Both the position numbers and the translations under genes were made by a program. Source: an uncultured delta proteobacterium (GTDB lineage: Bacteria > Desulfobacterota > BSN033 > UBA1163). From it: a DNA stretch of 64,000 bases. The notes under the pieces were generated by a model. The model searched no databases and had not been told where the DNA came from. It saw only the letters and a program-made list of their open reading frames with translations. Position 1 is the first letter of the stretch. Every line of letters begins with the position of its first letter. The DNA is taken from positions 15,152 through 79,151 of the forward strand of contig CAWHGS010000048.1 in assembly GCA_963828805.1 (NCBI GenBank), in the 5' to 3' direction. Positions 1-64,000 of this stretch are shown here, one piece after another.

Positions 1-225
1 ATCGCGGGGACCGTTCTTGCTTTTGCAAGGGCCATGGGCGAATTCGGCGCCACGCTGATGGTCGCAGGAAACATTCCCGGAAAAACGAATACCATGCCTC
101 TTGCCATTTACACCTCAGCGAGCAGCGGGGAATGGGCCAACGCCAACCTTCTGGTCGTCTTCTTTACCCTGATTTCTGGCCTTTTTATCTATATCGCAAA
201 CAAATTCAGCACAAGGGTTATCTGA
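1..225 (+). CDS. modB: Molybdate ABC transporter permease, C-terminal part (starts before window)
   Basis: [31 protein letters not shown] motif; stop overlaps the modC start (TGATG). Confidence 0.92.
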
Positions 226-941
226 TGGGATTATCCGTCAAGATCGTGAAGAAGGTCGAAGGATTCACACTCGATGTGGAATGGCAGATCGGGAATGAGT
301 TGGCTGTCCTTTTTGGATATTCAGGGTCAGGGAAATCGATGACCCTTCAATGCATCGCAGGCCTGATGAAACCCGATGAGGGATGGATTCGAGCCAATGG
401 AGATCTCTTTTTTGATCATACGCTCAAAGTCAACGTGCCTCCGGAGAAACGCTCCTTCGGATATGTTTTTCAGGACCGGGTTCTTTTCCCTCACATGACT
501 GTTCGGGGCAACATCACTTACGGCTGCAAGGGGATTTCGAAATCTGAAATCCGGCAAAAAGTGGACGACATGATCGGGCTTTTTCACCTCCGGGGATTGG
601 AGGACAGGTTTCCTGCGGAGATCTCCGGGGGGCAGAAACAGCGGGTGGCCCTTGCGAGGGCATTGATCGGAAGGCCCGATGCCCTGCTCCTGGACGAGCC
701 TTTTTCCGCCCTCGATCATCCTATTCGTCTCGAAATGATAAGGCTCCTGGAGGAGGTAAGAAACGAATTTAATCTTCCTGTTGTTCTTGTCACGCATGAT
801 GTTCTTGAAGCTTACGCCATGGCCGATAAAATCATTGTTTATTCAGGAGGAAGGATTGTCCGGACCGGTTCCCCCGGTGAAATATTCCACTTTCCTGCCG
901 GGTTGGACGCTGAAGCCCTCTGGAGAGGGTTTTTGCCTTGA
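225..941 (+). CDS. modC: Molybdate ABC transporter ATP-binding protein
   Basis: Walker A GYSGSGKS, ISGGQKQRVALARAL signature, LLLDEPFSALD; follows modB. Confidence 0.9.
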   Translation: MGLSVKIVKKVEGFTLDVEWQIGNELAVLFGYSGSGKSMTLQCIAGLMKPDEGWIRANGDLFFDHTLKVNVPPEKRSFGYVFQDRVLFPHMTVRGNITYGCKGISKSEIRQKVDDMIGLFHLRGLEDRFPAEISGGQKQRVALARALIGRPDALLLDEPFSALDHPIRLEMIRLLEEVRNEFNLPVVLVTHDVLEAYAMADKIIVYSGGRIVRTGSPGEIFHFPAGLDAEALWRGFLP

Positions 942-1155
942 CACATCTATCTGTCCATCCTTATCCCTAGATTCTCGTTTGCATTGTATATTCCTTTGAT
1001 TGAACTCCGGTCCACAAGAGGGCAGACTGATTGTCTTGATGAACGATGTAAAAAAGGTTAAATTTGTTTGGATTAGTAGTGAAAAGTAATAATTTTCATT
1101 AACAATTGATGCTCTCTTTTTTACCATGAAGTGGCCCATGGAAAGGGGGAACGCT

Positions 1156-2073
1156 ATGACCGAAGAGATGATGAGTACAAAACAGGTGGCTGGATACCTG
1201 GGGATTCATGAGAAGCAGGTCTATGCCTTGATCAAATCGAAGAGGATTCCTTCGACTCGCGTCACCGGGAAATGGGTCTTTCCAAGGAAATTGATCGACG
1301 AGTGGATCGAATCGAACGCCCAAAAAGGGATGGAGCAGGCAAAGCAGAAGAGCAAGCGTATCGAAGGGGCCCTCCTGGCATCGGGCAGCAATGACCCCAT
1401 TCTCGACATGCTCCAAACTTACATGAAGAAATCCTATCCTGAATTTTTCATCTTTTCTGCAAACACAGGAAGCACGGAGGGAATGAAAGCCCTGAACAAG
1501 GGATATACCGATATCGCATGGTCGCATCTCTTCGATCCGAAGAGCGGAGAGTACAACGTTCCCTTTCTGCCTACCTATCTCCCGGATGTAAAGGCAGTGG
1601 TGGTCAATTTGTTTTACCGGGACCTGGGGTTTCTCGTTGCTCCCAAGAACCCGTTTCATATCAAGGGATTTGAAGACCTGACGCAAAAAGGAGTCCGATT
1701 CATCAACCGGCAGAAGGGGTCCGGCACGAGAGTTCTCCTTGATCATCATGTTCGGAGATTGAGAATTTCATCCGCTGGGATCGAGGGTTATGACCGCGAG
1801 GTCTATACCCATTTCGAAGTTGGTCTCTCCATTCTTTCGAAGGAGGCCGATGTCGGAATTGCCACCATCGCGGTCTCTAAACTTCTTGGCCTCCCCTTTA
1901 TACCCATCACGCGAGAAAGCTTCGATATGATTCTTGATCAATCGACCTTTTTCCAGAAAGGGGTCCAGGTTCTGATCGAAATTCTGAACTCCAAGACGTT
2001 TCGGGACCGAGTCGAAGGATTGGGGATCTACGATTTTAAGAATTCAGGGAAGATTCTTTATTCAAAAAATTGA
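1156..2073 (+). CDS. Excisionase-type HTH fused to a periplasmic-binding-like (molybdate/tungstate-sensing) domain; probable transcriptional regulator
   Basis: N-terminal MSTKQVAGYLGIHEKQVY...IPSTRVTGKWVF HTH_17-like; C-terminal GSND, FINRQKGSGTR, ADVGIA PBP-like motifs; lies between mod and tup genes. Confidence 0.85.
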   Translation: MTEEMMSTKQVAGYLGIHEKQVYALIKSKRIPSTRVTGKWVFPRKLIDEWIESNAQKGMEQAKQKSKRIEGALLASGSNDPILDMLQTYMKKSYPEFFIFSANTGSTEGMKALNKGYTDIAWSHLFDPKSGEYNVPFLPTYLPDVKAVVVNLFYRDLGFLVAPKNPFHIKGFEDLTQKGVRFINRQKGSGTRVLLDHHVRRLRISSAGIEGYDREVYTHFEVGLSILSKEADVGIATIAVSKLLGLPFIPITRESFDMILDQSTFFQKGVQVLIEILNSKTFRDRVEGLGIYDFKNSGKILYSKN

Positions 2074-2089
2074 TTGAAGGAGGAGGAAC

Positions 2090-2948
2090 ATGAAAAGATG
2101 GTTTTTTCTTGGGTTGATTTGTGTCCTGTCATTCTTCCCGGCGCTGAGCGGGGCACAGGGCAGCAGGTTTATCCTTCTTGCCAGCACCATCGGACCCATC
2201 GATTCAGGCATTATCGATCGGCTGGAAAATGAATTTGAGAAAGAGACGGGGATTCGAGTGCGGCATGTCGGGGCAGGAACAGGAGCTGCTCTGGATATTG
2301 CGCAAGAAGGGAAATGTGGACCTTGTTCTGGTCCATGCCAAATCCCTTGAAGAGAAGTTTGTGCAGGAAGGTTTCGGGACAGAGAGAATTGATTTGATGT
2401 ACAACGATTTCGTCATCGTCGGACCCTCCAGCGATCCTGCCGGCATCAAGGGAATGAAAGTCGCCACAGAGGCTCTCAAGACAATCTCCGGCAAGGGCGC
2501 TCCTTTCGTCAGTCGCGGTGACCGATCAGGCACCCACGTGGCCGAGATGGAATTGTGGGAAAAGGCTGGAATGAAGCCTTCGGGACCCTGGTATGTGATC
2601 TACGAAAAAGGATCGGAAGGGAACGTTCCTACCCTCCGGTATACGGATCAAAAGGGAGCCTATACGGTTATTGACCGGGCCACTTATCTTGCCCTCAAAG
2701 ATCAGATTAAACTTGCTATTTTAGTTGAGGGGGATGAAGCCCTGCTAAACTTCATCAGCCTCATTCCCGTAAATCCCCAAAAATTACCAAAAGCGAATTA
2801 TGAAGATGCGATGGTTTTTGTCAAATGGCTGACTTCTCCGGAGAAGGGACAGAAGATCATCAAGGACTTCGGGAAAGATAAGTATGGGAGTCCTCTCTTC
2901 TTTCCCAATTCAAAGGAATGGAAAGCTTCGCAGGGTCAAAAAAAATAA
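2090..2948 (+). CDS. tupA: Tungstate ABC transporter substrate-binding protein, copy 1 (frameshift near 2305)
   Basis: Signal peptide, LASTIGPIDSG, VGAGTGAAL, MYNDFVIVGP, SRGDRSGTH; split over ORFs 2090-2350 and 2178-2948. Confidence 0.85.
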
Positions 2949-2975
2949 TCTTGACACTCATAAGGAGGAAATATC

Positions 2976-3840
2976 ATGTCCCGTGAAAGTAATGACACTT
3001 ATCCTAGCGTAAGCTTTGGGAATCTTCAGCTCTCTATTTTTTTCCGGTATGACACCTGTTCATGCCCAGCAGAAGACAATCATCCTTGCCACCACCACCA
3101 GCACACAGGATTCCGGTCTTCTCGATGTTCTTCTCCCCATCTTTGAAAAGAAGACAGGCTATTTTGTCAAGACGATCGCGGTTGGATCCGGGCAGGCCAT
3201 GGCCATGGGACAAAAGGGAGAAGCCGATGTGCTCCTGGTCCATTCCCCTTCGGCAGAGAAGAAATTCATGGCCGACGGTTACGGAGTGAACCGAAGGCTC
3301 GTCATGCATAACGATTTTATTGTCGTTGGGCCTGCAGAAGACCCGGCTAAAATCAAGGGATTAAAATCGTCCCAAGAGGCTTTTAAGAAAATCGCTTCAG
3401 CCAAGGCCCTCTTTTTATCAAGAGGGGATAACTCAGGGACGAATTCAAAGGAAAAAGAGATCTGGAAAGCCGCCGGAATCAACCCCGAAGCAGAGAAATG
3501 GTACCAGCAGACAGGCCTTGGAATGGGCCAGACCTTGAATGTGGCTGCTGAAAAGAAGGGCTATACCCTTGCTGACCGGGGGACCTATCTGTCAATGAAG
3601 AAGAACCTGAACCTCGATATCCTGGTCGAGGGAGATGCCATTCTCCTCAATATCTATCATGTGATCGAGGTCAATCCGGCCAAATGGCCCAAGGTGAATA
3701 CGGCAGGAGCAAAGGCTTTTTCCGACTTCATGGTTTCGAGGGAAACTCAGGACATGATCAAGACCTTTGGTGTCGAAAAGTTCGGATCGCCTCTCTTCTT
3801 CCCGGATGCCGGTAAAAAAGAAGAAGAATTAGGAAAATAG
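2976..3840 (+). CDS. tupA: Tungstate ABC transporter substrate-binding protein, copy 2 (start region probably frameshifted)
   Basis: LATTTSTQDSGLLD canonical TupA motif, MHNDFIVVGP, SRGDNSGTN; RBS AAGGAGG before ATG 2976. Confidence 0.9.
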
Positions 3841-3914
3841 AAAAAATCCGAAGCACAAAGCACCGAATTCGAGACAAATCCGAATGTGATGAAATCGTAG
3901 GAATTCCCCCGAAC

Positions 3915-4003
3915 TGTCATTGCGAGGAGTGAAGCGACGAAGCAATCTAATAGAATCAATGGGTTTCAAATGGTGAGATTGCTTCGCTTCGCTCGCAATG
4001 ACA
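3915..4003. repeat. Intergenic palindromic (REP/RPE-like) element
   Basis: TGTCATTGCGAG...GAAGCAATCT paired with AGATTGCTTC...CTCGCAATGACA. Confidence 0.8.
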
Positions 4004-4121
4004 CCTTTTTTAAGATTCAATACGGGGGAAAATGTTTACGTTTTGCAATTAGGATCATTTGGATTTAGGATTATTTGTGATTTCGGATTTCGATATTTGA
4101 ATTTCGAATTTTGGTGTATAG

Positions 4122-4822
4122 ATGGATCTCATTTTTGAAGGAATTAAAAAGGCTTTCTGGCTTCTGGTCACTTTTGATCCGGAGGTCATTGGAATTACCC
4201 TTCTTTCACTTGAGGTTTCCGGAATCAGCCACCCTCATCAGCCTGTTGATCGGGATATCGACTGGAGTCGCGATCGCCCTTTCCAGGTTTCCCGGGAAGA
4301 AGATCGTTGTAAGTCTTATCAATACGGGAATGGGCCTTCCTCCCGTCGTTGTTGGCCTTTTTGTCACGATCTTTCTCTGGCGGAACGGGCCTCTCGGCTT
4401 TCTGGAAATCCTCTACACACCGACAGCCATGATCTTTGCCCAGGCAGTGATTGCCACTCCCATCGTGATGGGCATTACCCTGGCAGCCATCCAGCAGCTT
4501 CCCCCAAAACTCCGCCTTCAGATTCTGGCCCTCGGGGCAACACGGCTCCAGATGGTATGGATCCTGATCAAGGAAGCGAGACTTCCCCTTATTGGCGGCA
4601 GTCATGGCTGGGTTTGGCGGCGTCATCTCAGAGGTCGGCGCCTCCATCATGGTCGGCGGGAATATTAAGGGATATTCACGGGTTTTAACGACAGCGACGG
4701 TCATGGAGACGAGCCGGGGAAACTTCGATATTGCCATTGCCCTTGGAATTATTCTCCTCCTCCTGGCCTACTTGATCAATTTAATCCTCACGCACATCCA
4801 ACAGAGGGAAAGACCCAGATAA
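4122..4822 (+). CDS. tupB: Tungstate ABC transporter permease (two frameshifts)
   Basis: NTGMGLPPVVVGL, ISEVGASIMVGGNIKG-SRVLTTA; pieces in three frames. Confidence 0.87.
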
Positions 4823-4868
4823 TATCGGGCGATGGGCAAGAGGCAATAGGCTCGAACTCAGAGCAAAT

Positions 4869-5971
4869 ATGAGTAAATCTGAGATCCATCGTAGAAGCTA
4901 AAGATATTCGGGTTGTCAGGGGAGGAACCCTATTGCTGGACATTTCTTCTCTTTTGATCCAGGAAGGAGAGGTTCTTTCCCTGATCGGACCCAATGGGGC
5001 TGGAAAGACGACTTTGATGCAGACGCTCTCTTACCTGCTGAAGCCCTTTCAGGGTGAGATTCGATACAGAGGGCAAACAGTCCATTCGAATCATTCGGTC
5101 ATCGGCTACCGGAGAAGGCTTGCCATGGTCTTTCAGGAACCCCTCCTCTTCGATGCCACTGTCTTTGATAATGTTGCTTCAGGGTTAAGAATTAGAAGAA
5201 TGAAAGGGCCAGAGATGCGGACCATTGTGGAAGAGCAGCTGGCGCGTTTTGGAATTGCTCACCTCGGCCATCGTTCTGCCCGAACCCTTTCCGGGGGAGA
5301 GGCGCAGAGGACGAGCCTTGCCCGGGCCTTTGCAATCCAGCCCGAGATTCTTTTTCTTGATGAGCCCTTTGCCTCCCTTGACCCTCCCAGCCGGGAATCT
5401 CTGATCGAGGATTTGGAACTTATCTTGAAGCAGACAGGGACCACGGCGGTCCTTGCCACTCATGACCGGTTGGAGGCCCTGAGACTTTCGGACCGAATCG
5501 CTGTGATGAAAGATGGGAAGATGGTTCAAATGGGTTCTCCGGAAGCGGTGATGAACTACCCCGTGGATGAGTTCGTTGCTTCCTTCGTCGGAGTGGAAAC
5601 GATACTCACAGGAGAGGTGAAGAAACAGAACAGCGCAACTTTTGTGGCTTCGATTTCGGGAAGTGAAATTGAGGCCGTGGGACAGGTTCCCTTAGGGGAG
5701 ATGGTTTTCCTCTGCATCCGGCCGGAAAACGTGACCCTTTCGACGAACGCTTCGAAGGAAACGACAAGCGCCCGAAATGTTTTCCCGGGAAGGATCGAGA
5801 AAGATTACTTCTCTGGGACCTTATCAAAAGGTCCAACTTGATTGTGGTTTTCCTCTTGTGGCCTATGTGACGCATCATTCTTTGGAAAAGTTGTCGTTGA
5901 AGGAAGGAAAAGAAGTGACTGCTTCCTTTAAGGCAACAGCCATTCATGTCATCAGAAAGAAGGAACAATAA
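4869..5971 (+). CDS. tupC: Tungstate ABC transporter ATP-binding protein with C-terminal TOBE domains (frameshifts; start approximate)
   Basis: GPNGAGKT, LSGGEAQRTSLARA, DEPFASLD, TSARNVF and VTASFKATAIH TOBE motifs. Confidence 0.85.
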
Positions 5972-5990
5972 GAAGAAAAAGGGTGAGGAT

Positions 5991-6458
5991 TTAACAGATC
6001 TTCAGGATCGTATATTTCTTGACTCCACCGGGCGTCTGAACCGCCACCTCATCATCCGGTTCTTTTCCAAGCAGGGCCTTGCCGAGAGGAGAGACAATCG
6101 AGATCTTGCCGGAAGGGATGTCGGATTCATCAGGGCCCACGATCTGGTAGGTGACCTCGCCCCCGTTATTGAGATTCTGCAGGGTAACCATGGTGCCGAA
6201 CCCGACTTTATCGGTGGAGAAGTTGCAGGCATCGATGATTTCACAGGTAGCTAGCCGCTGCTCGATCTCGTAAATCTTTTTTTCCGTGAAGGCCTGTTGC
6301 TCCTTGGCAGCAACGTATTCGGCATTCTCGCTCAGGTCTCCGTGGGCGCGCGCCTCCTCGATGGCCTTCACCACCTGAGGCCGAACGACTTTCTTCAGGT
6401 TATCCAAATCCTTTTGAAGTTGGTTGTACCCGTCCCGGGTAATGGGCGCTCGTGCCAT
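5991..6458 (-). CDS. greA: Transcription elongation factor GreA
   Basis: AIEEARAHGDLSENAEY and YQIVGPDE...ISIVSPLGKALLGK. Confidence 0.96.
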   Translation of the reverse strand: MARAPITRDGYNQLQKDLDNLKKVVRPQVVKAIEEARAHGDLSENAEYVAAKEQQAFTEKKIYEIEQRLATCEIIDACNFSTDKVGFGTMVTLQNLNNGGEVTYQIVGPDESDIPSGKISIVSPLGKALLGKEPDDEVAVQTPGGVKKYTILKIC

Positions 6459-6533
6459 GATCGCTCCTTATAGACAAAAAATATAACCGACCGAAAGGGT
6501 TCCGTCAAATAGAGTCCTCCTGTCTCTGGAAAA

Positions 6534-6562
6534 TTAAAAGGCCCGACACGCGGGCCTTTTAA
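6534..6562 (-). terminator. Intrinsic terminator downstream of gcdA
   Basis: TTAAAAGGCCCG-acacg-CGGGCCTTTTAA hairpin with T-tracts on both sides. Confidence 0.7.
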
Positions 6563-6591
6563 TCACCTATGGATCGACCGGAGATTTCTCG

Positions 6592-8326
6592 TTATCCCTT
6601 GATCAGTCTCGGAAGCAACATGTGGTGGTGCGGGCAGATCGATCTTGGATTCTGATAGGCCGAATCCGCGAAGGCTACCATATATTTTCTCATATCTGCA
6701 AAGGAGACGATTTCATCGATCAAACCCTTCTTGGCGCAGTAAACGGGCCTCGACTTTTCGTAGTATTCTCGGGCCAGGGCATTCATCTTGTCAATGGTCG
6801 GCTTGAGCGGGCGATTCGAATCCTTTTCCTTCACCAATCGTCTTGCAAAAGAAGCGACCGACGCGGTTTCCCCGTGCATGACGTAGATCTCTGTCGTAGG
6901 GGTTCCGAGCGTGAAGGCATTGTTGTTGTTCGCCTGGGGTCCTCCCATGATGTAGTGGGCTGCCGCAGTTCCCTTTCTCAGGATGATGCACATCATCGGC
7001 AACTCGGTCTGTTCAATCGAGTAAATCAGGGATTGGCCCAATCCAAGGAGCTCGGCCTTTTCCGCGATGTCTCCGACGTCGATGCCGGTCGTATCTTGAA
7101 ACCAGACAATGGGGACTCGATCTCTTCCGCACTGGGTCACGAATTCGTTCATCTTGATGAGCCCCTGCCGATAGAGCTTCCCGCCGACGCCCGGATAAGG
7201 AGCGTACTCAGGATATCCCTTGGGCAGGAACCCCTGGCGATTGCCAATGATACCGATGACGAAACCGTCGATCTTCGCCAGGCCCGTATAGACCTCCGGC
7301 CCGTAGCCCGGCCTGAACTCCATGTGCTCACTATTATCCGTGAGCCGCGCCAGGATTTCATCGAAATTGTAGGCCAGCTTCTGATTGAAAGCGACCAGGC
7401 GGTTAATCTCCTCCTGTGGAGAACTTTGGATCCTTGGGCTCTGCGACCCTGAAGAATTTCGGATCATAGGCAGGGATATACTTCATGTATTCTTTCAGGG
7501 CATCCAGGACCCCCTCTTCCTTCTCGAAGACAGCCTTGAAGAAACCGGTAGAGTCATAATGAATCTCCACCCGCCCCGGAGGAACGGCCTTGAACTTTCT
7601 TGTGGCCTCAATGACCAGTTCCGCCCCTTCCTCGTCAAAGAGACCCTTGGGGCTCATGCCGCTGACAATACCGCCTCCGCCGACGGCAATGTTGCAGTTC
7701 TTGTGGGCCAGAAGGATGGTGGGGCTGACTCCCTGATACCCGCCACCCGCAGGGTTTGTCCCATAAATTCCCGCCAGGACGGGAATGCCAAGCTTCTCCA
7801 ATTCGGCGTGCCTGAAAAACGTTGTTCCGCTTCCTCTTCGGTTGGCATAGACCTTCTCCTGCTCGGTAAGCTTCACGCCGCTGCAGTTAACCAGCCAGAC
7901 AAGGGGGATATGGAGGCGTTTTGCAATGTCCGTGACTCTTAAGATATTTTCTGACTGACCCGCGATCCAGGCTCCGGCCATCACCTTGTTGTCAAAACCG
8001 ATGATCACGGCCCATTTCCCGCTGATCTTGCCAAGGCCATCGACCACGCCGGTTGTCCCTGATTCTTCATCCATAGGGTCGAAAATCGTGTGGAGCGGAC
8101 ACCAGGAACCCGGGTCCAGGAGGTATTCAAGCCGCTGGTATACGGTCATCTCTCCTCTCTTATTTATTTCCTCCGGGGAGAGTCCGGCCTTTTTAACTTT
8201 TTCGACAGCCTCGGAAATCTGTTTTTCGACTTCCTTGATCTGTTTTACATTCTCTTCTGACTTCTTGATCTGTCCATCGGTTAAAGGTTTTCCAAAATCA
8301 GTCATCTTTTCAAAATAGGGCCTCAT
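6592..8326 (-). CDS. gcdA: Glutaconyl-CoA decarboxylase alpha (carboxyltransferase) subunit; one frameshift near 7420-7440
   Basis: NCSGVK, GIYGTNPAGGGY, GGKLYRQGLIKMNEFVT, QDTTGIDVG, AYQNPRSICPHH closely match GcdA as I recall it. Confidence 0.88.
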
Positions 8327-8534
8327 AGACTATTCCTCCTCTTATTGGATTAATGAATTTTTTCACAATATACATAAATAAACCTTTTATAGCAAGTTTT
8401 TTTTTGTTTTTATATTTAAAAAAATTCCGCATAAACATTAACCCATTAAAATTACAACAAAAATCCAATCAACCCTCCCTACATAAAAATAATCGCTACC
8501 CATCACAAGGACCCGAGAATCATTCAGTACCGTT

Positions 8535-8705
8535 TTATTCATCTTCACCATTATCGTCAGAATCTCTACCCCCTCTTTTTTTCCTCAGTCCTTTTCTAAA
8601 CCCTGAAATCAGAAGCCATATGACCATGAGGACAATGCCGATGGCCAGGAAATTGACCGCCCCTACTTTTCGCAAGAACTCTGAAAAATATTCGATTGTT
8701 TCCAT
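8535..8705 (-). CDS. 56-aa single-pass membrane protein (not in ORF track)
   Basis: Hand translation METIEYFSEFLRKVGAVNFLAIGIVLMVIWLLISGFRKGLRKKRGGRDSDDNGEDE; purine-rich RBS GAAGGGGAAG. Confidence 0.65.
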   Translation of the reverse strand: METIEYFSEFLRKVGAVNFLAIGIVLMVIWLLISGFRKGLRKKRGGRDSDDNGEDE

Positions 8706-9244
8706 CTTCCCCTTCTCTCAATACCATTTCCATGAGCAGGATGTCAAATCAAACCTCCTTCAAAAATGACACCACAAGTTGTGCCTATGAAATGGACTGA
8801 TACTACATCTTGTTGTCTTGAGGGTTCAACAAAATTATTTTTGTAATCTCAACAACTTAAATCATTTACTCACAATTTTTGTGAAAATAATGTTGATAAA
8901 CTGTGCGAAGGGCTTTCCGCGATAGCCAATGTACATCATTCACAGCAAAATGCCTAATTTTTAGGCACAACAATTTCAATAATATTAATGATTTATTACG
9001 ATGTTTTGTTTTTTGACCTACAATTTCTTCTATCTCACTGCCGGAAATTGAAGATCCCGGCAATCTTCATGGCCATGATGAGCTTCGGGACAATGAGCCA
9101 GAAGGAATGGAGTCTCATGGGCCCACATTCCTTCTGGAGGTCTGAGTTAAACCGTCAGACTCTAATGTGTAAGTATCCAATGCTCGAAAATCCAATTGAC
9201 TGACCAAAAGATTTGGAGTAAAAAAGAGATAGGGAGGGGTCAAT

Positions 9245-9796
9245 GTGAAATCTATTCTAAAGTGCTCTTCGTCCCTGATGCTTCTGGTTCTCTTGATCTC
9301 CCCGAATGTCGTTTCAGGAGGTGGCACCATGGAGATTTCATCGGCGGCATTTAAAGACGGAGAAAAGATTCCTATTCAGTACGTCATGCCGGGAGCGGGT
9401 GGAAAAAATATCTCCATTCCGTTGGCATGGAAGAACGTCCCTTCCGGGACAAAGTCATTTGCCTTGTCGATCGTTGACCCCCATCCCGTCGCCCAGAATT
9501 GGGTCCACTGGCTCGTCATCGATCTTCCAGCAAATGCGTCGTCAATTGATGAAGGAGTCTCTCGAAAGAAAATGCCGTCAGGCTCCGTGGAGTTGAAGAA
9601 CTCTTTTGGAGACATCGGTTACGGAGGGCCCCAGCCCCCCAAAGGAACCGGTGATCATCCTTACGTTGTGACGGTCTATGCGCTGAATGTGGATAAACTT
9701 GGTTTGGGCGCCAGTACATCACTCTCTGCCTTCAAGAAAGCGATCGAAGGAAAGGTGGTCGGCACAGCCTCGATTACCGGAAAATACGGCCGGTAA
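9245..9796 (+). CDS. YbhB/YbcL (PEBP/Raf-kinase-inhibitor-like) family protein
   Basis: NISIPLAW, SFALSIVDP, WVHW, GYGGPQPPKGTGDHPY. Confidence 0.92.
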   Translation: MKSILKCSSSLMLLVLLISPNVVSGGGTMEISSAAFKDGEKIPIQYVMPGAGGKNISIPLAWKNVPSGTKSFALSIVDPHPVAQNWVHWLVIDLPANASSIDEGVSRKKMPSGSVELKNSFGDIGYGGPQPPKGTGDHPYVVTVYALNVDKLGLGASTSLSAFKKAIEGKVVGTASITGKYGR

Positions 9797-9798
9797 TA

Positions 9799-9827
9799 GA
9801 TGACCCCGCCCTGCGGGCGGGGTCATC
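9799..9827. terminator. Hairpin between ybhB-family gene and convergent VOC remnant
   Basis: GATGACCCCGCCC-tgc-GGGCGGGGTCATC perfect stem. Confidence 0.6.
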
Positions 9828-9948
9828 ACTTTGCATTCTTGTTTTCCTCCCAGATGCCGAAAGCGTTATTCTCCGTATCCAGGCAAATGGAAAAGTATCC
9901 CATATCAGACACAGCGGTTTTGGGTAGAATGACCTTACCACCGATTTG
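9826..9948 (-). pseudogene. C-terminal remnant of a VOC/glyoxalase family protein
   Basis: Hand translation QIGGKVILPKTAVSDMGYFSICLDTENNAFGIWEENKNAK*; no N-terminal half seen. Confidence 0.7.
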
Positions 9949-10143
9949 GATGGAGGTGTGTCATTTGTGGAGAAATTATTGACCAGGTGATCTTAAAGAA
10001 TCGATATGGGAAAAAATAGAATAAGATGGCTTGAAGCGGGATGATTGCGGGAACGAGTGTCATAAGAAACGAATGAAGGAGTGCGGGCATTGGAAGGTCT
10101 CAGAAGCGGAATAAATTAGGTCTTTTATTCGTTGACCCAGGTA

Positions 10144-10220
10144 TTGCTAATAAAGGGATATTGTGTTATACAAAAAAAGGAAGCCCGCAGAGAGTTTCCC
10201 TCTTGAGCGGGTTTTTTTTT
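10144..10220 (+). promoter_or_regulatory. Putative sigma70 promoter and terminator-like leader hairpin upstream of csp
   Basis: TTGCTA-17bp-TATACA, then CCCGC...GCGGG stem followed by nine T. Confidence 0.55.
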
Positions 10221-10249
10221 CAAACCTAAATTCACAGTTGGAGGTCAAG

Positions 10250-10453
10250 ATGACAAGAGGACGAGTAAAGTGGTTTAATGATCAGAAGGGTTTTGGATTT
10301 ATCGAGGTTGAAGGTGAAAAGGATGTTTTTGTCCATCACTCTGCGATCACAGGGGAGGGGTTCAAGTCTCTGAGAGAGGGCGAGGAAGTTGAATTCGAAA
10401 TCGCGAAGGGTCCGAAAGGCCCTAATGCCACTAACGTGAAGGTCGTTGGTTAA
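10250..10453 (+). CDS. csp: Cold-shock protein
   Basis: [15 protein letters not shown] and DVFVHHSAI (RNP1/RNP2); RBS GGAGG. Confidence 0.96.
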
Positions 10454-10495
10454 GCAGAACGAAATCTTAAAAAATTGAGTTTTGAAACCTGCCTG

Positions 10496-10526
10496 AAGAA
10501 GCCAGTCTTATGACTGGCTTTTTTTT
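10496..10526 (+). terminator. Intrinsic terminator of csp
   Basis: AAGCCAGTC-ttat-GACTGGCTT followed by T-tract. Confidence 0.8.
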
Positions 10527-10788
10527 CCTTCCGCTTGCAAGAACGGACATGGATCAATCCAGCCCTTGGTCGGGACTTCACCATGACCGATTCGTTCCGT
10601 TTTCTGCACTATCTGAATTGCTTGACATCACTGGAGCAAAATGTTACGGCATCTTTGAGAAATATTGGTCTTTTTGGGAAATCAGTCTTCCAACAAAACG
10701 ATTCGAAAAATCTTCGACCTGTGTGCATAGGATTAGGCGTTTCACCATCTCATTTATAGCACTATTGAGACCTGAAGGGAGGTAACAT

Positions 10789-11777
10789 ATGCGAAGAGGA
10801 TTGATGATGGCAGGTCTTCTGGGGCTGTTGATCGGAGTGGGATTTTCGGAGAAGAGGTACGGGCGGCGGGGCAATATCCTGTCAAACCCATCGAATTTAT
10901 CGTTTCCGTTGAAGCCGGTGCGGACGGGGATCAGATTAACCGTCCGGTGGTGAAGAATCTTTCTGAGATCCTCGGTCAGCCTGTTATCATTGTCAACAAG
11001 CCCGGAGGCGGCAGCACCTACGGCTACCGGGAGCTCTTAAATGCCAAGCCGGACGGCTATACGATCGGGTGGGGATCGGCCGTGGCCGTCGGCATTAAAT
11101 TGCTGGGTATAGCTCCGTTTGACGATAGAAACTTTACCCTGCTGGGAAACTACGGCAGCTATATACCCGTGATTGTGGCGTCGACAGCCACGAAGCGTCC
11201 CTTCAAGACGATTCAAGAACTCATCGCTGCTGCCAAAGCCAACCCCGGTGAAGTCACCATGGCAACCGCGTGGACCGGAGGCGGGTGGTGGATTGCAGCT
11301 CAGGCTTTTCTGAGCAAGACTGGACTTAAGTTCAATGCGATACCGCTACAGGGCAGTGGTGCCATGGGTGTGGCCCAGACAGCAGGGGGGCATATGGATG
11401 TCTGCGTTGTGGCCCTCGGGGCGGCAAAAGCCATGATCGAGAGCGGTCAGCTCCGCCTGCTGGCCACAATGGGAGAAGAGCGATTGTGGGCGCCGTATGA
11501 CAAGGTTCCAACCATCAAAGAGCTCGGGTATGACATGAGCTATGAATCGCCCAACTTCACCATGGGGCCGCCCAATTTGCCTCCTGCCATTGTGGACAGA
11601 CTGGTGCCGGCGATCAAGAAGGCAGTGGACACTCCGGAGTATAAGAAGTACTGTTTGGAGAGGGCGTTTCGCTGGAATTATCTGCCTCCTGATAAGATGG
11701 TTGGCATGCTGGACAGGCAAAGAGAGATCGTGCGGGACATCTTTGCGAAAGCAGGGGTCCTGAAGGAATCTAAATAG
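10789..11777 (+). CDS. tctC: Tripartite tricarboxylate transporter substrate-binding protein (frameshift after signal peptide)
   Basis: YPVKPIEFIV, LGQPVIIVNKPGGG, AKPDGYTIG, VPTIKELGYD. Confidence 0.88.
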
Positions 11778-12094
11778 GAAGGGAGCAAAGCCCAGTTCTT
11801 GTCTTTCAGGGTGTGACGCCACGCCGCGGCCGGCCGCGTGGTGGAATGTCTTTTTCTACCCGGAGATCACCGAGAACGTCCTGATTGAAGCTGCCGGGCC
11901 TGGCCGGAACGAATCCTCATGCTTGGATATCAAGCCTTCAAGCGAATGCGTTGATCTCTTGAGATCTTCGGTCGGGTTGAAAACCTGACTTACCGGTCTT
12001 ATTGCGTTGACCTTCGAACAAAACCGAGATGCGAGATGAATCGGGACGAGAAATCTCCGGATTCTGCCTGTAAAAAGTTGAGAAAGGATTTGCC

Positions 12095-12553
12095 ATGAGG
12101 AAGCTCAAACCATTTCCACTGGAATTGACCTTTGATTTCATTCTTACGGTATTGGGAATCATCATCGTCTTCAACTCTTTAAAATATGGTTTTGGGACCC
12201 TTCGGACTCCGGGCCCGGGTCTGTTCCCCTTCTTCCTCGGGCTCGGCGTTTTGATCTTCGGTCTGGCCCTCCTGATATCCGAATTCAGAACACAAATACG
12301 CTCAGCTTCATTGAACAGGGAAGACGTTAAATCCCTTCTTTCAATGATGTTCGCTTTCTGCGTGTGGATCCTGGCTATGCCGTTTTTGGGTTATGTTTTC
12401 GCGACCGTGCTCGTTACGTATGGGATATGTAAGATCATGAACCTGGAAGGGTGGTGGAAACCCTTATCGGTTTCCGTCGGTACGGCTTTGTTTATCTATT
12501 TTCTGTTCGATTACTGCCTGTATATCGACTTGCCCAAGGGAATCTTGGGATAA
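12095..12553 (+). CDS. tctB: Tripartite tricarboxylate transporter small membrane subunit
   Basis: PGPGLFP, LGY, C-terminal LPKGILG; several hydrophobic segments. Confidence 0.88.
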   Translation: MRKLKPFPLELTFDFILTVLGIIIVFNSLKYGFGTLRTPGPGLFPFFLGLGVLIFGLALLISEFRTQIRSASLNREDVKSLLSMMFAFCVWILAMPFLGYVFATVLVTYGICKIMNLEGWWKPLSVSVGTALFIYFLFDYCLYIDLPKGILG

Positions 12554-12564
12554 AGGGGAGAAAC

Positions 12565-14076
12565 ATGGAAGGATTCAATCCTCTTCTGAATGGTTTCATG
12601 AATTCCTTGAGTTTGGTTAACCTCGTTGCCTGCTTCACCGGGGCCTTGGTCGGCACCATCATCGGTGTTCTGCCGGGGTTAGGACCCACCGTGACGCTGG
12701 CCCTGATGCTTCCCTTCACTTTTAAATTCGGCCCCACGGCTGGTTTGATCATGATGGCAGGGGTGTGGTACGGAGCGATGTACGGAGGTTCGACCACGTC
12801 GATCCTGGTCAATATCCCGGGGGAGGCGGCAAGCGTGGTGACCTGCATCGATGGTTACCAAATGTGCAAAAAAGGAAGGGCCGGGGCCGCTCTGGCACTG
12901 GTGGCGATTGGGTCCTTTGTTGCCGGCACGATCGGTATTGTGGGCCTTCAGTTCTTTGCCCCGCTCTTAGGAAAGGCGGCCTTAGCCTTTGGCCCGCCGG
13001 AATATCTTGCCGTCATGATTCTTGCCTTTGTGGTCTTGTCCAACCTCTCGGGAGAGTACCCGGTTAAAGGGGCAGCCATGACGTTTTTGGGACTGTTTGT
13101 CAGCTCCATCGGCATGAATCCTTTGGATAGTTATCCGCGTTTTACGTTTGGCTCGGAAAAGCTGTTGATGGGAATTGATTTCTTACCTCTGGCGATGGGT
13201 TTGTTTGGAGTTTCAGAAATCTTAAATATCGCCCTCGAAAAGCATCCCGATCAAGAGTATCGAAAGATCCGTTTCCGGGAGTTGTATCCGACGAGAGAAG
13301 AGACCAGGCGTTCTGTCGGACCGGTCTTGCGGGGATCGGTTCTGGGTTTTTTTGTGGGGCTTCTGCCGGGGCCGTGTAATGTGCTTTCCACTTTTATATC
13401 CTATGCTGTTGAAAAGAAGGTTTCAAAGACTCCCGAGGAATTCGGGAAGGGTGCTGTGGAAGGCGTGGTGGCCCCGGAATCCGCCAACAACAGCGCCGTC
13501 ATGGGGGCCATGATTCCCCTGTTGACGTTGGGCATCCCTTTTGCCGCGCCGAGCGCGGTGATGCTGGCCGGATTGCGGATGCACAATGTCGAACCCGGAC
13601 CGATGCTCTTCACCACCATGCCGGAGATGTTCTGGACCTTTATCGCAGCCATGTATATCGGCAATCTGATGCTCTTGATCCTTAATCTGCCTCTCGTTGG
13701 GCTTTTTGGAAGGATCGCCGTCATTCGGCCGGCCATCATCATGCCCGCGATCAGCCTGATCTGCCTGATCGGCGTCTATAGCGTCAGAAACTCGATGTTC
13801 GACGTCTGGATCATGATCATCTCCGGGCTCATTGGATATTTCCTTCGTAAATGGAAATTCCCGATCGCTCCTTTTATTATCGGGGTCGTCCTCGCTCCGA
13901 CAATGGAAAACAGTGTTCGCCAATCCTTGATGTTGTTCAAGGGGAACCCCTTACTGATTGCCGGCCGTCCGATTGCCATGACCTTATTGGTCTTCGCCAT
14001 CGTCCTCATCATTTATAGAATCGTATCTTCCCTCTTGGGGAAAAAGATTACATTGGAGGGCGAAGAGCCGGGGTGA
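12565..14076 (+). CDS. tctA: Tripartite tricarboxylate transporter large membrane subunit
   Basis: GTIIGVLPGLGP, YGAMYGGSTTSILVNIPGE, GVVAPESANNSA, IPLLTLGIP. Confidence 0.94.
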   Translation: MEGFNPLLNGFMNSLSLVNLVACFTGALVGTIIGVLPGLGPTVTLALMLPFTFKFGPTAGLIMMAGVWYGAMYGGSTTSILVNIPGEAASVVTCIDGYQMCKKGRAGAALALVAIGSFVAGTIGIVGLQFFAPLLGKAALAFGPPEYLAVMILAFVVLSNLSGEYPVKGAAMTFLGLFVSSIGMNPLDSYPRFTFGSEKLLMGIDFLPLAMGLFGVSEILNIALEKHPDQEYRKIRFRELYPTREETRRSVGPVLRGSVLGFFVGLLPGPCNVLSTFISYAVEKKVSKTPEEFGKGAVEGVVAPESANNSAVMGAMIPLLTLGIPFAAPSAVMLAGLRMHNVEPGPMLFTTMPEMFWTFIAAMYIGNLMLLILNLPLVGLFGRIAVIRPAIIMPAISLICLIGVYSVRNSMFDVWIMIISGLIGYFLRKWKFPIAPFIIGVVLAPTMENSVRQSLMLFKGNPLLIAGRPIAMTLLVFAIVLIIYRIVSSLLGKKITLEGEEPG

Positions 14077-14540
14077 TTTCTTCAATTTCACCAGGAGAGT
14101 CGAGACTATTTCAGGTGGAATCGACAGAGATGATCAGGGCAGATGAAATGACAACGAGCCAAAAAAACTGATGTCTCCAACCGTAACCACTAAAACGATC
14201 TTCAATACATTCCCGCCGCGCTATTTACGATATCAACCTTGCTGTTGCAAACCTTTCTCATAAAAGAGCGGGCAGGTAGGCTTGCAAAGCCTCAAAGCGG
14301 AAACCTTTGAACGATTGTACTACTGATGAGAATCGATATTTTCTGGCCCTCACCCAAGGTGAAGTCCAGGATGAACCCGAAAATATGATCAAAACCGCGT
14401 TTTAAGGGTTTGAAAGCATACCTGCCCGCGAAATCTTTGCAACCGTCGGGTCAAGTACCTGTCTTCGATAGGTGGAATAAATGGATTCCCATAATTATAT
14501 TTAAGTCGGGTGAGGTCGTTTGAAGAAGGAGGCGTCCAAC

Positions 14541-14717
14541 ATGTATAAATGGATAAGAATAGTGAATTTATTCCTGGCGCTGGTTCTCCTGGCCTTCTTT
14601 TCCATTGGGTGTGCAGAGACATCCAGTGACACAAGAATCAAATGCGTTAAATGCAGTTCCACCTATACCATTGATGAAGGGTTATCCGAGACTCAAACGC
14701 CGGGAGGGAGCAAGTAA
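14541..14717 (+). CDS. Small putative lipoprotein with a CxxC
   Basis: RBS AAGGAGG, hydrophobic signal, SIGC lipobox-like motif, CVKC. Confidence 0.6.
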   Translation: MYKWIRIVNLFLALVLLAFFSIGCAETSSDTRIKCVKCSSTYTIDEGLSETQTPGGSK

Positions 14718-14755
14718 CCTCATTTCCCAGGCAGAATACGGGAAAGGAGACTCTG

Positions 14756-15055
14756 GTGAAGCTGTTAGTTGTCTTGATAATGTCAGGCTTTTTGAGTTTT
14801 TCTTGCGCTTCTGAACTCCGAGTCACTCCCCTGCACAACAATAGATACGAAATTTCTGTGACCGGTGGAGACCTAAAACCGGGTAGCAGCTATGATAAGT
14901 GGTTAGCTGAAAAGGCAGCTCAACTCTGTCCCGGCTATAATCTTTTGTCTGCAGATAAGAAATGGAGTCCTTTCGACAGTGGTGTTGTAAGTCAGACAAG
15001 AAGCTGGGTCATAGAATGCCCGGCAACAACTAAAAAAACAGACTTAACAAATTGA
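14756..15055 (+). CDS. Putative lipoprotein, hypothetical
   Basis: RBS AAGGAG, signal ending FSC, two further Cys. Confidence 0.6.
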   Translation: MKLLVVLIMSGFLSFSCASELRVTPLHNNRYEISVTGGDLKPGSSYDKWLAEKAAQLCPGYNLLSADKKWSPFDSGVVSQTRSWVIECPATTKKTDLTN

Positions 15056-15412
15056 TATTGCGAATGAATACATGATTCCATTCTCCATTCTTGTTCTTCT
15101 TGGATCTTTATTTTAGATCTCAGCTTAACCAGAGCCTTCTATTGTTCAAGGAGCATAGAGGTCAGGATAGCTTCAAATGCCGAACAAGGATCGGGACAGG
15201 ACTTGACATGGAAAGAAGCAGAAATGATAATTTTATTAGGGAGTCAGAGGAAGGATCCTCAAAGGCTTAAATCAAAAAAGAATGTGATAATCCAATTAAT
15301 GCCTCAAGTCCGGAGGTGCTCTCGAACTATGAAATGGTTTTTGGCTTAGGAAGTTACGCTATGCGCCATGCTCTATGCGCTATGCGATTTTTTAGCTAAG
15401 GAGGTGATTGAA

Positions 15413-15580
15413 GTGGCCTATGTCATTGGCGAAGAATGTGTGGCTTGCGGAACCTGTGCTGAAGAATGTCCTGTTGAGGCCATTCAAGAGGGAGAACCCT
15501 ACGTGATCAACGAAGAAAAATGCACGGATTGCGGGTCCTGCTCCGAGGTTTGTCCTGTCGAAGCCATCACTCAGAAATAG
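15413..15580 (+). CDS. 2[4Fe-4S] ferredoxin
   Basis: Two CxxCxxCxxxCP motifs; RBS AAGGAGGT. Confidence 0.94.
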   Translation: MAYVIGEECVACGTCAEECPVEAIQEGEPYVINEEKCTDCGSCSEVCPVEAITQK

Positions 15581-15596
15581 TGAAAACGGCGACTGG

Positions 15597-15710
15597 TCTC
15601 TCAGGGAGGGTGAAGAGGTTGAGTCCGAAGTCACCCAGGGAACAAAGGGGCCCAGTGCAGCTAACGTAAGTGTTATAGGCAAACCCAAAAGACATTTCGT
15701 CCCCAGTTAA
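15597..15710 (+). pseudogene. C-terminal remnant of a cold-shock protein gene
   Basis: [28 protein letters not shown] resembles the C-terminus of Csp at 10250 ([28 protein letters not shown]). Confidence 0.75.
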
Positions 15711-15740
15711 AAACCCAGCCGGAACTGAGCTGGGTTTTTT
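15709..15740. terminator. Bidirectional terminator
   Basis: AAAAACCCAGC-loop-GCTGGGTTTTT between convergent genes. Confidence 0.75.
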
Positions 15741-15773
15741 ATTTTATATGAAAGCAGAGCTGCCTGGCTATCT

Positions 15774-15953
15774 TCAGCAGGAGCAACCCTTGCCTGGTTT
15801 TTCGGTTTTCTTCTCCTCGTCCGCGCTCGCGGTCAGGATATAGGTGCATCCGCAAGCTCCGCACTTCATCCTGTATCTCCTGTCAGGCAGGACATCGACC
15901 ACCTCGGATTTCTCTCCTTTCCCGCATTCCGGGCACTGGAATTTGAGCACCAT
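15774..15953 (-). CDS. Small zinc-ribbon protein, hypothetical
   Basis: CPECG and CGACG pairs plus terminal CSC; RBS GAGGAGGT. Confidence 0.7.
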   Translation of the reverse strand: MVLKFQCPECGKGEKSEVVDVLPDRRYRMKCGACGCTYILTASADEEKKTEKPGKGCSC

Positions 15954-16230
15954 GGGAATCACCTCCTCATTAAAAAGTATGCACTTTCGTCGAGGGGTGC
16001 AATGATCTGAGATGATAAGGAATTCTTTCACATGGGTGCCCGGCATAGGAACAGCCCTTGCCTGATGTTGTGAGGTTTTTAGGTGTCACGACATCAGCGG
16101 TAAATGAGGCGTCCAATTCAGAGGAGGTGGCTGCTTTACAGCAATATTCTTAAGTTGTTTAAGAACGAATGTCCCCTTTTTGCTTCCGGCCAAATCGCCG
16201 GAGTTGAGGTTTAAAGGAGGTAAGGGGACA

Positions 16231-16407
16231 TCATCTCTTTCCGGACCTGGCATCATGATAACCTGCGTCGTAGGATTGATCTTCGGGTGTTGAACGGAAA
16301 AGACTCAAGATCGCATCCCCGAGGCCATGGAATAAACCGTCTAGAAAGCCCGCCTCTTCGGCTTCTTTCACACCCTGTTGATAAGCCTTTTTTTCTCTGC
16401 TACTCAT
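16231..16407 (-). CDS. 58-aa hypothetical protein (not in ORF track)
   Basis: Hand translation MSSREKKAYQQGVKEAEEAGFLDGLFHGLGDAILSLFRSTPEDQSYDAGYHDARSGKR; RBS GGAGGAG. Confidence 0.6.
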   Translation of the reverse strand: MSSREKKAYQQGVKEAEEAGFLDGLFHGLGDAILSLFRSTPEDQSYDAGYHDARSGKR

Positions 16408-16957
16408 TTTGAACTCCTCCTTTCTTGCTGCTCAGGAGATGACATGGAGCGAAATTTTACTCTTTTTCCACCCATTTATATTATAAAACAGAACAATATA
16501 AAGGGAGGGGACGTGGGGTAAGATACAACTTATTATCTAAGAGGGAGAAATGAGTTGTGGAAAATCCCCCGCCAGAATAGAATACTCCGGCCAGATATGT
16601 GCACCTCCGCGAGGCCCAAAGGAGTCGACAAAGATCTTTCCTGAATCTGTATTGATGGTGTACGTGCCGCTCATTCGACCGATCTGATAACGGCGCAAAT
16701 GCAGGAAAATAGAAACAGATGGGGTGATGCAATCGTAGTAAAGTAGTTAACTTGAGAGAGCCATTCGAGGTAAGCCTTGCCGTGGTTCGAAAACTGCATA
16801 TACACTTCGCGGGAGGGTTATATCACTTTATCTCAGGACAAAATCAAAGACAATATTTATTTCTTTCCGAGACAGACTTGAAGGGATTCCCCTCCTTTCT
16901 TTCTTAGTGCAAGATCCGATATTGCTTTCGTCTTTATGCGTACGCCCTCATGATAGT

Positions 16958-17635
16958 TCAATTGTTTCCTCTCGGACCTGTACATTCCAGCAGGTTCACC
17001 AATAAAGAAACCGAACCCACAACAACTCCTGCAGATACGGCTATGAATGCCGGAATCAATTGAGAATCTCCTCCCGTTGAAAAAGACCTAAGTGTAAACC
17101 AATACAAGCTGATGAAGCAGACGCATGATCCGACCCCCGCCAATATTGCTATTATCCATTTAACTGCTCCCGGAGTTGATTTGACCCTATAAGTAAAAGT
17201 TCGAGACAGCAATATTGTTGTCGCACCAAGAATCAGGATTTGCAGGCCCAATGGAAAAAGAACCCCCAGGATAAAAGAGAGAAATCTCGAGAGAAATTCG
17301 GGAAGAACTGAAAGGGCGTCCCGGAGAAGATCTGAGAAGGTAAAGAATTCTAAAAATGGCGGATAGATAATAACCAAGATCAACGAGGCGACAGAAGCCC
17401 ATCCGGTCGTTCTCCTCCACTTCATGTGTTTTACGGTGGAAACACCGAACAGGCATAATATACCCCCAATGCCAAGGATTATTAGAAAAATGATAGGAAA
17501 TACCTTCTCAAAAAGGGTATCAAGATTATCTAAAATCTCCATAGGGTCCTCGAAAGAAAAAAGATGTTGTGTCTGTAATACAAACAATATTGCAAGAATG
17601 GTTACTTCCACTTCAAAAAGGCGTCTCTTATGCAA
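16958..17635 (-). CDS. Hypothetical multi-pass membrane protein (start uncertain)
   Basis: About five hydrophobic segments; no recognised motif. Confidence 0.6.
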   Translation of the reverse strand: MHKRRLFEVEVTILAILFVLQTQHLFSFEDPMEILDNLDTLFEKVFPIIFLIILGIGGILCLFGVSTVKHMKWRRTTGWASVASLILVIIYPPFLEFFTFSDLLRDALSVLPEFLSRFLSFILGVLFPLGLQILILGATTILLSRTFTYRVKSTPGAVKWIIAILAGVGSCVCFISLYWFTLRSFSTGGDSQLIPAFIAVSAGVVVGSVSLLVNLLECTGPRGNN

Positions 17636-17737
17636 TCAAAACCGGTCCAAAACTCCAGTACTGGATTGCCTCGGAGAGATAAGCGGGCTGGATAGACCCC
17701 TGACTTCCAAGGTTTGTAATGGTCGGGCCACCTTCAA
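17636..17737 (-). pseudogene. 3' remnant of a YifB/ComM Mg-chelatase-like ATPase gene
   Basis: LKVAR/TITNLGSQGSIQPAYLSEAIQYWS resembles the ComM C-terminal consensus LKVARTIADL...HLAEAIQYR; contains indels. Confidence 0.65.
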
Positions 17738-18124
17738 TCGCCCGGATTCAACTCGGCCCAGCCTCCCGCCTACGCCGTCCGGTAATCATATCGCAAGCAA
17801 TAATTTCCGAAATGTTATCCCCCAAACCACTTTCTGTCAATGAGAATTCGGGGGAAAATTCGGGGGTTTTCACCATTCTATCCGTGAAGCAAATCATTCA
17901 ACACTTTCAATATTCCCCTTGCTTTCAGGACATCAAAGCCGTTATAAATCGTCCCGGACCGAGAATGAGTCAAGGAACTACTTCGTGCTTGAACTGAGAG
18001 TATCCTTGAGAAGGCGGTTGTGGGGTCGAGTTCCGGATCGTCTCTGCCCGCAGGGTTCCAGAAGGGGAAAGCGCTTCGTCCACTCTGTTGAGAATCATTC
18101 GGAATTTTGCCAAGGGAGGGAAAA

Positions 18125-18496
18125 ATGAACATTAATGTTGTTGCTTCAATAGTGACTGTATTTAGCACATTGCTTACGGCGCTCTATGGATCCAGCGGCT
18201 TTGACATATGGGATTTATCCATAGGATTATTCGTGATATACATAGCGTGTTCTTTTAGAAGAGAGTTTTCACAGGACCCGAGGGCGTTCAGGATCGTTCA
18301 GGTAGGAATGGAAATTGCCGGAATGATCGTATTAATGACACTAACCACCGCCGTCTCCAGAGAAACTGCCGGGCTGATGGAGAAAAAGTTTCTTAACGAA
18401 ACGGTCAGTTGGTTTTTTGTAGCAACCCTCGTGTCTGTTCTCATTAGCTTCATCGTATTCAAACGGGTTTCTCCTACGCCGAAAGAAGGCAGTTGA
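18125..18496 (+). CDS. Hypothetical membrane protein
   Basis: Four hydrophobic segments; RBS GGAGGG. Confidence 0.65.
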   Translation: MNINVVASIVTVFSTLLTALYGSSGFDIWDLSIGLFVIYIACSFRREFSQDPRAFRIVQVGMEIAGMIVLMTLTTAVSRETAGLMEKKFLNETVSWFFVATLVSVLISFIVFKRVSPTPKEGS

Positions 18497-18546
18497 CCTT
18501 ACCGACGTCTTAGATACCTCTCATTTGACCGACCTGAAAACGCCGC

Positions 18547-18990
18547 TTATTCAGGAAACCTCTGCCTCGCGAGTGAGTCGCGGTGCAGATCAAGCTCCAA
18601 GCCGTATAGCGGTGAGCGTCGCATGTATTCGACGAAACTACCTCTTGGGTGTTTTAGCCGTTTGTACTCCTTGCTCGAAATGACGATAGCGGCCGGTTCC
18701 CCGTGAACCGTGATCTCCTGGGGGCCGTTCTTCGCTGCCTTCTTGACTACTTCGCTTAGGCGGGCTTCGTCATGCCGTTCAGATACTGGTTTAAGAGAAC
18801 CTTGCTTTGATCTGCCCTTACCAATAAATGGGAAATCCTTAACCGAAGAAGGCGGATGTGGACGAGTTTCGGAAATGTCTCGTTTTACGATCTCCCGAAT
18901 CAACCCCGCAATCGATTTTTTCTCCTTGAATGCCCGATGTCTTAGCAACTCATAGACTTCTTCCTCCACCTGGATTTGGACGCGTTTCAT
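18547..18990 (-). CDS. Chimeric antitoxin: RHH/CopG-like N-half fused to Phd/YefM-like C-half
   Basis: MKRVQIQVEEEVYELL...SIAGLIREIV...VSERHDE then ARLSEVVKKA...PQEITVHGEPAAIVIS...EY. Confidence 0.72.
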   Translation of the reverse strand: MKRVQIQVEEEVYELLRHRAFKEKKSIAGLIREIVKRDISETRPHPPSSVKDFPFIGKGRSKQGSLKPVSERHDEARLSEVVKKAAKNGPQEITVHGEPAAIVISSKEYKRLKHPRGSFVEYMRRSPLYGLELDLHRDSLARQRFPE

Positions 18991-19023
18991 AATGGGTGCC
19001 TCCCCTTATTTCTCGTTCTATAT

Positions 19024-19049
19024 TTAACATCATGATGTAATGATGTTAA
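19024..19049. promoter_or_regulatory. Operator-like palindrome upstream of the antitoxin gene
   Basis: TTAACATCA-N8-TGATGTTAA with internal ACATCATGATGT palindrome. Confidence 0.6.
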
Positions 19050-19129
19050 GCGTCAATAACCTGAAAGAAATAGCCCTCTCTACCAGATTTTGGAAAGTCT
19101 CTAGGTCAGGCTGGGGATATTCGGAATTC

Positions 19130-19447
19130 CCGAGTAAGACGGAGTCACAGCAAGCCGTTTCCCTTTGCTCACCATCGCTGAATGTCCCGCATATTTACAT
19201 CCATCCAACCCGTTTATGTCCTCGTGTTGCGGGGCAGGATGTAGTGCCTGATCGTACTAAGAGATGAAAATGGTTGGGCATCAACGCCATGCGAATACCC
19301 ATCATGCCTTCCTTGAAGCAAACTCCGCCAATCACCGGAAAAAGTCCTCTTTGTTCCAGTCATCCAAAAATATCCGGCCTCGTTCGATCCCTCTCCCCAT
19401 CAGATGATGTAGCACACCGGGGCCTCCAGTCTCGCTTGTCTTGGCAA
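19130..19447 (-). pseudogene. Degenerate REP-associated tyrosine (Y1/HUH) transposase, RAYT-like; 3' limit approximate
   Basis: Hand translation across indels: MPRQARLEAPGVLHHLMGRGIERGRIFLDD...AWALMPNHFHLLVRSG (HUH motif), with in-frame stops and an internal deletion. Confidence 0.8.
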
Positions 19448-19724
19448 GGCCTGCCTTAGCATATGGGTGCTTATATTGGAAACGTCCCCTTGTCCTTAAC
19501 TGGGAGATAAAGGGGATGGTCTGTTAGTGGCAAAGAAAACGGTACCGAATATGGTAGTGATGGATTCGTAAGATGTTAGCACCGATCTAAGTATTCCCTC
19601 CTTCTCATTGCTGTTCTTCAAGCCCACAGAAAAATAGAGATCCTTTTCCTTCTCATTCCTCTTGGTCCTTTTCTTCCTTTGGCTTGTATGATTACTGTCA
19701 TTCCAATGCCGAAGGGAAACTAAG

Positions 19725-20351
19725 ATGCGAGGGAAACGGTGTCCGTATTGCCATAAGTTCTTTTCACCCAATCCGAAAGTAAGGCAACGGCAGAGAACTT
19801 GTGGCCGTCCTTCCTGTCAGAAGGCGTTAAAGGGAGAGAGAAATGCCCGATGGCGAGAGGAAAACCCTGATTGCTGCCGTGGGGATTACTCAAGGGTCAA
19901 AGTCTGGCTTGATGGTCATCCGGGTTATCTCCGGCGTTACAGACAAAGCCATCCTACCTATGTCGAGAAGAATCGTCAGGCCCAAAGGTTCCGGGACCGA
20001 CGAGAAAAGGTTCATCTTGATATACAAGCCAAGATAAAGAGGGAACCTGCTGAAATCATTAATGAAATAACTGAGCAATCATTGAGTTTGTCCCATCTTG
20101 ATATACAAGACGAGACATTCTTACAACCCATTGAAATCCATTATGTTTTATCCACGTTAGCCTGCCTAAAGCCTCTTGATATACAAACTCAGTTGGACAA
20201 ATCGATTCCTTCGAAGGACAATGGCCTTATTCCACCGGGAGGTCAGTCCCATGGCCATCAAAAGACTCCTTTGTCCAGACCGAGTTCGAAAGATCGAAGG
20301 CTCCTTCAGTTGGATCGATCACCGCTTTGTCACCGAAGGGTTCCTCCATGA
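19725..20351 (+). CDS. Element A ORF1: Cys4 zinc-finger, basic protein
   Basis: CPYC-x16-C-x4-C, W...NPD, HPGYLRRYR; homologous to 28256-28657. Confidence 0.75.
   Translation: MRGKRCPYCHKFFSPNPKVRQRQRTCGRPSCQKALKGERNARWREENPDCCRGDYSRVKVWLDGHPGYLRRYRQSHPTYVEKNRQAQRFRDRREKVHLDIQAKIKREPAEIINEITEQSLSLSHLDIQDETFLQPIEIHYVLSTLACLKPLDIQTQLDKSIPSKDNGLIPPGGQSHGHQKTPLSRPSSKDRRLLQLDRSPLCHRRVPP
20013..20194 (+). repeat. Triad of direct repeats TCTTGATATACAA in element A (starts 20013, 20094, 20172)
   Basis: CATCTTGATATACAAGCCAAGAT / CATCTTGATATACAAGACGAGAC / CCTCTTGATATACAAACTCAGTT; spacing 81 and 78. Confidence 0.85.
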
Positions 20352-20649
20352 TCTTTCCATGATCGAGATCCTCCTCTATTTCTTTCTGGTCGCTGTCTCG
20401 GATCGTCATGGACTGAGTTTTTATCATGATGATCGGATAGCCTCGCTTCTGAAGATGGATCTGCCCGCTCTGGGTAAAGCGAGGGATGCTCTGGTGAAGC
20501 GTTCTCTCCTGGCCTATGAACCGCCTCTCTATCAGGTTCTTTCGCTGCCACCGAAGCCCATTGCTCCTCCATCCAGAGAAGAGAGGGAAAGACAAGAACA
20601 GGAGCTGGCTCATCACTATTTCAAAAAGATCAGGGAGATGCTCCAATGA
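20251..20649 (+). CDS. Element A ORF2: putative winged-helix DNA-binding protein
   Basis: SFSWIDHRF...LLYFFLVAVSDRHGLSFY...AR-ALV...YQV; RBS GGAGG; homologous to 27670-28206. Confidence 0.75.
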   Translation: MAIKRLLCPDRVRKIEGSFSWIDHRFVTEGFLHDLSMIEILLYFFLVAVSDRHGLSFYHDDRIASLLKMDLPALGKARDALVKRSLLAYEPPLYQVLSLPPKPIAPPSREERERQEQELAHHYFKKIREMLQ

Positions 20650-20721
20650 AGATCGCTACCTGAACCTCCCTCGGTTACGGGGAGAAGAAAGAGAAAATAG
20701 ATGAAAACGAAAGGAGGATCC

Positions 20722-22137
20722 ATGGACCCTGCAATGTTGAATCAAGTGAGACATCTCTACGAGGTGGAGCGGTTAAGCCAGCGGCAGATCGCTCAGAAAC
20801 TGGGGATCTCCCGAAAGCGCGTTTCAAGGCTTCTCCATCCGGAGTCTTTGAAAAAACCTTTTCGGGAGACGATCTTCCAATCCTTTGAGCGGCTGGTCCG
20901 GGAGTGGTACCGGGAACACCCCTCTCTGAAAGCGACCCAGGTCTATGAGCGGTTAAAGACCTACGGATTCCCCGGAGGGTATGGAACCGTCAAGCGCCAC
21001 ACCCGGGATCTTCGGAAGAAACAGCGGCGTTGGTTTCATGAACTTGATTTCTTACCGGGCGAGGAGGCTCAGGTAGACTGGATGCAGTGGTCCTTTCCCT
21101 TTGGTGTGCTCTATGGATTTGTCTTGATCCTGGCCTATTCCCGGTATCTTTTTGCCCGATTCTACCCTCGACACTCCCTGGAGTTCTTCTTGGAGGGCCA
21201 CATCGAAGCCTTCAAAGAAATCGAAGGCATGACCCATCGGCTCCGGTATGACAATCTTCGAAGCGTGATCCTCCAACGAAATCCTGAAACCATTTACAAT
21301 CGCCCAATTTTTGGATTTCGCACGACACTACGGCTTCTCCATTCATCCCTGCACACCGGGAAGGGCCAACGAGAAAGGACGCGTAGAAAGGGTGATCAGG
21401 GACATCAAGGACTTCCTCCGGGTCACGCCCTGTGAAGATCTTCGTGAGGCCAACCGCAAACTTTCTCTTTGGCGTCATGAGCGAAACCAGCGGATTCATC
21501 GGAGCACCGACAAATCTCCGATCGAAGCCCTCAGAGAAGAAAGACTCAAAACCCTACCTCAGATTCATTACCAGCCTTACCGGGTCGTCCAGGCTTTGAT
21601 CAGTAAGACCGGTTTTGTCGCGTTGGATACCAACCGTTACTCGGTCCCTTCCTCCTTCTCGGGCTCGGGTTGCGAAATCCTCGCCTATCCCGATCACATC
21701 GAGATCTGTGTCAAAGACAGAAAGATCGCTACCCATCCCCGATCCTTCGAGAGAAAACAGAAGATCGAACATCCCACCCATCGGGAGAAACTCCTTCAGA
21801 TCACGCCTCACTTCAAAGCGAAGCGAATCTATGAGCTCATCAAGGCGCATGGATAAAAGTGTCGCCCTCTTTCTCCAAGAAGCGGAATCCGACGGGCAGA
21901 ATCCCATGGAGGTCGCCTATGACCTCTTCAAGCTCCTGACCCAAAGCTCCAAGGCCATGTTCCTCTCGGCCATCCGGGAGGCCAATGGTTTGAAGATCTG
22001 CAAGATCCGCTACCTTCAGAGCCTTCTTGCAACCCTCTCGATCTCGGGAGGATCATCCTGTCCATCCTCAGAACCCTCACCTCTTAACCATCACCTATCC
22101 CGGGAGGTCTCTCAAAGACTATGACGACCTTGAATGA
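20722..22137 (+). CDS. istA: IS21-family transposase IstA (several frameshifts)
   Basis: N-terminal HTH, PGEEAQVDW, LAYSRY, YDNLRS, ANEKGRVER, DTNRYSVP. Confidence 0.88.
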
Positions 22138-22579
22138 ACTCTGGCGCTTCTTCAAGTTGCTCTCTGAGATCGAAAGTTTCTCCGATCAGGAAAAAACCTT
22201 CTTACTCCGTTTCCTTACCGAGGAGTCTCAACTCCGGGAACAAAAACGAATCCAACACCTGCTCCGTATGTCGGGCATCAAACGAATCAAACGACTGAGC
22301 GACTTCGACTGGACGTTCAATCCCAGGATCCCCCGAGACAAACTCATGGAGTTTGTCCAAACCCAGTGGCTCAAGACCCCCTGCAATCTCGTCCTCATCG
22401 GCCCGGCCGGCGTCGGCAAATCTCACCTCGCCACGGCTCTTTGTTACGAAGCCATCCTCAAAGGCCATCAAACCGTCTTCCTCTCTCTCTTTGATCTCAC
22501 GGCCAAACTCTCCAAAGCCAAGAGCCCTTACACCCTGATCGAGCACTATGAGAAAATCCCCATCCTCTGCCTCGATTAA
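22121..22579 (+). pseudogene. istB: IS21-family ATPase IstB, truncated at Walker B by RIT
   Basis: LSDFDWTFNP, Walker A GPAGVGKSHLA, ends ILCLD then TAA supplied by the RIT end. Confidence 0.9.
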
Positions 22580-22607
22580 TGTGAAGCTGTCAGTAATGTG
22601 GAGTTGA
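22577..22607 (+). repeat. RIT left terminal inverted repeat
   Basis: TAATGTGAAGCTGTCAGTAATGTGGAGTTGA. Confidence 0.95.
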
Positions 22608-22720
22608 GCCCGCAAGAGCCTGCACTCGGGGTCTGCCGGCGTTTTCAACTTCACATTTTTGGGGTAGCATCGGAACTACTGCCGTCCGGCAGTTGAATCC
22701 ATTTTTTATGGAGGTGTCCG

Positions 22721-23960
22721 ATGCTACGTTCTCTATTGCCCAAAGCTCATCCCAAGTTTTTGGCCATGCCTGTATTGGGGCCGATCGTCGATGGCTTTGA
22801 CGATTGGCTCAGCGCCAGTGGCTACACCCGAGGCTCACGCGAATTTTCCATCCGTATACTACCGCGTGTGGATGCGGAACTGCGGCGTCATCAGATTGAT
22901 GATGTCGCCAAGCTGACCCACCCAGTTCTTCACGATTGCTGGAAACTTTTGATGAAAACCTGCCCTGAACGCGCAGGAACCGTGCGGTCCTTGGAACGAT
23001 ATTTACTTGCACAAGGGCTGATCGCTGATGACCGGCAAGCGACAACTCCACCCTCCGTTTCGATTTTGAGTGAAGAGTACGCGAATCACCTGCGCGAAGT
23101 GTGCGGATTCGCTGCGTCCACCATTTCCAGCCACCGGTGTACAGCCAGAGTGTTTTCTCCGGCACCTGGAAGAAGAGGGAGCCACACTGCGATGCATTCA
23201 GACCAGCAATATCGAATCGTACATCGCCAAGACCGGCAAACGCCTGAGCCGGGCAAGTCTCCAACACGATATCGGTGCGCTGAGAGGATTTCTTCGATTC
23301 CTCACCACCAATGGCAGAGTTCCCACCGGACTGGATCGCCAGATCGATACTCCGCGACTTTACCGGCTTGAGCAACTCCCTCGGGCCTTACCCTGGGAAA
23401 CGGTTCGCACACTTCTGCAATCCATTGACACGGCATCGGCGATGGGATTGCGAGATTACGCCATGTTTCTGCTGATTGCCACTTACGGATTGCGCAGCAG
23501 CGAGGTCGTTGCCCTTACCCTCGATGATATTCGCTGGCGTGCAGGCAGTTTACAAATCCATCAGCGCAAGACTTCCTCGCCCTTGGAACTGCCCCTTACC
23601 AACGAAGTTCTGGCCGCACTGGTGAAGCATCTGAAGCGGACTCCACCGCCAGCGCCGTATCGAAGGGTCTTCCTCAGAATGCGCGCTCCCATCGGGGAGC
23701 TAAAACCCACGGCCATTACGGAAGCTTTTCAATCTCTGGTTCGAAAAAGCGGTCTCCGTATTCCTTTTCAAGGCCCACATTGTCTGCGCCACTCCTTTGC
23801 GGTCCATCTGCTCAAAAACGGAACCCCTCTCAAAACAATCGGTGATATCCTCGGGCATCGTACGGCCGAGAGCACGTCGATGTATCTACGCTTGGCGATT
23901 GAGGATTTGCGCGAAGTCGCTCTTCAGGTTCCGGGTAATGGAAAGGGGGGCCAGCTATGA
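22721..23960 (+). CDS. RIT tyrosine recombinase A (frameshift near 23150)
   Basis: LPRALPW, RDYAM, YGLRSSE, HCLRHSFA, ILGH, STSMY. Confidence 0.9.
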
Positions 23961-24966
23961 CAAAAGAAAATGTGGCATTCTCGTCTCGTCTTGCGCCCGT
24001 CTTCGAGCGGTACGTGAATTTGAAGCGGGCTTTGGGCCGCCGTTTCGATCATGAGACTCGGCACTCTGCAATCCCTGGACCGATTCCTGCATGACCATGC
24101 TACCACATACCCAGATCTGAATGCTGCCGCGTTTCAAGCATGGTGCCACACCCAGGAGAAACTTGCTTCGGGGGTTCGGCGGGTTCGCATGCTGCAGGTT
24201 TACAACTTGTGCCTGTATCGCCGTCGAACCGAGCCGCACTGTTTCCTTCCAGACCCCAGCGCCTTTCCCCCATACCATCAACGCCTCCAGCCGTACATCT
24301 TCTCCGAGGACGAAGTGGCGCGACTCTTGCGTGCGGCCTCGGGGTTGAATCGAGTCCCGTCCTCGCCCCTTCGCCCAGAGGTGATTCGACTGGCCATCGT
24401 GCTCTTATTCACTACTGGCATCCGACGCGGGGAGTTGCTGCGTCTCATCCTGAGCGACTATAACCGGCAGAATTCGACGTTGCTCATTCGAGAGTCGAAG
24501 TTTTACAAATCCCGGCTGCTTCCCATCAATAGCGATATCGTCTATGAGATCGAGCAGTATCTGGATGCCCGAGCCCGGCGCCAGCTGCCGACTTCTTCCG
24601 ATACGCCTTTGATATGGAATGCCGCCCAGGGTGGACGAGCATACAGTGGAACGTGTCTGCGGCTCTGCCTACAAGCCGCTGCTCCAGCAATGCGGCATTG
24701 TCACTCCGAAAGGAAGGCTGCCGCGGATTCACGACTTTCGCCACGGCTTTGCCGTAAATGCCCTGCTACGCTGGTACCGAATGGGCGCCGATGTCGAGGC
24801 CAAACTGCCGTTGCTGGCAACTTATCTGGGGCACGGCTCGGCAGTATCGACGCACTACTACTTGCGGTTCATCGAGCCGCTCCGTACGGCCGCCAGCGAG
24901 CGGTTTGCCAATCATTACGGTTCGCTGGTCTCTGCGCTACCGCCCGTGGAAAGGAGGCCCAGATGA
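23957..24966 (+). CDS. RIT tyrosine recombinase B (two frameshifts)
   Basis: PYIFS, TGIRRGE, ESKFYKSRLLP, HDFRHGFA, LATYLGH, THYY. Confidence 0.9.
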
Positions 24967-25975
24967 AACGTCCCTTCCCAATCTACTTGGTGCGATAATC
25001 AGGGATTACTTCACGGATCACCTTCCCCGTCTTCAAGGAACCAGTCCGCACACGATCCACAGTTACCGCGATAGCATGGTTCTGCTCCTTCGTTTTCTTT
25101 CCAAGCAACGGAACAAACCGGTGACGGGACTCGATCTGACTGATTTGGATCCGTCAGGAATTCTCGCGTTTCTCTCCTATCTTGAACAGGAGCGGAAGAA
25201 CAGAGTATCAACGCGAAACGTCCGGCTCTCGGCCATCCACGCGTTCTTTGGCTTCGTGGCATCACGGAATCCCGAGCATCTCGATTTAGCACAGCGTGTC
25301 CTCGGGATCCCTTTCAAGCGCACCCAGCAACGGGCAATCGACTACTTGGAATACGATGAAATCGAGTCAATTCTCAACGCGATCAACCGAAGCACGCCGC
25401 AAGGAACCCGTGACTATGCCCTTCTCGCGACGATGTTCAACACGGGCGCCCGTGTGCAGGAGATCGCTGATCTGCGTGCCTGCGACTTGCAGTTGACCAA
25501 GCCGTTTCAAGTGAGATTGTTTGGTAAAGGCAGGAAGGAACGATACTGCCCTCTATGGCCCCAAACCGCCATGGTATTGCGATCTTTCTGCAATCAGCGG
25601 AACCTGGACTTGCGCTCAGAAGCTCGCGTCTTTCTGAACCATCGTAACGAGTCGTTAACCCGCTTCGGGATTCGTCATATCCTAGCCAGGTGCCTCGCTT
25701 CCGCTTGCCAAGACGCCCCGAATCTCCGCAAGAAAAGGCTGCATCCACACAGCATTCGGCATAGCACGGCCGTAGCCCTCCTAAAATCGGGAGTTGATTT
25801 ATCAACGATAAGCCACCTGCTCGGACATGCGAGCCCAACCACGACGAATCGCTACGCGAAAGTCGATCTGGAAATGAAGCGTCGGGCCATCGCACGGGTC
25901 AAACCGGTTCCACGGCGGTCACGTACGCCTTGGGCCAAAGACCACACGGTGTTGGACTGGCTGGAATCTTTGTAG
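24963..25975 (+). CDS. RIT tyrosine recombinase C (frameshift just after start)
   Basis: SPHTIHSYRD, TRNVRLSAIH, TGARVQE, GKGRKER, HSIRHS, LLGH, TNRYA. Confidence 0.92.
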
Positions 25976-26034
25976 GCGCATTTTAATGTGGAGTTGACAG
26001 CCCAAGAAAGCTCGGTTTCATGGAGTTCCGCACG

Positions 26035-26065
26035 TCAACTCCACATTACTGACAGCTTCACATTA
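26035..26065 (-). repeat. RIT right terminal inverted repeat
   Basis: TCAACTCCACATTACTGACAGCTTCACATTA, exact reverse complement of the left repeat. Confidence 0.95.
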
Positions 26066-26521
26066 GTCGATACAGAGGACCCTGACCTTTGCATAATAAT
26101 CGATTTTGGAAGCCGGGTTGTAAGCCCTATGGATCCTTGAGACGAGGTCGAAGGCGGTGATACAAGCCGTGGGATAACCCCGGAGAATCGCCTCATAACA
26201 AAAGGCTGAAGCGATATGGGATTTACCAAGCCCAGTGTCTCCGATGAGGACAAGGTTGAAGGCATTTTCGACCCAGGGCGAGTTGACGAAGGTCAGGATG
26301 TCGTCCTTGCTGATCTTGGGATTGAAGTGCCAGTCGAACTGCTCCAGAGTCTTGACATGTTTTATGCCCGACAGACTCAGGAGTCTTTTGATTTTATGCT
26401 GCCTTCTGTATTCGATCTCCATCTTGAGGAAGTGAGGATTGCTTTCACGGCGGTCGGAGGCGATCTCATCGGGCGGGGTCTTGCAGCCCAATTCCTTAAG
26501 CAGGGATTCAAGATCATTCAT
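26063..26521 (-). pseudogene. istB: IS21-family ATPase IstB, truncated at Walker B by RIT
   Basis: LEQFDWHFNP, Walker A GDTGLGKSHIA, ends VLCID then TAA supplied by the RIT end. Confidence 0.9.
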
Positions 26522-27929
26522 CGTACTCCTCCAATCCTCTGGGTTTATAAGAGATATTCAGAAGCTCGTCCTTCTGAGGCTGGACGGTCTCGGCCTCGGT
26601 AAACTCCATGTGCAGATACGACAGAAACGTCCTGAGTCTGGGGGACTTCTTGTTGAGACACTCCGAGGCGACACTGATGAGCATTCCCCGGCTGTGGCTT
26701 TTCATAAGCTTGAAGATCTCATAAGCAGTCTTTTGAGGGTCCTCTCCGACATGTCTCGATTTTTGACCAGGAAGTCCGACATCGCAGGATGCAGGTTTTT
26801 GATCACCTCATGGATCCGGTCGATCTTGGCCTTGACGGAGAGCTTACCGTAACTCCTGTGAAGGGGATTGATGATCTGACCGTGTCTGTCAAAGGACCTC
26901 GGATGAGAGGCCACCCGCTTGGCGCCGTCGTAGATCGTGACCGTATCCGGGGTTGAATGTATGGAGAGGGATTTTCCCACGAGGTAGTCGGGCACGGAAT
27001 AGTTATTTGTATCAAAGATCATCAGGGCGGTCTTGGTGGTCTTGACCGGCGGATGGATCAAAACATTGTTCCAGGGTTTCTCGGGAAGGGGCCGGAGTTT
27101 CTCCTCCTGAAGCACCTCTACCGGCTTCTTCCGTGGTTCTGTGGACGGTATGGTTTTTATGGTCCACCCATTCATGAAGCGCCTGATTGAGGGCCTTTAG
27201 AGAAGAATGCATCTGTATGGTATTGAAGAATGTTTCTCTCAGCGTTCGGATCGCCCGTTCCACACGGCCCTTCTCGTTGCCCGCCCCAGGATTGCACAGC
27301 CGGATCTCCAGGGTGTAATGGCGTGAGAACTCCAAAAAGCGTGGATTATACTGGATCTCCGGCCTGCGCTTTAATACCACGGTTGAGAGGTTGTCATACC
27401 GGATGCCGTAGGGAATCCCCCCAAGGGCACAAAAAGCCATCAGATGCCCCTCGATAAAGAACTCAAATGAACTGCGGGCGAAAACATGGGCAAACAGATA
27501 CCGCGAGTAGCTCAGGATATAGATGAAGCCGTAAAGTTTTCCAAGGTGGGGATGGTTGATAAAACACCAGTCTGCTTGTGCCTCCTCCCCCGGGAGAAAG
27601 GTGAGCGGATGATAGGCCTTCGGCACCTTTTTACGGAACCCCCTCGTATACTTGACCACCGCAGGGTAGCTAATCTTTGCTCCCCTCGTCCTTAACCACC
27701 CGTGGACTTGCTGGGCCTTTAAGGTCGGATGCTCTTTGAACCACTCCGCGATCAGAGAGCGGTAGGGGTCCAGGATAAAGTCCCTCCTTTGTCGCCTCTC
27801 CGGACAGCATTCTCGATATATGCGCGAGGCGCGCTTTCGCGAGATCCCGGTCCGGTCTTGGATCTGGTAAAAGCTCAGATTTAGGACGTCCCGAAGATAA
27901 CGGATCGTCTGTCTTATCGTCTCTTCCAT
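26514..27929 (-). CDS. istA: IS21-family transposase IstA (frameshifts)
   Basis: PGEEAQADW, LSYSRY, YDNLST, GNEKGRVER, DTNNYSVP. Confidence 0.88.
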
Positions 27930-28206
27930 GTTCTCTCCTTTGCGGTATGTTCTTGACCTCCCAGTAAGGGCTTTTGTAGCTTACAAGAATTTCGGATATC
28001 AGTTCCTCTCTGGCATGATGGAGCACTGGGCCGCTTAAACGAAGGATCTCCATGATCGATCGATCCGAATAAAAACTTCGCCCTTGCCGATCTCCGACCA
28101 CCACCAGAAACAGATACAGGATCATCGATTCGTGGCTCAATCGATGAAGATACCTGCCATGAAGGATCTGGTGGTCGATGATGGAGTAGCTCCGGGCCCA
28201 TCGCAT
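27670..28206 (-). CDS. Element B ORF2: putative winged-helix protein, overlapping istA
   Basis: SYSIIDHQ...ILYLFLVVVGDRQGRSFY...AREELI...YWEV. Confidence 0.72.
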   Translation of the reverse strand: MRWARSYSIIDHQILHGRYLHRLSHESMILYLFLVVVGDRQGRSFYSDRSIMEILRLSGPVLHHAREELISEILVSYKSPYWEVKNIPQRREHGRDDKTDDPLSSGRPKSELLPDPRPDRDLAKARLAHISRMLSGEATKEGLYPGPLPLSDRGVVQRASDLKGPASPRVVKDEGSKD

Positions 28207-28240
28207 GGGTCAATCGTAGAATAGCCGAATCAATGGATCA

Positions 28241-28411
28241 ATCGAATCTTGTATCTCACAGCGCCTTTTGTCCTCCGGCAACGTAGGAGCCGCATTCACA
28301 CTGCCTTACCAGCCTTATCTCGTCTTGTATCTCGTTTTTGAGCATTCTCTCCGGTATCACGAGAACCATGGTCCTGACTGGCTCCGAAGGGGGTATCTCG
28401 TCTTGTATCTC
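28241..28411 (-). repeat. Triad of direct repeats GAGATACAAGA in element B (starts 28411, 28333, 28257)
   Basis: GAGATACAAGACGAGATA twice and GAGATACAAGATTCGAT; spacing 78 and 76. Confidence 0.85.
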
Positions 28412-28657
28412 ACGGACCTTTTTCCTCCAGAGCCGCTGATAATCGGGATGCTTCTTACGCCACTCCTTGATTTCGCTGTACCGGCCCTTGAAACAGTCCG
28501 GATTCGCCTCCAACCATTTCTTCTGGCTCTCCCTCTTGCGCTTGGCCCTGCACGTCGTATCACTGCAACTCTTTTGGGTTTTCCTCGCCCTCGGATCAGG
28601 CCTGTAATACCGTCCGCAGTAGACGCACCTCTTCTGTCCGTTCTCTGTCGCTTCCAT
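28256..28657 (-). CDS. Element B ORF1: Cys4 zinc-finger, basic protein
   Basis: CVYC-x16-C-x4-C, W...NPD, HPDYQRLWR. Confidence 0.75.
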   Translation of the reverse strand: MEATENGQKRCVYCGRYYRPDPRARKTQKSCSDTTCRAKRKRESQKKWLEANPDCFKGRYSEIKEWRKKHPDYQRLWRKKVREIQDEIPPSEPVRTMVLVIPERMLKNEIQDEIRLVRQCECGSYVAGGQKAL

Positions 28658-28854
28658 ACGCTTATCTTGACAGATAAGGTGACAGCCGAACTTAGGGGCG
28701 GTTGTATCAGGGAATCAAAAGAATTAAATACATTGAATGTGGGGGGGGGAATTAAATGAAGAATAAAGGTGGGGCCTGTGCTTATCGGAATCAGGTCAGT
28801 TTTGGATATCGCCTACAGAATACGGGTCTTTCGTTACATCAGGGACTCGGGCTA

Positions 28855-28870
28855 TGTTTCACGTGAAACA
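28855..28870. promoter_or_regulatory. parS centromere site
   Basis: Perfect consensus TGTTTCACGTGAAACA. Confidence 0.93.
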
Positions 28871-29006
28871 TAAGAAGATATCGCGTCCGTGTTTCGTGTT
28901 CGGGGATTTGACCAAGGGTGCCCTGTAACCCCCCTCGCCCCCCCCCCTTTGTACGAAAGGGGGGAAGGTTAATTAAGGAAATTTAGATCTAACAAAATTT
29001 GTTTGT

Positions 29007-29522
29007 CTATACTCCTTCGAAGGGGGCAGGATAGACAATCATCCCCGATATACCGTCTAATGCGCCGGGAACCAGTTCAGTTACCATGAACGCTTCATCA
29101 GGGACGGGAAAGGGTGCTTCCAGTCCTTTTGCTCTCGCTGGGGTGAAGCCAAACCGCGGATAGAATTCCGGGTGACCCACCACGACAACAATCTTGTGGC
29201 CAAGACTTCGGCACCGCTCCAATCCTTCCCTCACGAGCCTGGAGCCAATTCCTTGATTCTGGAATTCCGGATGAACAGCCATGGGCGCAAGGGCCAGGGC
29301 AGGAAGGGATCCTTTTTTTGATTCAATGGTGATGGGACTAAACAAAATATGGCCGACTACCCTTCCCTCTTCAACGGCCACAAGGGATAATTGAGCATTA
29401 AATGAACAGGATTTCCTAAGGTTTTCCACAAGCCTTGCCTCGTTTTCTCCACCGAAGGCAAGAACATTGATCTCATGGATGGCGGAATGGAGTTGTTCTT
29501 TTTCGGGAAGAATCAATACCAC
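29007..29522 (-). CDS. GNAT N-acetyltransferase (YhbS-like)
   Basis: LSLVA...VGHILFSP, LAPMAVHPEFQNQGIGSRL, VVGHPEFYPRFGF. Confidence 0.92.
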   Translation of the reverse strand: MVLILPEKEQLHSAIHEINVLAFGGENEARLVENLRKSCSFNAQLSLVAVEEGRVVGHILFSPITIESKKGSLPALALAPMAVHPEFQNQGIGSRLVREGLERCRSLGHKIVVVVGHPEFYPRFGFTPARAKGLEAPFPVPDEAFMVTELVPGALDGISGMIVYPAPFEGV

Positions 29523-29552
29523 GATTGAAGGTTCCGATAGGGATTGAAAAGA

Positions 29553-29580
29553 CTGGATGCCGGATCAAGTCCGGCATGAC
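29553..29580. repeat. Palindromic repeat half-element
   Basis: CTGGATGCCGGATCAAGTCCGGCATGAC; related in form to 55204-55300. Confidence 0.65.
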
Positions 29581-29616
29581 GGAACAACTGAATTTATGGT
29601 CGGACGCTAATCATTC

Positions 29617-29632
29617 TGTTTCACGTGAAACA
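29617..29632. promoter_or_regulatory. parS centromere site
   Basis: Perfect consensus TGTTTCACGTGAAACA. Confidence 0.93.
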
Positions 29633-29758
29633 TATCAAATTCGAAATGCGGAATTAATGCCCCATGCCCGGAGGGCGCCCCTGCTTGCGCCAAGGCTCCG
29701 GTAGGAAGGCTCGAACCATGAAAATGGGTTTCCATTGCTCGCTTGCGTGAATGCTATC

Positions 29759-29788
29759 GGTGGGTTCGCTACGCTTAACCCACCCTAC
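29759..29788 (-). repeat. GTAG-footed REP sequence
   Basis: GTAG-GGTGGGTT-AAGCGTAGCG-AACCCACC. Confidence 0.75.
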
Positions 29789-29925
29789 TCTTGGTTTAGA
29801 TTTTATTTTTGTTTTGTGTATTTACGCTATGCGCCATGCTATTTTCTAATTAAGAAGGCAGAAGGGAATGGGAAATCATCACACTTTTTTCCAGCTTTAA
29901 CCTCAGCCTTAAACTTATCTTTTTT

Positions 29926-31349
29926 CTATTTTCCGATGCAGAATTGATCAAATATTCGGTTTAGCACATCTTCGGAAGTGGTTTCTCCCATCAGCTCTCC
30001 GAGGGCTTCGAGGCAAGACCGAATATCGAAGGCGATGAATTCAGGTGAACTTCCCTCTTCCAGACCTTTGATTGCACTTGAGAGATTGTCCCTCGCCTGA
30101 GCCAGACCATTCTTGTGCCGAATGTTGGCGACGATCAGGTGATCAGGAGATTTTCTCACGTCCCTATGGATCAGGGAAGTGTAGATTGCTTCTTTCAGGT
30201 CATTGATTCCCTCATTCTTAAGCGCTGAAAGATGAACGATTGGGTCGTTTTCAAATTTAGCTTTCAGGCTCTCTTCCGAGACTCTAACGGGAAGATCCTT
30301 CTTGTTCACGACCAACACTCTTTTCCTTCTCTCTGTTTTTTGCAGGATCTCCCGGTCATCTTCGTCAAGCTCACGGCTACCATCAATCACTAACAGGAGG
30401 AGGTCTGCTTCGTCCATTTTCTCCTTCGTTTTCTTCACCCCTTCCCGCTCCACAGTGTCCACTGTCTTTCTCAGCCCTGCCGTATCCATGAGTCTCACAG
30501 GAATCCCTTGAACATTAAGAGACTTCCTCAATCACGTCCCTGGTTGTCCCAGGCACCGGCGTCACAATAGCTCTTTCCTCTTTGATGAGCACATTAAGAA
30601 GGCTCGATTTCCCCACATTCGTCTTTCCGATGATGGCACAGGAGATTCCCTCACGGAATATCTTGCCCTCTTCATAGGACGCGATCCATTCCTCCAATTT
30701 TTCGACCATTCCCGTCAGATCATCCTGAAGCCTTCTCAAAGAAACCGACTCGATCTCTTCTTCCGGGAAATCGATATGGGCCTCGATCAGGGCCAGGTGA
30801 TTCACCAGCGTTTCTTTGAGGGACATCATTTCCTTAAAGAGCATGCCTCTGAGTTGCTGATTGGCGACCTCGAGGCCGGCCATGGTCCTCGACCTGATCA
30901 GATCGATCACCGCTTCAGCCTGGGTGAGATCGATCCGGCCATTGAGAAAGGCCCTCTTTGTAAACTCTCCGGGCTGGGCAATCCTTGCGCCTTCCTTCAG
31001 GACCAGCTCCAACATTTTCTGTAAAATCAGGTATCCGCCATGGCAATGAATCTCGACAACATCCTCCCTGGTGTAAGTTCTGGGCGCCTTCATCAGGACA
31101 ACAAGGACCTCATCGACAGCATCTGCCTGTCTCGGGATTGATGATCTCTCCGTAATGGAAATGGTGTGAAATAGACTGGGTGGAGTCTTTCCTTGGCTTA
31201 AATAATTTGCGGACAATCGACTCGGCCTTGGGGCCGCTCATGCGGACGATTCCGATGCCGCTTTCTCCAACAGGGGTTGAAATGGCAGCGATCGTTTCCT
31301 CTTCCCCGGCCGCTTCCTGTTTCGAAATGGTAGAGATGTTTCGATTCAA
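29926..31349 (-). CDS. mnmE: tRNA modification GTPase MnmE (two frameshifts)
   Basis: [47 protein letters not shown]. Confidence 0.95.
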
Positions 31350-31360
31350 GAGGTTAGATA

Positions 31361-31826
31361 TTATTCCCCTTCTTGCCTGGTGGGGATGATCTTAATTTTT
31401 TTCCATTCCCCTTCCCCAAGGCTCTCCGTCTTGAGGGAAAGGTCTTCTTTCAGGGCAATATGAATGATCCGTCGATCATGGGCATTAAAAGGGCCGATCA
31501 GTAACTTCCTTTCCCGTCTTTTTCACATTTTCTCCCAACCGACCAGCCATTTTTTCCAGGGAATCGGCTCTTCGTTTCTTATAGCCTGCAACATCGAGAA
31601 TGATTCGAACAGGCTTTTTAATCTGCTTATTCACCATCCTGCTGATAATGATTTGGAGCGCCTCCAGGGTACGACCGTGCTTACCGATGAGAATGCCGCC
31701 GTCATCGCTTTTAACCTCCAGATAAATATCTCCTTCTTTGACGGAGCCTTCGACTTCGGTCTCAATTCCGAGCCTCTGGAGCAATCCCAGCATTAACTGT
31801 CTTGCAACTTCAACCCATTCTTCCAA
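31361..31826 (-). CDS. jag: Jag/EloR KH-R3H RNA-binding protein (frameshift; lacks Jag_N domain)
   Basis: [28 protein letters not shown]; follows yidC. Confidence 0.88.
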
Positions 31827-31839
31827 AGCGACATCCTCA

Positions 31840-33563
31840 TCATTTCTTGTTCATGTAGTATTGATGGCCTATGGTAAGGATATTATTGACCATCCAATAC
31901 AGAACCAGTCCGGACGGAAAATTGAGGAACATAAAGGTAAACACGACCGGCATCATAAGCATCATCTTTGCCTGTGACGGATCAGCGGTCGTGGGTGTCA
32001 TCTTCTGTTGAATCACCATGGTTGCCCCCATGATAATCGGCGTGATATAGATGGGGTCTTTCGCAGAGAGATCCTGGATCCACCAGAAGAAGGGGGCATG
32101 TCTCATCTCGATCGTATTCTGCAGCGCATTATAAAGGGCGATAAAGAATGGAATCTGAATCACCATGGGAAGGCATCCGCTCATGGGGTTCACTTTTCGC
32201 CGCTTATAGAGGAGCATGATCTCCTGCTGAAGCCTCGCCTTGTCGTTCTTATAGGTTTCTCTGAGCCGTGCCATCTCCGGCTGGACCTTCTGCATCTCCT
32301 TCATCGATTTGAAGCTTATCTGAGTCAGGGGAAGAAAGATGAGTTTTATCAGGATGCTAATCAGAATAATATCGATACCATAATTTTTCGTAGCGGTGTG
32401 GGTCAGGTTTATGAACCACAGGAGCGGCTTGGCAACGACCGTAAACCATCCGAAATCGATCAGCTTTTCCGCCTCGACACCAACGGCTTTCAATGGCGTC
32501 TCGGCTTTCGGTCCGAGATAGACCCGATACGGAATTTTGACAGACTGCTGGGGGAGTATGGTAGACGGGGGAGGGGACAGAGTGGCCAGCAAGATATTCT
32601 TTGCATTACCTTTTACAGATAGGGCAACGTCCTTCACGGCCGGAGGAGGTATCAACATGGCACAAAAATATTCGCCGCCAAAAGAAAACCACTTAATGTT
32701 CCCTTTATCTGAGAATTCAAATGGCTGTATCGTTTTACTCTGAGGCCCACAACTGGGGACACAGCCTCCAGAGCTTGCGCCGCCAAACTCATTCTTCTCT
32801 ACTTTCTCATTCTTCAGGAATTCATACCTGAGCCCGAAATCCTTGTTTCCCTCATCGACCAACTTAACCAGATCAATCTTTCCAATCCATTCAAGTCCCA
32901 ACTGGAGAGTGATTTCATTTGAGGTTGGATTCTGAACTTCGACATCGATATCGATGATCTCATCTTCTGAATGAAACCGATATCGCTTTACCACCTTCAA
33001 GCCATTTTCCAACTCTTTCTCAAAGGTCACCTCTCCATTTTCACCGGGACGAACAAGGCTAAGTTTCTCCTTGTCCACATCCCAATTTCCGGCTACAAAA
33101 GGGGATTGGGAGCTCGAGTCCCAGAGGGAGACCTTCTTCTTCGTTTGTATTAATGAGGTCGAGGGGTTCCGGTTTTTTTGGCTCTCCAGTTTTATTACCC
33201 AGGATGCCTTCAACGAATCGAGTCAGCGTAATCGTGATCGACGACTCTTCCACCCTATCTTTATATTTTTTCAGCTTAAAGTGCTTGAGTTTTGCATCCT
33301 GGTTGGTGAGGACAGCCACAATAGTTCTTGGTCTCAACGGAAACCTCTTTTGTTGCAACCTCTTTCACCTTGGAGCCGGGTTTAGACTCTTTTGACGGAG
33401 CAGGTTTTGTTTGGAGGATCTCTTTTTTCTGTTCTAAAGGTGCAACCTGTTCCTTCTTCACCTCTTGAACGGGTTCCGGTGGAAAGAGTTTCGATTGGAT
33501 AAAACTCCAGCCAATTATAATTATAAATGTCAATATTATCGCAAGGATACCTTTCTTTTCCAT
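31840..33563 (-). CDS. yidC: Membrane protein insertase YidC (frameshifts)
   Basis: VYLGPK, IDFGWF, NPMSGCLPMVIQIP, PSGLVLYW. Confidence 0.95.
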
Positions 33564-33587
33564 GTTTCCCTTGCTCGGGTCTCCTTC

Positions 33588-33842
33588 CTAGAGATTTTTA
33601 ATGTTTTCTGGAACGGGATCGTATCCACCAGGATGGAAAGGATGGCATTTACAGAGCCTCTTTAGGGAGACCCAGCCTCCCTTTACGATTCCAAAACGTT
33701 GAATCGACAAAGAAGTGTAAGAGGAACAAGAAGGGAAAAAACGGCAGCAGGGTCCCAAGAAGATCGAAAGGCTATGTTGATAAAGACGGATCAGAAAAAT
33801 AACCCCTTTCTGCACTAACCCCTGGAGCAGTCCCTTTCTCAT
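33588..33842 (-). CDS. yidD: Membrane protein insertion efficiency factor
   Basis: CRFFPSCSSY, KCHPFHPGGYDPVP. Confidence 0.94.
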   Translation of the reverse strand: MRKGLLQGLVQKGVIFLIRLYQHSLSIFLGPCCRFFPSCSSYTSLSIQRFGIVKGGWVSLKRLCKCHPFHPGGYDPVPENIKNL

Positions 33843-34177
33843 AGCGCAAGAAGTCCTCTCAGCTCTTCTTCTGCTTCTCTATACCGCCTGATCTTGCACC
33901 CCTTTTTGACCAGGAAGATAAGATCAAAAGACCCTTTGATCTGTTCCTTGTGAAGGCGGAAAAACTCCCGCAAATACCGTTTAGCTCGATTTCGGTAGGT
34001 CGCTGACCCGACTTCTTTCTTTACCACAATGCCTAAGCGATGAAACTGATTTTCATTCTTCTGGGAGAATAGGATGAAATTTCTGGAGGGAAGTCTCTTT
34101 CCTGATTTCATCACCCTTCTGAAATCCTGGGGGTCCGTGATCCGTTCTCTTTTTGTAAATCGGAAACGTCTTCTCAC
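33839..34177 (-). CDS. rnpA: Ribonuclease P protein component
   Basis: RLGIVVKKEVGSATYRNRAKR RNR motif; synteny. Confidence 0.92.
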   Translation of the reverse strand: MRRRFRFTKRERITDPQDFRRVMKSGKRLPSRNFILFSQKNENQFHRLGIVVKKEVGSATYRNRAKRYLREFFRLHKEQIKGSFDLIFLVKKGCKIRRYREAEEELRGLLAL

Positions 34178-34200
34178 AACGGGCTTCAGGAATTTCGGAC

Positions 34201-34335
34201 TTAAACGGTCAATCGCTTCCTTCCCTTCATTCTCCTTCGCCTCAAGACATTGCGGCCGCCTCGGGTGCTCATCCTTTCCATAAAACCGTGCGTCCTTTTC
34301 CGTCTGATGTTGCTTGGCTGATAGGTCCTTTTCAC
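34201..34335 (-). CDS. rpmH: 50S ribosomal protein L34 (not in ORF track)
   Basis: Hand translation [44 protein letters not shown]. Confidence 0.97.
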
Positions 34336-34390
34336 CGAATTCCTTTCTTGATGCTAGGGTGGCTTATTTTTTGAAATACTTAAACTTCTA

Positions 34391-34468
34391 AAATTAATCA
34401 TATTTCTTCTCCAATGTCAAGCCTCGTGCTAAATTTTGTTGACAGGAGAGAGGTTTATATATTAAATT
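34391..34468. promoter_or_regulatory. Back-to-back sigma70-like promoters for rpmH and gyrA
   Basis: TTGACA on minus strand (34420-34415) and plus strand (34439-34444), each with an AT-rich -10-like hexamer 17-18 bp downstream. Confidence 0.6.
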
Positions 34469-34513
34469 TTTTTAATAAAATTAATAGATTAATCTTTAGG
34501 AGCCCTTCTGTCC

Positions 34514-36935
34514 ATGATCCCAGAAAATATCCTTGTCAATATCGAAGATGAAATGAAAAAGTCCTATATGGACTACGCCATGAGCGTGATCATCGGCCGC
34601 GCGCTTCCGGATGTGAGGGACGGTTTAAAGCCTGTCCACCGCCGCATCCTCTATGCCATGAATGAGCTCAGCAATGATTGGGATAAACCCTACAAGAAGT
34701 CTGCAAGAATCGTCGGCGATGTCATCGGTAAGTACCATCCTCACGGAGACATGGCTGTCTATGATGCCATCGTCAGAATGGCCCAGGATTTCTCTCTGCG
34801 GTATCCCCTGGTCGACGGGCAAGGAAATTTCGGATCCATCGATGGAGACCCTCCGGCAGCCATGCGTTATACGGAGATCCGCATGGCCAAGCTCACGGCC
34901 GAGCTGCTGGCGGATATCGATAAAGACACGGTCGGTTTTGTTCCCAACTATGACGATTCTCTGACGGAACCCGCCGTCCTCCCATCCAAATTTCCCAACC
35001 TCATCGTCAACGGTTCCTCCGGAATTGCGGTCGGAATGGCAACCAACATCCCTCCCCACAATATGGTCGAAACGATCGATGCCCTGATCACCCTGGTCGA
35101 CAATCCGGATGCCTCTTTGGAAGAACTGATGACGCATCTTCCCGGCCCGGATTTTCCAACCGCCGGGTTCATTTACGGGAAAGACGGGATCCGACAGGCC
35201 TACGAAACCGGAAAAGGGGTGATCCAGATTCGAGCCAGGGCGATCATCGAGCGGGATCGAAAGGGTGAGCGAGAAAATATTGTCGTCACAGAACTTCCTT
35301 ACCAGACCAATAAGGCCAGATTGATCGAGAAGATTGCCGAGCTCGTCCGGAATAAGACGATGGAAGGGATCTCCAATATTCGTGACGAATCGGACCGGGA
35401 AGGGATGAGGGTCGTCATCGAGCTCAAACGGAACGAAATGGCGGAAGTCATCCTGAATCAGCTTTATAAACATACTCAGATGCAAACCTCCTTTGGGATC
35501 ATTCTTCTGGCCATCCACCAGAACCAGCCGAGGCTTCTTACCCTTAAGGAGATGCTTCAGCTCTTCATTCAGCATCGCCAGGAAGTGGTCACCCGAAGGT
35601 CCCTTTTCGATCTCAAAAAGGCTGAGGCGAGGGCTCACATCCTGGAAGGTCTGAAAAAAGCGATCGACCAGATCGACGCCGTCATCGCGGCGATCAGGGC
35701 GTCGAAGACTCCCAAAGAGGCCAAGGAACGCTTGATCGAACGATTTGGATTCTCCGATGAACAAGCCCAGGCCATTCTCGAGATGAGACTCCAACGGCTC
35801 ACCAACCTCGAACAGCGTAAGATCGTCGAGGAGTTTGAGGAATTGATCAAGCTGATCAATCGATTGAAGGCGATCCTTGAAAGTGAGCGATTGAAGCTCA
35901 ACTTGATCAAGGAAGAACTGGTCTCGATTCGAGACGCCTTCGGAGACGAGCGAAGAACTGAAATCGTCGATATCGCCCCCGAGATTCGCCGCGAAGACCT
36001 GATTGCGGAAGAGGATATGGTGGTCACCATCACCCACACCGGGTATATTAAGAGAAATCCCATCAGCCTCTACCGGAGCCAACATCGTGGAGGAAAGGGA
36101 AAAGTCGGCATCAATGTCAAAGAAGAGGATTTTGTCGAAGACCTCTTCATTGCATCCACCCATGATTACATCCTCTTTTTCACCGATGCCGGAAAGATCT
36201 TTTGGAAAAAAGTTCACGAACTCCCTCAGGCGGCCCGATTGACCCGCGGCAAGGCCATCGTCAATCTTCTTAACCTGGGGCCACGGGGAAAAGGTGACCA
36301 CGATCCTTCCCCTCAAAGATTTTACAAAGGACAAGTTTATAAACTTCATGACGAAAAGAGGGGTCATTAAGAAGACCTCCCTTGAAGCTTACAGCAATCC
36401 GCGGGCAGGGGGTATCATCGCCATCAACCTCGATGAAGGGGACGAACTCATTTCGACCAAGATAACGGATGGAAAAAACCATCTCTTTATCGGCACGAAG
36501 CTGGGAAAGGCCATCCACTTTCCGGAAAGTCAAATAAGGGAGATTGGCCGCACGGCTCGGGGGATGAGAGGGATCAGAATTTCCAAAGAAGATGAAGTGG
36601 TGGGAATGGAAGTGGTCGCTCCTCACACTCAGATCCTGACCGTCGCCGCCCACGGCTATGGAAAACGAACCCAGGCTTCTGAGTACCGCATCCAGAACAG
36701 GGGAGGTTCGGGAATCTTTACGCTGAAGAGAACAGCCAAGACAGGAAATGTGGTGAGCATTAAGACCGTCGTCGATGAGGACGAATTAATGGTCATCTCA
36801 GACCAGGGCAAAATTATCCGATTGCGGGCAGCCGATATTCCCGTGCAGGGAAGAAGCACGCAGGGAGTAAGGCTGATCAATCTTGAGGAGGGAGAGCGGG
36901 TGGTTGCCGTGGGAAGATTGGCTGAAAAGGAATAA
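34514..36935 (+). CDS. gyrA: DNA gyrase subunit A (frameshift near 36280)
   Basis: [27 protein letters not shown], GyrA-box QHRGGKG, C-terminal repeats. Confidence 0.97.
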
Positions 36936-36996
36936 GACGAAGAGGGTTGTTTCACTCTTTAGGGGGGAATAAAAAAAAACAGAATAAAAAAAATAC

Positions 36997-37110
36997 TTGA
37001 AATTTGTTTTGAATGGGTTTATATTAACGCCATCCTCATCTATTTGCCCCTCTTTAAACTTAATTTCAGTTGTTTTCAGTTATCCACATTTGTGGAAACA
37101 TTGTGTAAAT
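36997..37110 (+). promoter_or_regulatory. dnaA promoter with DnaA boxes
   Basis: TTGAAA-17bp-TATATT; perfect box TTATCCACA at 37080-37088 followed by inverted degenerate boxes. Confidence 0.75.
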
Positions 37111-37215
37111 GGTCTTATAATCAGTTGAAAATGATAGATTTTTTCTTGTTGGGCCAACCCTGCCCATCTCATAAATTACCTTCGCTTAATGTCTTAAACC
37201 ATCAAGGTCCAATTC

Positions 37216-38553
37216 ATGGAAAACATATGGTCAAAGGTGATTGACTCTTTGAAGGAACGGGTCGGTCAACAAAACTTTGACATCTGGATAAAACCCATCC
37301 AATTTGTCTCCGTCGAGGAAGAGAGCGTAAAACTCGAGGTTCCAAATCGATTTTTCAAAGAATGGATCAACGAACACTACGCACCTCAGATCAAAGAGGT
37401 CTTCTCTCGGATCCTGGAGAAACCCTCTCAGATCCAGTTTCTGATCAAGAATGAAAAGATGGCCGAGAAGGGAGTGCCCGCCACACCGCTTCAAAAAAAG
37501 GATTCAGGGAAAGCCCCTTCTTTAGGAATGATTTTCAATACAAAATATACGTTCGATAATTTTGTCGTGGGCGCAAGCAACCAGTTTGCCCATGCCGCCT
37601 GCCTGGCCGTTGCCAATATGCCGGCAAAAAATTATAATCCGTTATTTCTCTATGGAGGCGTCGGTTTAGGAAAGACCCATCTCCTTCATGCCATCGGAAA
37701 TCACATCATTCAGCAGCGGACGTTTCCCGATGTAAAAAAAATCTGCTACCTCTCCGCAGAGGAGTTCACAAACGAATTGATCAATTCCCTTCGTTTTGAC
37801 AAGATGGAAGAGTTTCGAAATAAATTTCGAAGAATGGATATTCTGCTCATTGATGATATTCAATTTATCGCGGGAAAAGAAAGAACGGAGGAGGAATTTT
37901 TCCATACGTTTAATTCGCTTCACGATGCCCGGAAGCAAATCGTCGTGACGAGCGACAAGTTTCCCAAGGATATTCCGAATTTTGAGGAGAGACTTCGCTC
38001 TCGATTTGAGTGGGGCCTCATCGCCGACATTCAGCCTCCGGATATCGAAACCAAAGTAGCCATCCTGAGAAAAAAGGCTGAAAGTGAAAAAATTTCTCTC
38101 CCGAACGATGTCGCCTTTTTTTTGGCATCCCAGATCGATTCCAATATTCGCGTCTTAGAAGGATGTTTGATCCGCATCGGCGCCTTCGCCTCATTGACCA
38201 AGACCACCGTCAATATCGATGTCGCCAAAGAAGTTTTAAAGAATATCATTAAACCAAAAGAAGAATTGATCTCTATTGATGCGATTCAAAAAGTGGTGGC
38301 GAACGTTTTCAATGTCAAGATCTCCGATTTAAAGACGAAACGCAAGTATAAAGGACTTGTTCTTCCAAGACAGGTTGCCATGTATCTCTCTCGAAAATTA
38401 ACGGATGCCTCCTTGCTTGAAATTGGGGAAAAATTTGGAGGCAAGGATCATTCGACCGTCCTTCACTCCATCAAAAAGGTAGAAACCAAGATGGCGCAGG
38501 ATCCTACGTTTAGAGAAACCGTCGAAAATATGAAGAGTAGAATTAAGTCATAA
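37216..38553 (+). CDS. dnaA: Chromosomal replication initiator DnaA
   Basis: YNPLFLYGGVGLGKTHL, LLIDDIQF, RLRSRFEWGL, FGGKDHSTV. Confidence 0.98.
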   Translation: MENIWSKVIDSLKERVGQQNFDIWIKPIQFVSVEEESVKLEVPNRFFKEWINEHYAPQIKEVFSRILEKPSQIQFLIKNEKMAEKGVPATPLQKKDSGKAPSLGMIFNTKYTFDNFVVGASNQFAHAACLAVANMPAKNYNPLFLYGGVGLGKTHLLHAIGNHIIQQRTFPDVKKICYLSAEEFTNELINSLRFDKMEEFRNKFRRMDILLIDDIQFIAGKERTEEEFFHTFNSLHDARKQIVVTSDKFPKDIPNFEERLRSRFEWGLIADIQPPDIETKVAILRKKAESEKISLPNDVAFFLASQIDSNIRVLEGCLIRIGAFASLTKTTVNIDVAKEVLKNIIKPKEELISIDAIQKVVANVFNVKISDLKTKRKYKGLVLPRQVAMYLSRKLTDASLLEIGEKFGGKDHSTVLHSIKKVETKMAQDPTFRETVENMKSRIKS

Positions 38554-38762
38554 AAGGGGTGGATTTTTTGGGGAGGGCTTAAGAAATTAGGAAGAGAAAA
38601 AAGAGAGAGGGTATAAAGGGGTGCCTTTTCCCCATCTCTCCACAATAGGTTTTGACGTCAAAACCTTCATTCTTTTGACGGATTAGAACTCTTTTCATCA
38701 TTTCCACACCCCTCTATTATGTCTACTAGCTTAAAGATATAATTATTTAGGAGGACTCATTC
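38554..38762. other. Probable oriC unwinding region (dnaA-dnaN intergenic)
   Basis: Degenerate DnaA box ATTTCCACA (38700-38708), C-rich spacer, trio-like CTATTATGTCTACTA (38714-38728), AT-rich tail. Confidence 0.72.
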
Positions 38763-39919
38763 ATGAATCTTGATATTGATAAAAGGGAACTCTTAAAGGG
38801 TCTCGTCTTTGTCCAGAGCATCGCGGGTCGAAAAACAACCCTTCCCATTTTATCTCACGTCCTGATGGAAGCGGACAAGGATTCGCTCTATCTGACGGGG
38901 ACGGATCTTGAAACAGGAATTCGAGAAGGACTGCCGGCCAATGTTCGTCAGGAAGGAAAGGCCTCTGTATCGGCCAAAAAGTTGTATGAGATTGTGAGGG
39001 AACTTCCCGATGAAACAATCCATCATCGAGAAAAAAGAGAACCATTGGATTACGCTCAAGTGTGGAAAATCCACCTTCAACCTTGCGGGTTTAGACCCCG
39101 ATGAATTTCCTTCACTTCCAACCTACCAAGAAGAACATTTTTCGAAGGTTCCCACAGCCATCCTCATGGAGATGATTGAAAAAACGGTTTTTGCAGCCTC
39201 CAACGAGGAATCGCGGTACCACCTGAATGGAATCTTTTTTATTGCAGGCGAAACAGGCGAGGAAGAGATGTGTTGAGGATGGTTGCTACCGATGGCCATC
39301 GTCTCTCCATGATTCATCGTGAAGGGTATCGAATTCGTGGAATTGAAAAAGGGATTATCCTTCCCAAGAAAGGTGTGATGGAGGTTAGAAAAATAATGGG
39401 AGACAAAGAGGAGAAGAGCCGATGGAAATCTATTTTGATGGAACCCATGGGTTTTTGAGAATGGGAAAATCGCTCATGATTCTTGCGATTGATCGATGGG
39501 GAATTTCCGGAATATGAACAAGTGATCCCGAAAGAAAATGATAAAAAAATAAAAATGGAAAGGGAAAAGATCTATGCCTGTCATGAGGAGAATTTCCACC
39601 ATGGCCAGTGAAAGAGTCGAAGGGATCAAGATTGCCTTAAGAAAAAACGCGATGGAGGCGATCCTCGTTTAATCAGGATTTCGGGGATGCAAGGGAAGAG
39701 GTGGAGGTCGCGTATGAGGGTCCTCCATCGAGATTGGGTTTCAATGCAAGATATCTAATGGAGGTGCTCAGTGTCGTCGATGCGAACGAGGTTTGGATGG
39801 AACTGAAGGATGAAGGAAGTCCGGCTATTCTTAGACCGGCTGTTTCAGGCTCCGAAAAAACTTCGCCCTTCATCGGACCGAATGATCAACTCTTCATCAT
39901 TATGCCGATGAGAATTTAG
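38763..39919 (+). CDS. dnaN: DNA polymerase III beta clamp (multiple frameshifts)
   Basis: TLPILSHV, GTDLE, ESRYHLNG, VATDGHRL, GFNARYL, IIMPMRI. Confidence 0.94.
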
Positions 39920-40002
39920 AAAGAGTGACTTCGAATTAATCCGTTGGATAGCCTATTTTTCCTTTCCTGCCGAAGGAAAGGAGTAAATAGGAAGGAGAGG
40001 GA

Positions 40003-42402
<2,400 letters not shown>

Positions 42403-42417
42403 GGGACCCCCTGAGAA

Positions 42418-43062
42418 ATGCTGATCGTTGGATTAACGGGAGGGGTTGCGAGCGGGAAGTCAACGGTCTCGACCGTGCTGAGAGAGGAGGGGGCTTACCT
42501 CATTGATGCGGATCAGATTGCCAGAGACCTGGTTCAGCCCCATACCCCCGCGTGGCGAGAATTGGTCAAGGCGTTTGGAGAGAACATTCTTCAGAAAGAT
42601 GGATCCGTTCACCGGAAAAAATTGGCGGCCATCGTCTTCTCCAGTCCTGAAAAGAGAAGTCTATTAAACCAACTTCTCCATCCCCGGATCAAAGAAGAGA
42701 CCGAACGTCGATTAAGGGCGATCGGGCAGAGCGACCCCGAGGCCATTGTGGTGATCGACGCAGCCCTCCTCATCGAGACCGGAGCCTATCGTGAGGTGGA
42801 TCGGCTGATCGTGGTTCATGCCACGGAGGCCCAGCAGATTGAGCGGTTGAGAGAGAGGGAGGGAGTCGAACGGGAGGAGGCCCTGCAAATCGTCTCCGCC
42901 CAGATGCCCCTCGAAGAGAAGTTGAAAGTGGCGGACATGGTGATTCGAACCGAAGGGTCCCTCGAGGAGACCCGACGAAAGGCAAGAGAGGTCTTTCGGG
43001 AATTAAAGCGATTGGCCCTTCAGAAACATAGAAACCCCTGTGAGACAGGACCCTGCGCATAA
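42418..43062 (+). CDS. coaE: Dephospho-CoA kinase
   Basis: GLTGGVASGKST, IDADQIAR, LHPRI. Confidence 0.95.
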   Translation: MLIVGLTGGVASGKSTVSTVLREEGAYLIDADQIARDLVQPHTPAWRELVKAFGENILQKDGSVHRKKLAAIVFSSPEKRSLLNQLLHPRIKEETERRLRAIGQSDPEAIVVIDAALLIETGAYREVDRLIVVHATEAQQIERLREREGVEREEALQIVSAQMPLEEKLKVADMVIRTEGSLEETRRKAREVFRELKRLALQKHRNPCETGPCA

Positions 43063-43089
43063 CGACAAAGGAGGAAAGAGTAGAGGATT

Positions 43090-44343
43090 ATGAATATCAA
43101 AGATCTCAAGAAGAAAAAAGTAAGCGAGCTTTATCGGATCGCTAAAGAACTGAATATTGAAGGGGCCAGCGGAATGAGGAAACAGGAGTTGATCTTTGCC
43201 ATCCTTCAGGCCCAGACGGAAAAGAATGGCTTGATCTTTGGCGAGGGCGTTCTTGAAATCCTGCCCGATGGATTCGGGTTTCTGAGGGCGCCCGACTACA
43301 ATTATCTCCCGGGCCCGGATGATATCTATATCTCTCCTTCTCAGATCCGGCGATTCAATCTTCGTACAGGCGATACGGTCTCGGGCCAAATCCGGCCGCC
43401 CAAAGATACGGAACGATACTTCGCCATGCTGAAGGTGGAGCTGGTCAATTACGAAGATCCGGAGGTGGCCAGAGATAAGATCCTTTTCGATAACCTCACC
43501 CCTCTCTACCCTCAGGCAAGGTTCCGTCTCGAAGGCGAAAACGATCGGACGAACTACTCGGCCCGGGTGATGGACCTTCTGACCCCCATCGGAAAAGGTC
43601 AGCGAGGCCTGATCGTGGCCGCCCCGAGAACGGGTAAAACGATGCTCCTTCAAAGCATTGCCCATAGCATCGTTGCCAATCATAAGGAGGTGATCCTCAT
43701 TGTCCTCCTCATCGATGAACGGCCCGAGGAGGTGACCGATATGGAGCGGTCCGTCGCCGGAGAGGTGATCAGCTCCACGTTTGACGAACCGGCTCAGCGT
43801 CACGTCCAGGTGGCGGAGATGGTGATCGAAAAGGCGAAGCGGCTGGTGGAACATCAAAAGGATGTGGTGATCCTCCTCGACAGCATCACCCGCCTTGCCA
43901 GGGCTTACAACACGGTTGTCCCGCCGAGCGGGAAGGTCCTCTCCGGAGGAATCGATGCCAATGCGCTGCAGCGCCCCAAACGGTTTTTCGGAGCGGCTCG
44001 CAATATTGAAGAGGGCGGAAGCCTGACCGTGATTGCCACAGCGCTCATCGATACGGGAAGCCGAATGGATGAGGTGATCTTCGAGGAGTTCAAGGGGACG
44101 GGAAACATGGAGATCCATTTAGACCGTCGACTGGTGGACCGGAGAGTCTTTCCGTCCATCGACATTCAACGCTCCGGAACGAGAAAGGAGGAGCTCCTCT
44201 TGGACAAGAACGATATTAATCGTATCTGGCTCCTGCGAAAAGTGCTGCAGCCCATGAACACGGTCGAGAGCATGGAATTCCTGCTTGAAAAGATGCAGGC
44301 CACCAAGACGAACCGGGAATTCCTTGACTCCATGAATCAATAA
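43090..44343 (+). CDS. rho: Transcription termination factor Rho
   Basis: [25 protein letters not shown]. Confidence 0.98.
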
Positions 44344-44421
44344 TGGGTCATCCCTACCCAGGCATTGAAAATTTTTAGGAAACTGGGTATAATTAATTCT
44401 TAATTTCAGGAGGTCTGAACG

Positions 44422-44634
44422 ATGAAAAAGGATATTCACCCGAAGATCTTTGATACGGTCATCAAATGTGCCTGTGGAGCTGCCTTCGAAACGAAGAGCA
44501 CGGAAAAGGAGATCCGCGTTGAGATCTGTTCCAGCTGCCACCCGTTCTTTACAGGGAAGCAGAAATTTGTGGACGCTGCAGGAAGGATCGAGCGGTTCAA
44601 GAAAAAATATGGCAGTAAGGTTCAGAATGGTTGA
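44422..44634 (+). CDS. rpmE: 50S ribosomal protein L31 (Zn-binding type)
   Basis: [23 protein letters not shown]. Confidence 0.97.
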
Positions 44635-44788
44635 TTCCTGCTCACTCTGCTCTCCTTTTTCTCTCCCATCGATACCGAGCCACCGATTATCTGATCCTGC
44701 CCGAAAGGGCATAAGAGATAGCCATACCCTTGTCAACGACCTTCATTCGGAAGCAATCTCACAGCATTAGTTCATCTGGAGCATTCAA

Positions 44789-45745
<957 letters not shown>

Positions 45746-45765
45746 AAGAGGGAAGGGAAACGTCG

Positions 45766-46830
45766 ATGTTCGAAAAATTGGAGGATGTGGAACGACGGTA
45801 TGAAACTCTCTATCATCTTCTCGGCCAACCCGAGGTGATCACCAAGCAGGAAGAGCTTCAGAAAGTGGCCAGGGAGTATGCGGAGCTCGGGAAGGTGGTG
45901 GATCTTTATAGAAAGTTTAAGAAGTTAGGCGTCGAGATCGAGGAGAGCCGACAACTCTTGGCCAGCGAAGAGGATGAGGAGATGAAGCGAATGGCCAGGG
46001 AGGAATTGGATCGATTGGTGGCGGAGAAGGAAAGGGTGGAAGGGGACCTGAAGTTTGTTCTTATTCCAAAGGATCCGAATGACGAAAAGAACATCATCCT
46101 CGAAATTCGAGCAGGAACGGGGGGAGATGAGGCGGGACTCTTTGCTTCAGACCTTTTTCGAATGTATGCCAAGTTTGCCGAGAAGAATGGCTGGCGATTG
46201 GAGGTCTTGAACCGCCACTACACCGGTGTGGGAGGGTTTAAGGAAATCATCGCCCTCATCGAAGGGAAAGGGGTCTATAGCCATCTCAAGTTTGAAAGCG
46301 GCGTTCACCGCGTCCAGAGGGTTCCCGTCACCGAGTCGCAGGGCCGCATCCATACCTCCACCGTCACCGTCGCCATCCTTCCGGAAGCAGAGGAGGTGGA
46401 GGTTCAAATCGATCCCAACGACATCCGGGTCGATATTTTCCGATCCTCAGGACCCGGCGGGCAGAGCGTCAATACAACAGACTCGGCTGTTCGGATTACC
46501 CATCTCCCCACCGGCATGTCCGTGTCTTGCCAGGACGAGAAATCCCAGCATAAGAACAAGGCCAAGGCGCTCAAGATCCTCAGGGCGAGGTTGAAGGACA
46601 AGGCCGCACAGGAGAAACATATGGAGATCTCTGAAAAGAGAAGACTCCAGGTGGGTACGGGAGAACGGAGTGAGCGGATTCGGACCTACAACTTCCCTCA
46701 GGGCAGAGTGACCGATCACCGGATCGGGTTAACTCTCTATCGGCTGGAGTATATTCTTGAGGGGGACATGGACGGGATCCTCGAGGCCTTGACGACCCAT
46801 TACCAGACAGAAGCGCTCAAGGGAAATTAA
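45766..46830 (+). CDS. prfA: Peptide chain release factor 1
   Basis: PVT anticodon motif, [17 protein letters not shown]. Confidence 0.97.
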
Positions 46831-46941
46831 AAAAGGTAAAGGCTAAGGTTGAGAGAAATCCAAACCGCACCTTCACTCTTTTTTCAACGGTGCCATCCCG
46901 GCCTTGTCGAAGGGTGAGAAGAAAATAGAATAGGCTCTGAG

Positions 46942-47826
46942 ATGGTGGTGTTTGAAGCGCTGAATTGGGCCACCCGGTACCTTAGAGATCACGCGATCGA
47001 AAATCCCCGGCTGAATGCGGAACTCCTTTTAGCTCGCACTCTGAACCTCAGCAAGGAAGGGCTTTACGTTCATCTTCAAGACCCCCTTGGAAAGGAAGAA
47101 GAGACGGTTTTGGAGGAGTTGATTAAGAGGAGGGTATCGGGAGAGCCCCTTCAATATATCCTGGGACATCAAGAGTTCTGGTCGATCGACCTGAACGTCG
47201 ACCCAAGGGTCCTCATCCCAAGACCTGAAACAGAGCTTTTGGTTGAACAGGCTCTATCCGCCCTTTCAAAAATTCCTTCAGAAAAAGCATGTTCTGTTCT
47301 GGAGTTGGGGACTGGAAGCGGAGCCATTTCCATCGCTTTAGCCCGGGAGACAAAGGCCGTCTCTTTGGTAGCTACCGACATCTCAAGAGAGGCCCTCCTT
47401 TTGGCGAGGCGGAATGCCGAAAAAGCGGGCGTCTCAGAAAGAATCGTCTTTGTTCAGGGAGACCTCTTCAGCCCCTTTCGTTTCTTGGAAGGAAGGGGGC
47501 CTTTCGACCTGATCCTTTCCAATCCTCCCTATGTTGTCAGGTCAGAGATGATGAGGTTGGCCAGAGAGGTGAAGGATTTTGAGCCCGCTCTTGCGCTCGA
47601 CGGAGGAGAGGACGGTTTCGTTTTTCATCGGAAGATTATTTTCCAGAGTTCCAAATACCTGCGAAGGGGAGGATGGCTCCTCCTGGAAGTTGGCCAGGGT
47701 CAGGCCCGGGGGGTATCGGAGATGATGGAGGGGGATGGATCATTTGATACGGTCGGGCGGATCCAGGATCTTTCGGGAATAGAAAGGGTTGTAAAAGGGC
47801 GAAAAAAAATAGAGAATAGGGGATAG
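46942..47826 (+). CDS. prmC: Release factor glutamine methyltransferase
   Basis: VLIPRPETE, ELGTGSG, SNPPY. Confidence 0.96.
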   Translation: MVVFEALNWATRYLRDHAIENPRLNAELLLARTLNLSKEGLYVHLQDPLGKEEETVLEELIKRRVSGEPLQYILGHQEFWSIDLNVDPRVLIPRPETELLVEQALSALSKIPSEKACSVLELGTGSGAISIALARETKAVSLVATDISREALLLARRNAEKAGVSERIVFVQGDLFSPFRFLEGRGPFDLILSNPPYVVRSEMMRLAREVKDFEPALALDGGEDGFVFHRKIIFQSSKYLRRGGWLLLEVGQGQARGVSEMMEGDGSFDTVGRIQDLSGIERVVKGRKKIENRG

Positions 47827-47893
47827 AAGGTGGAAGGCAAAAGGGAGCTTGGGTCCGTGTCCACATTCTGCCTTCGGATAGTGGGGTTCGAAT

Positions 47894-49156
47894 ATGGATA
47901 AGATCGTGATTCGAGGGGGAGAAAGACTCATCGGGGAGATGGAAGTGAGCGGATCGAAGAATGCCGTCCTTCCCATTTTCGCAGCCAGTCTGCTTGCTGA
48001 GGGCGAGAACCTCTTCCATCAAGTCCCTAACCTGATGGATGTACGGACAATCATCAAGGTGTTGAGCAATCTTGGAGTGAAAGTAGGGAAAGAGGAAAAA
48101 TCTTACAGGGTGGATGCGACGGATATCTCGACCCATGAGGCTCCCTACGAAATGGTGAAGACGATGAGGGCCTCCATCCTCGTCCTGGGTCCCCTCGTTG
48201 CCCGAATGGGGAAGGCCAGGGTCTCTCTCCCGGGAGGATGTGCGATTGGGGCGAGGCCGGTCAACCTCCATCTCATGGGGTTAGAGGCCCTGGGAGCTAA
48301 GATTGAAATCCGCCATGGATATATTGAGGCGGAGGCTCATGGATTAAGAGGCGCTTCGATCACCTTTGACATCCCTACCGTCACAGGAACGGAGAACCTC
48401 ATGATGGCTGCCGTCATGGCCAAGGGAAAGACGACCTTGCAGAATGCGGCCATGGAACCAGAGGTTATGGAACTGGCGGATGTTTTGACTAAAATGGGTG
48501 CAAAGATCAAAGGGGCAGGGACGAGTGTCATCGAAATCGAAGGGGTCAGATCCCTCCATGCCATTGAACATACGGTGATTCCGGACCGGATTGAAGCAGG
48601 GACATTGATGGTGGCTGCGGGGCTGACTCGTGGGAACATCAAACTCCTCCGCTGCCCCCTTCACCACATGGAGGCGATCGTCAAGAAATTGAGGCAGTCC
48701 GGGATGGAGATCGAACCGGAGGGAGATGGGGCGAGGGTGGTCGGGAATCGGAGAATCCGGAGTGTGGATGTGAAAACCCTTCCCTATCCCGGCTTTCCAA
48801 CAGATATGCAGGCTCAGTTCATGGTCTTGATGTCCCTGGCCAAAGGCTTGAGCGTCATCTCTGAAACCATTTTCGAAAATCGGTTCATCCACGTGAGCGA
48901 ACTGATAAGAATGGGAGCGGATATCAGGATTGTCGGAAATTCTGCGATTATTCAGGGCGTGGAGAACCTGAGCGGCGCCCCGGTCATGGGCAGCGACCTC
49001 AGGGCCAGCGCCTCCCTCGTTGTGGCAGGGGTGGGAGCGGAAGGGGTGACCGAGGTCTCAAGGGTCTATCACCTGGATCGAGGATATGAGGGACTCGACA
49101 AGAAACTGGCTCAGCTTGGAGCCAATATTAAAAGGATTAAAGAGGAATCGACTTGA
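47894..49156 (+). CDS. murA: UDP-N-acetylglucosamine 1-carboxyvinyltransferase
   Basis: [28 protein letters not shown]. Confidence 0.97.
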
Positions 49157-50445
49157 GATTTCTTCGAAGAGGAGAAAGAGGGTTTGACCTGTACCTTTCC
49201 GAGGTGGAGCGAAGGGTTGCACAGGATCGGGTTCGCCTCGAAAGAGGGGTTCGCTCTATTTTGGAGGAAGTGAGAAAACGGGGAGACAAAGCCCTTCTTC
49301 AATATACACGGGTTTTCGATGGGGTCGAGCTTGAAATCGACCAACTCCAGGTTGAACCCAGGGAGATAGCTGAGGCCTACACGAAAGTCCCTAAAGAATT
49401 TTTGGCCACATTAAAGAAAGCCGCACAGCGGATCCAGAGGTTCCATCAGCTCTCCGTTAAGAGAGCGTCGATAAAATTGATCGAAAAGGGCATCAGGCTC
49501 AGACAGGTCGCTTTGCCTCTGGAAAAAGTGGGTATCTATGTCCCCGGTGGAAAAGCCTCCTATCCCTCGACCGTCCTCATGGCTGCGATCCCTGCGCGGG
49601 TCGCGGGCGTGAGAGAGATTATAATGGTGACACCTCCTCACGAAGACGGGATCAGCCCTGCCATTCTTGTCGCCGCTGATTTGGCGGGGGTGAATCGGAT
49701 CTTTCGCATCGGAGGGGTTCAGGCGATCGCGGCGTTGACCTACGGGACATCTTCCGTTCCAAGAGTGGATAAAATCGTAGGACCGGGAAACCAGTATGTC
49801 GCGACGGCCAAGCGGTTGGTCTATGGAGTGGTTGATATCGATATGGTGGCCGGGCCCAGCGAAATCGTTGTCGTCTCTGACGAAAAAACCCCCCCGTCCT
49901 TTGTGGCTGCCGATCTGATCTCACAGGCTGAACACGACGAGATGGCCCTGGCGATCCTCATCACTCCTTCGGAAAAACTGGGAAGAGAGGTGGAGAAAGA
50001 AGTGCGAAGCCAACTCGTCTCCCTGAAAAGAAGGAAGATGGCTCAAACGAGCCTCGACCGAAAGGGTGCGATTCTGATCGTAAGCGACCTCCATCAGGCA
50101 ATGGAATTGGCTAACCGGATCGCGCCGGAACACTTGGAATTGGCCGTTTCAAACCCTTTATCCCTGGCGAAAAAGGTGAAACATGCAGGGGCGGTCTTCC
50201 TTGGACCCCATACTCCGGAAGCGATTGGGGACTATTTGGCCGGACCAAACCACATCCTCCCGACAGCAGGCACGGCCCGGTTCTCGTCTCCGCTGGGCGT
50301 GGAGGATTTTATCAAAAGGATCAACTACATTAGTTTTACGAAGAAAGCATTGAGGCTTTTCGAAGAAGATGTGAAGAGATTTACCGACTGGGAGGGATTG
50401 GAGGGCCACTATCGAGCCGTTCAGAAGAGGACACAAAAATCGTAA
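49153..50445 (+). CDS. hisD: Histidinol dehydrogenase
   Basis: YVPGGKA, KIVGPGN, AGPSE, QAEHD, APEHL. Confidence 0.96.
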
Positions 50446-50600
50446 AATAAAGCAACCAAATTCCAAGCACCCATCTCGAAACGTGTTGTCTTAAGGGTTT
50501 CTTTTTGGTTAGTGTAATTTCGTCACGGAGATTTGCTTATGGGAACGTAACAGAAATTCTTAAGCGGCACGAAGGGACCATGGCGGGGCACGGAGGGAAA

Positions 50601-51194
50601 ATGGCGCGGCATCGCAGGGCAGAGGTGAGGCGGAAGACGAAGGAGACGGAGATCGCTCTAAAAATCGACCTGGATGGATCGGGTCGATATTCGATTCATA
50701 CGGGCATCCCCTTTTTCGATCACATGCTCAGTCTCCTTGCTCATCACAGCAGCATGGACCTCTCCATTAACGCCAAGGGCGATCTCCACGTCGATCACCA
50801 TCATACCGTGGAAGATGTGGGCATCTGCCTTGGAGAGGCGATTCGAAAGACCCTGAGAGAGGCAAAAGGGATTAACCGATATGGGATGGCTTTTACCCCG
50901 ATGGATGAGACGCTGGCCTCTGTGGCCCTGGATCTCTCCATGAGACCCTGCCTCGTCTTTCATGTGAAACTGAGAAGGGCCAGAATCGGGACCTTTGATC
51001 TCGAATTGGTGGAGGAGTTCTTCAGGGCCTTCTGTAACCACGGGAGGATCACCCTTCACGTCAACCTCCTCTATGGAAGAAACAGCCATCATATGGTTGA
51101 GGCCATATTCAAGGGAGTTGGGAGAGCCTTGAGAAGCGCCCTCGCTTTCGATCCAAGATCTTCCCGGGTTCCCTCGACCAAAGGAATCCTTTGA
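50601..51194 (+). CDS. hisB: Imidazoleglycerol-phosphate dehydratase
   Basis: FFDHML, DHHHTVED, NSHHMVEA, PSTKGIL. Confidence 0.96.
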   Translation: MARHRRAEVRRKTKETEIALKIDLDGSGRYSIHTGIPFFDHMLSLLAHHSSMDLSINAKGDLHVDHHHTVEDVGICLGEAIRKTLREAKGINRYGMAFTPMDETLASVALDLSMRPCLVFHVKLRRARIGTFDLELVEEFFRAFCNHGRITLHVNLLYGRNSHHMVEAIFKGVGRALRSALAFDPRSSRVPSTKGIL

Positions 51195-51298
51195 AGAACG
51201 CATAGAGCACGGAGCATAGAGCAGAGGGAATTTTTGATCCCCCATCTTTTTTGTTGACCCCATGCGCTTTGCCCTATGCCCTCTGCAGGAAGGTAGTT

Positions 51299-51913
51299 AT
51301 GAGTAAGATCGTGATCGTCGATTACGGAATGGGAAACCTGAGAAACGTGCAGAGAGGGTTCGAGAAAGTTGGATTTGAGGCCAAAGTGACTCGAAGCAGG
51401 AAGGAGATCGATGGAGCTTCAGCCATCGTCCTTCCCGGAGTGGGGGCCTTCAAAGACTGCATGGTCAATCTGGATAAATACCATCTCATTGATCCCATTC
51501 TCCGGTCCGTAGAGAAAGGGAAGCCCTACTTTGGCATCTGTCTGGGTCTTCAGATCCTTTTTTCTGAAAGTGAGGAATTCGGCCTTTACAAAGGGTTAGG
51601 TCTGGTAAAGGGAAAGGTGGTAAGATTCAGACCCGATCCGGAGCATAAGGTTCCCCATATGGGTTGGAATACGATCGAGATGGAGAAAGAGGTCCCTTTA
51701 CTGAGGGAGGTTCGGAACGGAGACTTCTTCTATTTCGTTCATTCTTACTATGTGGTGCCTGAAAAGAGAGAGTGGATTGGAACAATGACGCATTACGGAG
51801 TCCCTTTTGTGTCGGGCATCTGGAAAGATAATATCTTTGCCACCCAGTTCCATCCGGAGAAGAGCCAGGAGAAGGGGCTGAAGATCCTGGAGACCTTTGC
51901 AAAATCGCTTTGA
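51299..51913 (+). CDS. hisH: Imidazole glycerol phosphate synthase glutaminase subunit
   Basis: DYGMGNL, PGVG, GICLG, QFHPEKS. Confidence 0.96.
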   Translation: MSKIVIVDYGMGNLRNVQRGFEKVGFEAKVTRSRKEIDGASAIVLPGVGAFKDCMVNLDKYHLIDPILRSVEKGKPYFGICLGLQILFSESEEFGLYKGLGLVKGKVVRFRPDPEHKVPHMGWNTIEMEKEVPLLREVRNGDFFYFVHSYYVVPEKREWIGTMTHYGVPFVSGIWKDNIFATQFHPEKSQEKGLKILETFAKSL

Positions 51914-52014
51914 CGTTTTTACAATTCACGCGGCACGCCTGCCTGCCCCGCCCTCGGTCGGGACCGGGGCCGGTAGGCAGGGACACGGAACACGCTTGTT
52001 TAAAGGAGTGAGTC

Positions 52015-52848
52015 ATGAACGAAGTCCAGATTGGAGAGATTCGGATTGGGAGAGGAAATCCTTTTGTCTTGATCGCAGGGCCCTGTGTGATTGAGAGCGA
52101 GGAAAACGCGTTGGAGACAGCACGGGAGCTGAAGAAGATCTGTTCAGGTCTGAAGATCCCCTTCATCTTTAAGGCCTCCTATGAAAAAGATAACCGGGGT
52201 TCAGAAAGGTCGTACAAAGGTCCCGGGCTAAACGAAGGTCTCAGAATCCTCAGCAAGGTGAAGGGAGAGGTTGGAGTTCCTGTCCTCTCGGATATCCATC
52301 GCGCGGAGGATATCGATCCGGCGAAAGACGTTCTGGACATCCTCCAGATTCCCGCCTTTCTCTGCCAGCAGACAAGCCTTCTCCTCAAAGCGGGAGGGGC
52401 AGGGAGACCGGTCAATATCAAGAAGGGACAGTTCGTCGCCCCGGAAAGCATGGCGGGAGCGGTCAAAAAGATCCACAGCACGGGGAATCATCAGGTCATC
52501 CTGACCGAACGTGGAACCTGTTTTGGATATAACAAACTGATCTCGGACTACTGCTCCATTCCCATCATGCAGGAGATCGGTTGTCCCGTCATCTTCGACG
52601 CGACGCATGTGGTTCGGAATTACGGCATTCCAAGCGAGGATCCAAGAGGAGGAAGCCCTCAATTTGTTCCGCATCTCTCAAGAGCCGCAGTCGCCGTGGG
52701 CTGCAATGGTCTCTTTCTCGAGACCCACCCGGAACCCAAGCGAGCCCTCTGTGACGCCTCCAGCATGATTCCCCTTCGTGAAATGGAGGGACTTCTGCGA
52801 CAGGCCAAGGCCATTCATGATATGGTAAGATCCTGGGAGCTAGCCTAA
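52015..52848 (+). CDS. kdsA: KDO8P synthase
   Basis: IAGPCVIE, QIPAFLCQQT, NIKKGQF, DATH; the KANRS motif reads KDNRG. Confidence 0.88.
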   Translation: MNEVQIGEIRIGRGNPFVLIAGPCVIESEENALETARELKKICSGLKIPFIFKASYEKDNRGSERSYKGPGLNEGLRILSKVKGEVGVPVLSDIHRAEDIDPAKDVLDILQIPAFLCQQTSLLLKAGGAGRPVNIKKGQFVAPESMAGAVKKIHSTGNHQVILTERGTCFGYNKLISDYCSIPIMQEIGCPVIFDATHVVRNYGIPSEDPRGGSPQFVPHLSRAAVAVGCNGLFLETHPEPKRALCDASSMIPLREMEGLLRQAKAIHDMVRSWELA

Positions 52849-53052
52849 ATGGCATAGCGCAGAGCGCATAGGGCATAGCCATATGAAAATACCAAATCCC
52901 AAGCATCGAATCTCAAACAAATACCCATCACCCAAAGCCGGAACAAAATCTCTTTGGTTATTTGAGGTTGGGATTTGGCATTTGTGATTTCGGATTTCGA
53001 ACGCTATGCACTCTGCTCTATGCCCTTTGCTAATTTTTATTGAGAGGAGGGA

Positions 53053-53709
53053 ATGATGAAGATCTTTCTTGACACGGCTAATTTGAATGAAATCAAAAAA
53101 GCAAAGGCGTTAGGTCTCGTTGACGGGGTGACCACCAATCCCACGCTTCTGGCAAAGGAGGGAGAGGGGACCGAGACCCTGATCCGGAAGATCTCGGAAG
53201 TGGTAAAAGGACCGGTGAATGTCGAGGTCACTGGAACCACCGAGGAAGAAATGGTCAAAGAAGCCCGGGTCATGGCAAACTGGGGAGAGGAGATCGTCAT
53301 CAAGATTCCCATCAACCTCGAGGGATTAAAGGTGGTGAAGGCGCTCTCCTCCGAGGGAATCCGGACGAACGTGACCCTCGTTTTTTCGGTAAGCCAGGCT
53401 ATTCTGGCGGCCAAAGCGGGAGCGACCTATGTCTGCCCGTTCGTAGGCAGACTCGATGACATCGGGTTCAACGGTCTCGAACTGATTCAGCAAATCCGGG
53501 GAATTTACCAGAACTACGATGAAATCTGCACAAAAATCGTTGTCGCCAGCGTGCGTCATCCCATCCACGTGATTGAAGCCGGACTGATAGGTGCGGAGAT
53601 CGTTACGATCCCTCCCGCAGTCCTGGAGCAGATGGCAAAACACCCTCTCACCGATAAGGGGATCGCACAATTTTTAGAGGATGCAAAGAAAATCCCCAGC
53701 AGAAAGTGA
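53053..53709 (+). CDS. Transaldolase / fructose-6-phosphate aldolase family
   Basis: IFLDTAN, GVTTNPTL, VIKIP, PFVGRLDD. Confidence 0.93.
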   Translation: MMKIFLDTANLNEIKKAKALGLVDGVTTNPTLLAKEGEGTETLIRKISEVVKGPVNVEVTGTTEEEMVKEARVMANWGEEIVIKIPINLEGLKVVKALSSEGIRTNVTLVFSVSQAILAAKAGATYVCPFVGRLDDIGFNGLELIQQIRGIYQNYDEICTKIVVASVRHPIHVIEAGLIGAEIVTIPPAVLEQMAKHPLTDKGIAQFLEDAKKIPSRK

Positions 53710-53716
53710 GGAAAAT

Positions 53717-54406
53717 ATGTGCAGGACACATTCCAGAGTCAAATGCCGGATACCCAACCTCATCTTTTTATCGTCCCTGTGCATGCTTATCATCCTCATG
53801 GGCTCCTGGTTAAAGGCCGAGGAAGGACCGAGCCTTGCCATTTTTCCCTTTGTTGTTGAAAGAACGGATGATCCGGCAAGAGGCGCGGTTTGTCCAGTAT
53901 GCAAAGGAATCTACGGGGGCGGCGAGGTTGCGCCGGGCGCTCAGAATATCCTGACGCGGGAATTATACGGTAAAATGGAGGCCCTGGGAACGTTTAGGGT
54001 TATCCCTCTGGAAAAGGTGGAAGAAGCCCGCTCCCGTTCGGGTCAGATGCGGCTTGAAACAAACCTCGTTCGTTCTTCGATCCCCTTGGGCAGGGAGTTG
54101 AATGCTGACTTTGTCATGGTGGCCCATCTTTTCCGGTTTCAACAGAGGGTGGGTTCGTCCATCGGTGTTGAGAAACCTGCATCCGTTGCCTTTGATCTCC
54201 ATCTCATTCGGATAAGAGATGGAGCGCGGGTATGGGATGGAGGTTTCGACGAGACCCAGAAAGCCCTCTTTGATAATCTCCTTCGAGCGGGTTCGTTCTT
54301 TAAGGAAGGCGCCAAATGGGTCACGGCAGAAGAATTGGCGGCTGTGGGAATGGACAAGGTGCTTAAGAATTTCCCTGGAGCCAAAGAGCTCGAATGGAAG
54401 CCATGA
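53717..54406 (+). CDS. Hypothetical exported protein
   Basis: N-terminal hydrophobic helix, CPVC, PASVAFDLHL, FDETQKAL. Confidence 0.7.
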   Translation: MCRTHSRVKCRIPNLIFLSSLCMLIILMGSWLKAEEGPSLAIFPFVVERTDDPARGAVCPVCKGIYGGGEVAPGAQNILTRELYGKMEALGTFRVIPLEKVEEARSRSGQMRLETNLVRSSIPLGRELNADFVMVAHLFRFQQRVGSSIGVEKPASVAFDLHLIRIRDGARVWDGGFDETQKALFDNLLRAGSFFKEGAKWVTAEELAAVGMDKVLKNFPGAKELEWKP

Positions 54407-55167
54407 TTGTTATTCCGGCCATTGATCTGAAAGATGGAAGATGCGTCAGACTTTCCCAGGGCAGGATGGATCAGGAATCGGTTTACTCAGAAGATCCTGT
54501 GGGGATGGCAAAACACTGGGAGTCAAAGGGCGCGCGGAGGCTCCATGTGGTCGACCTCAACGGAGCGGTGGTCGGGAAACCGATGCACCGATCCGTCATT
54601 GCGGAGATTGTCCGTACCGTCCGCATGCCCGTTGAAGTGGGGGGTGGCATTCGTGATCTGGAGACCATCGAAGATTATCTTTCCATGGGGGTGGAATGGG
54701 TCATTCTGGGAACAGTCGCTTTTCGGAATCCTGATCTCGTCAGGGAAGCATGCCGCAGTTTCCCTGGAAGGGTATTGCTTTCAATCGATGCCAAGGGAGA
54801 AAGCGTGGCCATCGAAGGGTGGTATGAAGTTGTTTCCTTAAAGACGATCGATCTGTCCAAACAGTTTGAAGGGTCAGGCCTGTCAGCCATCATCCTGACA
54901 GATGTGGAGAGGGACGGCATGGGGACGGGAATCAACTGGGAGATGACCCGAAAGATCGCCAGAGCCACTTCCATTCCTGTCATTGCTTCCGGAGGCATTT
55001 CACGAACGGAAGAGATTGCGTCTCTGAAAAAACTTGAATCCCAGGGGGTGATGGGAGTCATCGTAGGCCGAGCTCTGTACACGGGCCAGATCGATTTAGA
55101 AGAGGCCATTCGTGTCGCAGAATACCCTCACTTGAACGGAGAGAAAGACGTGCAGGGCAAGGCTTGA
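54403..55167 (+). CDS. hisA: ProFAR isomerase
   Basis: IPAIDLKDGRCVRL, HVVDLNGA, VGGGIR. Confidence 0.96.
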   Translation: MIVIPAIDLKDGRCVRLSQGRMDQESVYSEDPVGMAKHWESKGARRLHVVDLNGAVVGKPMHRSVIAEIVRTVRMPVEVGGGIRDLETIEDYLSMGVEWVILGTVAFRNPDLVREACRSFPGRVLLSIDAKGESVAIEGWYEVVSLKTIDLSKQFEGSGLSAIILTDVERDGMGTGINWEMTRKIARATSIPVIASGGISRTEEIASLKKLESQGVMGVIVGRALYTGQIDLEEAIRVAEYPHLNGEKDVQGKA

Positions 55168-55203
55168 GCCTTGCTTCAGCCGTAATATTCAGCATGATTA
55201 AGG

Positions 55204-55300
55204 TGTCATCCTGAACTTGTTTCAGGATCTCTCTGATAAAAGAAAAAAAGAGATGCTGAACTGATACTGAATCAAGTTCAGCACATGCTTCAGCATTACA
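55204..55300. repeat. Intergenic palindromic element
   Basis: TGTCATCCTGAACTTGTTTCAGGATCT...AGATGCTGAA...TTCAGCATTACA. Confidence 0.7.
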
Positions 55301-55335
55301 AAATTGTTCTCTAAATCTTAGAAGACAGGATCAAG

Positions 55336-56092
55336 ATGCTGGCAAAAAGGATTATCCCGTGTCTCGACGTGAAGGATGGGAGGGTTGTCAAAGGAACCCA
55401 GTTTGTCGACCTGAAGGATGCGGGTGATCCTGTCGAGAATGCGAAGAGGTACGATCGGCAAGGGGCTGATGAAATTGCCTTTCTTGGACATTACCGCTTC
55501 TTATGAGAAGAGGGATATTCTCATCGATATTGTTCGGAGAACAGCAGGGGAGATCTTCATTCCCCTCACCGTAGGAGGGGGGATAAGGCGTTTAGAGGAT
55601 ATTCGAAAACTCCTGAAAGCAGGAGCAGACAAGGTTTCCATTAACACGGCGGCTGTCAGGGCCCCCCGTTTTGTGGAGAGGGCTTCTAAGCGATTTGGCA
55701 GTCAATGTATCGTCATTGCCATCGACGCCAAGAGAAAGGACGAAGGATGGGAGGTCTATACCCATGGTGGCCGGGTTCCAACAGGCATCGACGCCCTCCT
55801 CTGGGCAAAACAGATGGAGGAGATGGGAGCAGGTGAAATCCTGCTGACGAGCATGGACCGGGATGGAACGAAGGATGGCTATGACATTGATCTGACCCGG
55901 ACGATTTCAGAGAGCGTAGGCATTCCCGTCATCGCCTCCGGGGGAGTGGGAACGCTGGAGCATCTTTATGAGGGACTCGTTCACGGCAAAGCGAGTGCCG
56001 TGCTCGCGGCCTCGATCTTTCACTATCGAGAATTTACAATCGCGCAGGTGAAATCCTATCTCAAAGAGAGAGGAGTCACCGTCAGACTGTAA
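55336..56092 (+). CDS. hisF: Imidazole glycerol phosphate synthase cyclase subunit (frameshift near 55480)
   Basis: [36 protein letters not shown]. Confidence 0.95.
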
Positions 56093-56094
56093 AA

Positions 56095-56613
56095 ATGAGG
56101 AGATCGGGCGATAGGGAGATGGGGAGAAAGATAGAGACCGAGAAGTGTTTTAGCCTGATCACCCCGAATCACCCCATCACCCCATCGTTGCGATTTGTTA
56201 TTCTCCTTGCGACGGGTTTTGGAGCGGGATTTTCTCCGGTTGTTCCCGGAACCATGGGAACCCTCATCGCCATCCCCATTTATTATTTCATTTCCTCCAT
56301 TTCCTTCCCCCTCTATGAATTGACCCTGGTCGCGTTTTTCTTCTTTTCAAGCTGGGTGGCGGGGCAAGCGGAGCAGTACTGGGAAAAGAAGGACGATCGA
56401 AGGATTGTCATCGACGAGATCATGGGTTTTCTGGTCACCATGCTCTGGGTTACAAAAACCCCTCTCTCCATCGTTTCCGGGTTCGTTCTCTTTCGGTTTT
56501 TTGATATTCTTAAACCCTTCCCGATCCGTCATCTCGAACGCGTCAAATCAGGGTTTGGGGTAGTTTTGGATGATGTCCTGGCGGGGATCTATTCCAATAT
56601 CATTCTTCACTGA
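56095..56613 (+). CDS. pgpA: Phosphatidylglycerophosphatase A (ends uncertain)
   Basis: PGTMGT, IVIDE, FRFFDILKPFPI, VLDD. Confidence 0.92.
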   Translation: MRRSGDREMGRKIETEKCFSLITPNHPITPSLRFVILLATGFGAGFSPVVPGTMGTLIAIPIYYFISSISFPLYELTLVAFFFFSSWVAGQAEQYWEKKDDRRIVIDEIMGFLVTMLWVTKTPLSIVSGFVLFRFFDILKPFPIRHLERVKSGFGVVLDDVLAGIYSNIILH

Positions 56614-56629
56614 TTTTGAGGTTCTGGTC

Positions 56630-57090
56630 GTGAAAAGAGAAGAAACGATCGGAGATTTTTTGCGAAATCATGGAATGACCCTCTCCGTGGCTGAGTCCTG
56701 TACCGGAGGATTGGTCAGCGATCGGATTACCAATGTCGCCGGAAGCTCTGACTATTTCGAGGGAGGAGTTGTTTCCTACAGCATCAAGGCGAAAGCTCAA
56801 CACCTTGGTATTCCGTTGAAAATATATTGAAAGATACGGAGCCGTAAGCCGACAGGTCGCAAAACGCATGGCGGAGGGAGTTCGAAAGGTCTTCAGAACG
56901 ACCTTGGGATTATCGACCACAGGCGTAGCAGGCCCGACGGGTGGAACGAAGAAGACCCCTGTGGGCACTGTGTTTATTGCGGTTGCCGATGAAGGCGGGA
57001 CGTTAGTAAAGAAATTGGGTTGAAAGGCAACCGCAGGGAGATTAAAGAGGAGGCAGCCGAGAAAGAGCCTCCAATTCCTTTTTGAACAGA
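56630..57090 (+). CDS. CinA C-terminal / NMN deamidase (frameshifted; end approximate)
   Basis: [29 protein letters not shown]...PVGTV. Confidence 0.87.
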
Positions 57091-57151
57091 GGTCAAACGT
57101 TCCGATTCTTCCCCATCCCCCTTTACTAAAGGGGGGTGAGGGGGGATTTCC

Positions 57152-57900
57152 ATGCGGCACGGATAGCGGACCCGACATAAAGAATTGTATTGAAAGATTA
57201 AGGCGATCAAACGCGTCGGAAATTGTTTTGATTCTAGAGGCGCCGAAAGGAATTAAATCGGAAGGGTCGGCTCGGAATCTTTCCGGCCTCCTTCAACCCA
57301 CCCACCCTGGCCCATCTTGCCCTGATCAAAGAGGCAAAAAAACAGGGTAAGCTCGATGAAATTCTCATCCTACTGGATATTCAGGCGATGGACAAAGAGG
57401 CTGTGGGAGCAGCCTTTGAAGATCGTCTGACCCTGTTGAAAAAAGCCTTTGGAAGAGACCCGAAGGTTTCCATCGGCCTCTCAAACCGTGGCCGGTTTTT
57501 GGAGAAGATAAAACCCCTGAGAAAATATTATCCCGCACCTATTTCGTTTTTCTTCATCGTCGGCTTTGATACGATCCTTCGTGTCATGGACAAGAAATAT
57601 TATCCGAATCGGAGGAAGTCTTTGGTTGAACTGTTTGATCGGAGCCACTTCTTGGTGGCGAATCGAGAAAATGATGAGAAAAAGGAATTTGAGAAGTTCT
57701 TTAACAGGAAAGGAAACAGGGAATACGGGAAAAAGGTTTCGTTTCTTAACCTCTCCAGGAAGGTTTCCTTCATTTCTTCAAGCCTCGTTCGCAAGAGAAT
57801 CGCGGAAGGGAAACCCATCAAGGGTCTGGTTCCTGAAGCCCTTCTAAGGTGGATTCAAGAGAAGGGACACTATAAGAGAACGGCAATAACAAAAGGATGA
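57152..57900 (+). CDS. Nucleotidyltransferase, NadD/NMNAT-like (start frameshifted, approximate)
   Basis: In-frame upstream GIFPASFNPPTLAH, IVGFDT, ISSSLVR; adjacent to the CinA-C gene. Confidence 0.78.
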
Positions 57901-57946
57901 GACTAAAATTTGATAGAGACACGGGGCCTCTGGAAATGAAGCACTA

Positions 57947-58870
57947 TCATTTCAGCTGACGCCTGAATTGTTCGAACTGTTCGCGGGTGGGAAGGGAGGG
58001 CTGGGCTCCCAGAATGGTGACGGCATAGCCTGCGACCTCATTGGCAAGCCTTACAGATGTCTTTAGATCATTCCCTTCCGAGAGTGACCAGATCATGCCG
58101 GCGATAAACGCATCGCCTGCGGCAGTCGTGTCTATGGCCTTCACAGTGACTGCCGGGAAGAATTCCGCACCCTTTCGTTCCTTAATCATACACCCTCTTG
58201 CTCCAAGGGTAACAACGACTGCCTTGGCGTTTCCCTTCTCCAAAAGTTTTCCCGCAGCTAATTCAATCTCCTGATCTGTAGCCACGGGAAGACCGGTGAG
58301 CTCTGATAACTCTGTCTCATTGGGTACGATCAGGTCAGCGAGGCGGCAGATCTGATCGGAACCGTTTCGGTAAGGGGCAGGATTGTAAATGACCGTAGCA
58401 CCCGCCTCTCTTCCAATATGAGCCGCTCTAAAGTTGGTCTCCATGGGGATCTCATTCTGGATGGCAACGTAATCAGCCTGTTTTAATAAAGGGATAAAGG
58501 GATCAAGATCAGAGGGAAGAAGGCGCATATTGGCGCCGGGGATAACAACGATCGTGTTTGATCCATTATCAGCAATCTGGATATTGGCAATACCCGTGTG
58601 GGTCGAATCATCTTCCGTCAACCCACTTAAGTGGACACCGGCCCTTTCAAGGCTGCCTTTCAGGAGCCGCGCGTGATCATCCATCCCTACTTTTCCAATA
58701 TGGGTCACATGCGCTCCTAATCGGGCCAGGGCAACGGATTGATTTGCTCCCTTTCCACCAGGAAATATGTCAAAAGAATGGCCGAGGACCGTTTGCCCTT
58801 CTCGCGGCAGCGCAGAGGTGCAGACCACAAAATCGGCGTTGAGACTCCCAACAACCACGATCTTTTTCAT
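57947..58870 (-). CDS. rbsK: Ribokinase
   Basis: GSLNAD, GGKGANQ, PNETE, DTTAAGDAF. Confidence 0.93.
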   Translation of the reverse strand: MKKIVVVGSLNADFVVCTSALPREGQTVLGHSFDIFPGGKGANQSVALARLGAHVTHIGKVGMDDHARLLKGSLERAGVHLSGLTEDDSTHTGIANIQIADNGSNTIVVIPGANMRLLPSDLDPFIPLLKQADYVAIQNEIPMETNFRAAHIGREAGATVIYNPAPYRNGSDQICRLADLIVPNETELSELTGLPVATDQEIELAAGKLLEKGNAKAVVVTLGARGCMIKERKGAEFFPAVTVKAIDTTAAGDAFIAGMIWSLSEGNDLKTSVRLANEVAGYAVTILGAQPSLPTREQFEQFRRQLK

Positions 58871-59024
58871 ATCATATTCCGCCCAGTTACCCTCATCTGA
58901 GAGGGGGCATGTCCTCATTTTTCGACAGATTCGGATATTTTACAAGACCAGACAGTTTTTTCTTGAATTTTTATTCTTTTGCCTCATAATAGGATAATAC
59001 CTTATATAAAAGGAGGAGGGGCCG

Positions 59025-60050
59025 ATGAAGCTTGAAAGGTTCGAGGGCTGCTGGACGGCAATGATCACCCCTTTTGATCGTAAGGGAGAGATCGATTTCG
59101 AAGGGCTGGAGAAGAATATCCTCTTTCAAATCGAGCATGGAGCCAGTCTGGTCCCAACAGGAACAACCGGAGAGTCTCCCACTTTAGATTGGAGAGAGCA
59201 TGACAGAGTCATTACAAGAACGGTCAAATTGGCGAAAGAGAAAGTCTTTGTCATGGCCGGGACCGGCTCGAACTCGACCCGGGAAGCGCTCAGGGGGACA
59301 AAACACGCCGTTGAGGTGGGGGCCCAGGCGGCTTTGCTCGTTGATTGCTATTACAATGGCCCGTCTTCCCTGGAGCTGAGAACCCAGTATTACGAAGTGA
59401 TTGCAAGGGCGTTCCGTAAGACCTTCATCATGCCCTATGTGATCCCGGCAAGAACGGGAACAAAATTAGAAATCGAAGACTTGGCCATTCTCCATCGTAA
59501 TTGCAGAAATGTGAGATCGGTAAAGGAAGCCACCGGCGATCTGGGGAGAATGGCCCGGACGAGAACGCTTCTGGGAGAAGATTTTGATATCCTCTCCGGC
59601 GATGACGATAAGACCTACGAGATGATGACCCGACAGGATATCCAGGCCTCCGGGGTGATTTCGGTCATGTCGAATATTGTTCCGGGCCCCATCCATGAAA
59701 TGGTCAAAGGGATCAGAAACGGGGATTTCGAAAAAGCGAACCGCCTGAGGAACCATCTGGATCCCCTTTTTAAGCTGGTAACCGTCAATACAATCGAATC
59801 GTACGAAGGATTTAACGTCCCGACTAAATTCAGAAATCCCGTGCCCGTTAAAATGATGATGAAGGGACTCGGCATGCCATCCGGACCCTGCCGCCCTCCA
59901 CTTGGCAGGATGACGCCTAAGGGGGTGGAAATGGTCCGAAAGGCGCTCAGGGAGGTTTACGAGAAGGACAGAGAGATCCTTAAACCCATTCAGGAATTCT
60001 ACAGGGTCAACGTGGAAGAACGGCTCTCAAACGACCGGTATTGGAAATAA
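59025..60050 (+). CDS. dapA: 4-hydroxy-tetrahydrodipicolinate synthase family
   Basis: TAMITPF, GTTGESPTL, AGTGSNST, VKEATG, LSGDD, NPVPVK. Confidence 0.88.
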   Translation: MKLERFEGCWTAMITPFDRKGEIDFEGLEKNILFQIEHGASLVPTGTTGESPTLDWREHDRVITRTVKLAKEKVFVMAGTGSNSTREALRGTKHAVEVGAQAALLVDCYYNGPSSLELRTQYYEVIARAFRKTFIMPYVIPARTGTKLEIEDLAILHRNCRNVRSVKEATGDLGRMARTRTLLGEDFDILSGDDDKTYEMMTRQDIQASGVISVMSNIVPGPIHEMVKGIRNGDFEKANRLRNHLDPLFKLVTVNTIESYEGFNVPTKFRNPVPVKMMMKGLGMPSGPCRPPLGRMTPKGVEMVRKALREVYEKDREILKPIQEFYRVNVEERLSNDRYWK

Positions 60051-60181
60051 GGTGTCGAATTGTGTTACCATCAAAACCGATCATCACCCCCAGTCCCGCT
60101 TCCTGCCTGTCGCCTGCCTGCCGCTGGGCAGGGTGGACAGGTGTCAAAGGGAAGAGAGGGAGACCGTGAAGGGGTTTTTAA

Positions 60182-60748
60182 TTGATCCGCTCCTTTCTTG
60201 CGATTGAACTTCCGGAGGCGATCCGCAACAAGATTGACGAGATCCAGGGGGATTTGAAGTCGTCCCATGCCGATGTGCGATGGGTCAGTCCCGAGAAGAT
60301 CCACCTCACTCTCAAGTTTTTTGGAAACATTGAAGAGGCGAGGGTTGAATCCATTATCAAGGCAATCGAGAATCCCGTCCGTAACACCCCCGTCTTTACC
60401 ATGAAGGTCAGACGGATCGGAGCCTTTCCTCATTGGAAAGACCCCAGGGTGATCTGGATGGGATTGATCGATGAAAGAGGAATTTTAAGTCCTTTTCAAA
60501 AAGAGTTGGAAACGGAGCTGGAAAGCATTGGATTTGAGCCGGAAGCGAGGGCATTTCGGCCCCACTTGACTCTGGGTAGGGTCAATTCAAGCCGGGGAAA
60601 AGAGGGGTTGATCCAAAAGATGGAGAGGCACCAAGAGGAGGATTTTGGAGATTTTAACGTCGAGAGGATCGTTCTTTTTAAGAGCGACTTAAGACCGGCG
60701 GGACCGATCTATACTCTCTTAAGGGAAGTAAGGTTAGGAGGCCAATGA
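60182..60748 (+). CDS. thpR: RNA 2',3'-cyclic phosphodiesterase (2H family)
   Basis: Two HxT motifs (IHLTLKF, PHLTLGR). Confidence 0.93.
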   Translation: MIRSFLAIELPEAIRNKIDEIQGDLKSSHADVRWVSPEKIHLTLKFFGNIEEARVESIIKAIENPVRNTPVFTMKVRRIGAFPHWKDPRVIWMGLIDERGILSPFQKELETELESIGFEPEARAFRPHLTLGRVNSSRGKEGLIQKMERHQEEDFGDFNVERIVLFKSDLRPAGPIYTLLREVRLGGQ

Positions 60749-60858
60749 AAATTTCAGATTGTAGATTTCAAATTGCAAATTGAAAAACATCTGAGTCTTA
60801 ATTCGAAAATCGAAAATCTGAAATTATTCCCGCCTTTGGCGGGAGGGGGGAAAAAAGG

Positions 60859-61899
60859 ATGAAAACGGAGACAAAAACGGAGACAAAAGCGGATCCGAGC
60901 AAGGGCAAGGCAGTTGATCTCGCCGTGTCCCAGATTGAGAAGCAATACGGGAAGGGCGCGATTATGAAGATGGGCGAAGAAGGCATGCCCGGAGCGATGC
61001 CGGTCATCTCTACGGGTTCACTCGCCCTGGACCTGGCCCTGGGTGTAGGCGGATTGCCCAAAGGACGGGTGGTAGAAATCTATGGCCCGGAGGCCTCAGG
61101 AAAAACGACGTTGGCCCTCCATGTGGTTGCAGAGGCCCAGAAAAAGGGAGGGATTGCAGCCTTCATCGACGCCGAGCATGCCCTGGATATCCACTATGCA
61201 AAGAAATTGGGGGTCAAGGTTGATGAGCTCCTCCTCTCCCAACCCGATACCGGAGAACAAGCTCTTGAAATCACAGAGATTCTGGTTCGGAGCGGGGGTG
61301 TCGATGTGATCGTTATTGACTCGGTTGCGGCCCTCGTCCCCAAAGCAGAGATCGAAGGCGAGATGGGAGATGCCCATATGGGGCTTCAGGCCCGGCTGAT
61401 GTCTCAGGCCCTGAGAAAACTGACAGCCACCATCAGCAAATCGAATACGATCGTCATCTTCGTCAACCAGATTCGCATGAAGATCGGGATCATGTTCGGA
61501 AATCCCGAGACGACGACGGGAGGAAATGCCCTTAAGTTCTATGCCTCCATTCGATTGGATGTCCGGAGGATTGCCCAGATCAAACAGGGCCAGGACGTGA
61601 TCGGGAGTCGGACCAAGGTTCGCGTCGTGAAGAACAAGGTTTCCCCTCCCTTTAAAGAGGTGGAGTTCGACCTCATCCACGGAGAGGGGATTTCACGGGA
61701 GGGGGACGTTCTCGACCTCGCCGTGGATAAGAATATCGTTGATAAGAGCGGCACCTGGTATACCTACCAAGGTCAACGGATCGGCCAGGGAAGAGAGAAT
61801 TCAAAGCAGTTTTTAAAAGAGAATCCCAAGACCCTCGAAACGATGGAAAAGGAGATTCTTGAAAAGTTCCAGACCTTGAAATCAGGGTCCGTGGAATGA
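60859..61899 (+). CDS. recA: Recombinase A
   Basis: [26 protein letters not shown]. Confidence 0.98.
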
Positions 61900-61918
61900 G
61901 ACAGGGGAGGAAACAAGG

Positions 61919-63127
61919 ATGGATTTGAACCAGATCCTTTTGGAAGCTCTCTCCCAGGAGGCATCAGACGTTCACATCAAGGTTGGAAGCCCCCCGATCC
62001 TCCGGGTCAATGGGGCGTTGAAGGCATGGGGCAAGATAAAGCCTTTTGATCACAATGAAGTGTCGAAGATGGCCTTTGGGCTGATGAACGACTGGCAGAA
62101 AGAACGATTCATCAAGAACCGGGAGGTGGACATGGGCTATGAAGTCTATGGTCTCGGCCGCTTCCGGGTGAACGTCTTCCAGCAGAGGGGAAAGATCCGG
62201 ATCGCCCTTCGGATCGTTCCCTATCAGATCAAAACGCTGCCGGAACTTCATCTGCCGCCTGTGCTCAAAGATATTTGTCTGGAACAGAGGGGTCTCATCC
62301 TTGTCACCGGAACGACGGGAAGCGGGAAGTCCACAACGCTGGCCTCGATGATCGATATTATCAATGCTAACCGGAATTGTCATATCATCACGGTCGAGGA
62401 CCCCATCGAATTCATCCACGAGGACAAAAAATCGATCATCGATCAGAGGGAGATCGGTTCAGACACGAGCACCTTCTCGAGTGCCCTGCGTGTTGCCCTG
62501 CGGCAGGACCCGGATGTGATCCTGGTGGGTGAGATGAGGGATTTTGAAACGATTGAGACGGCCCTCACCGCAGCGGAGACAGGACATCTGGTCATGTCAA
62601 CCCTTCATACGCTGAATGCGACGGAGACGATCACCCGTATCATCTCTGTCTTCCCTCCCTACCATCAGAAACAGGTTCGGCTCCAACTGGCAGCGGTGCT
62701 GAAGGGGGTTATCTCTCAGCGACTCGTTCCGAGGGCGGATGGAATTGGCCGGGTACCCGCCGTTGAGGTCTTGATCTCCACGGCAAGGGTGAGGGAGTGC
62801 ATCACGGAAAAGGATAAGACCAATGAGATCAATGATGCCATCGCCAAAGGCCAAACGGCCTACGGGATGCAGTCCTTTGACCAATCCTTGATGTTTTTGA
62901 TGAAGGAAGGCTTAATTACTTACGATGAGGCCCTCAAACACTGCACCAATCCGGATGACTTTGCACTCCGGGTGAAGGGGATCCTCGCAACCAGCGACAC
63001 GACGTGGGAAGATTTCGAGGTCCTGGAAAAAGAGAAAGAAGAAACGAAAGGGACGGGGAAGCAGGAGGGTCCGGAGAAACCCGTAAACGTAAGAGTGAAT
63101 GACCGGGGAGGAAAAGAGTCTAAAACA
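61919..63127 (+). CDS. pilT: Type IV pilus retraction-type ATPase (PilT/PilU family); no stop before alaS
   Basis: ASDVHI, GTTGSGKST, EDPIE, LRQDPDVILVGEMRD, GHLVMSTLHT. Confidence 0.9.

Positions 63128-64000
<873 letters not shown>

Follow-up and report, generated by a model that had tools for sequence, protein, structure and literature searches.

Two diverged IS21-family elements separated by a RIT element

The window, that is, the whole stretch of 64,000 nucleotides that was analysed, contains two diverged IS21-family elements (A and B) on opposite strands, separated by a RIT element. A first-pass annotation had read both as sharing the gene order ORF1-ORF2-istA-istB, and this order is confirmed, all four genes being 41-47% identical between A and B: 41% over 71 aa for ORF1 (E 2e-20), 41% over 83 aa for ORF2 (E 2e-20), 43% over 230 aa for IstA and 47% over 122 aa for IstB. 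The features are as follows.

19522..22576, + strand: element A, IS21 family, with the ORF1-repeats-ORF2 cassette, istA and istB', truncated in istB by the RIT element
19522..19586, + strand: left end of A, with the terminal repeat TGTTAGTGGC from 19522 and an internal copy, TGTTAGCACCGAT, from 19574
19725..20351, + strand: ORF1 of A, Cys4 zinc ribbon
20016..20187, + strand: three direct repeats CTTGATATACAA(G/A) of A, at 20016, 20097 and 20175 (spacings 81 and 78 bp)
20251..20649, + strand: ORF2 of A, 132-aa predicted winged-helix protein with a C-terminal helix
20701..22124, + strand: istA of A, IS21 DDE transposase, in three frames
22121..22576, + strand: istB' of A, 5' part of 152 codons, ending at the Walker-B Asp codon
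22577..26065, + strand: RIT element of 3489 bp, outside the cassette, with three tyrosine-recombinase genes, separating the 5' halves of the two istB genes
26066..28817, - strand: element B, IS21 family, diverged from A and likewise carrying the cassette; its istB is cut off at the same codon as that of A
26066..26521, - strand: istB' of B, 5' part of 152 codons
26702..27929, - strand: istA of B, in two frames
about 27889..28206, - strand: ORF2 of B, conserved part; the open frame extends to 27670, across the istA start
28246..28411, - strand: GAGATACAAGA(C/T), the three direct repeats of B (spacings 78 and 76 bp), starting on the + strand at 28400, 28322 and 28246
28256..28657, - strand: ORF1 of B

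The left boundary of A is the point at which environmental contigs (runs X1 and X2) cease to match (19521/19522), and its TGTTAGC(A/G)CCGAT corresponds to the inverted ends of the related elements L003 (47-3493) and L004 (55-3502). Element B begins with TGTAGGCGATATCC at 28817; homology to L071, L061 and L062 stops at 28816-28817 and that to L068 at 28819. To the right of A, the X1 and X2 contigs read on through istB (ELGYV...) after 22576, the position at which the window passes into the end of the RIT element. The window elements have kept their left ends (19522 and 28817) and lost their right ends to the RIT. The first-pass annotation was right about the four genes of A and set the start of the element at 19725, whereas the true start is 19522; likewise its four-gene set stands for both elements, but neither copy is intact, istB stopping at codon 152.

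The gene junctions are tight or overlapping, as had been described: in A, the overlap of ORF1 with ORF2 is 101 nt long, a gap of 51 nt separates ORF2 from istA, and istA and istB overlap in ATGA. A GGAGG lies 8 nt ahead of the ATG of ORF2. The transposase is of the rve-type DDE class, with matches to NF033546 (4.2e-59 and 200 bits for B, with a cut-off of 160; 8.6e-40 for the first fragment of A) and to the rve and Mu-transpos_C_2 models. The istA of A occupies three frames because it contains three extra single bases relative to the environmental contigs, near 21300, 21846/7 and 22024/6. Both IstB' proteins match PF01695 (5e-26 and 2e-22) and NF038214 (2e-30 and 1e-24), the latter below its cut-off because just 152 codons remain; full-length IstB is present in relatives. 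Contigs X19 and X20, from RNA libraries, match parts of ORF1-ORF2, istA and istB at 90-97%, which is no proof of transcription.

The RIT element is bounded by perfect terminal inverted repeats of 31 bp (22577-22607 and 26035-26065) and contains three sets of ORFs matching Phage_integrase (1e-26, 3e-9 and 5e-32), two of them in two frames, which is the composition of a RIT. One and the same RIT interrupts istB of both A and B after codon 152; it targets the Walker-B codon of istB, and a 20-bp palindrome adjoins the insert. The idea of a fossil 'ORF1-ORF2-istA'-RIT' unit in G233 was dropped: what is present there is not one mobile unit but two separate repeats, the left part of an IS21 element and a RIT of 3.2 kb, which have become nested and rearranged.

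ORF1 and ORF2 lie within the ends of recently active elements

Intact relatives of A and B define the extent of the element. Three 100%-identical copies of 3424 bp in Caballeronia have terminal inverted repeats TGTCATCGGCG/TGTCAGCGGCG enclosing ORF1-ORF2-istA-istB, and contain three GCGTTACAAGA repeats within a 250-bp stretch. All three are flanked by 5-bp target duplications, each different (CCACC, CCCTC and CTTTG). In the element of Caballeronia sp. SBC1, ORF1 and ORF2 correspond to WP_165097078.1 and WP_147408238.1. In L062, terminal inverted repeats surround all four genes and are flanked by the 5-bp target duplication GATGT. Terminal inverted repeats are also present in L003 and L004, and both element ends were seen in L003, L004, L062, L071 and L077-L079; a target duplication was looked for in L071 and none was found.

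Since ORF1 and ORF2 are enclosed by terminal repeats and target duplications in intact relatives, they are core components of the IS21-type element and not cargo, as the first-pass annotation had proposed; they also diverge together with istAB between A and B, and occur in recently active copies. The arrangement that would have told against this, terminal repeats between ORF2 and istA, was not found, ORF2 and istA abutting or overlapping. The cassette shares its strand with the recombinase genes, to which it is often translationally coupled, and occupies the interval between them and the left end of the element. In multi-copy tyrosine-recombinase elements, the copies have in common the DNA between a point about 190-400 bp upstream of ORF1 and one shortly after the last recombinase gene.

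A zinc-ribbon protein and a winged-helix protein with a ParB-like substitute

The motifs reported earlier are found in both A and B: CxxC-x16-C-x4-C, W..NPDC and HPxY in the ORF1 proteins, and IDH...LY.FLV.V.DR.G.SFY in the ORF2 proteins. ORF1 of A is strongly basic (pI 10.3, and about 10 for its N-terminus). Its conservation is confined to about the first 80 codons; residues 1-80 are modelled with confidence and the remainder is not. Neither protein of the window matches a Pfam or NCBIfam model at E 0.01. Of the profile and structure searches that the first-pass annotation had put forward for both proteins, those with structures gave winged-helix matches for ORF2. For ORF1 we found no structural relative in the PDB with Foldseek (E>4) or in a wider structure comparison (best Z 2.8); this does not imply a new fold.

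ORF2 is confidently predicted to adopt a winged-helix fold (pLDDT 90). Its structural matches are regulators of the Crp/MarR type (Z 9.0-7.4), RepA_N replication initiators (Z 8.4) and a primosome domain of the DnaD/DnaB type (Z 7.6). RepA_N gives the longest alignment (82 residues, rmsd 2.7); its score is tied with those of the Crp/MarR regulators, so that the fold does not discriminate between them, and the likeness of ORF2 is one to winged helices in general. A replication-initiator-like role, which the first-pass annotation had suggested, may therefore apply or not. In a profile search of the PDB, the best matches of ORF2 were again RepA_N initiator domains, at a non-significant E of 0.14, and HTH_36 matches 16 of 40 ORF2 relatives weakly (best E 3.6e-4). 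Longer proteins with an ORF2-like part were considered as a clue to its role: of 8000 candidates scored, only seven contain one, six without a Pfam domain and one with the IstA C-terminal domain, and none of these fusions was informative.

In two IS21 relatives, L106 and L122, the place of ORF2 is taken by a ParB-like HTH protein; ORF1 is kept, and so are three repeats, at distances of 80-81 bp. Their repeat motif resembles that of L020, whose ORF1 is also the nearest relative of theirs (43%). The substitute matches HTH_ParB above the cut-off (3e-10 and 3e-12), KorB at 3e-6 and 2e-6 and, weakly and below the cut-off, ParB_N (2e-3 and 1.4e-4). On these sequence matches it is assigned to the ParB/KorB family. 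Together with the weak likeness of ORF2 to RepA_N and HTH_36, this substitution points as much to partition-like or replication-like roles as to a control of recombinase expression.

Three phased direct repeats accompany the two genes

A 10-mer occurring three times at steps of 60-90 bp was detected in 61 of the 74 cassette regions, against 1 of 370 shuffles; the other 13 regions have no clean triple repeat. The repeats are direct, exactly three per element, in a single orientation and 68-81 bp apart. Their distance from the left end is 250-650 bp, and neither their side nor their orientation varies. In 13 related sequences whose flanks are about 60% identical, the repeats are unchanged. The motif varies with the clade of the cassette and not with the recombinase, an ACAAG core being common to the clades. 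The repeats of A sit in the coding stretch of ORF1 beyond the conserved 80 or so codons, and the part of the protein that they encode is modelled as disordered.

A structured RNA element was rejected because Rfam gave nothing beyond two chance-level matches over 19400-29000 (E<=1) and RNAalifold on the 13 sequences found pairing between palindromic repeats only, with 0 compensatory pairs. A scan for promoters gave 2 sites where 1.3 were expected, which is uninformative. Operators inside a coding region and about 70-80 bp apart would be unusual, and the arrangement would suit equally well a complex that wraps or bridges the DNA for some other purpose.

The cassette is combined with five recombinase classes

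The neighbourhood survey covered 74 loci with ORF2 homologues, classes being assigned from Pfam matches on 136 of 196 candidate ORFs. ORF1 lies directly 5' of ORF2 in 61 of them. Five recombinase classes were found downstream of the cassette: istAB (16 loci), a trio (12) or a pair (23) of tyrosine-recombinase genes, an IS110 transposase (4) and another rve-type transposase (3); tyrosine recombinases are present in at least 42 of the 74. The IS110 genes adjoining ORF2 may be separate insertions rather than true partners. The situation that the first-pass annotation had named as refuting its proposal, homologues mostly unlinked to istAB, is thus found in part: in 58 of the 74 loci, the ORF2 homologue is without istAB after it, and most of these loci have tyrosine recombinases or an IS110 transposase there.

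The ORF2 tree requires at least nine changes of recombinase class, where the minimum would be four. At the nucleotide level, A and L003 are 76% identical over 19576-20662, yet their IstA proteins are just 32% identical, and contigs from other samples part from the window exactly at 20652, after the ORF2 stop. In a small-sample IstA tree, one group of 19 rows with a support of 95 contains 17 with the cassette, so that, in this sample, cassette-bearing IstAs fall into one supported group, a point that the first-pass annotation had proposed to check. The IstA and ORF2 trees conflict over the place of the A lineage. We conclude that the ORF1-repeats-ORF2 cassette is portable, is not tied to IS21 chemistry and has repeatedly been combined with different recombinases.

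The family is large, with 1742 relatives of ORF2 and 1013 representative clusters of ORF1 (50% identity, E<=1e-3), and occurs in at least nine bacterial phyla, judging by record titles. No relatives of the cassette were found on phage records or viral contigs, and its occurrences on plasmid records were confined to the insertion sequence. Long terminal inverted repeats were looked for in cassette-bearing tyrosine-recombinase elements, including those with trios, and none were found; a bridge-RNA check at seven IS110-type loci gave no Rfam family at gathering score. The label 'BIM' for recombinase pairs was dropped, as PMC3414803, in its available text, uses it for one recombinase with an unrelated protein.

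A candidate built-in governor of recombinase expression

Starting from the anatomy of the cassette, its position within the element ends, its portability, the DNA-level conservation of its repeats and the winged-helix fold, we infer which protein binds what and an effect on expression. In the reading that we prefer, to which we give a probability of roughly 45%, ORF1, the three phased repeats and ORF2 form a self-contained, portable DNA-binding cassette that governs the expression of the downstream recombinase. The cassette proteins would bind the three repeats and cover some 150-240 bp immediately ahead of the recombinase genes with a nucleoprotein complex. Judging from the one natural swap, of a ParB-like protein for ORF2, the repeats would more probably be read by ORF1, with ORF2 or its substitute as its partner. 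The complex could act as an autorepressor or as a roadblock to read-through from outside, and so set the amount of recombinase; it is proposed that the cassette works with any recombinase because it acts on that amount.

Another reading attributes to the cassette a role in persistence: ORF2 or its ParB-like substitute, acting on iteron- or centromere-like repeats, would replicate, pair or partition circular or tandem-junction intermediates. IS21, IS110 and tyrosine-recombinase transposons are all thought to use such circular or junction intermediates, the repeats are direct, as iterons are, and a ParB-family protein is able to replace ORF2. The structural and profile likeness of ORF2 to RepA_N (Z 8.4 over 82 residues; E 0.14, non-significant), the DnaD/DnaB-type match and the weak HTH_36 matches point the same way, but Crp/MarR regulators score as well (Z 9.0-7.4). 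Moreover, ORF2 has only about 100-130 aa and lacks a second domain for helicase or primase recruitment, its seven longer forms bring no informative fusion, and no ParA-type gene is present. Iterons are contiguous, at 20-22 bp, unlike repeats spaced by 68-81 bp, and the cassette is absent from phage records and viral contigs and confined to insertion sequences on plasmid records. We regard such a role as unlikely, and somewhat more doubtful its extended form, in which the cassette would be a miniature centromere- or replicon-like persistence unit common to DDE IS21, DEDD IS110 and tyrosine-recombinase trios and pairs, passed on through nested insertions such as that of the RIT in IS21.

Enhancer-type or accessory-site complexes aid recombination in other systems, and a complex on the three repeats could likewise bend or wrap the left arm and aid synapsis, end choice or immunity. 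The constant side and orientation of the sites, 250-650 bp from the left end, are consistent with an architectural or directionality factor of this kind, and the spacings (68-69 and 76-81 bp) are near half-integral numbers of helical turns, which would suit wrapped DNA. Other multi-recombinase transposons need small auxiliary proteins, namely TnpC in Tn554, Srap in SE and GinD in GInt, according to the available part of PMC10214605. A single accessory complex would, however, have to serve synapses that differ greatly between the DDE, DEDD and tyrosine chemistries; the repeats are unlike the terminal repeats of the same elements, and their motif tracks the lineage of the cassette and not the recombinase. 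We hold this reading, too, to be unlikely.

Improbable in our view is the reading, drawn from the first-pass annotation, that ORF1 and ORF2 are IS21-specific cofactors acting with IstA and IstB, for instance by selecting targets or by assisting the DnaC-related IstB in a loader-like way. It would account for the co-divergence of the four genes between A and B and for the grouping of cassette-bearing IstAs (17 of 19 rows, support 95, in a small sample), and it has an analogy in related Tn7 systems, whose target selectors, TniQ/TnsD, combine a zinc finger and an HTH. The survey leaves it unsupported, istAB following the cassette in only 16 of 74 loci and tyrosine recombinases in at least 42; in addition, the element contains DNA sites that belong to the cassette itself, and the cassette and IstA phylogenies conflict.

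An addiction (toxin-antitoxin-like) or defence pair riding in transposons and autoregulated through the repeats is highly improbable: the cassette is indeed a small two-gene pair with a DNA-binding member and repeats, and toxin-antitoxin pairs are reported, in the available part of bioRxiv 10.1101/848275, as integrated in Tn3-family transposition modules, but no toxin-like fold or family was found (best Z 2.8 for ORF1; no Pfam or NCBIfam match), and the fixed position and orientation of the cassette and its translational coupling to the recombinase gene favour integration with recombinase expression over a passenger.

Comparison with known systems

Transposon-encoded regulators that bind their own element offer a parallel to the governor proposed here, for example InsA of IS1, a zinc finger and HTH repressor that binds the IS1 terminal repeats and is part of the transposase frame. 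Both place small zinc-finger/HTH DNA-binding functions just upstream of the transposase frame and would probably serve to limit transposase expression; the cassette differs in consisting of two separate proteins, with internal sites that travel with the genes, and in being common to unrelated transposon families.

With RepA_N initiators (PDB 4pql, 4pt7 and 5kbj), the cassette shares the 82-residue alignment of ORF2 to the winged-helix domain, and with ParB/KorB systems the ParB/KorB-type HTH protein that stands in for ORF2 in L106 and L122; in both, as here, the sites take the form of direct repeats that fall inside coding sequence. The sequence similarity of ORF2 is non-significant, however, the cassette has neither a C-terminal recruiting domain nor ParA, its sites are spaced differently, and it resides inside transposons, not at a replicon origin or centromere.

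Many cassette loci resemble RIT, Tn554, SE and GInt elements in that two or three tyrosine-recombinase genes adjoin and overlap one another. A small auxiliary protein is likewise required by SE, GInt and Tn554, as stated in the available part of PMC10214605. The tnpC, srap and ginD genes are, however, located downstream and encode coiled coils, whereas the cassette pair is upstream and has its own repeats. Described RITs consist of ritA, ritB, ritC and inverted repeats of about 34 bp only, as far as the available parts of PMC3414803 and PMC10214605 go.

With the IS21 family, A, B and their relatives share the IstA and IstB family-model matches, the overlap of istA and istB, TG...CA terminal inverted repeats with extra subterminal copies and 5-bp target duplications. 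What sets them apart is the region from the left end to istA, which contains two extra genes and three internal repeats; the elements measure 3.1-3.4 kb. The available parts of two structural papers on IS21 (PMC10122671 and PMC11208146) describe IstA and IstB alone. In agreement with the first-pass annotation, which knew of no characterised element with such a layout, our literature search found no paper describing the cassette or the layout.

Implications

Insertion sequences are defined as carrying only what moving requires, and IS21 is a two-protein structural model system. In a large and widespread family, IS21-type elements exceed this two-protein model by two conserved genes and a group of phased DNA sites, and the same cassette has been recruited by transposons with quite different enzymes. 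Poorly known tyrosine-recombinase transposons of Acidobacteriota and Thermodesulfobacteriota can be searched for with the cassette as a marker, and it is testable, since identical active copies are present in a cultured soil Caballeronia strain. If the extended persistence reading were true, the cassette would be without precedent as an accessory system shared by several transposition chemistries, and transposon circles would be short-lived replicons. Should the cassette prove to be a portable governor of recombinase expression, or to have a more active role, it would represent a general solution to a problem that all transposons share.

Two facing IS21-family elements carry ORF1 and ORF2 upstream of istAB

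The segment 19522-28817 of the window contains two diverged IS21-family elements that face each other, A and B, with one recombinase-in-trio (RIT) element in between.

Features of the two IS21-family elements and of the RIT element (istB′, 5′ part of istB left by the RIT insertion)
19725-20351, + strand: ORF1 of element A (Cys4 zinc-ribbon gene)
20016, 20097, 20175: DNA repeats of element A
20251-20649, + strand: ORF2 of element A (winged-helix gene)
20701-22124, + strand: istA of element A
22121-22576, + strand: istB′ of element A
22577-26065: RIT element, 3489 bp, three tyrosine-recombinase genes
22577-22607 and 26035-26065: perfect 31-bp inverted ends of the RIT element
26521-26066, - strand: istB′ of element B
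27929-26702, - strand: istA of element B
start 28206, - strand: ORF2 of element B
28657-28256, - strand: ORF1 of element B
28400, 28322, 28246: DNA repeats of element B

IstA and IstB of both elements match IS21 models of Pfam and NCBIfam; ORF1 and ORF2 match no model of either collection, and all the sequence motifs reported for them in the first-pass annotation were recovered in the window. Since the identities between A and B are similar (ORF1 41%, ORF2 41%, IstA 43%, IstB 47%), all four genes have diverged together. A and B are the only copies in the window's genome (64% complete). The istA gene of element A has one extra base at each of 21300, 21846/7 and 22024/6 relative to contigs of two environmental sequencing runs (X1 and X2) and is therefore read in three frames; these bases could be sequencing errors or real frameshifts reflecting decay. 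More than one frame is also needed to read istA of element B and the recombinase genes of the RIT (22721-25975). The genes that follow element B (29926-33213) resemble, by eye, mnmE (29926-31216, in two frames), jag and yidC, which would put the window close to the region of the chromosomal origin.

ORF1 and ORF2 lie inside the transposon ends

In intact relatives, ORF1 and ORF2 are located inside the transposon ends. The strongest case comes from the cultured Caballeronia sp. SBC1 and SBC2, whose complete replicons hold the element at nine places in six records. The three copies compared are 100% identical over 3424 bp. Their inverted ends are of the TG...CA type, each copy has its own 5-bp duplication, and the RefSeq annotation is hypothetical, hypothetical, istA, istB; the element is a four-gene IS that has been active recently. 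In relatives of element B, ends of the type TGTAGGCGATA(C/T)C...CA enclose all four genes, either with a 5-bp duplication, GATGT (L062, 3128 bp), or without target duplication (L071, 3141 bp), and the homology of B to loci of this type ends at 28816-28819. Relatives of element A (L003 and L004) have ends TGTTAGC(A/G)CCGAT, of which the outermost copy in the window is at 19522 and a second one at 19574. Moreover, most loci have ORF2 adjoining the following gene or overlapping with it, leaving no space there for an IS21 end. Terminal repeats and 5-bp duplications enclosing all four genes thus agree with the first-pass proposal that ORF1 and ORF2 are core parts rather than cargo, and the arrangement that would have spoken against it, terminal repeats between ORF2 and istA, has no room in most loci.

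The Caballeronia plasmid copy of L077 directly follows an integrase, a hypothetical protein, a tyrosine recombinase and a small ORF, a gene set (387-5337) that looks like a SE/GInt-type core, and a TniQ-family gene is present shortly 3′ of the copy (9148-9762).

The cassette is shared by IS21 and tyrosine-recombinase elements

We found 1742 relatives of ORF2 (E ≤ 1e-3), none of them named and mostly from contigs of 1-5 kb, and 1013 representative clusters for ORF1. When one genome per species was scanned, we obtained 74 ORF2 loci from many phyla, with ORF1 directly 5′ of ORF2 in 61. We assigned the recombinase class of each locus ourselves from downstream ORFs (+ strand, at least 110 aa, starting between 250 bp before and 3.8 kb after the end of the ORF2 match; n = 196), of which 136 were scanned, those omitted being shorter than 200 aa, beyond the third per locus or distant (14), and eight more were added later.

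Genes following the cassette at the 74 ORF2 loci
istA and istB: 16
tyrosine-recombinase trio: 12
tyrosine-recombinase pair: 23
other or partial tyrosine-recombinase sets: 3
single tyrosine recombinase followed by contig end: 3
IS110-type transposase immediately 3′ of ORF2: 4
402-aa protein with weak likeness to rve: 3
no recombinase: 5
contig end before any gene: 5

The cassette formed by ORF1, the three DNA repeats and ORF2 is thus not specific to IS21. The first-pass reading of ORF1 and ORF2 as dedicated partners of IS21 is improbable, istAB following ORF2 in just 16 of the 74 loci.

Genomes with several copies show that the tyrosine-recombinase units are also mobile, with the cassette inside them: 3392 bp are common to L028, L049 and L050 at 99.85%, ~3.73 kb to L039, L041 and L042, and ~4.3 kb to L009 and L010, and the common DNA always begins ~190-400 bp 5′ of ORF1. 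In the ORF2 tree (69 rows), a quick build to be read with some caution, we counted at least nine changes of recombinase class among five classes (minimum 4), and the cassette has been exchanged among elements. Shuffling is also seen within IS21. Element A and L003 share 76% nucleotide identity across the cassette, with IstAs 32% identical, and homology and loose contig ends break off at 20652-20662, just 3′ of the ORF2 stop; in trees built with the same speed and calling for the same caution, the A lineage stands beside B for IstA (support 100) and A groups with L003 for ORF2 (support 98).

IS110-type transposase genes begin at the extreme right end of recombinase-pair elements (L028:8611-9420, L049:8587-9666, L050:8587-9585, L040:3509-4402). 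The IS110 DNA of L028 differs from that of L049 and L050, so these genes may be independent insertions aimed at the element end. In one Acidobacteriaceae genome, the left arm of the pair elements presents a varying number of ~225-bp tandem copies 5′ of ORF1 (L039:4626-5521, L041:5078-5521, L042:4847-5521).

Three phased repeats and two DNA-binding-type proteins

Each element presents exactly three direct repeats, 68-81 bp apart and in one direction, located 3′ of the zinc-ribbon part of ORF1 and 5′ of the ORF2 start. A 10-mer occurring three times at steps of 60-90 bp was detected in 61 of 74 regions versus 1 of 370 shuffled controls.

Repeat motifs by cassette clade
A-like clade (IS21 and recombinase trios): TCTTGATATACAAG
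Acidobacteriota clade (recombinase pairs and trios): GTAAGTCCCACAAG
B-like clade: GAGATACAAGACGAGAT
Caballeronia: GCGTTACAAGA

The four motifs have an ACAAG core in common, and the motif tracks the cassette clade and not the recombinase. In 13 aligned A-like sequences it is invariant, synonymous positions included, against variable codons around it (mean column identity 60%); the constraint is therefore on the nucleic acid. We found no support for an RNA structure. The part of ORF1 encoded over the repeats is modelled as disordered (pLDDT 45-67), following a zinc ribbon and three helices (residues 1-80, pLDDT >90). ORF1 is strongly basic (pI ~10), and structural searches returned no relatives (Foldseek E > 4, best Z 2.8).

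The confident model of ORF2 (pLDDT 90) is a winged helix, extended at the N-terminus and ending in a long C-terminal helix. Its structural matches are generic and comprise, by Z score, Crp-type DNA-binding domains (9.0, 64 residues aligned), RepA_N initiator domains (8.4, 82 residues, rmsd 2.7), a DnaD/DnaB-type primosome domain (7.6) and MarR regulators (~7.4). Foldseek gave no match at E ≤ 1e-3, RepA_N was reached by sequence at E 0.14, and a weak HTH_36 match is present in 16 of 40 members. In the cassette, two DNA-binding-type proteins and three phased sites make up a self-contained unit, located within the transposon, upstream of and co-oriented with whichever recombinase the element uses.

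In genomes related to that of the window, two IS21 loci carry the ORF1-ORF2 cassette (L114, L116) and two lack it within ~1.45 kb upstream (L105, L107). In L106 and L111/L122, an ORF1 homologue and three repeats, TGATTGCAAAGATGGACGAG, 81 and ~80 bp apart, are accompanied by a ParB/KorB-type HTH protein in the position of ORF2 (HTH_ParB, 3e-10 and 3e-12). Within the ORF2-type cassettes, L020 has the closest ORF1 to that of L106 (43%), and its repeat motif, ATTGATTGCAAAAA, is similar. From this one case, the repeats appear to belong with ORF1, and the second protein appears to be an exchangeable DNA-binding partner. In L121, a further Cys-rich basic ORF is paired with a ParB-like protein ahead of istA (gene pairs at L106:114-1312, L122:117-1459 and L121:156-1550).

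A RIT element inserted in istB

RITs are described as three recombinases with ~34-bp inverted repeats (PMC3414803, PMC10214605). A 24-base piece of the inverted end is present in 24 metagenome contigs (comparison loci L080-L103). Both istB genes of the window stop at codon 152, the Walker-B Asp, and their stop codon is formed by the first three bases of the inserted RIT. The RIT lies directly 3′ of the (I/L/V)D Walker-B codon on both sides in the window and in L082, L091, L100 and L101, which represent at least four different IstB-like genes; in L097, the istB 3′ side is visible. These junctions suggest that the RIT is target-specific, a property listed as untested for RITs in the literature.

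Contigs from other samples match element A at ~98% from 19521 to 22576 and go on with istB (ELGYV...), indicating that the insertion is particular to the window's genome. L101 is a simple insertion, in which istB continues after a 20-bp palindrome (L101, region 3559-3902). This palindrome, TAATGTTGAGCTCAACATTA, or a variant, stands beside one end of many RIT copies (also L093, L097, L080, L083, L085, L089 and L096); it looks like two joined RIT end tips, is flanked by mutually inverted 6-bp sequences, and could represent a footprint or mimic an attachment site. The istB halves flanking the RIT in the window face each other and come from different elements, an arrangement best explained by two RIT insertions followed by recombination between the RIT copies, a misassembly across the repeat being possible. 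Elsewhere, a RIT trio interrupts the first recombinase gene of a pair-type element (L023, 5176-9324), and in genome G233 (L125, L126) a 3.2-kb RIT occupies the same point of an IS21-type element at three sites, each with a different right flank. RIT nesting in cassette-bearing elements thus recurs and is a plausible route for the cassette to change hosts.

Putative role and distribution of the cassette

The cassette proteins would assemble on the three sites, and the complex would control passage into the recombinase genes, either as an autorepressor or as a roadblock to read-through. This reading is tentative, with a probability of about 0.45; of the roles indifferent to transposition chemistry it is the simplest, and it fits the fixed position. 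Less likely, and about equally so, are a partition- or replication-like function acting on transposition intermediates, to which a ParB-like protein in place of ORF2 and the RepA_N-like shape of ORF2 would point, and an architectural function in recombination. A passenger pair for addiction or defence is less probable even than the IS21-specific reading.

Of the 301 genomes sampled from the window's phylum, 18 have ORF2 relatives, as do 15 of the 201 genera; one near-complete genome has up to 15 relatives and also two four-gene IS21 copies with 99.9% identity over 3348 bp. Eighteen public runs from 19 studies, with the label wetland or freshwater sediment, include contigs with DNA close to element A; the source sample may be among them. 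A cassette-bearing contig of 2617 bp (L012) is filed in a Bathyarchaeota MAG and may be a binning error of a short repeat contig rather than an archaeal copy.

IS21 is described as istA plus istB in two structural papers (PMC10122671, PMC11208146), and RefSeq labels ORF1 and ORF2 proteins "hypothetical". The cassette was not found in the published papers searched, and the first-pass annotation likewise knew of no characterised element with this layout. The IS21-family and tyrosine-recombinase transposons hosting it are of known kind, and the portable cassette that they share across families looks like an undescribed part.

Follow-up and report, generated by a model that had tools for sequence, protein, structure and literature searches.

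The three regularly spaced repeats in the first open reading frame (ORF1) of element A, an IS21-family element in the window (the whole stretch of 64,000 nucleotides analyzed here), very probably form an array of nucleotide-level sites. Since the repeated words are kept, including their silent positions, in distant relatives, we regard them as nucleic-acid sites and not as a peptide repeat. Comparison of homologous loci shows that the array is tied to ORF1, not to a recombinase class, and that ORF1 with its array, usually together with ORF2, is a portable accessory module standing upstream of whichever recombinase genes are present.

A triad of regularly spaced repeats had been noticed in ORF1 of element A in a sequence-only reading of the window, and it was confirmed: TCTTGATATACAA is found in three exact copies on the forward strand (20015-20027, 20096-20108, and 20174-20186), with copy-to-copy spacing of 81 bp and then 78 bp. 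All three copies lie entirely within ORF1 (19725-20351) and are translated as HLDIQ, HLDIQ, and PLDIQ, respectively. Each site has TCTTGATATACAAG as its 14-nt core and a weaker nnnAGnT after it; exact word search places the core at 20015..20028 (copy 1) and 20096..20109 (copy 2) of the forward strand, and copy 3 on the same strand, TCTTGATATACAAA at 20174..20187, differs in the last base, ending in CAAA. If up to two mismatches are allowed, TCTTGATATACAA has five matches in the window vs. a mean of 1.01 in 100 shuffled sequences, only one of which reached five. In the assembly from which the window comes (2.5 Mb, 64% complete), TGATATACAAG is restricted to copies 1 and 2 of the triad. The consensus promoter scan placed no promoter on the triad.

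Element A (19522..22576, forward strand) carries ORF1 and ORF2 upstream of istA and, judging by its homologs, is a truncated, decayed IS21-family element. It is 97% identical to intact 3.44-kb relatives (L032-L034) from 19512-19522 to 22576, where it is cut off inside istB; the breakpoints of one DNA contig (run X1) are 19522 and 22576. The left end is TGTTAGTGGCA at 19522, with an inverted counterpart at the right end of the intact relatives (TGTTAGTGGCA is present at both ends of L033 and L034), and a second TGTTAGCACC lies approximately 58 nt inside the left end; IS21 ends are characterized by such terminal inverted repeats, with words repeated sub-terminally. The DDE transposase is represented by a forward-strand istA pseudogene (20701..22124) of three overlapping ORFs (20701-21435, 21311-21856, and 21615-22124); the rve and Mu-transpos_C_2 profiles are matched both by these frameshifted pieces and by the intact 477-aa IstA of the relatives. 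Downstream of istA, a stub of istB on the same strand (152 aa, 22121..22579) matches positions 29-141 out of 238 of the IstB_IS21 profile (E 5.4e-26) and is truncated at 22576. Comparison of the upstream regions of 42 non-redundant loci revealed a conserved -10-like word, GTATGATT (19686..19693, forward strand), approximately 35 nt upstream of the ORF1 start codon, which is presumed to be the ORF1 promoter; the consensus promoter scan did not list it. ORF1-A itself (208 aa, 19725..20351, forward strand) combines a zinc ribbon and helices in residues 1-95 with the triad in its 3′ half. It is followed by ORF2, encoding a winged-helix protein (20221..20649, forward strand, AF2 pLDDT 82), whose ATG overlaps codon N166 (AAT) of ORF1, a codon that is invariant in 40 out of 40 sequences.

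Element B lies on the reverse strand. Its ORF1 (28256..28657, 133 aa) is 40% identical to ORF1-A over residues 4-75, and is accompanied by a homolog of the winged-helix ORF2 (27914..28206), two pieces of istA (27012-27929 and 26702-27175), and an istB stub (26063-26521), the latter two genes together spanning 26063..27929. Word search yielded three sites on this strand: GAGATACAAGACGAGATA at 28394..28411 and 28316..28333, and GAGATACAAGATTCGATT at 28240..28257. The shorter word GAGATACAAGACGAGA is exact at 28396-28411 and 28318-28333, and has three mismatches at 28242-28257. The similarity of the second triad copy to the element B repeat, pointed out previously, amounts to one different base out of 16 (20100-20115 vs. 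GAGATACAAGACGAGA), and ATACAA is indeed present in all six copies of the two elements. Of the element B copies, the third begins within the TGA stop codon of ORF1-B (28256-28258), lies outside the ORF, and has no EIQ reading in ORF1-B; its position at the stop codon is a point absent from the sequence-only reading.

In 43 ORF1 genes, retained out of 89 after removal of pairs with more than 90% nucleotide identity, 11 out of 12 L-D-I-Q columns have a single codon (CTT, GAT, ATA, and CAA, respectively) in at least 97% of genes, the exception being I153, with ATA in 80%. Among conserved columns outside the sites, only four out of 65 reach 95% for a single codon, namely, Q114, two columns abutting copy 3 (P146 and C147), and one overlapping the ORF2 start codon (N166). 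The pattern recurs in 208 copies from 80 metagenome loci: GAT and CAA are found in 208 copies each, ATA in 189, and ATC in 19; CTT is replaced by GTT in 27. Neither ATA nor CAA is preferred elsewhere in the same genes, as I111 is encoded by ATC in 72% and Q87 by CAA in 50% of cases. Median dS values are 0.87 for the spacers and 1.12 for the N-terminal domain of ORF1, and the spacers have dN/dS of 0.30, that is, they evolve under purifying selection with dS no higher than that of the N-terminal domain. Selection at the DNA or RNA level, as suggested earlier, is thus strongly supported both by the fixed codons and by copies lying out of frame or past the stop codon: GATAT[AC]CAA has 250 copies in 93 loci, of which 245 read D-I-Q in frame, one is in another frame, and four are past the ORF1 stop, these five coming from distant loci (L017, L019, L021, and L027). 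In addition, the third copy in L023 and the fourth in L028 are at or past the ORF1 stop, and in some database proteins (P0055, P0060, P0124, P0170, and P0191) the same word is read as LIYK.

A plain (L)(D/E)IQ peptide repeat in the C-terminal half of ORF1, whose identical codons would result from codon bias or recent duplication, is hardly credible against these data. It would account for the in-frame D-I-Q of 245 out of 250 copies and for purifying selection on the spacers as protein (dN/dS 0.30), and the 23-codon units do resemble old tandem duplications. However, the codons are fixed while other synonymous sites of the same genes are near saturation, ATA and CAA are not favored elsewhere in these genes, some copies are beyond the stop or in other frames, and the C-terminal half of ORF1 is modeled with low confidence. 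The sequence-only reading named its own refutation, homologs in which the (D/E)IQ peptide alone is conserved and synonymous sites vary freely; the compared genes do not show such variation, and by this yardstick the peptide repeat is refuted. The case also illustrates that a rare codon (ATA) and a tripeptide (DIQ) can be fixed throughout a protein family by a DNA word, which would mislead motif analysis based on proteins only. As a separate observation, the frame-independent copies are few (five out of 250) and confined to distant lineages, which weighs against reading the triad as nucleotide-level sites.

The architecture of the array is kept among ORF1 lineages while the word itself varies: there are three or four direct copies, 57-81 bp apart, in AT-rich surroundings. 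Other words occupy the same place, e.g., CTTGAAAAGAACAACTTAGC in three copies (L023), GAAAAAAAAGAGCAATTAA in four (L028), CTTGATAAACAAATCGC-like words in three (L018), GCGTTACAAGAT in three (L117, L118, and L120), and GTGAGATACAAG in four (L114 and L115, 46% identical to ORF1-B). At least two [DE]IQ motifs are present in 52 out of 117 distant representatives with lengths of 130 aa or more, and another 4-mer, repeated at a spacing of 15-35 aa, in 29. The array has GC content of 40.7% vs. 51.9% and 52.9% in the flanks and is AT-richer than them in 40 out of 40 loci; with the words removed, it is still 42.7% vs. approximately 52%. In the window, the GC dip at the array reaches 32-38%. No discrete AT tract was found in these 40 loci, the whole array being AT-richer than the flanks, and helical phase is not kept by the spacings of 50-81 bp. 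Of 401 genomes of the phylum searched for the paired word, two contain it, the window's genome and G258, and both also have ORF1; the reversed control gave no matches.

The genes following the array differ. The first large downstream ORF was identified in 82 loci: it encodes an IstA-like protein in 63 of them, while eight have a tyrosine recombinase, three an IS110 DEDD enzyme, one a serine recombinase, one a ParB-HTH protein, and six a product of no Pfam family. On the ORF1 tree, the word GATATACAA spans clades linked to IS21, tyrosine recombinases, and IS110; the same word accompanies tyrosine-recombinase trios in L005, L008, L011-L013, and L015, and IS110 enzymes in L021 and L027. ORF2 is present in 88 out of 93 array-bearing loci, and the array is kept without it in L006, L067, L017, L019, and L108; in L006 and L067, a ParB-like gene takes its place, and L018 likewise lacks ORF2. 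One further locus, L120 (G206), was considered as an active IS21 element without ORF2 and dropped, as ORF2 is intact at the two codons in three out of seven copies. The earlier proposal of iteron-like sites for the adjacent winged-helix protein stands in its first part. The array repeats a single word several times in direct orientation, and the word is selected at the nucleotide level; the winged-helix protein is not an obligatory partner because it is absent from five out of 93 loci retaining the array. Of the wider interpretation offered there, selection and iteron-like sites hold, while internal IstA sites and a guide RNA are not supported.

Binding of the IS21 transposase to the triad in addition to the terminal repeats, either at internal IstA sites or at a Mu-like transpositional enhancer, is very improbable and already disfavored. 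The location would suit it: phage Mu has an internal enhancer at a roughly comparable distance from its left end, and in element A the distance from the left end to the triad is 494-665 bp. The ends of IS21, Mu, and Tn7 also carry several transposase-binding repeats, according to an excerpt of PMC10122671. But the word is unlike the terminal repeats, both of the element A type (TGTTAGTGGCA) and of the L015 type (TGCATTATGTTGTG), has no inverted copy at the right end, and in intact L034 and L015 (up to two mismatches out of 12) is confined to the triad, without inverted copies. Moreover, elements that have no IstA but a tyrosine-recombinase trio or an IS110 DEDD enzyme contain the identical word; thus, IstA sites are not supported, given both the difference from the terminal repeats and the occurrence with these other recombinases. 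The L1-L2 and R1-R2 repeats of IS21, as the same excerpt describes them (PMC10122671), are likewise several direct copies of a short word in one element, but they are part of the terminal inverted repeats at both ends, with a distance of 23 bp between them, whereas the triad is approximately 500-670 bp inside, with copies 78-81 bp apart, in one place only, has another sequence, and is also found in non-IS21 elements.

ORF1 has 1,123 homologous cluster representatives (50% identity clusters, E ≤ 0.001), and the module is found in metagenome-assembled genomes labeled as many phyla, including Thermodesulfobacteriota, Acidobacteriota, Nitrospirae, Elusimicrobia, and Patescibacteria, and in one Bathyarchaeota bin. 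The zinc-ribbon cysteines are C6, C9, C26, and C31. AF2 pLDDT exceeds 90 for residues 1-90, and from residue 91 on, means of ten-residue blocks range from 47 to 78; this agrees with DNA partly shaping the sequence of the 3′ half. Profile and fold searches gave no significant match of ORF1 in Pfam, NCBIfam, PHROGs, or PDB sequences or folds, and the nearest Atlas clusters are annotated as "hypothetical protein," without a Pfam family. For the N-terminal domain, Foldseek yielded no match at E ≤ 0.001, the best VIA-align Z was 4.0, and no recognizable DNA-binding fold was seen; the best Foldseek rows, all weak (E > 1), are zinc-ribbon ribosomal or ribosome-assembly chains. ORF2 (approximately 135 aa) is predicted to form one winged helix plus a helix. 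It has no Pfam or NCBIfam match, and its profile has no matches among PDB sequences. It matches PHROG 19658 "replication initiation protein" at E 8.5e-5, only over profile positions 13-72, i.e., the winged helix. Its best BFVD fold matches are RepL, replication-initiator, and replisome-organizer winged-helix proteins (E from 6e-4 to 2e-2), with replication protein O at rank 46, and the PDB fold matches include the N-terminal domain of a staphylococcal plasmid Rep (E 0.04-0.07), with MarR/Crp-type regulators scoring as well as initiators.

Taken as a whole, the proposal that the in-ORF1 array is bound by an element-encoded reader, most likely the N-terminal domain of ORF1, and gates the downstream genes has slightly less than an even chance; the part naming ORF1 as the reader of the candidate sites stands at about even, ORF1 being the most likely reader as the only constant partner of the array. 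The confidently folded zinc-ribbon/helical domain would read the sites, possibly helped there by ORF2. The occupied array would sit between the ORF1 promoter and the ORF2-recombinase genes and might act as a dosage-dependent gate, that is, a roadblock or an autoregulatory complex, on expression of the latter. Contrary to classical autoregulation, the ORF1 promoter region contains no copy of the word common to all lineages. A partial inverted match, CTTGTAT, is found between -50 and -1 (at about -45) in only 20 out of 42 loci; this complement in the 5′-UTR was rejected as a general partner of the sites, since it falls within the -10-like word, has a variable CTT part, and is missing in the trio-linked group.

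By analogy, a regulatory role is the simplest expectation for a small upstream protein such as ORF1: InsA of IS1 and Orf121 of IS91 are small regulators likewise encoded upstream of the transposase in the same element, and in the case of ORF1 the small protein is a zinc-ribbon one. We found no homology of ORF1 to InsA or Orf121. InsA acts at the ends of IS1, whereas the candidate sites here are inside the coding sequence of the putative regulator itself, and the module is common to four recombinase classes. Linked as it is to four mechanistically unrelated types of recombinases, it may serve small mobile elements in general as an interchangeable device for control or maintenance. The sites can be destroyed by synonymous changes that leave the protein intact, which makes the function open to a direct test. 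Arrays of protein-binding sites within coding sequences are known, e.g., ori-lambda in gene O. Our search of the openly searchable literature found no such array described for insertion sequences, nor any description of this module in work on RIT elements, IS21 upstream ORFs, or iterons in IS elements.

It is unlikely, but deserves weighing, that the array is a small replication origin bound by ORF1 and/or ORF2, as in the lambdoid gene O, from which an excised or circular form of the element could replicate or persist. The recombinases accompanying the module work through circular or end-joined intermediates, which agrees with such a role. Iterons are packed at approximately 20 bp in plasmids and lambda, as opposed to the spacing of 57-81 bp here. 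The placement of three or four direct repeats within a gene whose product is a candidate binder, AT-richness of the array in 40 out of 40 loci even with the words removed, and the similarity of ORF2 to PHROG 19658, to initiators and replisome organizers in BFVD, and to the staphylococcal Rep domain in PDB all point toward an origin, and there is a precedent in lambda, whose origin lies inside the initiator gene O (PMC7466680). On the other hand, ORF2 is small and missing from several array-bearing lineages, its winged-helix similarity is weak and generic, with MarR/Crp-type proteins scoring equally in PDB, and no helicase or loader gene is present. The consensus DnaA box is not conserved: an exact copy is found in none of 43 loci, and a copy with at most one mismatch in five, compared to seven out of 43 in the control region. 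We note separately that the AT-rich array and the initiator-type winged helix of ORF2 fit an origin-like role at least as well as a gate.

A more specific form of this idea, in which ORF1, the in-gene array, and ORF2 constitute a miniature lambda-O-style replicon on IS-sized elements of at least four recombinase classes, is improbable. Once the element is excised or its ends are joined, the resulting circle would be occupied at the array and then replicated or held; if so, these "insertion sequences" would be tiny integrating replicons. In ori-lambda, as far as an excerpt of PMC7466680 describes it, iterons and an AT-rich tract lie mid-gene in the initiator gene O. The likeness extends to a direct-repeat array in a coding sequence whose N-terminal domain is the candidate binder, to AT-rich surroundings, and to translation of the repeats as a poorly constrained middle or C-terminal stretch, so that extra repeats add protein residues (PMC7466680, same excerpt). 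Differences are that ORF1 has no sequence or fold relation to lambda O (no Pfam, PHROG, or PDB match), that the copies are not closely packed, and that the host is a transposable element of 3.4-4.2 kb and not a phage. Compared to plasmid iteron/Rep systems, the direct repeats similarly adjoin a small winged-helix gene, ORF2, whose structural neighbors include plasmid and phage initiators; however, ORF2 has one winged helix and weak matches (E ≥ 6e-4), is absent from some lineages with the array, and is not accompanied by DnaA boxes.

The words could also act in RNA, as linear A-rich mRNA sites for ORF1, a basic zinc-ribbon protein, or for a host factor controlling downstream translation or stability, and we consider this rather doubtful. 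In every lineage, all copies point the same way as ORF1, each class of word seen is rich in A on the sense strand, and the weak Foldseek rows of ORF1 are ribosomal or ribosome-assembly chains. In two metatranscriptome runs, contigs of relatives 90-99% alike cover parts of ORF1, the triad, ORF2, istA, and istB, so that the triad of close relatives is represented in two RNA libraries, where DNA carry-over is possible. Against RNA sites, no stable or conserved structure was detected (z +0.57, 148 out of 200 shuffles folding at least as well), and the CTTG/CAAG mini-hairpin is not kept, given GTT for CTT in 27 out of 208 copies and distant lineages without the left arm; for DNA sites, common descent would produce the sense orientation just as well. 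The uniform sense orientation, viewed on its own, is also what an RNA-level site requires.

Guide RNAs are known in other IS families, e.g., the bridge RNA of IS110 and the omega RNA of TnpB, and the repeat-spacer geometry is regular, which speaks for a small repeat-spacer RNA that guides or targets the element. We nevertheless see almost no chance of such an RNA. As coding sequence, the spacers are conserved, with purifying selection acting on them (dN/dS 0.30), and they share no 12-mer with the rest of the window; a search of them against seven insertion-site flanks yielded no shared word of at least nine bases except one 9-mer; and there is no RNA structure signal, folding being no better than in shuffles (z +0.57). 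The guide RNA is therefore not supported. A further point against it is that IS110-linked members keep approximately 190-215 nt between ORF2 and the transposase gene, which is presumably where a bridge RNA would lie.

The word TCTTGATATACAA occurs exactly three times on the forward strand, at 20015, 20096, and 20174 (spacing 81 and 78 bp), in the 3′ half of ORF1, the zinc-ribbon gene of element A (19725–20351, 208 aa), where the copies are translated HLDIQ, HLDIQ, and PLDIQ. On the reverse strand, the word of element B, GAGATACAAGACGAGATA, lies at 28411–28394 and 28333–28316, and a weaker third copy, at 28257–28240, is not read EIQ in ORF1-B, since it starts within the TGA stop codon. The triad and its element B relatives, reported by the sequence-only reading, are thus confirmed on both strands.

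Element A, an IS21-family element, begins at 19522 with the left end TGTTAGTGGCA, and its gene order is ORF1, ORF2, istA, and istB. The ATG of ORF2 (20221–20649), a winged-helix gene, overlaps ORF1 codon 166; istA is represented by three overlapping ORFs, and istB ends at 22576. Intact relatives (loci L032–L034; 3.44 kb, 97% identical to the window copy) carry an inverted copy of TGTTAGTGGCA at the right end. Element B, in the opposite orientation, comprises ORF1 (28657–28256), ORF2, a split istA, and an istB stub (26521–26063); these two ORF1 genes are the only homologues in the assembly. The window ORF1 and its closest relatives (P0003–P0005) are 201–208 aa long and overlap ORF2 by approximately 130 nt; most family members stop at 164–170 aa, a few codons past the ORF2 ATG. 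The ORF directly left of element A (18547–18990, reverse strand) encodes a Phd/YefM antitoxin domain (E 3e-8).

The DNA of relatives was taken from 28 genome and 80 metagenome loci, mostly short metagenome contigs. In all three repeats of 13 genes with about 50–60% amino acid identity, CTT, GAT, ATA, and CAA encode L, D, I, and Q, apart from a single ATC, while the codons of other conserved residues in the same genes vary freely. After removal of pairs with more than 90% nucleotide identity (43 out of 89 genes kept), a single codon was found in at least 97% of sequences at 11 out of 12 motif columns, the twelfth, I153, having ATA in 80%; among other conserved columns, only four out of 65 had one codon in at least 95%, namely, Q114; P146 and C147, next to copy 3; and N166, at the overlap with the ORF2 start. 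The 208 copies in the metagenome loci all have GAT and CAA, and 189 have ATA. With a median dS of 1.12 for the N-terminal domain and of 0.87 for the spacers, silent sites outside the motif are close to saturation. Each word has a conserved core, TCTTGATATACAAG, and after it a weaker nnnAGnT. The synonymous-codon test across relatives thus shows the opposite of a purely peptide-level constraint, with only (D/E)IQ kept and synonymous sites free. Judging from these codons, the triad words are under nucleotide-level selection, and the central suggestion of the sequence-only reading, selection on DNA or RNA, was right.

A word-indexed search yielded 46 relatives of ORF1, and an exhaustive one with a cutoff of E ≤ 0.001, 1,123 cluster representatives, none of them named or assigned to a Pfam family. 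The protein-level hallmark of the family is three (L/V)DIQ motifs 23 or 26 residues apart. Residues 1–90 have a confident predicted fold (pLDDT >90), a zinc ribbon with helices; the array-encoded half has none, and structure searches gave no matching solved fold for ORF1. In 93 loci, 245 out of 250 GATAT[AC]CAA copies read D-I-Q; the few exceptions, all confined to distant lineages, are one copy in another frame (LIYK, L021) and four past the ORF1 stop (L017, L019, L021, L027). The same word is translated LIYK in several database proteins.

Distant ORF1 lineages keep the array architecture with a different word: three copies of CTTGAAAAGAACAACTTAGC in L023, the last across the stop; four of GAAAAAAAAGAGCAATTAA in L028, the last past the stop; three CTTGATAAACAAATCGC-like copies in L018; three of GCGTTACAAGAT in L117, L118, and L120; and four of GTGAGATACAAG in L114 and L115, relatives of element B (46% identity). 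Among 117 distant representatives with a minimum length of 130 aa, at least two [DE]IQ motifs are found in 52, a different 4-mer repeated at 15–35 residue spacing (AKQD, VKNN, VKKD, AKRD, VIQD, and others) in 29, and no repeat by this strict test in the remaining 36. Therefore, the conserved unit is an array of three or four direct nucleotide words 50–81 bp apart, whose sequence co-varies with the ORF1 lineage.

A small repeat-spacer RNA, also proposed earlier, was not borne out: the spacers are coding (dN/dS 0.30) and, apart from a single 9-mer, have no word of at least nine bases in common with seven insertion flanks, and the array region folds no better than shuffles, so that a guide array was rejected. 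RNA-library data covered contigs of relatives only. As all array copies are in the sense orientation, the words may still act at the RNA level. A consensus scan found no promoter on the triad, and this role was rejected too.

Internal IstA sites fared no better. Element ends are TGTTAGTGGCA (element A type) or TGCATTATGTTGTG (L015 type), and in L034 and L015, which are both intact, the word is confined to the triad and has no inverted copy. Unlike the triad, with its 78–81 bp spacing, known IS21 terminal repeats are 23 bp apart in element ends, according to an excerpt of PMC10122671. An IS21 terminal repeat was thus rejected. Across 82 loci, the first large ORF after ORF1 encodes an IstA-like protein in 63 cases, a tyrosine recombinase in eight, an IS110 DEDD enzyme in three, a serine recombinase and a ParB-HTH protein in one each, and a product without a Pfam family in six; a full tyrosine-recombinase trio follows ORF1 in L011 and L015. 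The GATATACAA word spans IS21-, tyrosine recombinase-, and IS110-linked clades of the ORF1 N-domain tree (42 rows), a quick tree with long branches whose placements are indicative only. A tie to IstA was rejected, as the same word stands beside tyrosine recombinase and IS110 enzymes. In multi-copy genomes (L023–L026, with 7-bp duplications; L011, L012, L015), ORF1 and ORF2 are mobile with the recombinase genes as one unit. Taken together, the comparisons point to an accessory module that is widespread among small mobile elements and undescribed in open-access literature text; it consists of a zinc-ribbon gene that contains a site array of its own and, in most cases, a winged-helix gene after it.

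The iteron-like reading, with the adjacent winged-helix protein as partner, held in part: the site array stood, the obligatory partner did not. ORF2 is present in 88 out of 93 loci, and is missing beside exact repeats in L006 and L067 (with a ParB-like gene instead), L017, L019, and L108; L018 lacks it as well. Its predicted structure is a winged helix (pLDDT 82), weakly matching PHROG 19658 (E 8.5e-5, winged helix only). The top BFVD matches are RepL, a replication initiator, and a replisome organizer (E 6e-4 to 2e-2), and in PDB, MarR/Crp-type regulators score beside the staphylococcal Rep N-domain (all E ≥ 0.018); the model thus weakly resembles phage and plasmid initiators. When 401 genomes from the phylum were scanned, the paired word turned up in only two, both with ORF1, which is the only constant partner of the array. 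Since, in addition, its N-domain folds confidently and ORF2 is sometimes missing, we favour the ORF1 N-domain as the candidate reader.

ParB-like genes, replacing or beside ORF2, follow ORF1 and the array in L006, L067, L023, L029, and L096 (L096 has a ParB HTH domain; in the others, the N-terminus looks ParB-like on visual inspection). In genome G206, with seven IS21 copies 99% alike and ORF1 of the GCGTTACAAGAT type, recurrent nonsense changes affect two ORF2 codons: TAG replaces the codon of W, Q, or both in the conserved FSWIDHQ motif of four copies (three combinations: L120 carries both changes, L128 and L136 that of W alone, and L131 that of Q alone), and L133–L135 are intact.

A conserved −10-like word, GTATGATT (19686–19693), approximately 35 nt before the start codon of ORF1, suggests a separate promoter for this gene, and the array lies between this word and ORF2 with the recombinase genes. 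The simplest model compatible with any recombinase would be a dosage-dependent gate, in which the array is bound by ORF1, alone or together with ORF2, and expression of the downstream genes is thereby limited. An origin-like role is the strongest alternative: all 40 loci compared have an AT-rich array (40.7% GC vs. about 52%), the nearest structural neighbours of ORF2 are initiators, and lambdoid phages likewise have repeats within a gene, with iterons and an AT-rich tract mid-way in the initiator gene O (excerpt of PMC7466680). However, ORF2 is small and dispensable, the repeat spacing is wide, and conserved DnaA boxes are lacking. One sequence within the spacer that separates copies 2 and 3, TTATCCACG (20152–20160), agrees at eight out of nine positions with a DnaA-box consensus; it is not conserved in relatives, with no exact match in 43.

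Trio-type elements with ORF1 and ORF2 occupy 907–5114 of L015 and 5743 to about 9940 of L011; their ends consist of TGCA(A)TTATGTTGTG and, approximately 25 nt farther in, another TTATGTTGTG word, and as multi-repeat ends they resemble IS21 ends. In the window, a tyrosine-recombinase trio (23070–23960, 24051–24998, 24758–25975) lies between the two istB stubs (within 22577–26062), its middle gene frameshifted by appearance (second piece 24619–24966). Both stubs are 152 aa long and end at similar positions, 141 and 160 out of 238, of the IstB_IS21 profile; the region has the appearance of a recombinase-in-trio element flanked by two different IS21 copies, which converge and are each truncated within istB.

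Follow-up and report, generated by a model that had tools for sequence, protein, structure and literature searches.

A clade of RIT elements very probably integrates site-specifically into the istB gene of IS21-family elements, exactly between the codons for the Walker-B Asp and Glu. The member that led to this conclusion lies in a 64,000-nucleotide stretch of DNA from an uncultured delta proteobacterium (hereafter the window), in which a 3,489-bp element (22577-26065) containing ritABC and bounded by perfect 31-bp inverted ends has the 5′ part of an IS21 istB gene on either side, the two istB genes being divergent. As far as our searches reach, the features new relative to known RITs are the D/E target in the istB Walker B, a carried 32-nt palindrome with an arm matching the target hexamer, and a recurrent derivative built from two targets (slashes mark junctions throughout). 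The preliminary description placed the event at 22560-26080, a span that frames the element itself, while the units involved extend from about 20701 to 27929:

20701-22124, + strand: istA of IS21-like unit a, transposase, in pieces (ORFs 20701-21435 with HTH and rve, 21311-21856 with rve_3 and Mu-transpos_C_2)
22121-22576, + strand: istB-a 5′ part, ending at the Walker-B Asp (…ILCLD); PF01695 E 5e-26; NF038214 positions 24-158 of 232
22577-22607, + strand: left terminal inverted repeat of the RIT, with two direct copies of the 13-nt motif WAATGTGRAGYTG inside
22646-22658, - strand: third copy of the 13-nt motif, inverted, 70-82 nt from the left RIT end
22721-23960, + strand: ritA, tyrosine recombinase; Phage_integrase E 1e-26 and a SAM-like domain
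23957-24966, + strand: ritB, tyrosine recombinase; Phage_integrase; ATGA overlap with ritA
24963-25975, + strand: ritC, tyrosine recombinase; Phage_integrase E 5.5e-32; ATGA overlap with ritB
25984-25996, + strand: third copy of the 13-nt motif, inverted, 70-82 nt from the right RIT end, mirroring 22646-22658
26035-26065, - strand: right terminal inverted repeat of the RIT, 31/31 nt complementary
26066-26521, - strand: istB-b 5′ part, ending at the Walker-B Asp (…VLCID); PF01695 E 1.8e-22, profile 34-160 of 238; NF038214 34-158 of 232
26518-27929, - strand: istA of IS21-like unit b, in pieces (ORFs 27012-27929 with rve, 26702-27175 with Mu-transpos_C_2)

The element was assigned to the RITs on the basis of three adjacent, same-strand Phage_integrase genes joined by ATGA overlaps (23957-23960 and 24963-24966), inverted repeats of roughly 30 bp at its termini, and a size near 3.5 kb; the 38 complete relatives range from 3,438 to 3,513 bp. 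The 31-nt repeat occurs twice in the window without mismatches and was matched in 0/100 shuffles, and no copies beyond this pair were found in the 2.5-Mb assembly of the same genome. Six of the seven window matches to the 13-nt motif lie at the RIT ends (shuffle mean, 0.43), and Rfam and tRNA scans of the window returned no matches. Tyrosine recombinases share the catalytic set Arg…His-x-x-Arg…Tyr, and inspection of the translations by eye suggests candidate counterparts, GARVQE…HSIRH…NRY in RitC and comparable strings in both RitA and RitB. RitA has been described as carrying two core-binding domains and RitC an extra C-terminal helix by Smyshlyaev et al. 2021 (PMC8138268); Pfam detected a single SAM-like domain in the RitA piece. 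NCBIfam holds no RIT-specific model, and all of its matches to the rit genes were Xer-like and below cut-off.

Each rit gene contains one or two apparent single-base shifts, four across ritABC as compared to the intact relative L001. These comprise one additional base in ritA near 23147 (relative to L001 and to contigs of metagenomes X1-X3), extra bases in ritB near 24058-24062 and 24672 (relative to L001, and for 24062 also to metagenome contigs), and a missing base in ritC near 24973 (relative to L001). Single bases at 21846 and 22030 of istA-a are absent from related contigs, and istA-b differs from relatives by single bases at 26749-26759. Because gyrA, gyrB, mnmE and a carboxyltransferase gene in the window are split by the same kind of shifts, the assembly is regarded as indel-rich, and the apparent rit frameshifts are probably assembly errors; a reading of the RIT and both IS21 units as decayed pseudogenes was dropped, as those four genes are likewise split. 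The source genome is a metagenome-assembled genome (MAG) of 58 contigs, 64% complete, with many single-base indel errors. No public sequencing run contained more than 0.30 of the sampled words; Logan contigs of four runs served only to look for empty sites, for palindromes next to element ends, and for indels.

On both sides of the RIT, an IstB family match, a GxGKS motif and an istA gene directly upstream identify IS21 units. NF038214 matched the two IstB fragments with E values of 2e-30 and 1e-24, truncation of the proteins keeping the scores under the full-length cut-off; the Walker-B Asp is the last residue before the stop in both, and both lack a complete AAA+ module (Walker-B Asp-Glu, sensor, arginine finger). 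The left junction reads …ATCCTCTGCCTCGAT/TAATGTG, encoding ILCLD plus a stop, and the right junction, reverse-complemented, reads …GTCCTCTGTATCGAC/TAATGTG, encoding VLCID plus a stop. The preliminary description had claimed that two divergent istB genes are cut at the same Walker-B codon and take their stops from the first TAA of the repeat, and both junctions bear this out: the fragments are 40-47% identical, both end at NF038214 position 158, and the repeat supplies the stop on each side (TAA at 22577-22579 for istB-a). As truncated IstB ends at the Walker-B Asp, both IS21 copies would be expected to need a helper protein from elsewhere, a dependence that, like the disabling of IS21 put forward in the preliminary description, is predicted from what the shortened protein is missing.

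Uninterrupted homologues of both window istB genes were found on contigs of other metagenomes and in the relatives G016 and G008. Contigs of three other metagenomes run on past the position equivalent to 22576 with GAGTTGGGTTATGTGG… (ELGYVV), while for istB-b, homologues with 87-89% nucleotide identity in two same-family genomes read VLCID/ELGYTYHKK…, and a homologue on a contig of metagenome X3 is likewise uninterrupted. Such empty sites were found only in other strains. In the source genome, an HMM scan of the 64% complete assembly revealed no istB 3′ halves, and a scan of the same assembly revealed no second RIT or palindrome-like site. A third istB, intact and located on contig C44 of this genome, offers a good site yet is unoccupied, which counts against the targeting model. 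The RIT part of the query had no match in the 30 relatives searched.

A search with RitC returned 6,721 relatives at E≤1e-20, the best being 93% identical, and 78 relative loci were collected by RitC alone, blind to their context. At least one end was recognizable in 58 of these, giving 98 ends, 93 of which had a flank of at least 32 nt (the five shorter flanks were dropped). For the other 20 loci, allowing up to 8 mismatches to the window repeat revealed no end, and the flank counts exclude them; several of these (L030/31, L046, L057, L063, L065 and L073) do carry palindromes, at ends that have diverged. Nor are the loci independent of one another, since many come from kindred soil MAGs and several are copies from the same genome (L039-42, L033/34, L047/49/52/53). 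The proposal had called for a check of relatives' flanks for istB Walker-B junctions, and istB stands at the junction in 33 of the 58 loci, with no case of reversed istB polarity among those 33. According to HMMs built here, an IstB 5′ part runs directly into the repeat in 31 flanks outside the window, and an IstB 3′ part (E-L-G-Y...) follows the 32-nt palindrome in 18; the 44 of 93 usable flanks that are not IstB consist of other targets, degenerate palindromes or unknown sequence. Pfam was run on 42 of the 64 palindrome-free flank fragments (all of at least 60 residues, except L052:5728-5976, a degenerate palindrome) and assigned 28 to IstB_IS21, including the two from the window. Four pairs of 5′ and 3′ pieces were placed on the Pfam IstB profile, and in all four the former stops at position 160 and the latter begins at 161.

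The target genes themselves are diverse, as the IstB proteins hit by relatives are only 20-30% identical to those in the window, and RITs on proteobacterial plasmids with 47-48% RitC identity display the same pattern (LLILD / RIT / palindrome / DWG). On the 5′ side of the target, GA at -3/-2 and T at -11 are present in 33/33 flanks, and on the 3′ side, all 18 flanks have G at +1, A at +2 and G at +7. Across the 33 flanks, conservation follows codon constraint only (T at -14, -11, -8 and -5; GAY at -3 to -1; then GA..T.GG). The 14-nt site first proposed was thus over-fitted to two related genes. Relatives' junctions, the 160/161 split, empty sites and isolate plasmids all support the earlier suggestions that the RIT recognizes the istB Walker-B site, that either RIT end can join it, and that the element nests in IS21. 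Because the relatives share the istB codon of the window, the element has the look of a parasite of parasites with a precise address.

What did not survive is the notion of a RIT lying between two halves as the normal form, as the normal order is 5′ half, RIT, carried 32-nt palindrome, 3′ half. That the palindrome is carried follows from four copies in one genome (L039-L042), whose flanks differ although three of them have the same palindrome and the fourth departs from it at one central base only; the palindrome lies either left or right of ritABC. The 6 nt of its arm resemble the target hexamer, with 120/150 positions identical over 25 loci and 6/6 in 11 loci, as compared to 69.8 ± 6.5 for shuffled arm-hexamer pairings (0/10,000 reach 120). 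Some insertions (L040, L042) have an identity as low as 3/6, so that the address must depend on more than homology. None of the contigs examined contained a circle junction or an excision product, and in its treatment of RITs, Nielsen 2017 (PMC5737581) reports raised mobilome coverage and no circle junction.

A complete insertion reads 5′ istB…hhhhD / inverted repeat - ritABC - inverted repeat / 32-nt palindrome / E-L-G-Y… 3′ istB, with the palindrome travelling with the element. The target typically closes with the 6 nt ATCGAC, and the outermost 6 nt of the palindrome are similar, which makes this hexamer the presumptive crossover (overlap) region. The symmetry of these sequences suggests a mechanism. 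When the element is joined or circular, palindrome arm, hexamer and terminal repeat would compose a classical tyrosine-recombinase core site (…ACATTT-ATCGAC-TAATGT…) that could recombine with the hexamer in istB. As the RIT ends are mirror images, the trio could sit in either orientation, while the palindrome would always end on the 3′ side of istB, and the integrated copy would retain one full core site at the joint of repeat and palindrome.

With two istB 5′ halves and no palindrome, the window copy is a derivative involving two targets. The form recurs in L009, L025 and L036, each with an IstB 5′ part at either end, and probably in L035; a Mycetohabitans isolate also has it (DVLLLD/ and DVLILD/), on a plasmid sequenced to a finished circle. 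Two insertions in different IS21 copies may have exchanged partners, or the retained core site may have recombined with a second, empty istB; either route would yield a palindrome-free RIT flanked by 5′ halves in convergent orientation. A serious contender, to which we give slightly less than an even chance, is homologous recombination that needs no Rit proteins and acts on two complete RIT insertions lying in direct orientation. The two palindromes and the two 3′ halves would be lost with all that lies between them, yielding exactly the window product, and the predicted reciprocal, a palindrome on both sides and two 3′ flanks, matches L073, where the two outward flanks are identical. A solo palindrome between two 3′ halves, the product expected from a retained site and an empty target, was seen in no locus examined; a loose pattern for it matched the Mycetohabitans plasmid at 2 places, no more than in the control, and neither resembles a palindrome. 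However, a Rit-mediated exchange of the same two copies would leave an identical sequence, and the presence of this form in at least five loci with both flanks readable is frequent for rare events. Homologous exchange would in any case alter the last step only, as both insertions still hit the same codon.

An assembly chimera, in which two RIT copies, one in each IS21 unit, were joined through the 3.5-kb repeat to give a false adjacency, is improbable, although the fragmented and error-rich MAG described above leaves room for it and the window junctions are known from assembly sequence alone. A cultured isolate has the same architecture on its finished plasmid, as do other MAGs on long contigs (212,901 bp in the case of L009), and a collapse of two normal insertions should leave at least one palindrome, whereas neither side has one. 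The indel-rich assembly also suggests long reads, which would usually span 3.5 kb, and even a chimera would leave two insertions at the same codon. The idea that no targeting occurred, with istB breaking or recombining at Walker B of itself or IS21 inserting beside the RIT and the shared codon a coincidence, is exceedingly improbable and has nothing specific in its favor beyond the fact that two junctions alone could not exclude chance: by our own estimate for a ~750-nt gene, a random second break would strike the homologous nucleotide about 1 time in 750, 31 further 5′ and 18 3′ junctions in other genomes fall at the same codon boundary, the halves flank RIT plus palindrome with no target loss (profile 160/161), the breaks lie inside the IS and not at its ends, and intact homologues read straight through.

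Site-specific insertion into istB gives RITs a concrete, checkable target at the D/E boundary of Walker B and a candidate attachment site of repeat, hexamer and palindrome. Together with the predicted products (empty site, circle junction, two-target rearrangements), this would allow a mechanism study to be designed. RITs have been catalogued since 2009 and were reportedly studied by Ricker et al. in 2013, and to our knowledge their movement has never been reproduced. Like the present element, those described earlier have three overlapping tyrosine-recombinase genes, a length of ~3.5 kb and ~30-bp inverted repeats, often in several identical copies per genome (PMC3414803, PMC8138268). Among the examples given by Van Houdt et al. 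2012 (PMC3414803) are a RIT inside the transposase gene of a Tn6049-like transposon and one in radC of an ICE, with 'a palindromic sequence' noted beside ritC. The table in a 2023 comparison of tyrosine-recombinase transposons gives their target specificity as untested (PMC10214605). No publication of istB targeting by RITs was found in the literature searched.

Preference for another mobile element is known elsewhere: IS4321/IS5075 target the end repeats of Tn21-type transposons, and Tn5053/Tn402 are 'res hunters'. These elements likewise prefer a conserved feature that offers a harmless site and a ride, but do so with DDE or IS110-type enzymes at non-coding ends or res sites, whereas the window RIT uses tyrosine recombinases, aims at catalytic-motif codons inside a gene, and splits it. 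Inteins and group I and II introns with homing endonucleases also occupy conserved catalytic motifs. As in those cases, the element is addressed to the part of a gene family that is conserved best, so that very divergent homologues are open to invasion; homing elements splice out and leave a working host gene, while RIT insertion truncates the protein with no sign of splicing. Tn554 resembles RITs in having several recombinase-type proteins, a strong single-site preference and insertion in either orientation, but its recombinases number two, joined by TnpC, its target is chromosomal, and it lacks long terminal inverted repeats, according to the accounts in PMC10214605 and PMC3414803. The same accounts state that its 6-bp core can pass from the old to the new site, and a similar carry-over would account for palindrome arms that are similar, though not identical, to the target now occupied. 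GInt/SE elements, as outlined in PMC5385486 and PMC10214605, also combine several tyrosine recombinases with site-specific integration, but are cargo-bearing genomic islands with three or four tyrosine-recombinase-like genes, other gene sets including a fourth protein, and targets that are not transposon genes.

The case adds a clear bacterial example of one transposon specialized on the catalytic motif of another. RIT insertions should silence IS21 copies, RITs could reach plasmids inside IS21 copies, and a retained recombination site could fuse or invert DNA between them. For annotation, many 'IstB pseudogenes next to three integrases' would represent one event. RITs of other lineages occupy tnpB of IS66, genes for DDE transposases, and ardC. 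We tentatively entertain, at slightly less than even confidence, that the RIT class as a whole consists of homing hyperparasites, each lineage aiming at the codons of a catalytic or otherwise invariant motif in a mobile-element gene (Walker B for IstB of IS21, VYD/GQGF for TnpB of IS66, the DRGY region for DDE transposases, HExxH for plasmid ArdC), with its address partly encoded in the 6-nt arm of the palindrome. If so, an arm change would retarget closely related trios, and the three recombinases would divide among them the element-end motifs and two unlike target half-sites, giving a reason for the trio. RITs with 78-84% RitC identity to that of the window carry the arms GGCTCC, AGGTTG, GTAATG and TGCGAC, with matching hexamers in quite different genes.

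A single RIT (recombinase-in-trio) element, 3,489 bp in length and present only once in the 2.5-Mb, 58-contig assembly, separates two truncated istB genes in the window. The preliminary description had placed both of its ends against the 5' half of a different istB, each broken right after the Walker-B Asp, and these junctions and the terminal repeats were confirmed in the assembled sequence. The repeats are as follows.

22577-22607, plus strand: left terminal repeat, 31 nt, its mate inverted with 0 mismatches
26035-26065, inverted: right terminal repeat, 31 nt, mate of the left repeat with 0 mismatches

None of 100 shuffles contained a match to the 31-nt repeat. A domain search detected Phage_integrase domains in all three same-strand genes between the repeats, which overlap their neighbours by ATGA, at 23957 and at 24963. 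A 13-nt motif (WAATGTGRAGYTG) occurs three times at either end, twice in direct orientation (nt 1-13 and 18-30) and once inverted (nt 70-82), and the two ends are mirror-symmetric; six of the seven matches to this motif in the window lie at the RIT ends, against 0.43 expected. Gene order, size and end structure agree with the description of RIT elements by Van Houdt et al. 2012 (PMC3414803). As a RIT, the element is ordinary.

Outside the repeats, each flank encodes the N-terminal 152 residues of IstB (PF01695, E values of 5e-26 and 2e-22), with istA (rve and Mu-transposase C domains) upstream, and the two IS21 units point toward each other with the RIT between them. The pieces share 40-47% identity, and both stop at position 158 of 232 in NCBIfam NF038214, which we read as the Walker-B Asp from a string of four hydrophobic residues and Asp about 55 residues past GxGKS. 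The window repeat starts with TAA and thus stops translation immediately after this Asp, a feature that is not general, since the repeats of other RIT lineages start with TTA. Efficient IS21 transposition requires the IstB ATPase. As the truncated proteins lack the Walker-B Glu and all residues beyond it, the invaded IS21 elements should be crippled as long as no help comes in trans.

None of the three rit genes, and neither istA, can be read without single-base shifts. Compared to the closest complete relative (L001, 92.6% nucleotide identity, three open frames), the window RIT is one base short near 24973 and has surplus bases near 23147, 24058 and 24672; contigs of other metagenomes do not have the bases at 23147 and 24062 either. 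Decay of the element was considered first and then dropped, as housekeeping genes in the same window show the same splits, each broken at one point into two overlapping frames.

34514-36935: gyrA, two frames
40003-41701: gyrB, two frames
29926-31216, minus strand: mnmE, two frames
6592-8326, minus strand: carboxyltransferase gene, two frames

These four genes cannot all be dead, which marks the assembly as indel-rich; the frame shifts in the RIT are probably assembly errors as well, and with single-base indel errors this frequent, genes of this genome should be called pseudogenes only with caution.

Relatives of RitC are numerous (6,721 at E<=1e-20), many of them 83-93% identical and many on contigs of ~3.5 kb. 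Plasmid records with a match number 583, and one Paraburkholderia has 7 places. A scan with RitC only, using one genome per species and ignoring context, yielded 78 loci, mostly in Acidobacteriota MAGs. With a RIT end accepted at no more than 8 mismatches to the window repeat, at least one end was located in 58 loci, giving 98 ends, 93 of which have at least 32 nt of flank. Two kinds of flank dominate (a slash marks the insertion point hereafter). In one, a coding sequence extends to the repeat, its last five residues being four hydrophobic ones and Asp (...LLIID/, ...LLICD/, ...VLLID/); in the other, a palindrome of 32 nt (GTCGATAAATGTTGAGCTCAACATTTATCGAC in locus L078, for instance) follows the repeat and leads on to E-L-G-Y.... 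Pfam identified IstB_IS21 in 28 of 42 flank-encoded fragments of at least 60 residues, the two window fragments included. When custom HMMs for the 5' and 3' parts of IstB were built from the Pfam-confirmed pieces, a 5' part was scored directly at the repeat in 31 non-window flanks and a 3' part beyond the palindrome in 18. Flanks of either type occur in 33 of the 58 loci, which come mostly from MAGs and are not independent, and reversed istB polarity was found in none of the HMM-scored flanks of these loci. The proposal that this RIT targets istB was both supported and sharpened. One of the loci (L058, 3602-9020) has its RIT ends 5.4 kb rather than 3.5 kb apart, and its RitC match stops at residue 242; it seems to carry an insert of ~1.9 kb in ritC.

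Thirteen loci retain both halves of one istB, one per side. In all four pairs delimited by Pfam IstB, position 160 is the last of the 5' piece and position 161 the first of the 3' piece, so that insertion is exact, proceeds without loss of target bases and adds the RIT plus the palindrome. Empty sites were found for both window genes. Contigs of three other metagenomes match the left istB up to 22576 and then continue with GAGTTGGGTTATGTGG... (E-L-G-Y-V-V), an equivalent uninterrupted contig for the right istB exists in a fourth, and in the same metagenome contigs palindromes follow the ends of near-identical RITs. Homologues of the right IS21 unit with 87-89% nucleotide identity are present in two genomes of the window's family, with istB uninterrupted (...KVRVLCID/ELGYTYHKK...); a search of 30 relatives gave no match to the RIT part of the query. 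The window's own assembly contains a third, intact istB of IS21 type (contig C44, minus strand, 4623-5369 of the reverse complement) whose LLLID/ELGY site is unoccupied.

The palindrome belongs to the RIT element. Four loci in one genome (L039-L042) have near-identical palindromes (three are the same and the fourth differs at one central base) amid differing neighbours; two copies have the palindrome to the left of ritABC, the other two to the right. It is laid out as 6 nt, a 7-nt motif, 6 nt, a 7-nt motif and 6 nt, the motifs being similar, not identical, to the first bases of the terminal repeat. Across 25 loci, its outer 6 nt, or arm, are identical to the last 6 nt of the same-locus target at 120 of 150 positions, as compared to 69.8 ± 6.5 for shuffled pairings, none of which reached 120 in 10,000 trials. 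The match is complete in 11 of the 25 loci, and other arms accompany other target hexamers by lineage (GGCTCC, GTTCTG, AGGTTG, TACGAC). Because matches go down to 3 of 6 (L040 and L042), the hexamer is not the whole address. Among 33 5' flanks, T is conserved at -14 (32/33), -11 (33/33), -8 (29/33) and -5 (28/33), G and A at -3 and -2 (33/33), and C or T occupies -1; the 18 3' flanks have invariant G and A at +1 and +2, T at +5 and G at +7. The conserved positions of the 5' flanks are those set by codons. While recognition of a site in istB stood, the 14-nt site first proposed proved too specific, as only codon-fixed positions are kept across the 33 flanks. The consensus 3' of the insertion point, GAGCTN (+1 to +6), is similar to two parts of the element: GAGCTC or CAGCTG, the hexamer at the centre of the palindrome, and RAGYTG, which forms the 3' half of the 13-nt motif at the ends.

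The arrangement recurs in other RITs. In proteobacterial plasmid RITs (Bradyrhizobium, Rhizobium; RitC 47-48% identical), among them the apparently intact copies of L080 and L081, LLILD, RIT, palindrome and DWG... follow one another. Further lineages, likewise with a palindrome, sit at other addresses, mostly in mobile-element genes.

L044, L050, L056, L059, also L046, L057, L063: IS66 tnpB, Pfam TnpB_IS66 positions 53/54
L028: IS4-type DDE transposase gene, ...FYVM/DRGY...
L029: DUF932 gene
L022: DnaG-like primase gene
L027: peptidase M1 gene, ...ILVLH/.../ELTHQWFG (H/ELTH)
L084, Phaeobacter inhibens plasmid, 2114-5566: plasmid ardC (anti-restriction), LAHELT/, metalloprotease motif codons
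Sphingobium: strawberry-notch gene

The IS66 tnpB lineage (RitC 56-67% identical to that of the window) inserts as ...ILVYD / RIT / palindrome / GQGFWLCQKRL..., and its palindrome arms, TACGAC and TATGAT, match the tnpB target. The ardC case recurs in two further hits (H71 and H85); the L084 ends share the architecture with a different motif (TAATGCCGCGC), and the palindrome is at the opposite side. Ends of istB type also occur in non-istB genes in L042 (LIFD/.../VFGY), L005 and L064 (...SHPSLIF followed by Y or D at the insertion point) and L027, and these look like off-target insertions. The DNA at these junctions is istB-like (xTxxTxxTxGAY/G...), which suggests that the RIT recognizes its target at the DNA level.

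The window copy lacks the palindrome and has 5' istB halves on both sides. IstB 5' parts also score on both sides in L009, L025 and L036. A Mycetohabitans isolate has the form as well: on a plasmid of its finished, circular sequence two IS21 units converge and stop at the two repeats with DVLLLD/ and DVLILD/. The form is therefore a real, recurrent product and no oddity of this assembly. L035 is probably a further example, and L005 has the window-type form with IstB at one side. Locus L073 (268-3773) has the same palindrome on both sides and outward flanks that are identical and inverted (GKPAVRNFRGG...), and looks like a reciprocal counterpart to the window form. A solo palindrome between two 3' istB halves was not seen in the loci inspected.

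Alongside the observed address, exactness of insertion, fixed polarity, carried palindrome and hexamer match, a most likely mechanism may be proposed. Inverted motifs around a spacer are the layout of tyrosine-recombinase core sites (lambda, Cre and Xer sites). In a joined form of the element, arm, hexamer and terminal repeat would create such inverted 7-nt motifs around a 6-nt spacer (...ACATTT-ATCGAC-TAATGT...), and a crossover in the hexamer with istB ATCGAC/GAG would give precisely the two observed junctions. The joined region would be one long palindrome with two mirror-image core sites, so that ritABC could enter in either orientation with the palindrome always beside the 3' half. Where repeat and palindrome meet, a single complete core site would survive integration. 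If two insertions, each in another IS21 copy, then exchanged partners, whether through the Rit proteins or through homologous recombination, the window form could result; alternatively, it may have arisen when the retained core site recombined with another istB that was still empty. Neither an excision nor an integration intermediate was observed.

According to Van Houdt et al. 2012 (PMC3414803), a Tn6049-like transposon has a RIT inside its transposase gene, an ICE has one in its radC, and a palindrome adjoins ritC. Nielsen et al. 2017 (PMC5737581) report palindromic repeats of 47 and 51 bp at RIT ends and did not find a circle. A comparison table from 2023 (PMC10214605) gives the target specificity of RITs as "not tested" and states that RIT transposition was never reproduced. 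No paper linking RITs to istB was found in the literature searched; to judge from it, neither the istB address nor the palindrome that the element carries nor the two-target product appears to have been described so far. Together, these three make the RIT mechanism testable.

Additional features were noted in the window. Upstream of each istA lies a Pfam-negative, Cys-rich ORF, after which each unit has three copies of an 18-22-nt repeat (...CTTGATATACAAGACGAGA...) spaced by ~78 nt. The IS21-like units may have these as their multiple terminal repeats, or the repeats may belong to a larger unit. A palindromic 18-21-nt sequence (TGTTTCACGTGAAACA...) occurs in two copies, with a GNAT acetyltransferase gene between them.

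19725-20351, plus strand: Cys-rich ORF
28256-28657, minus strand: Cys-rich ORF
20013-20193 and 28240-28411, mutually inverted: 18-22-nt repeat sets, in-frame L-D-I-Q
28853-28873 and 29614-29634: copies of the palindromic 18-21-nt sequence
29007-29522, minus strand: GNAT acetyltransferase gene
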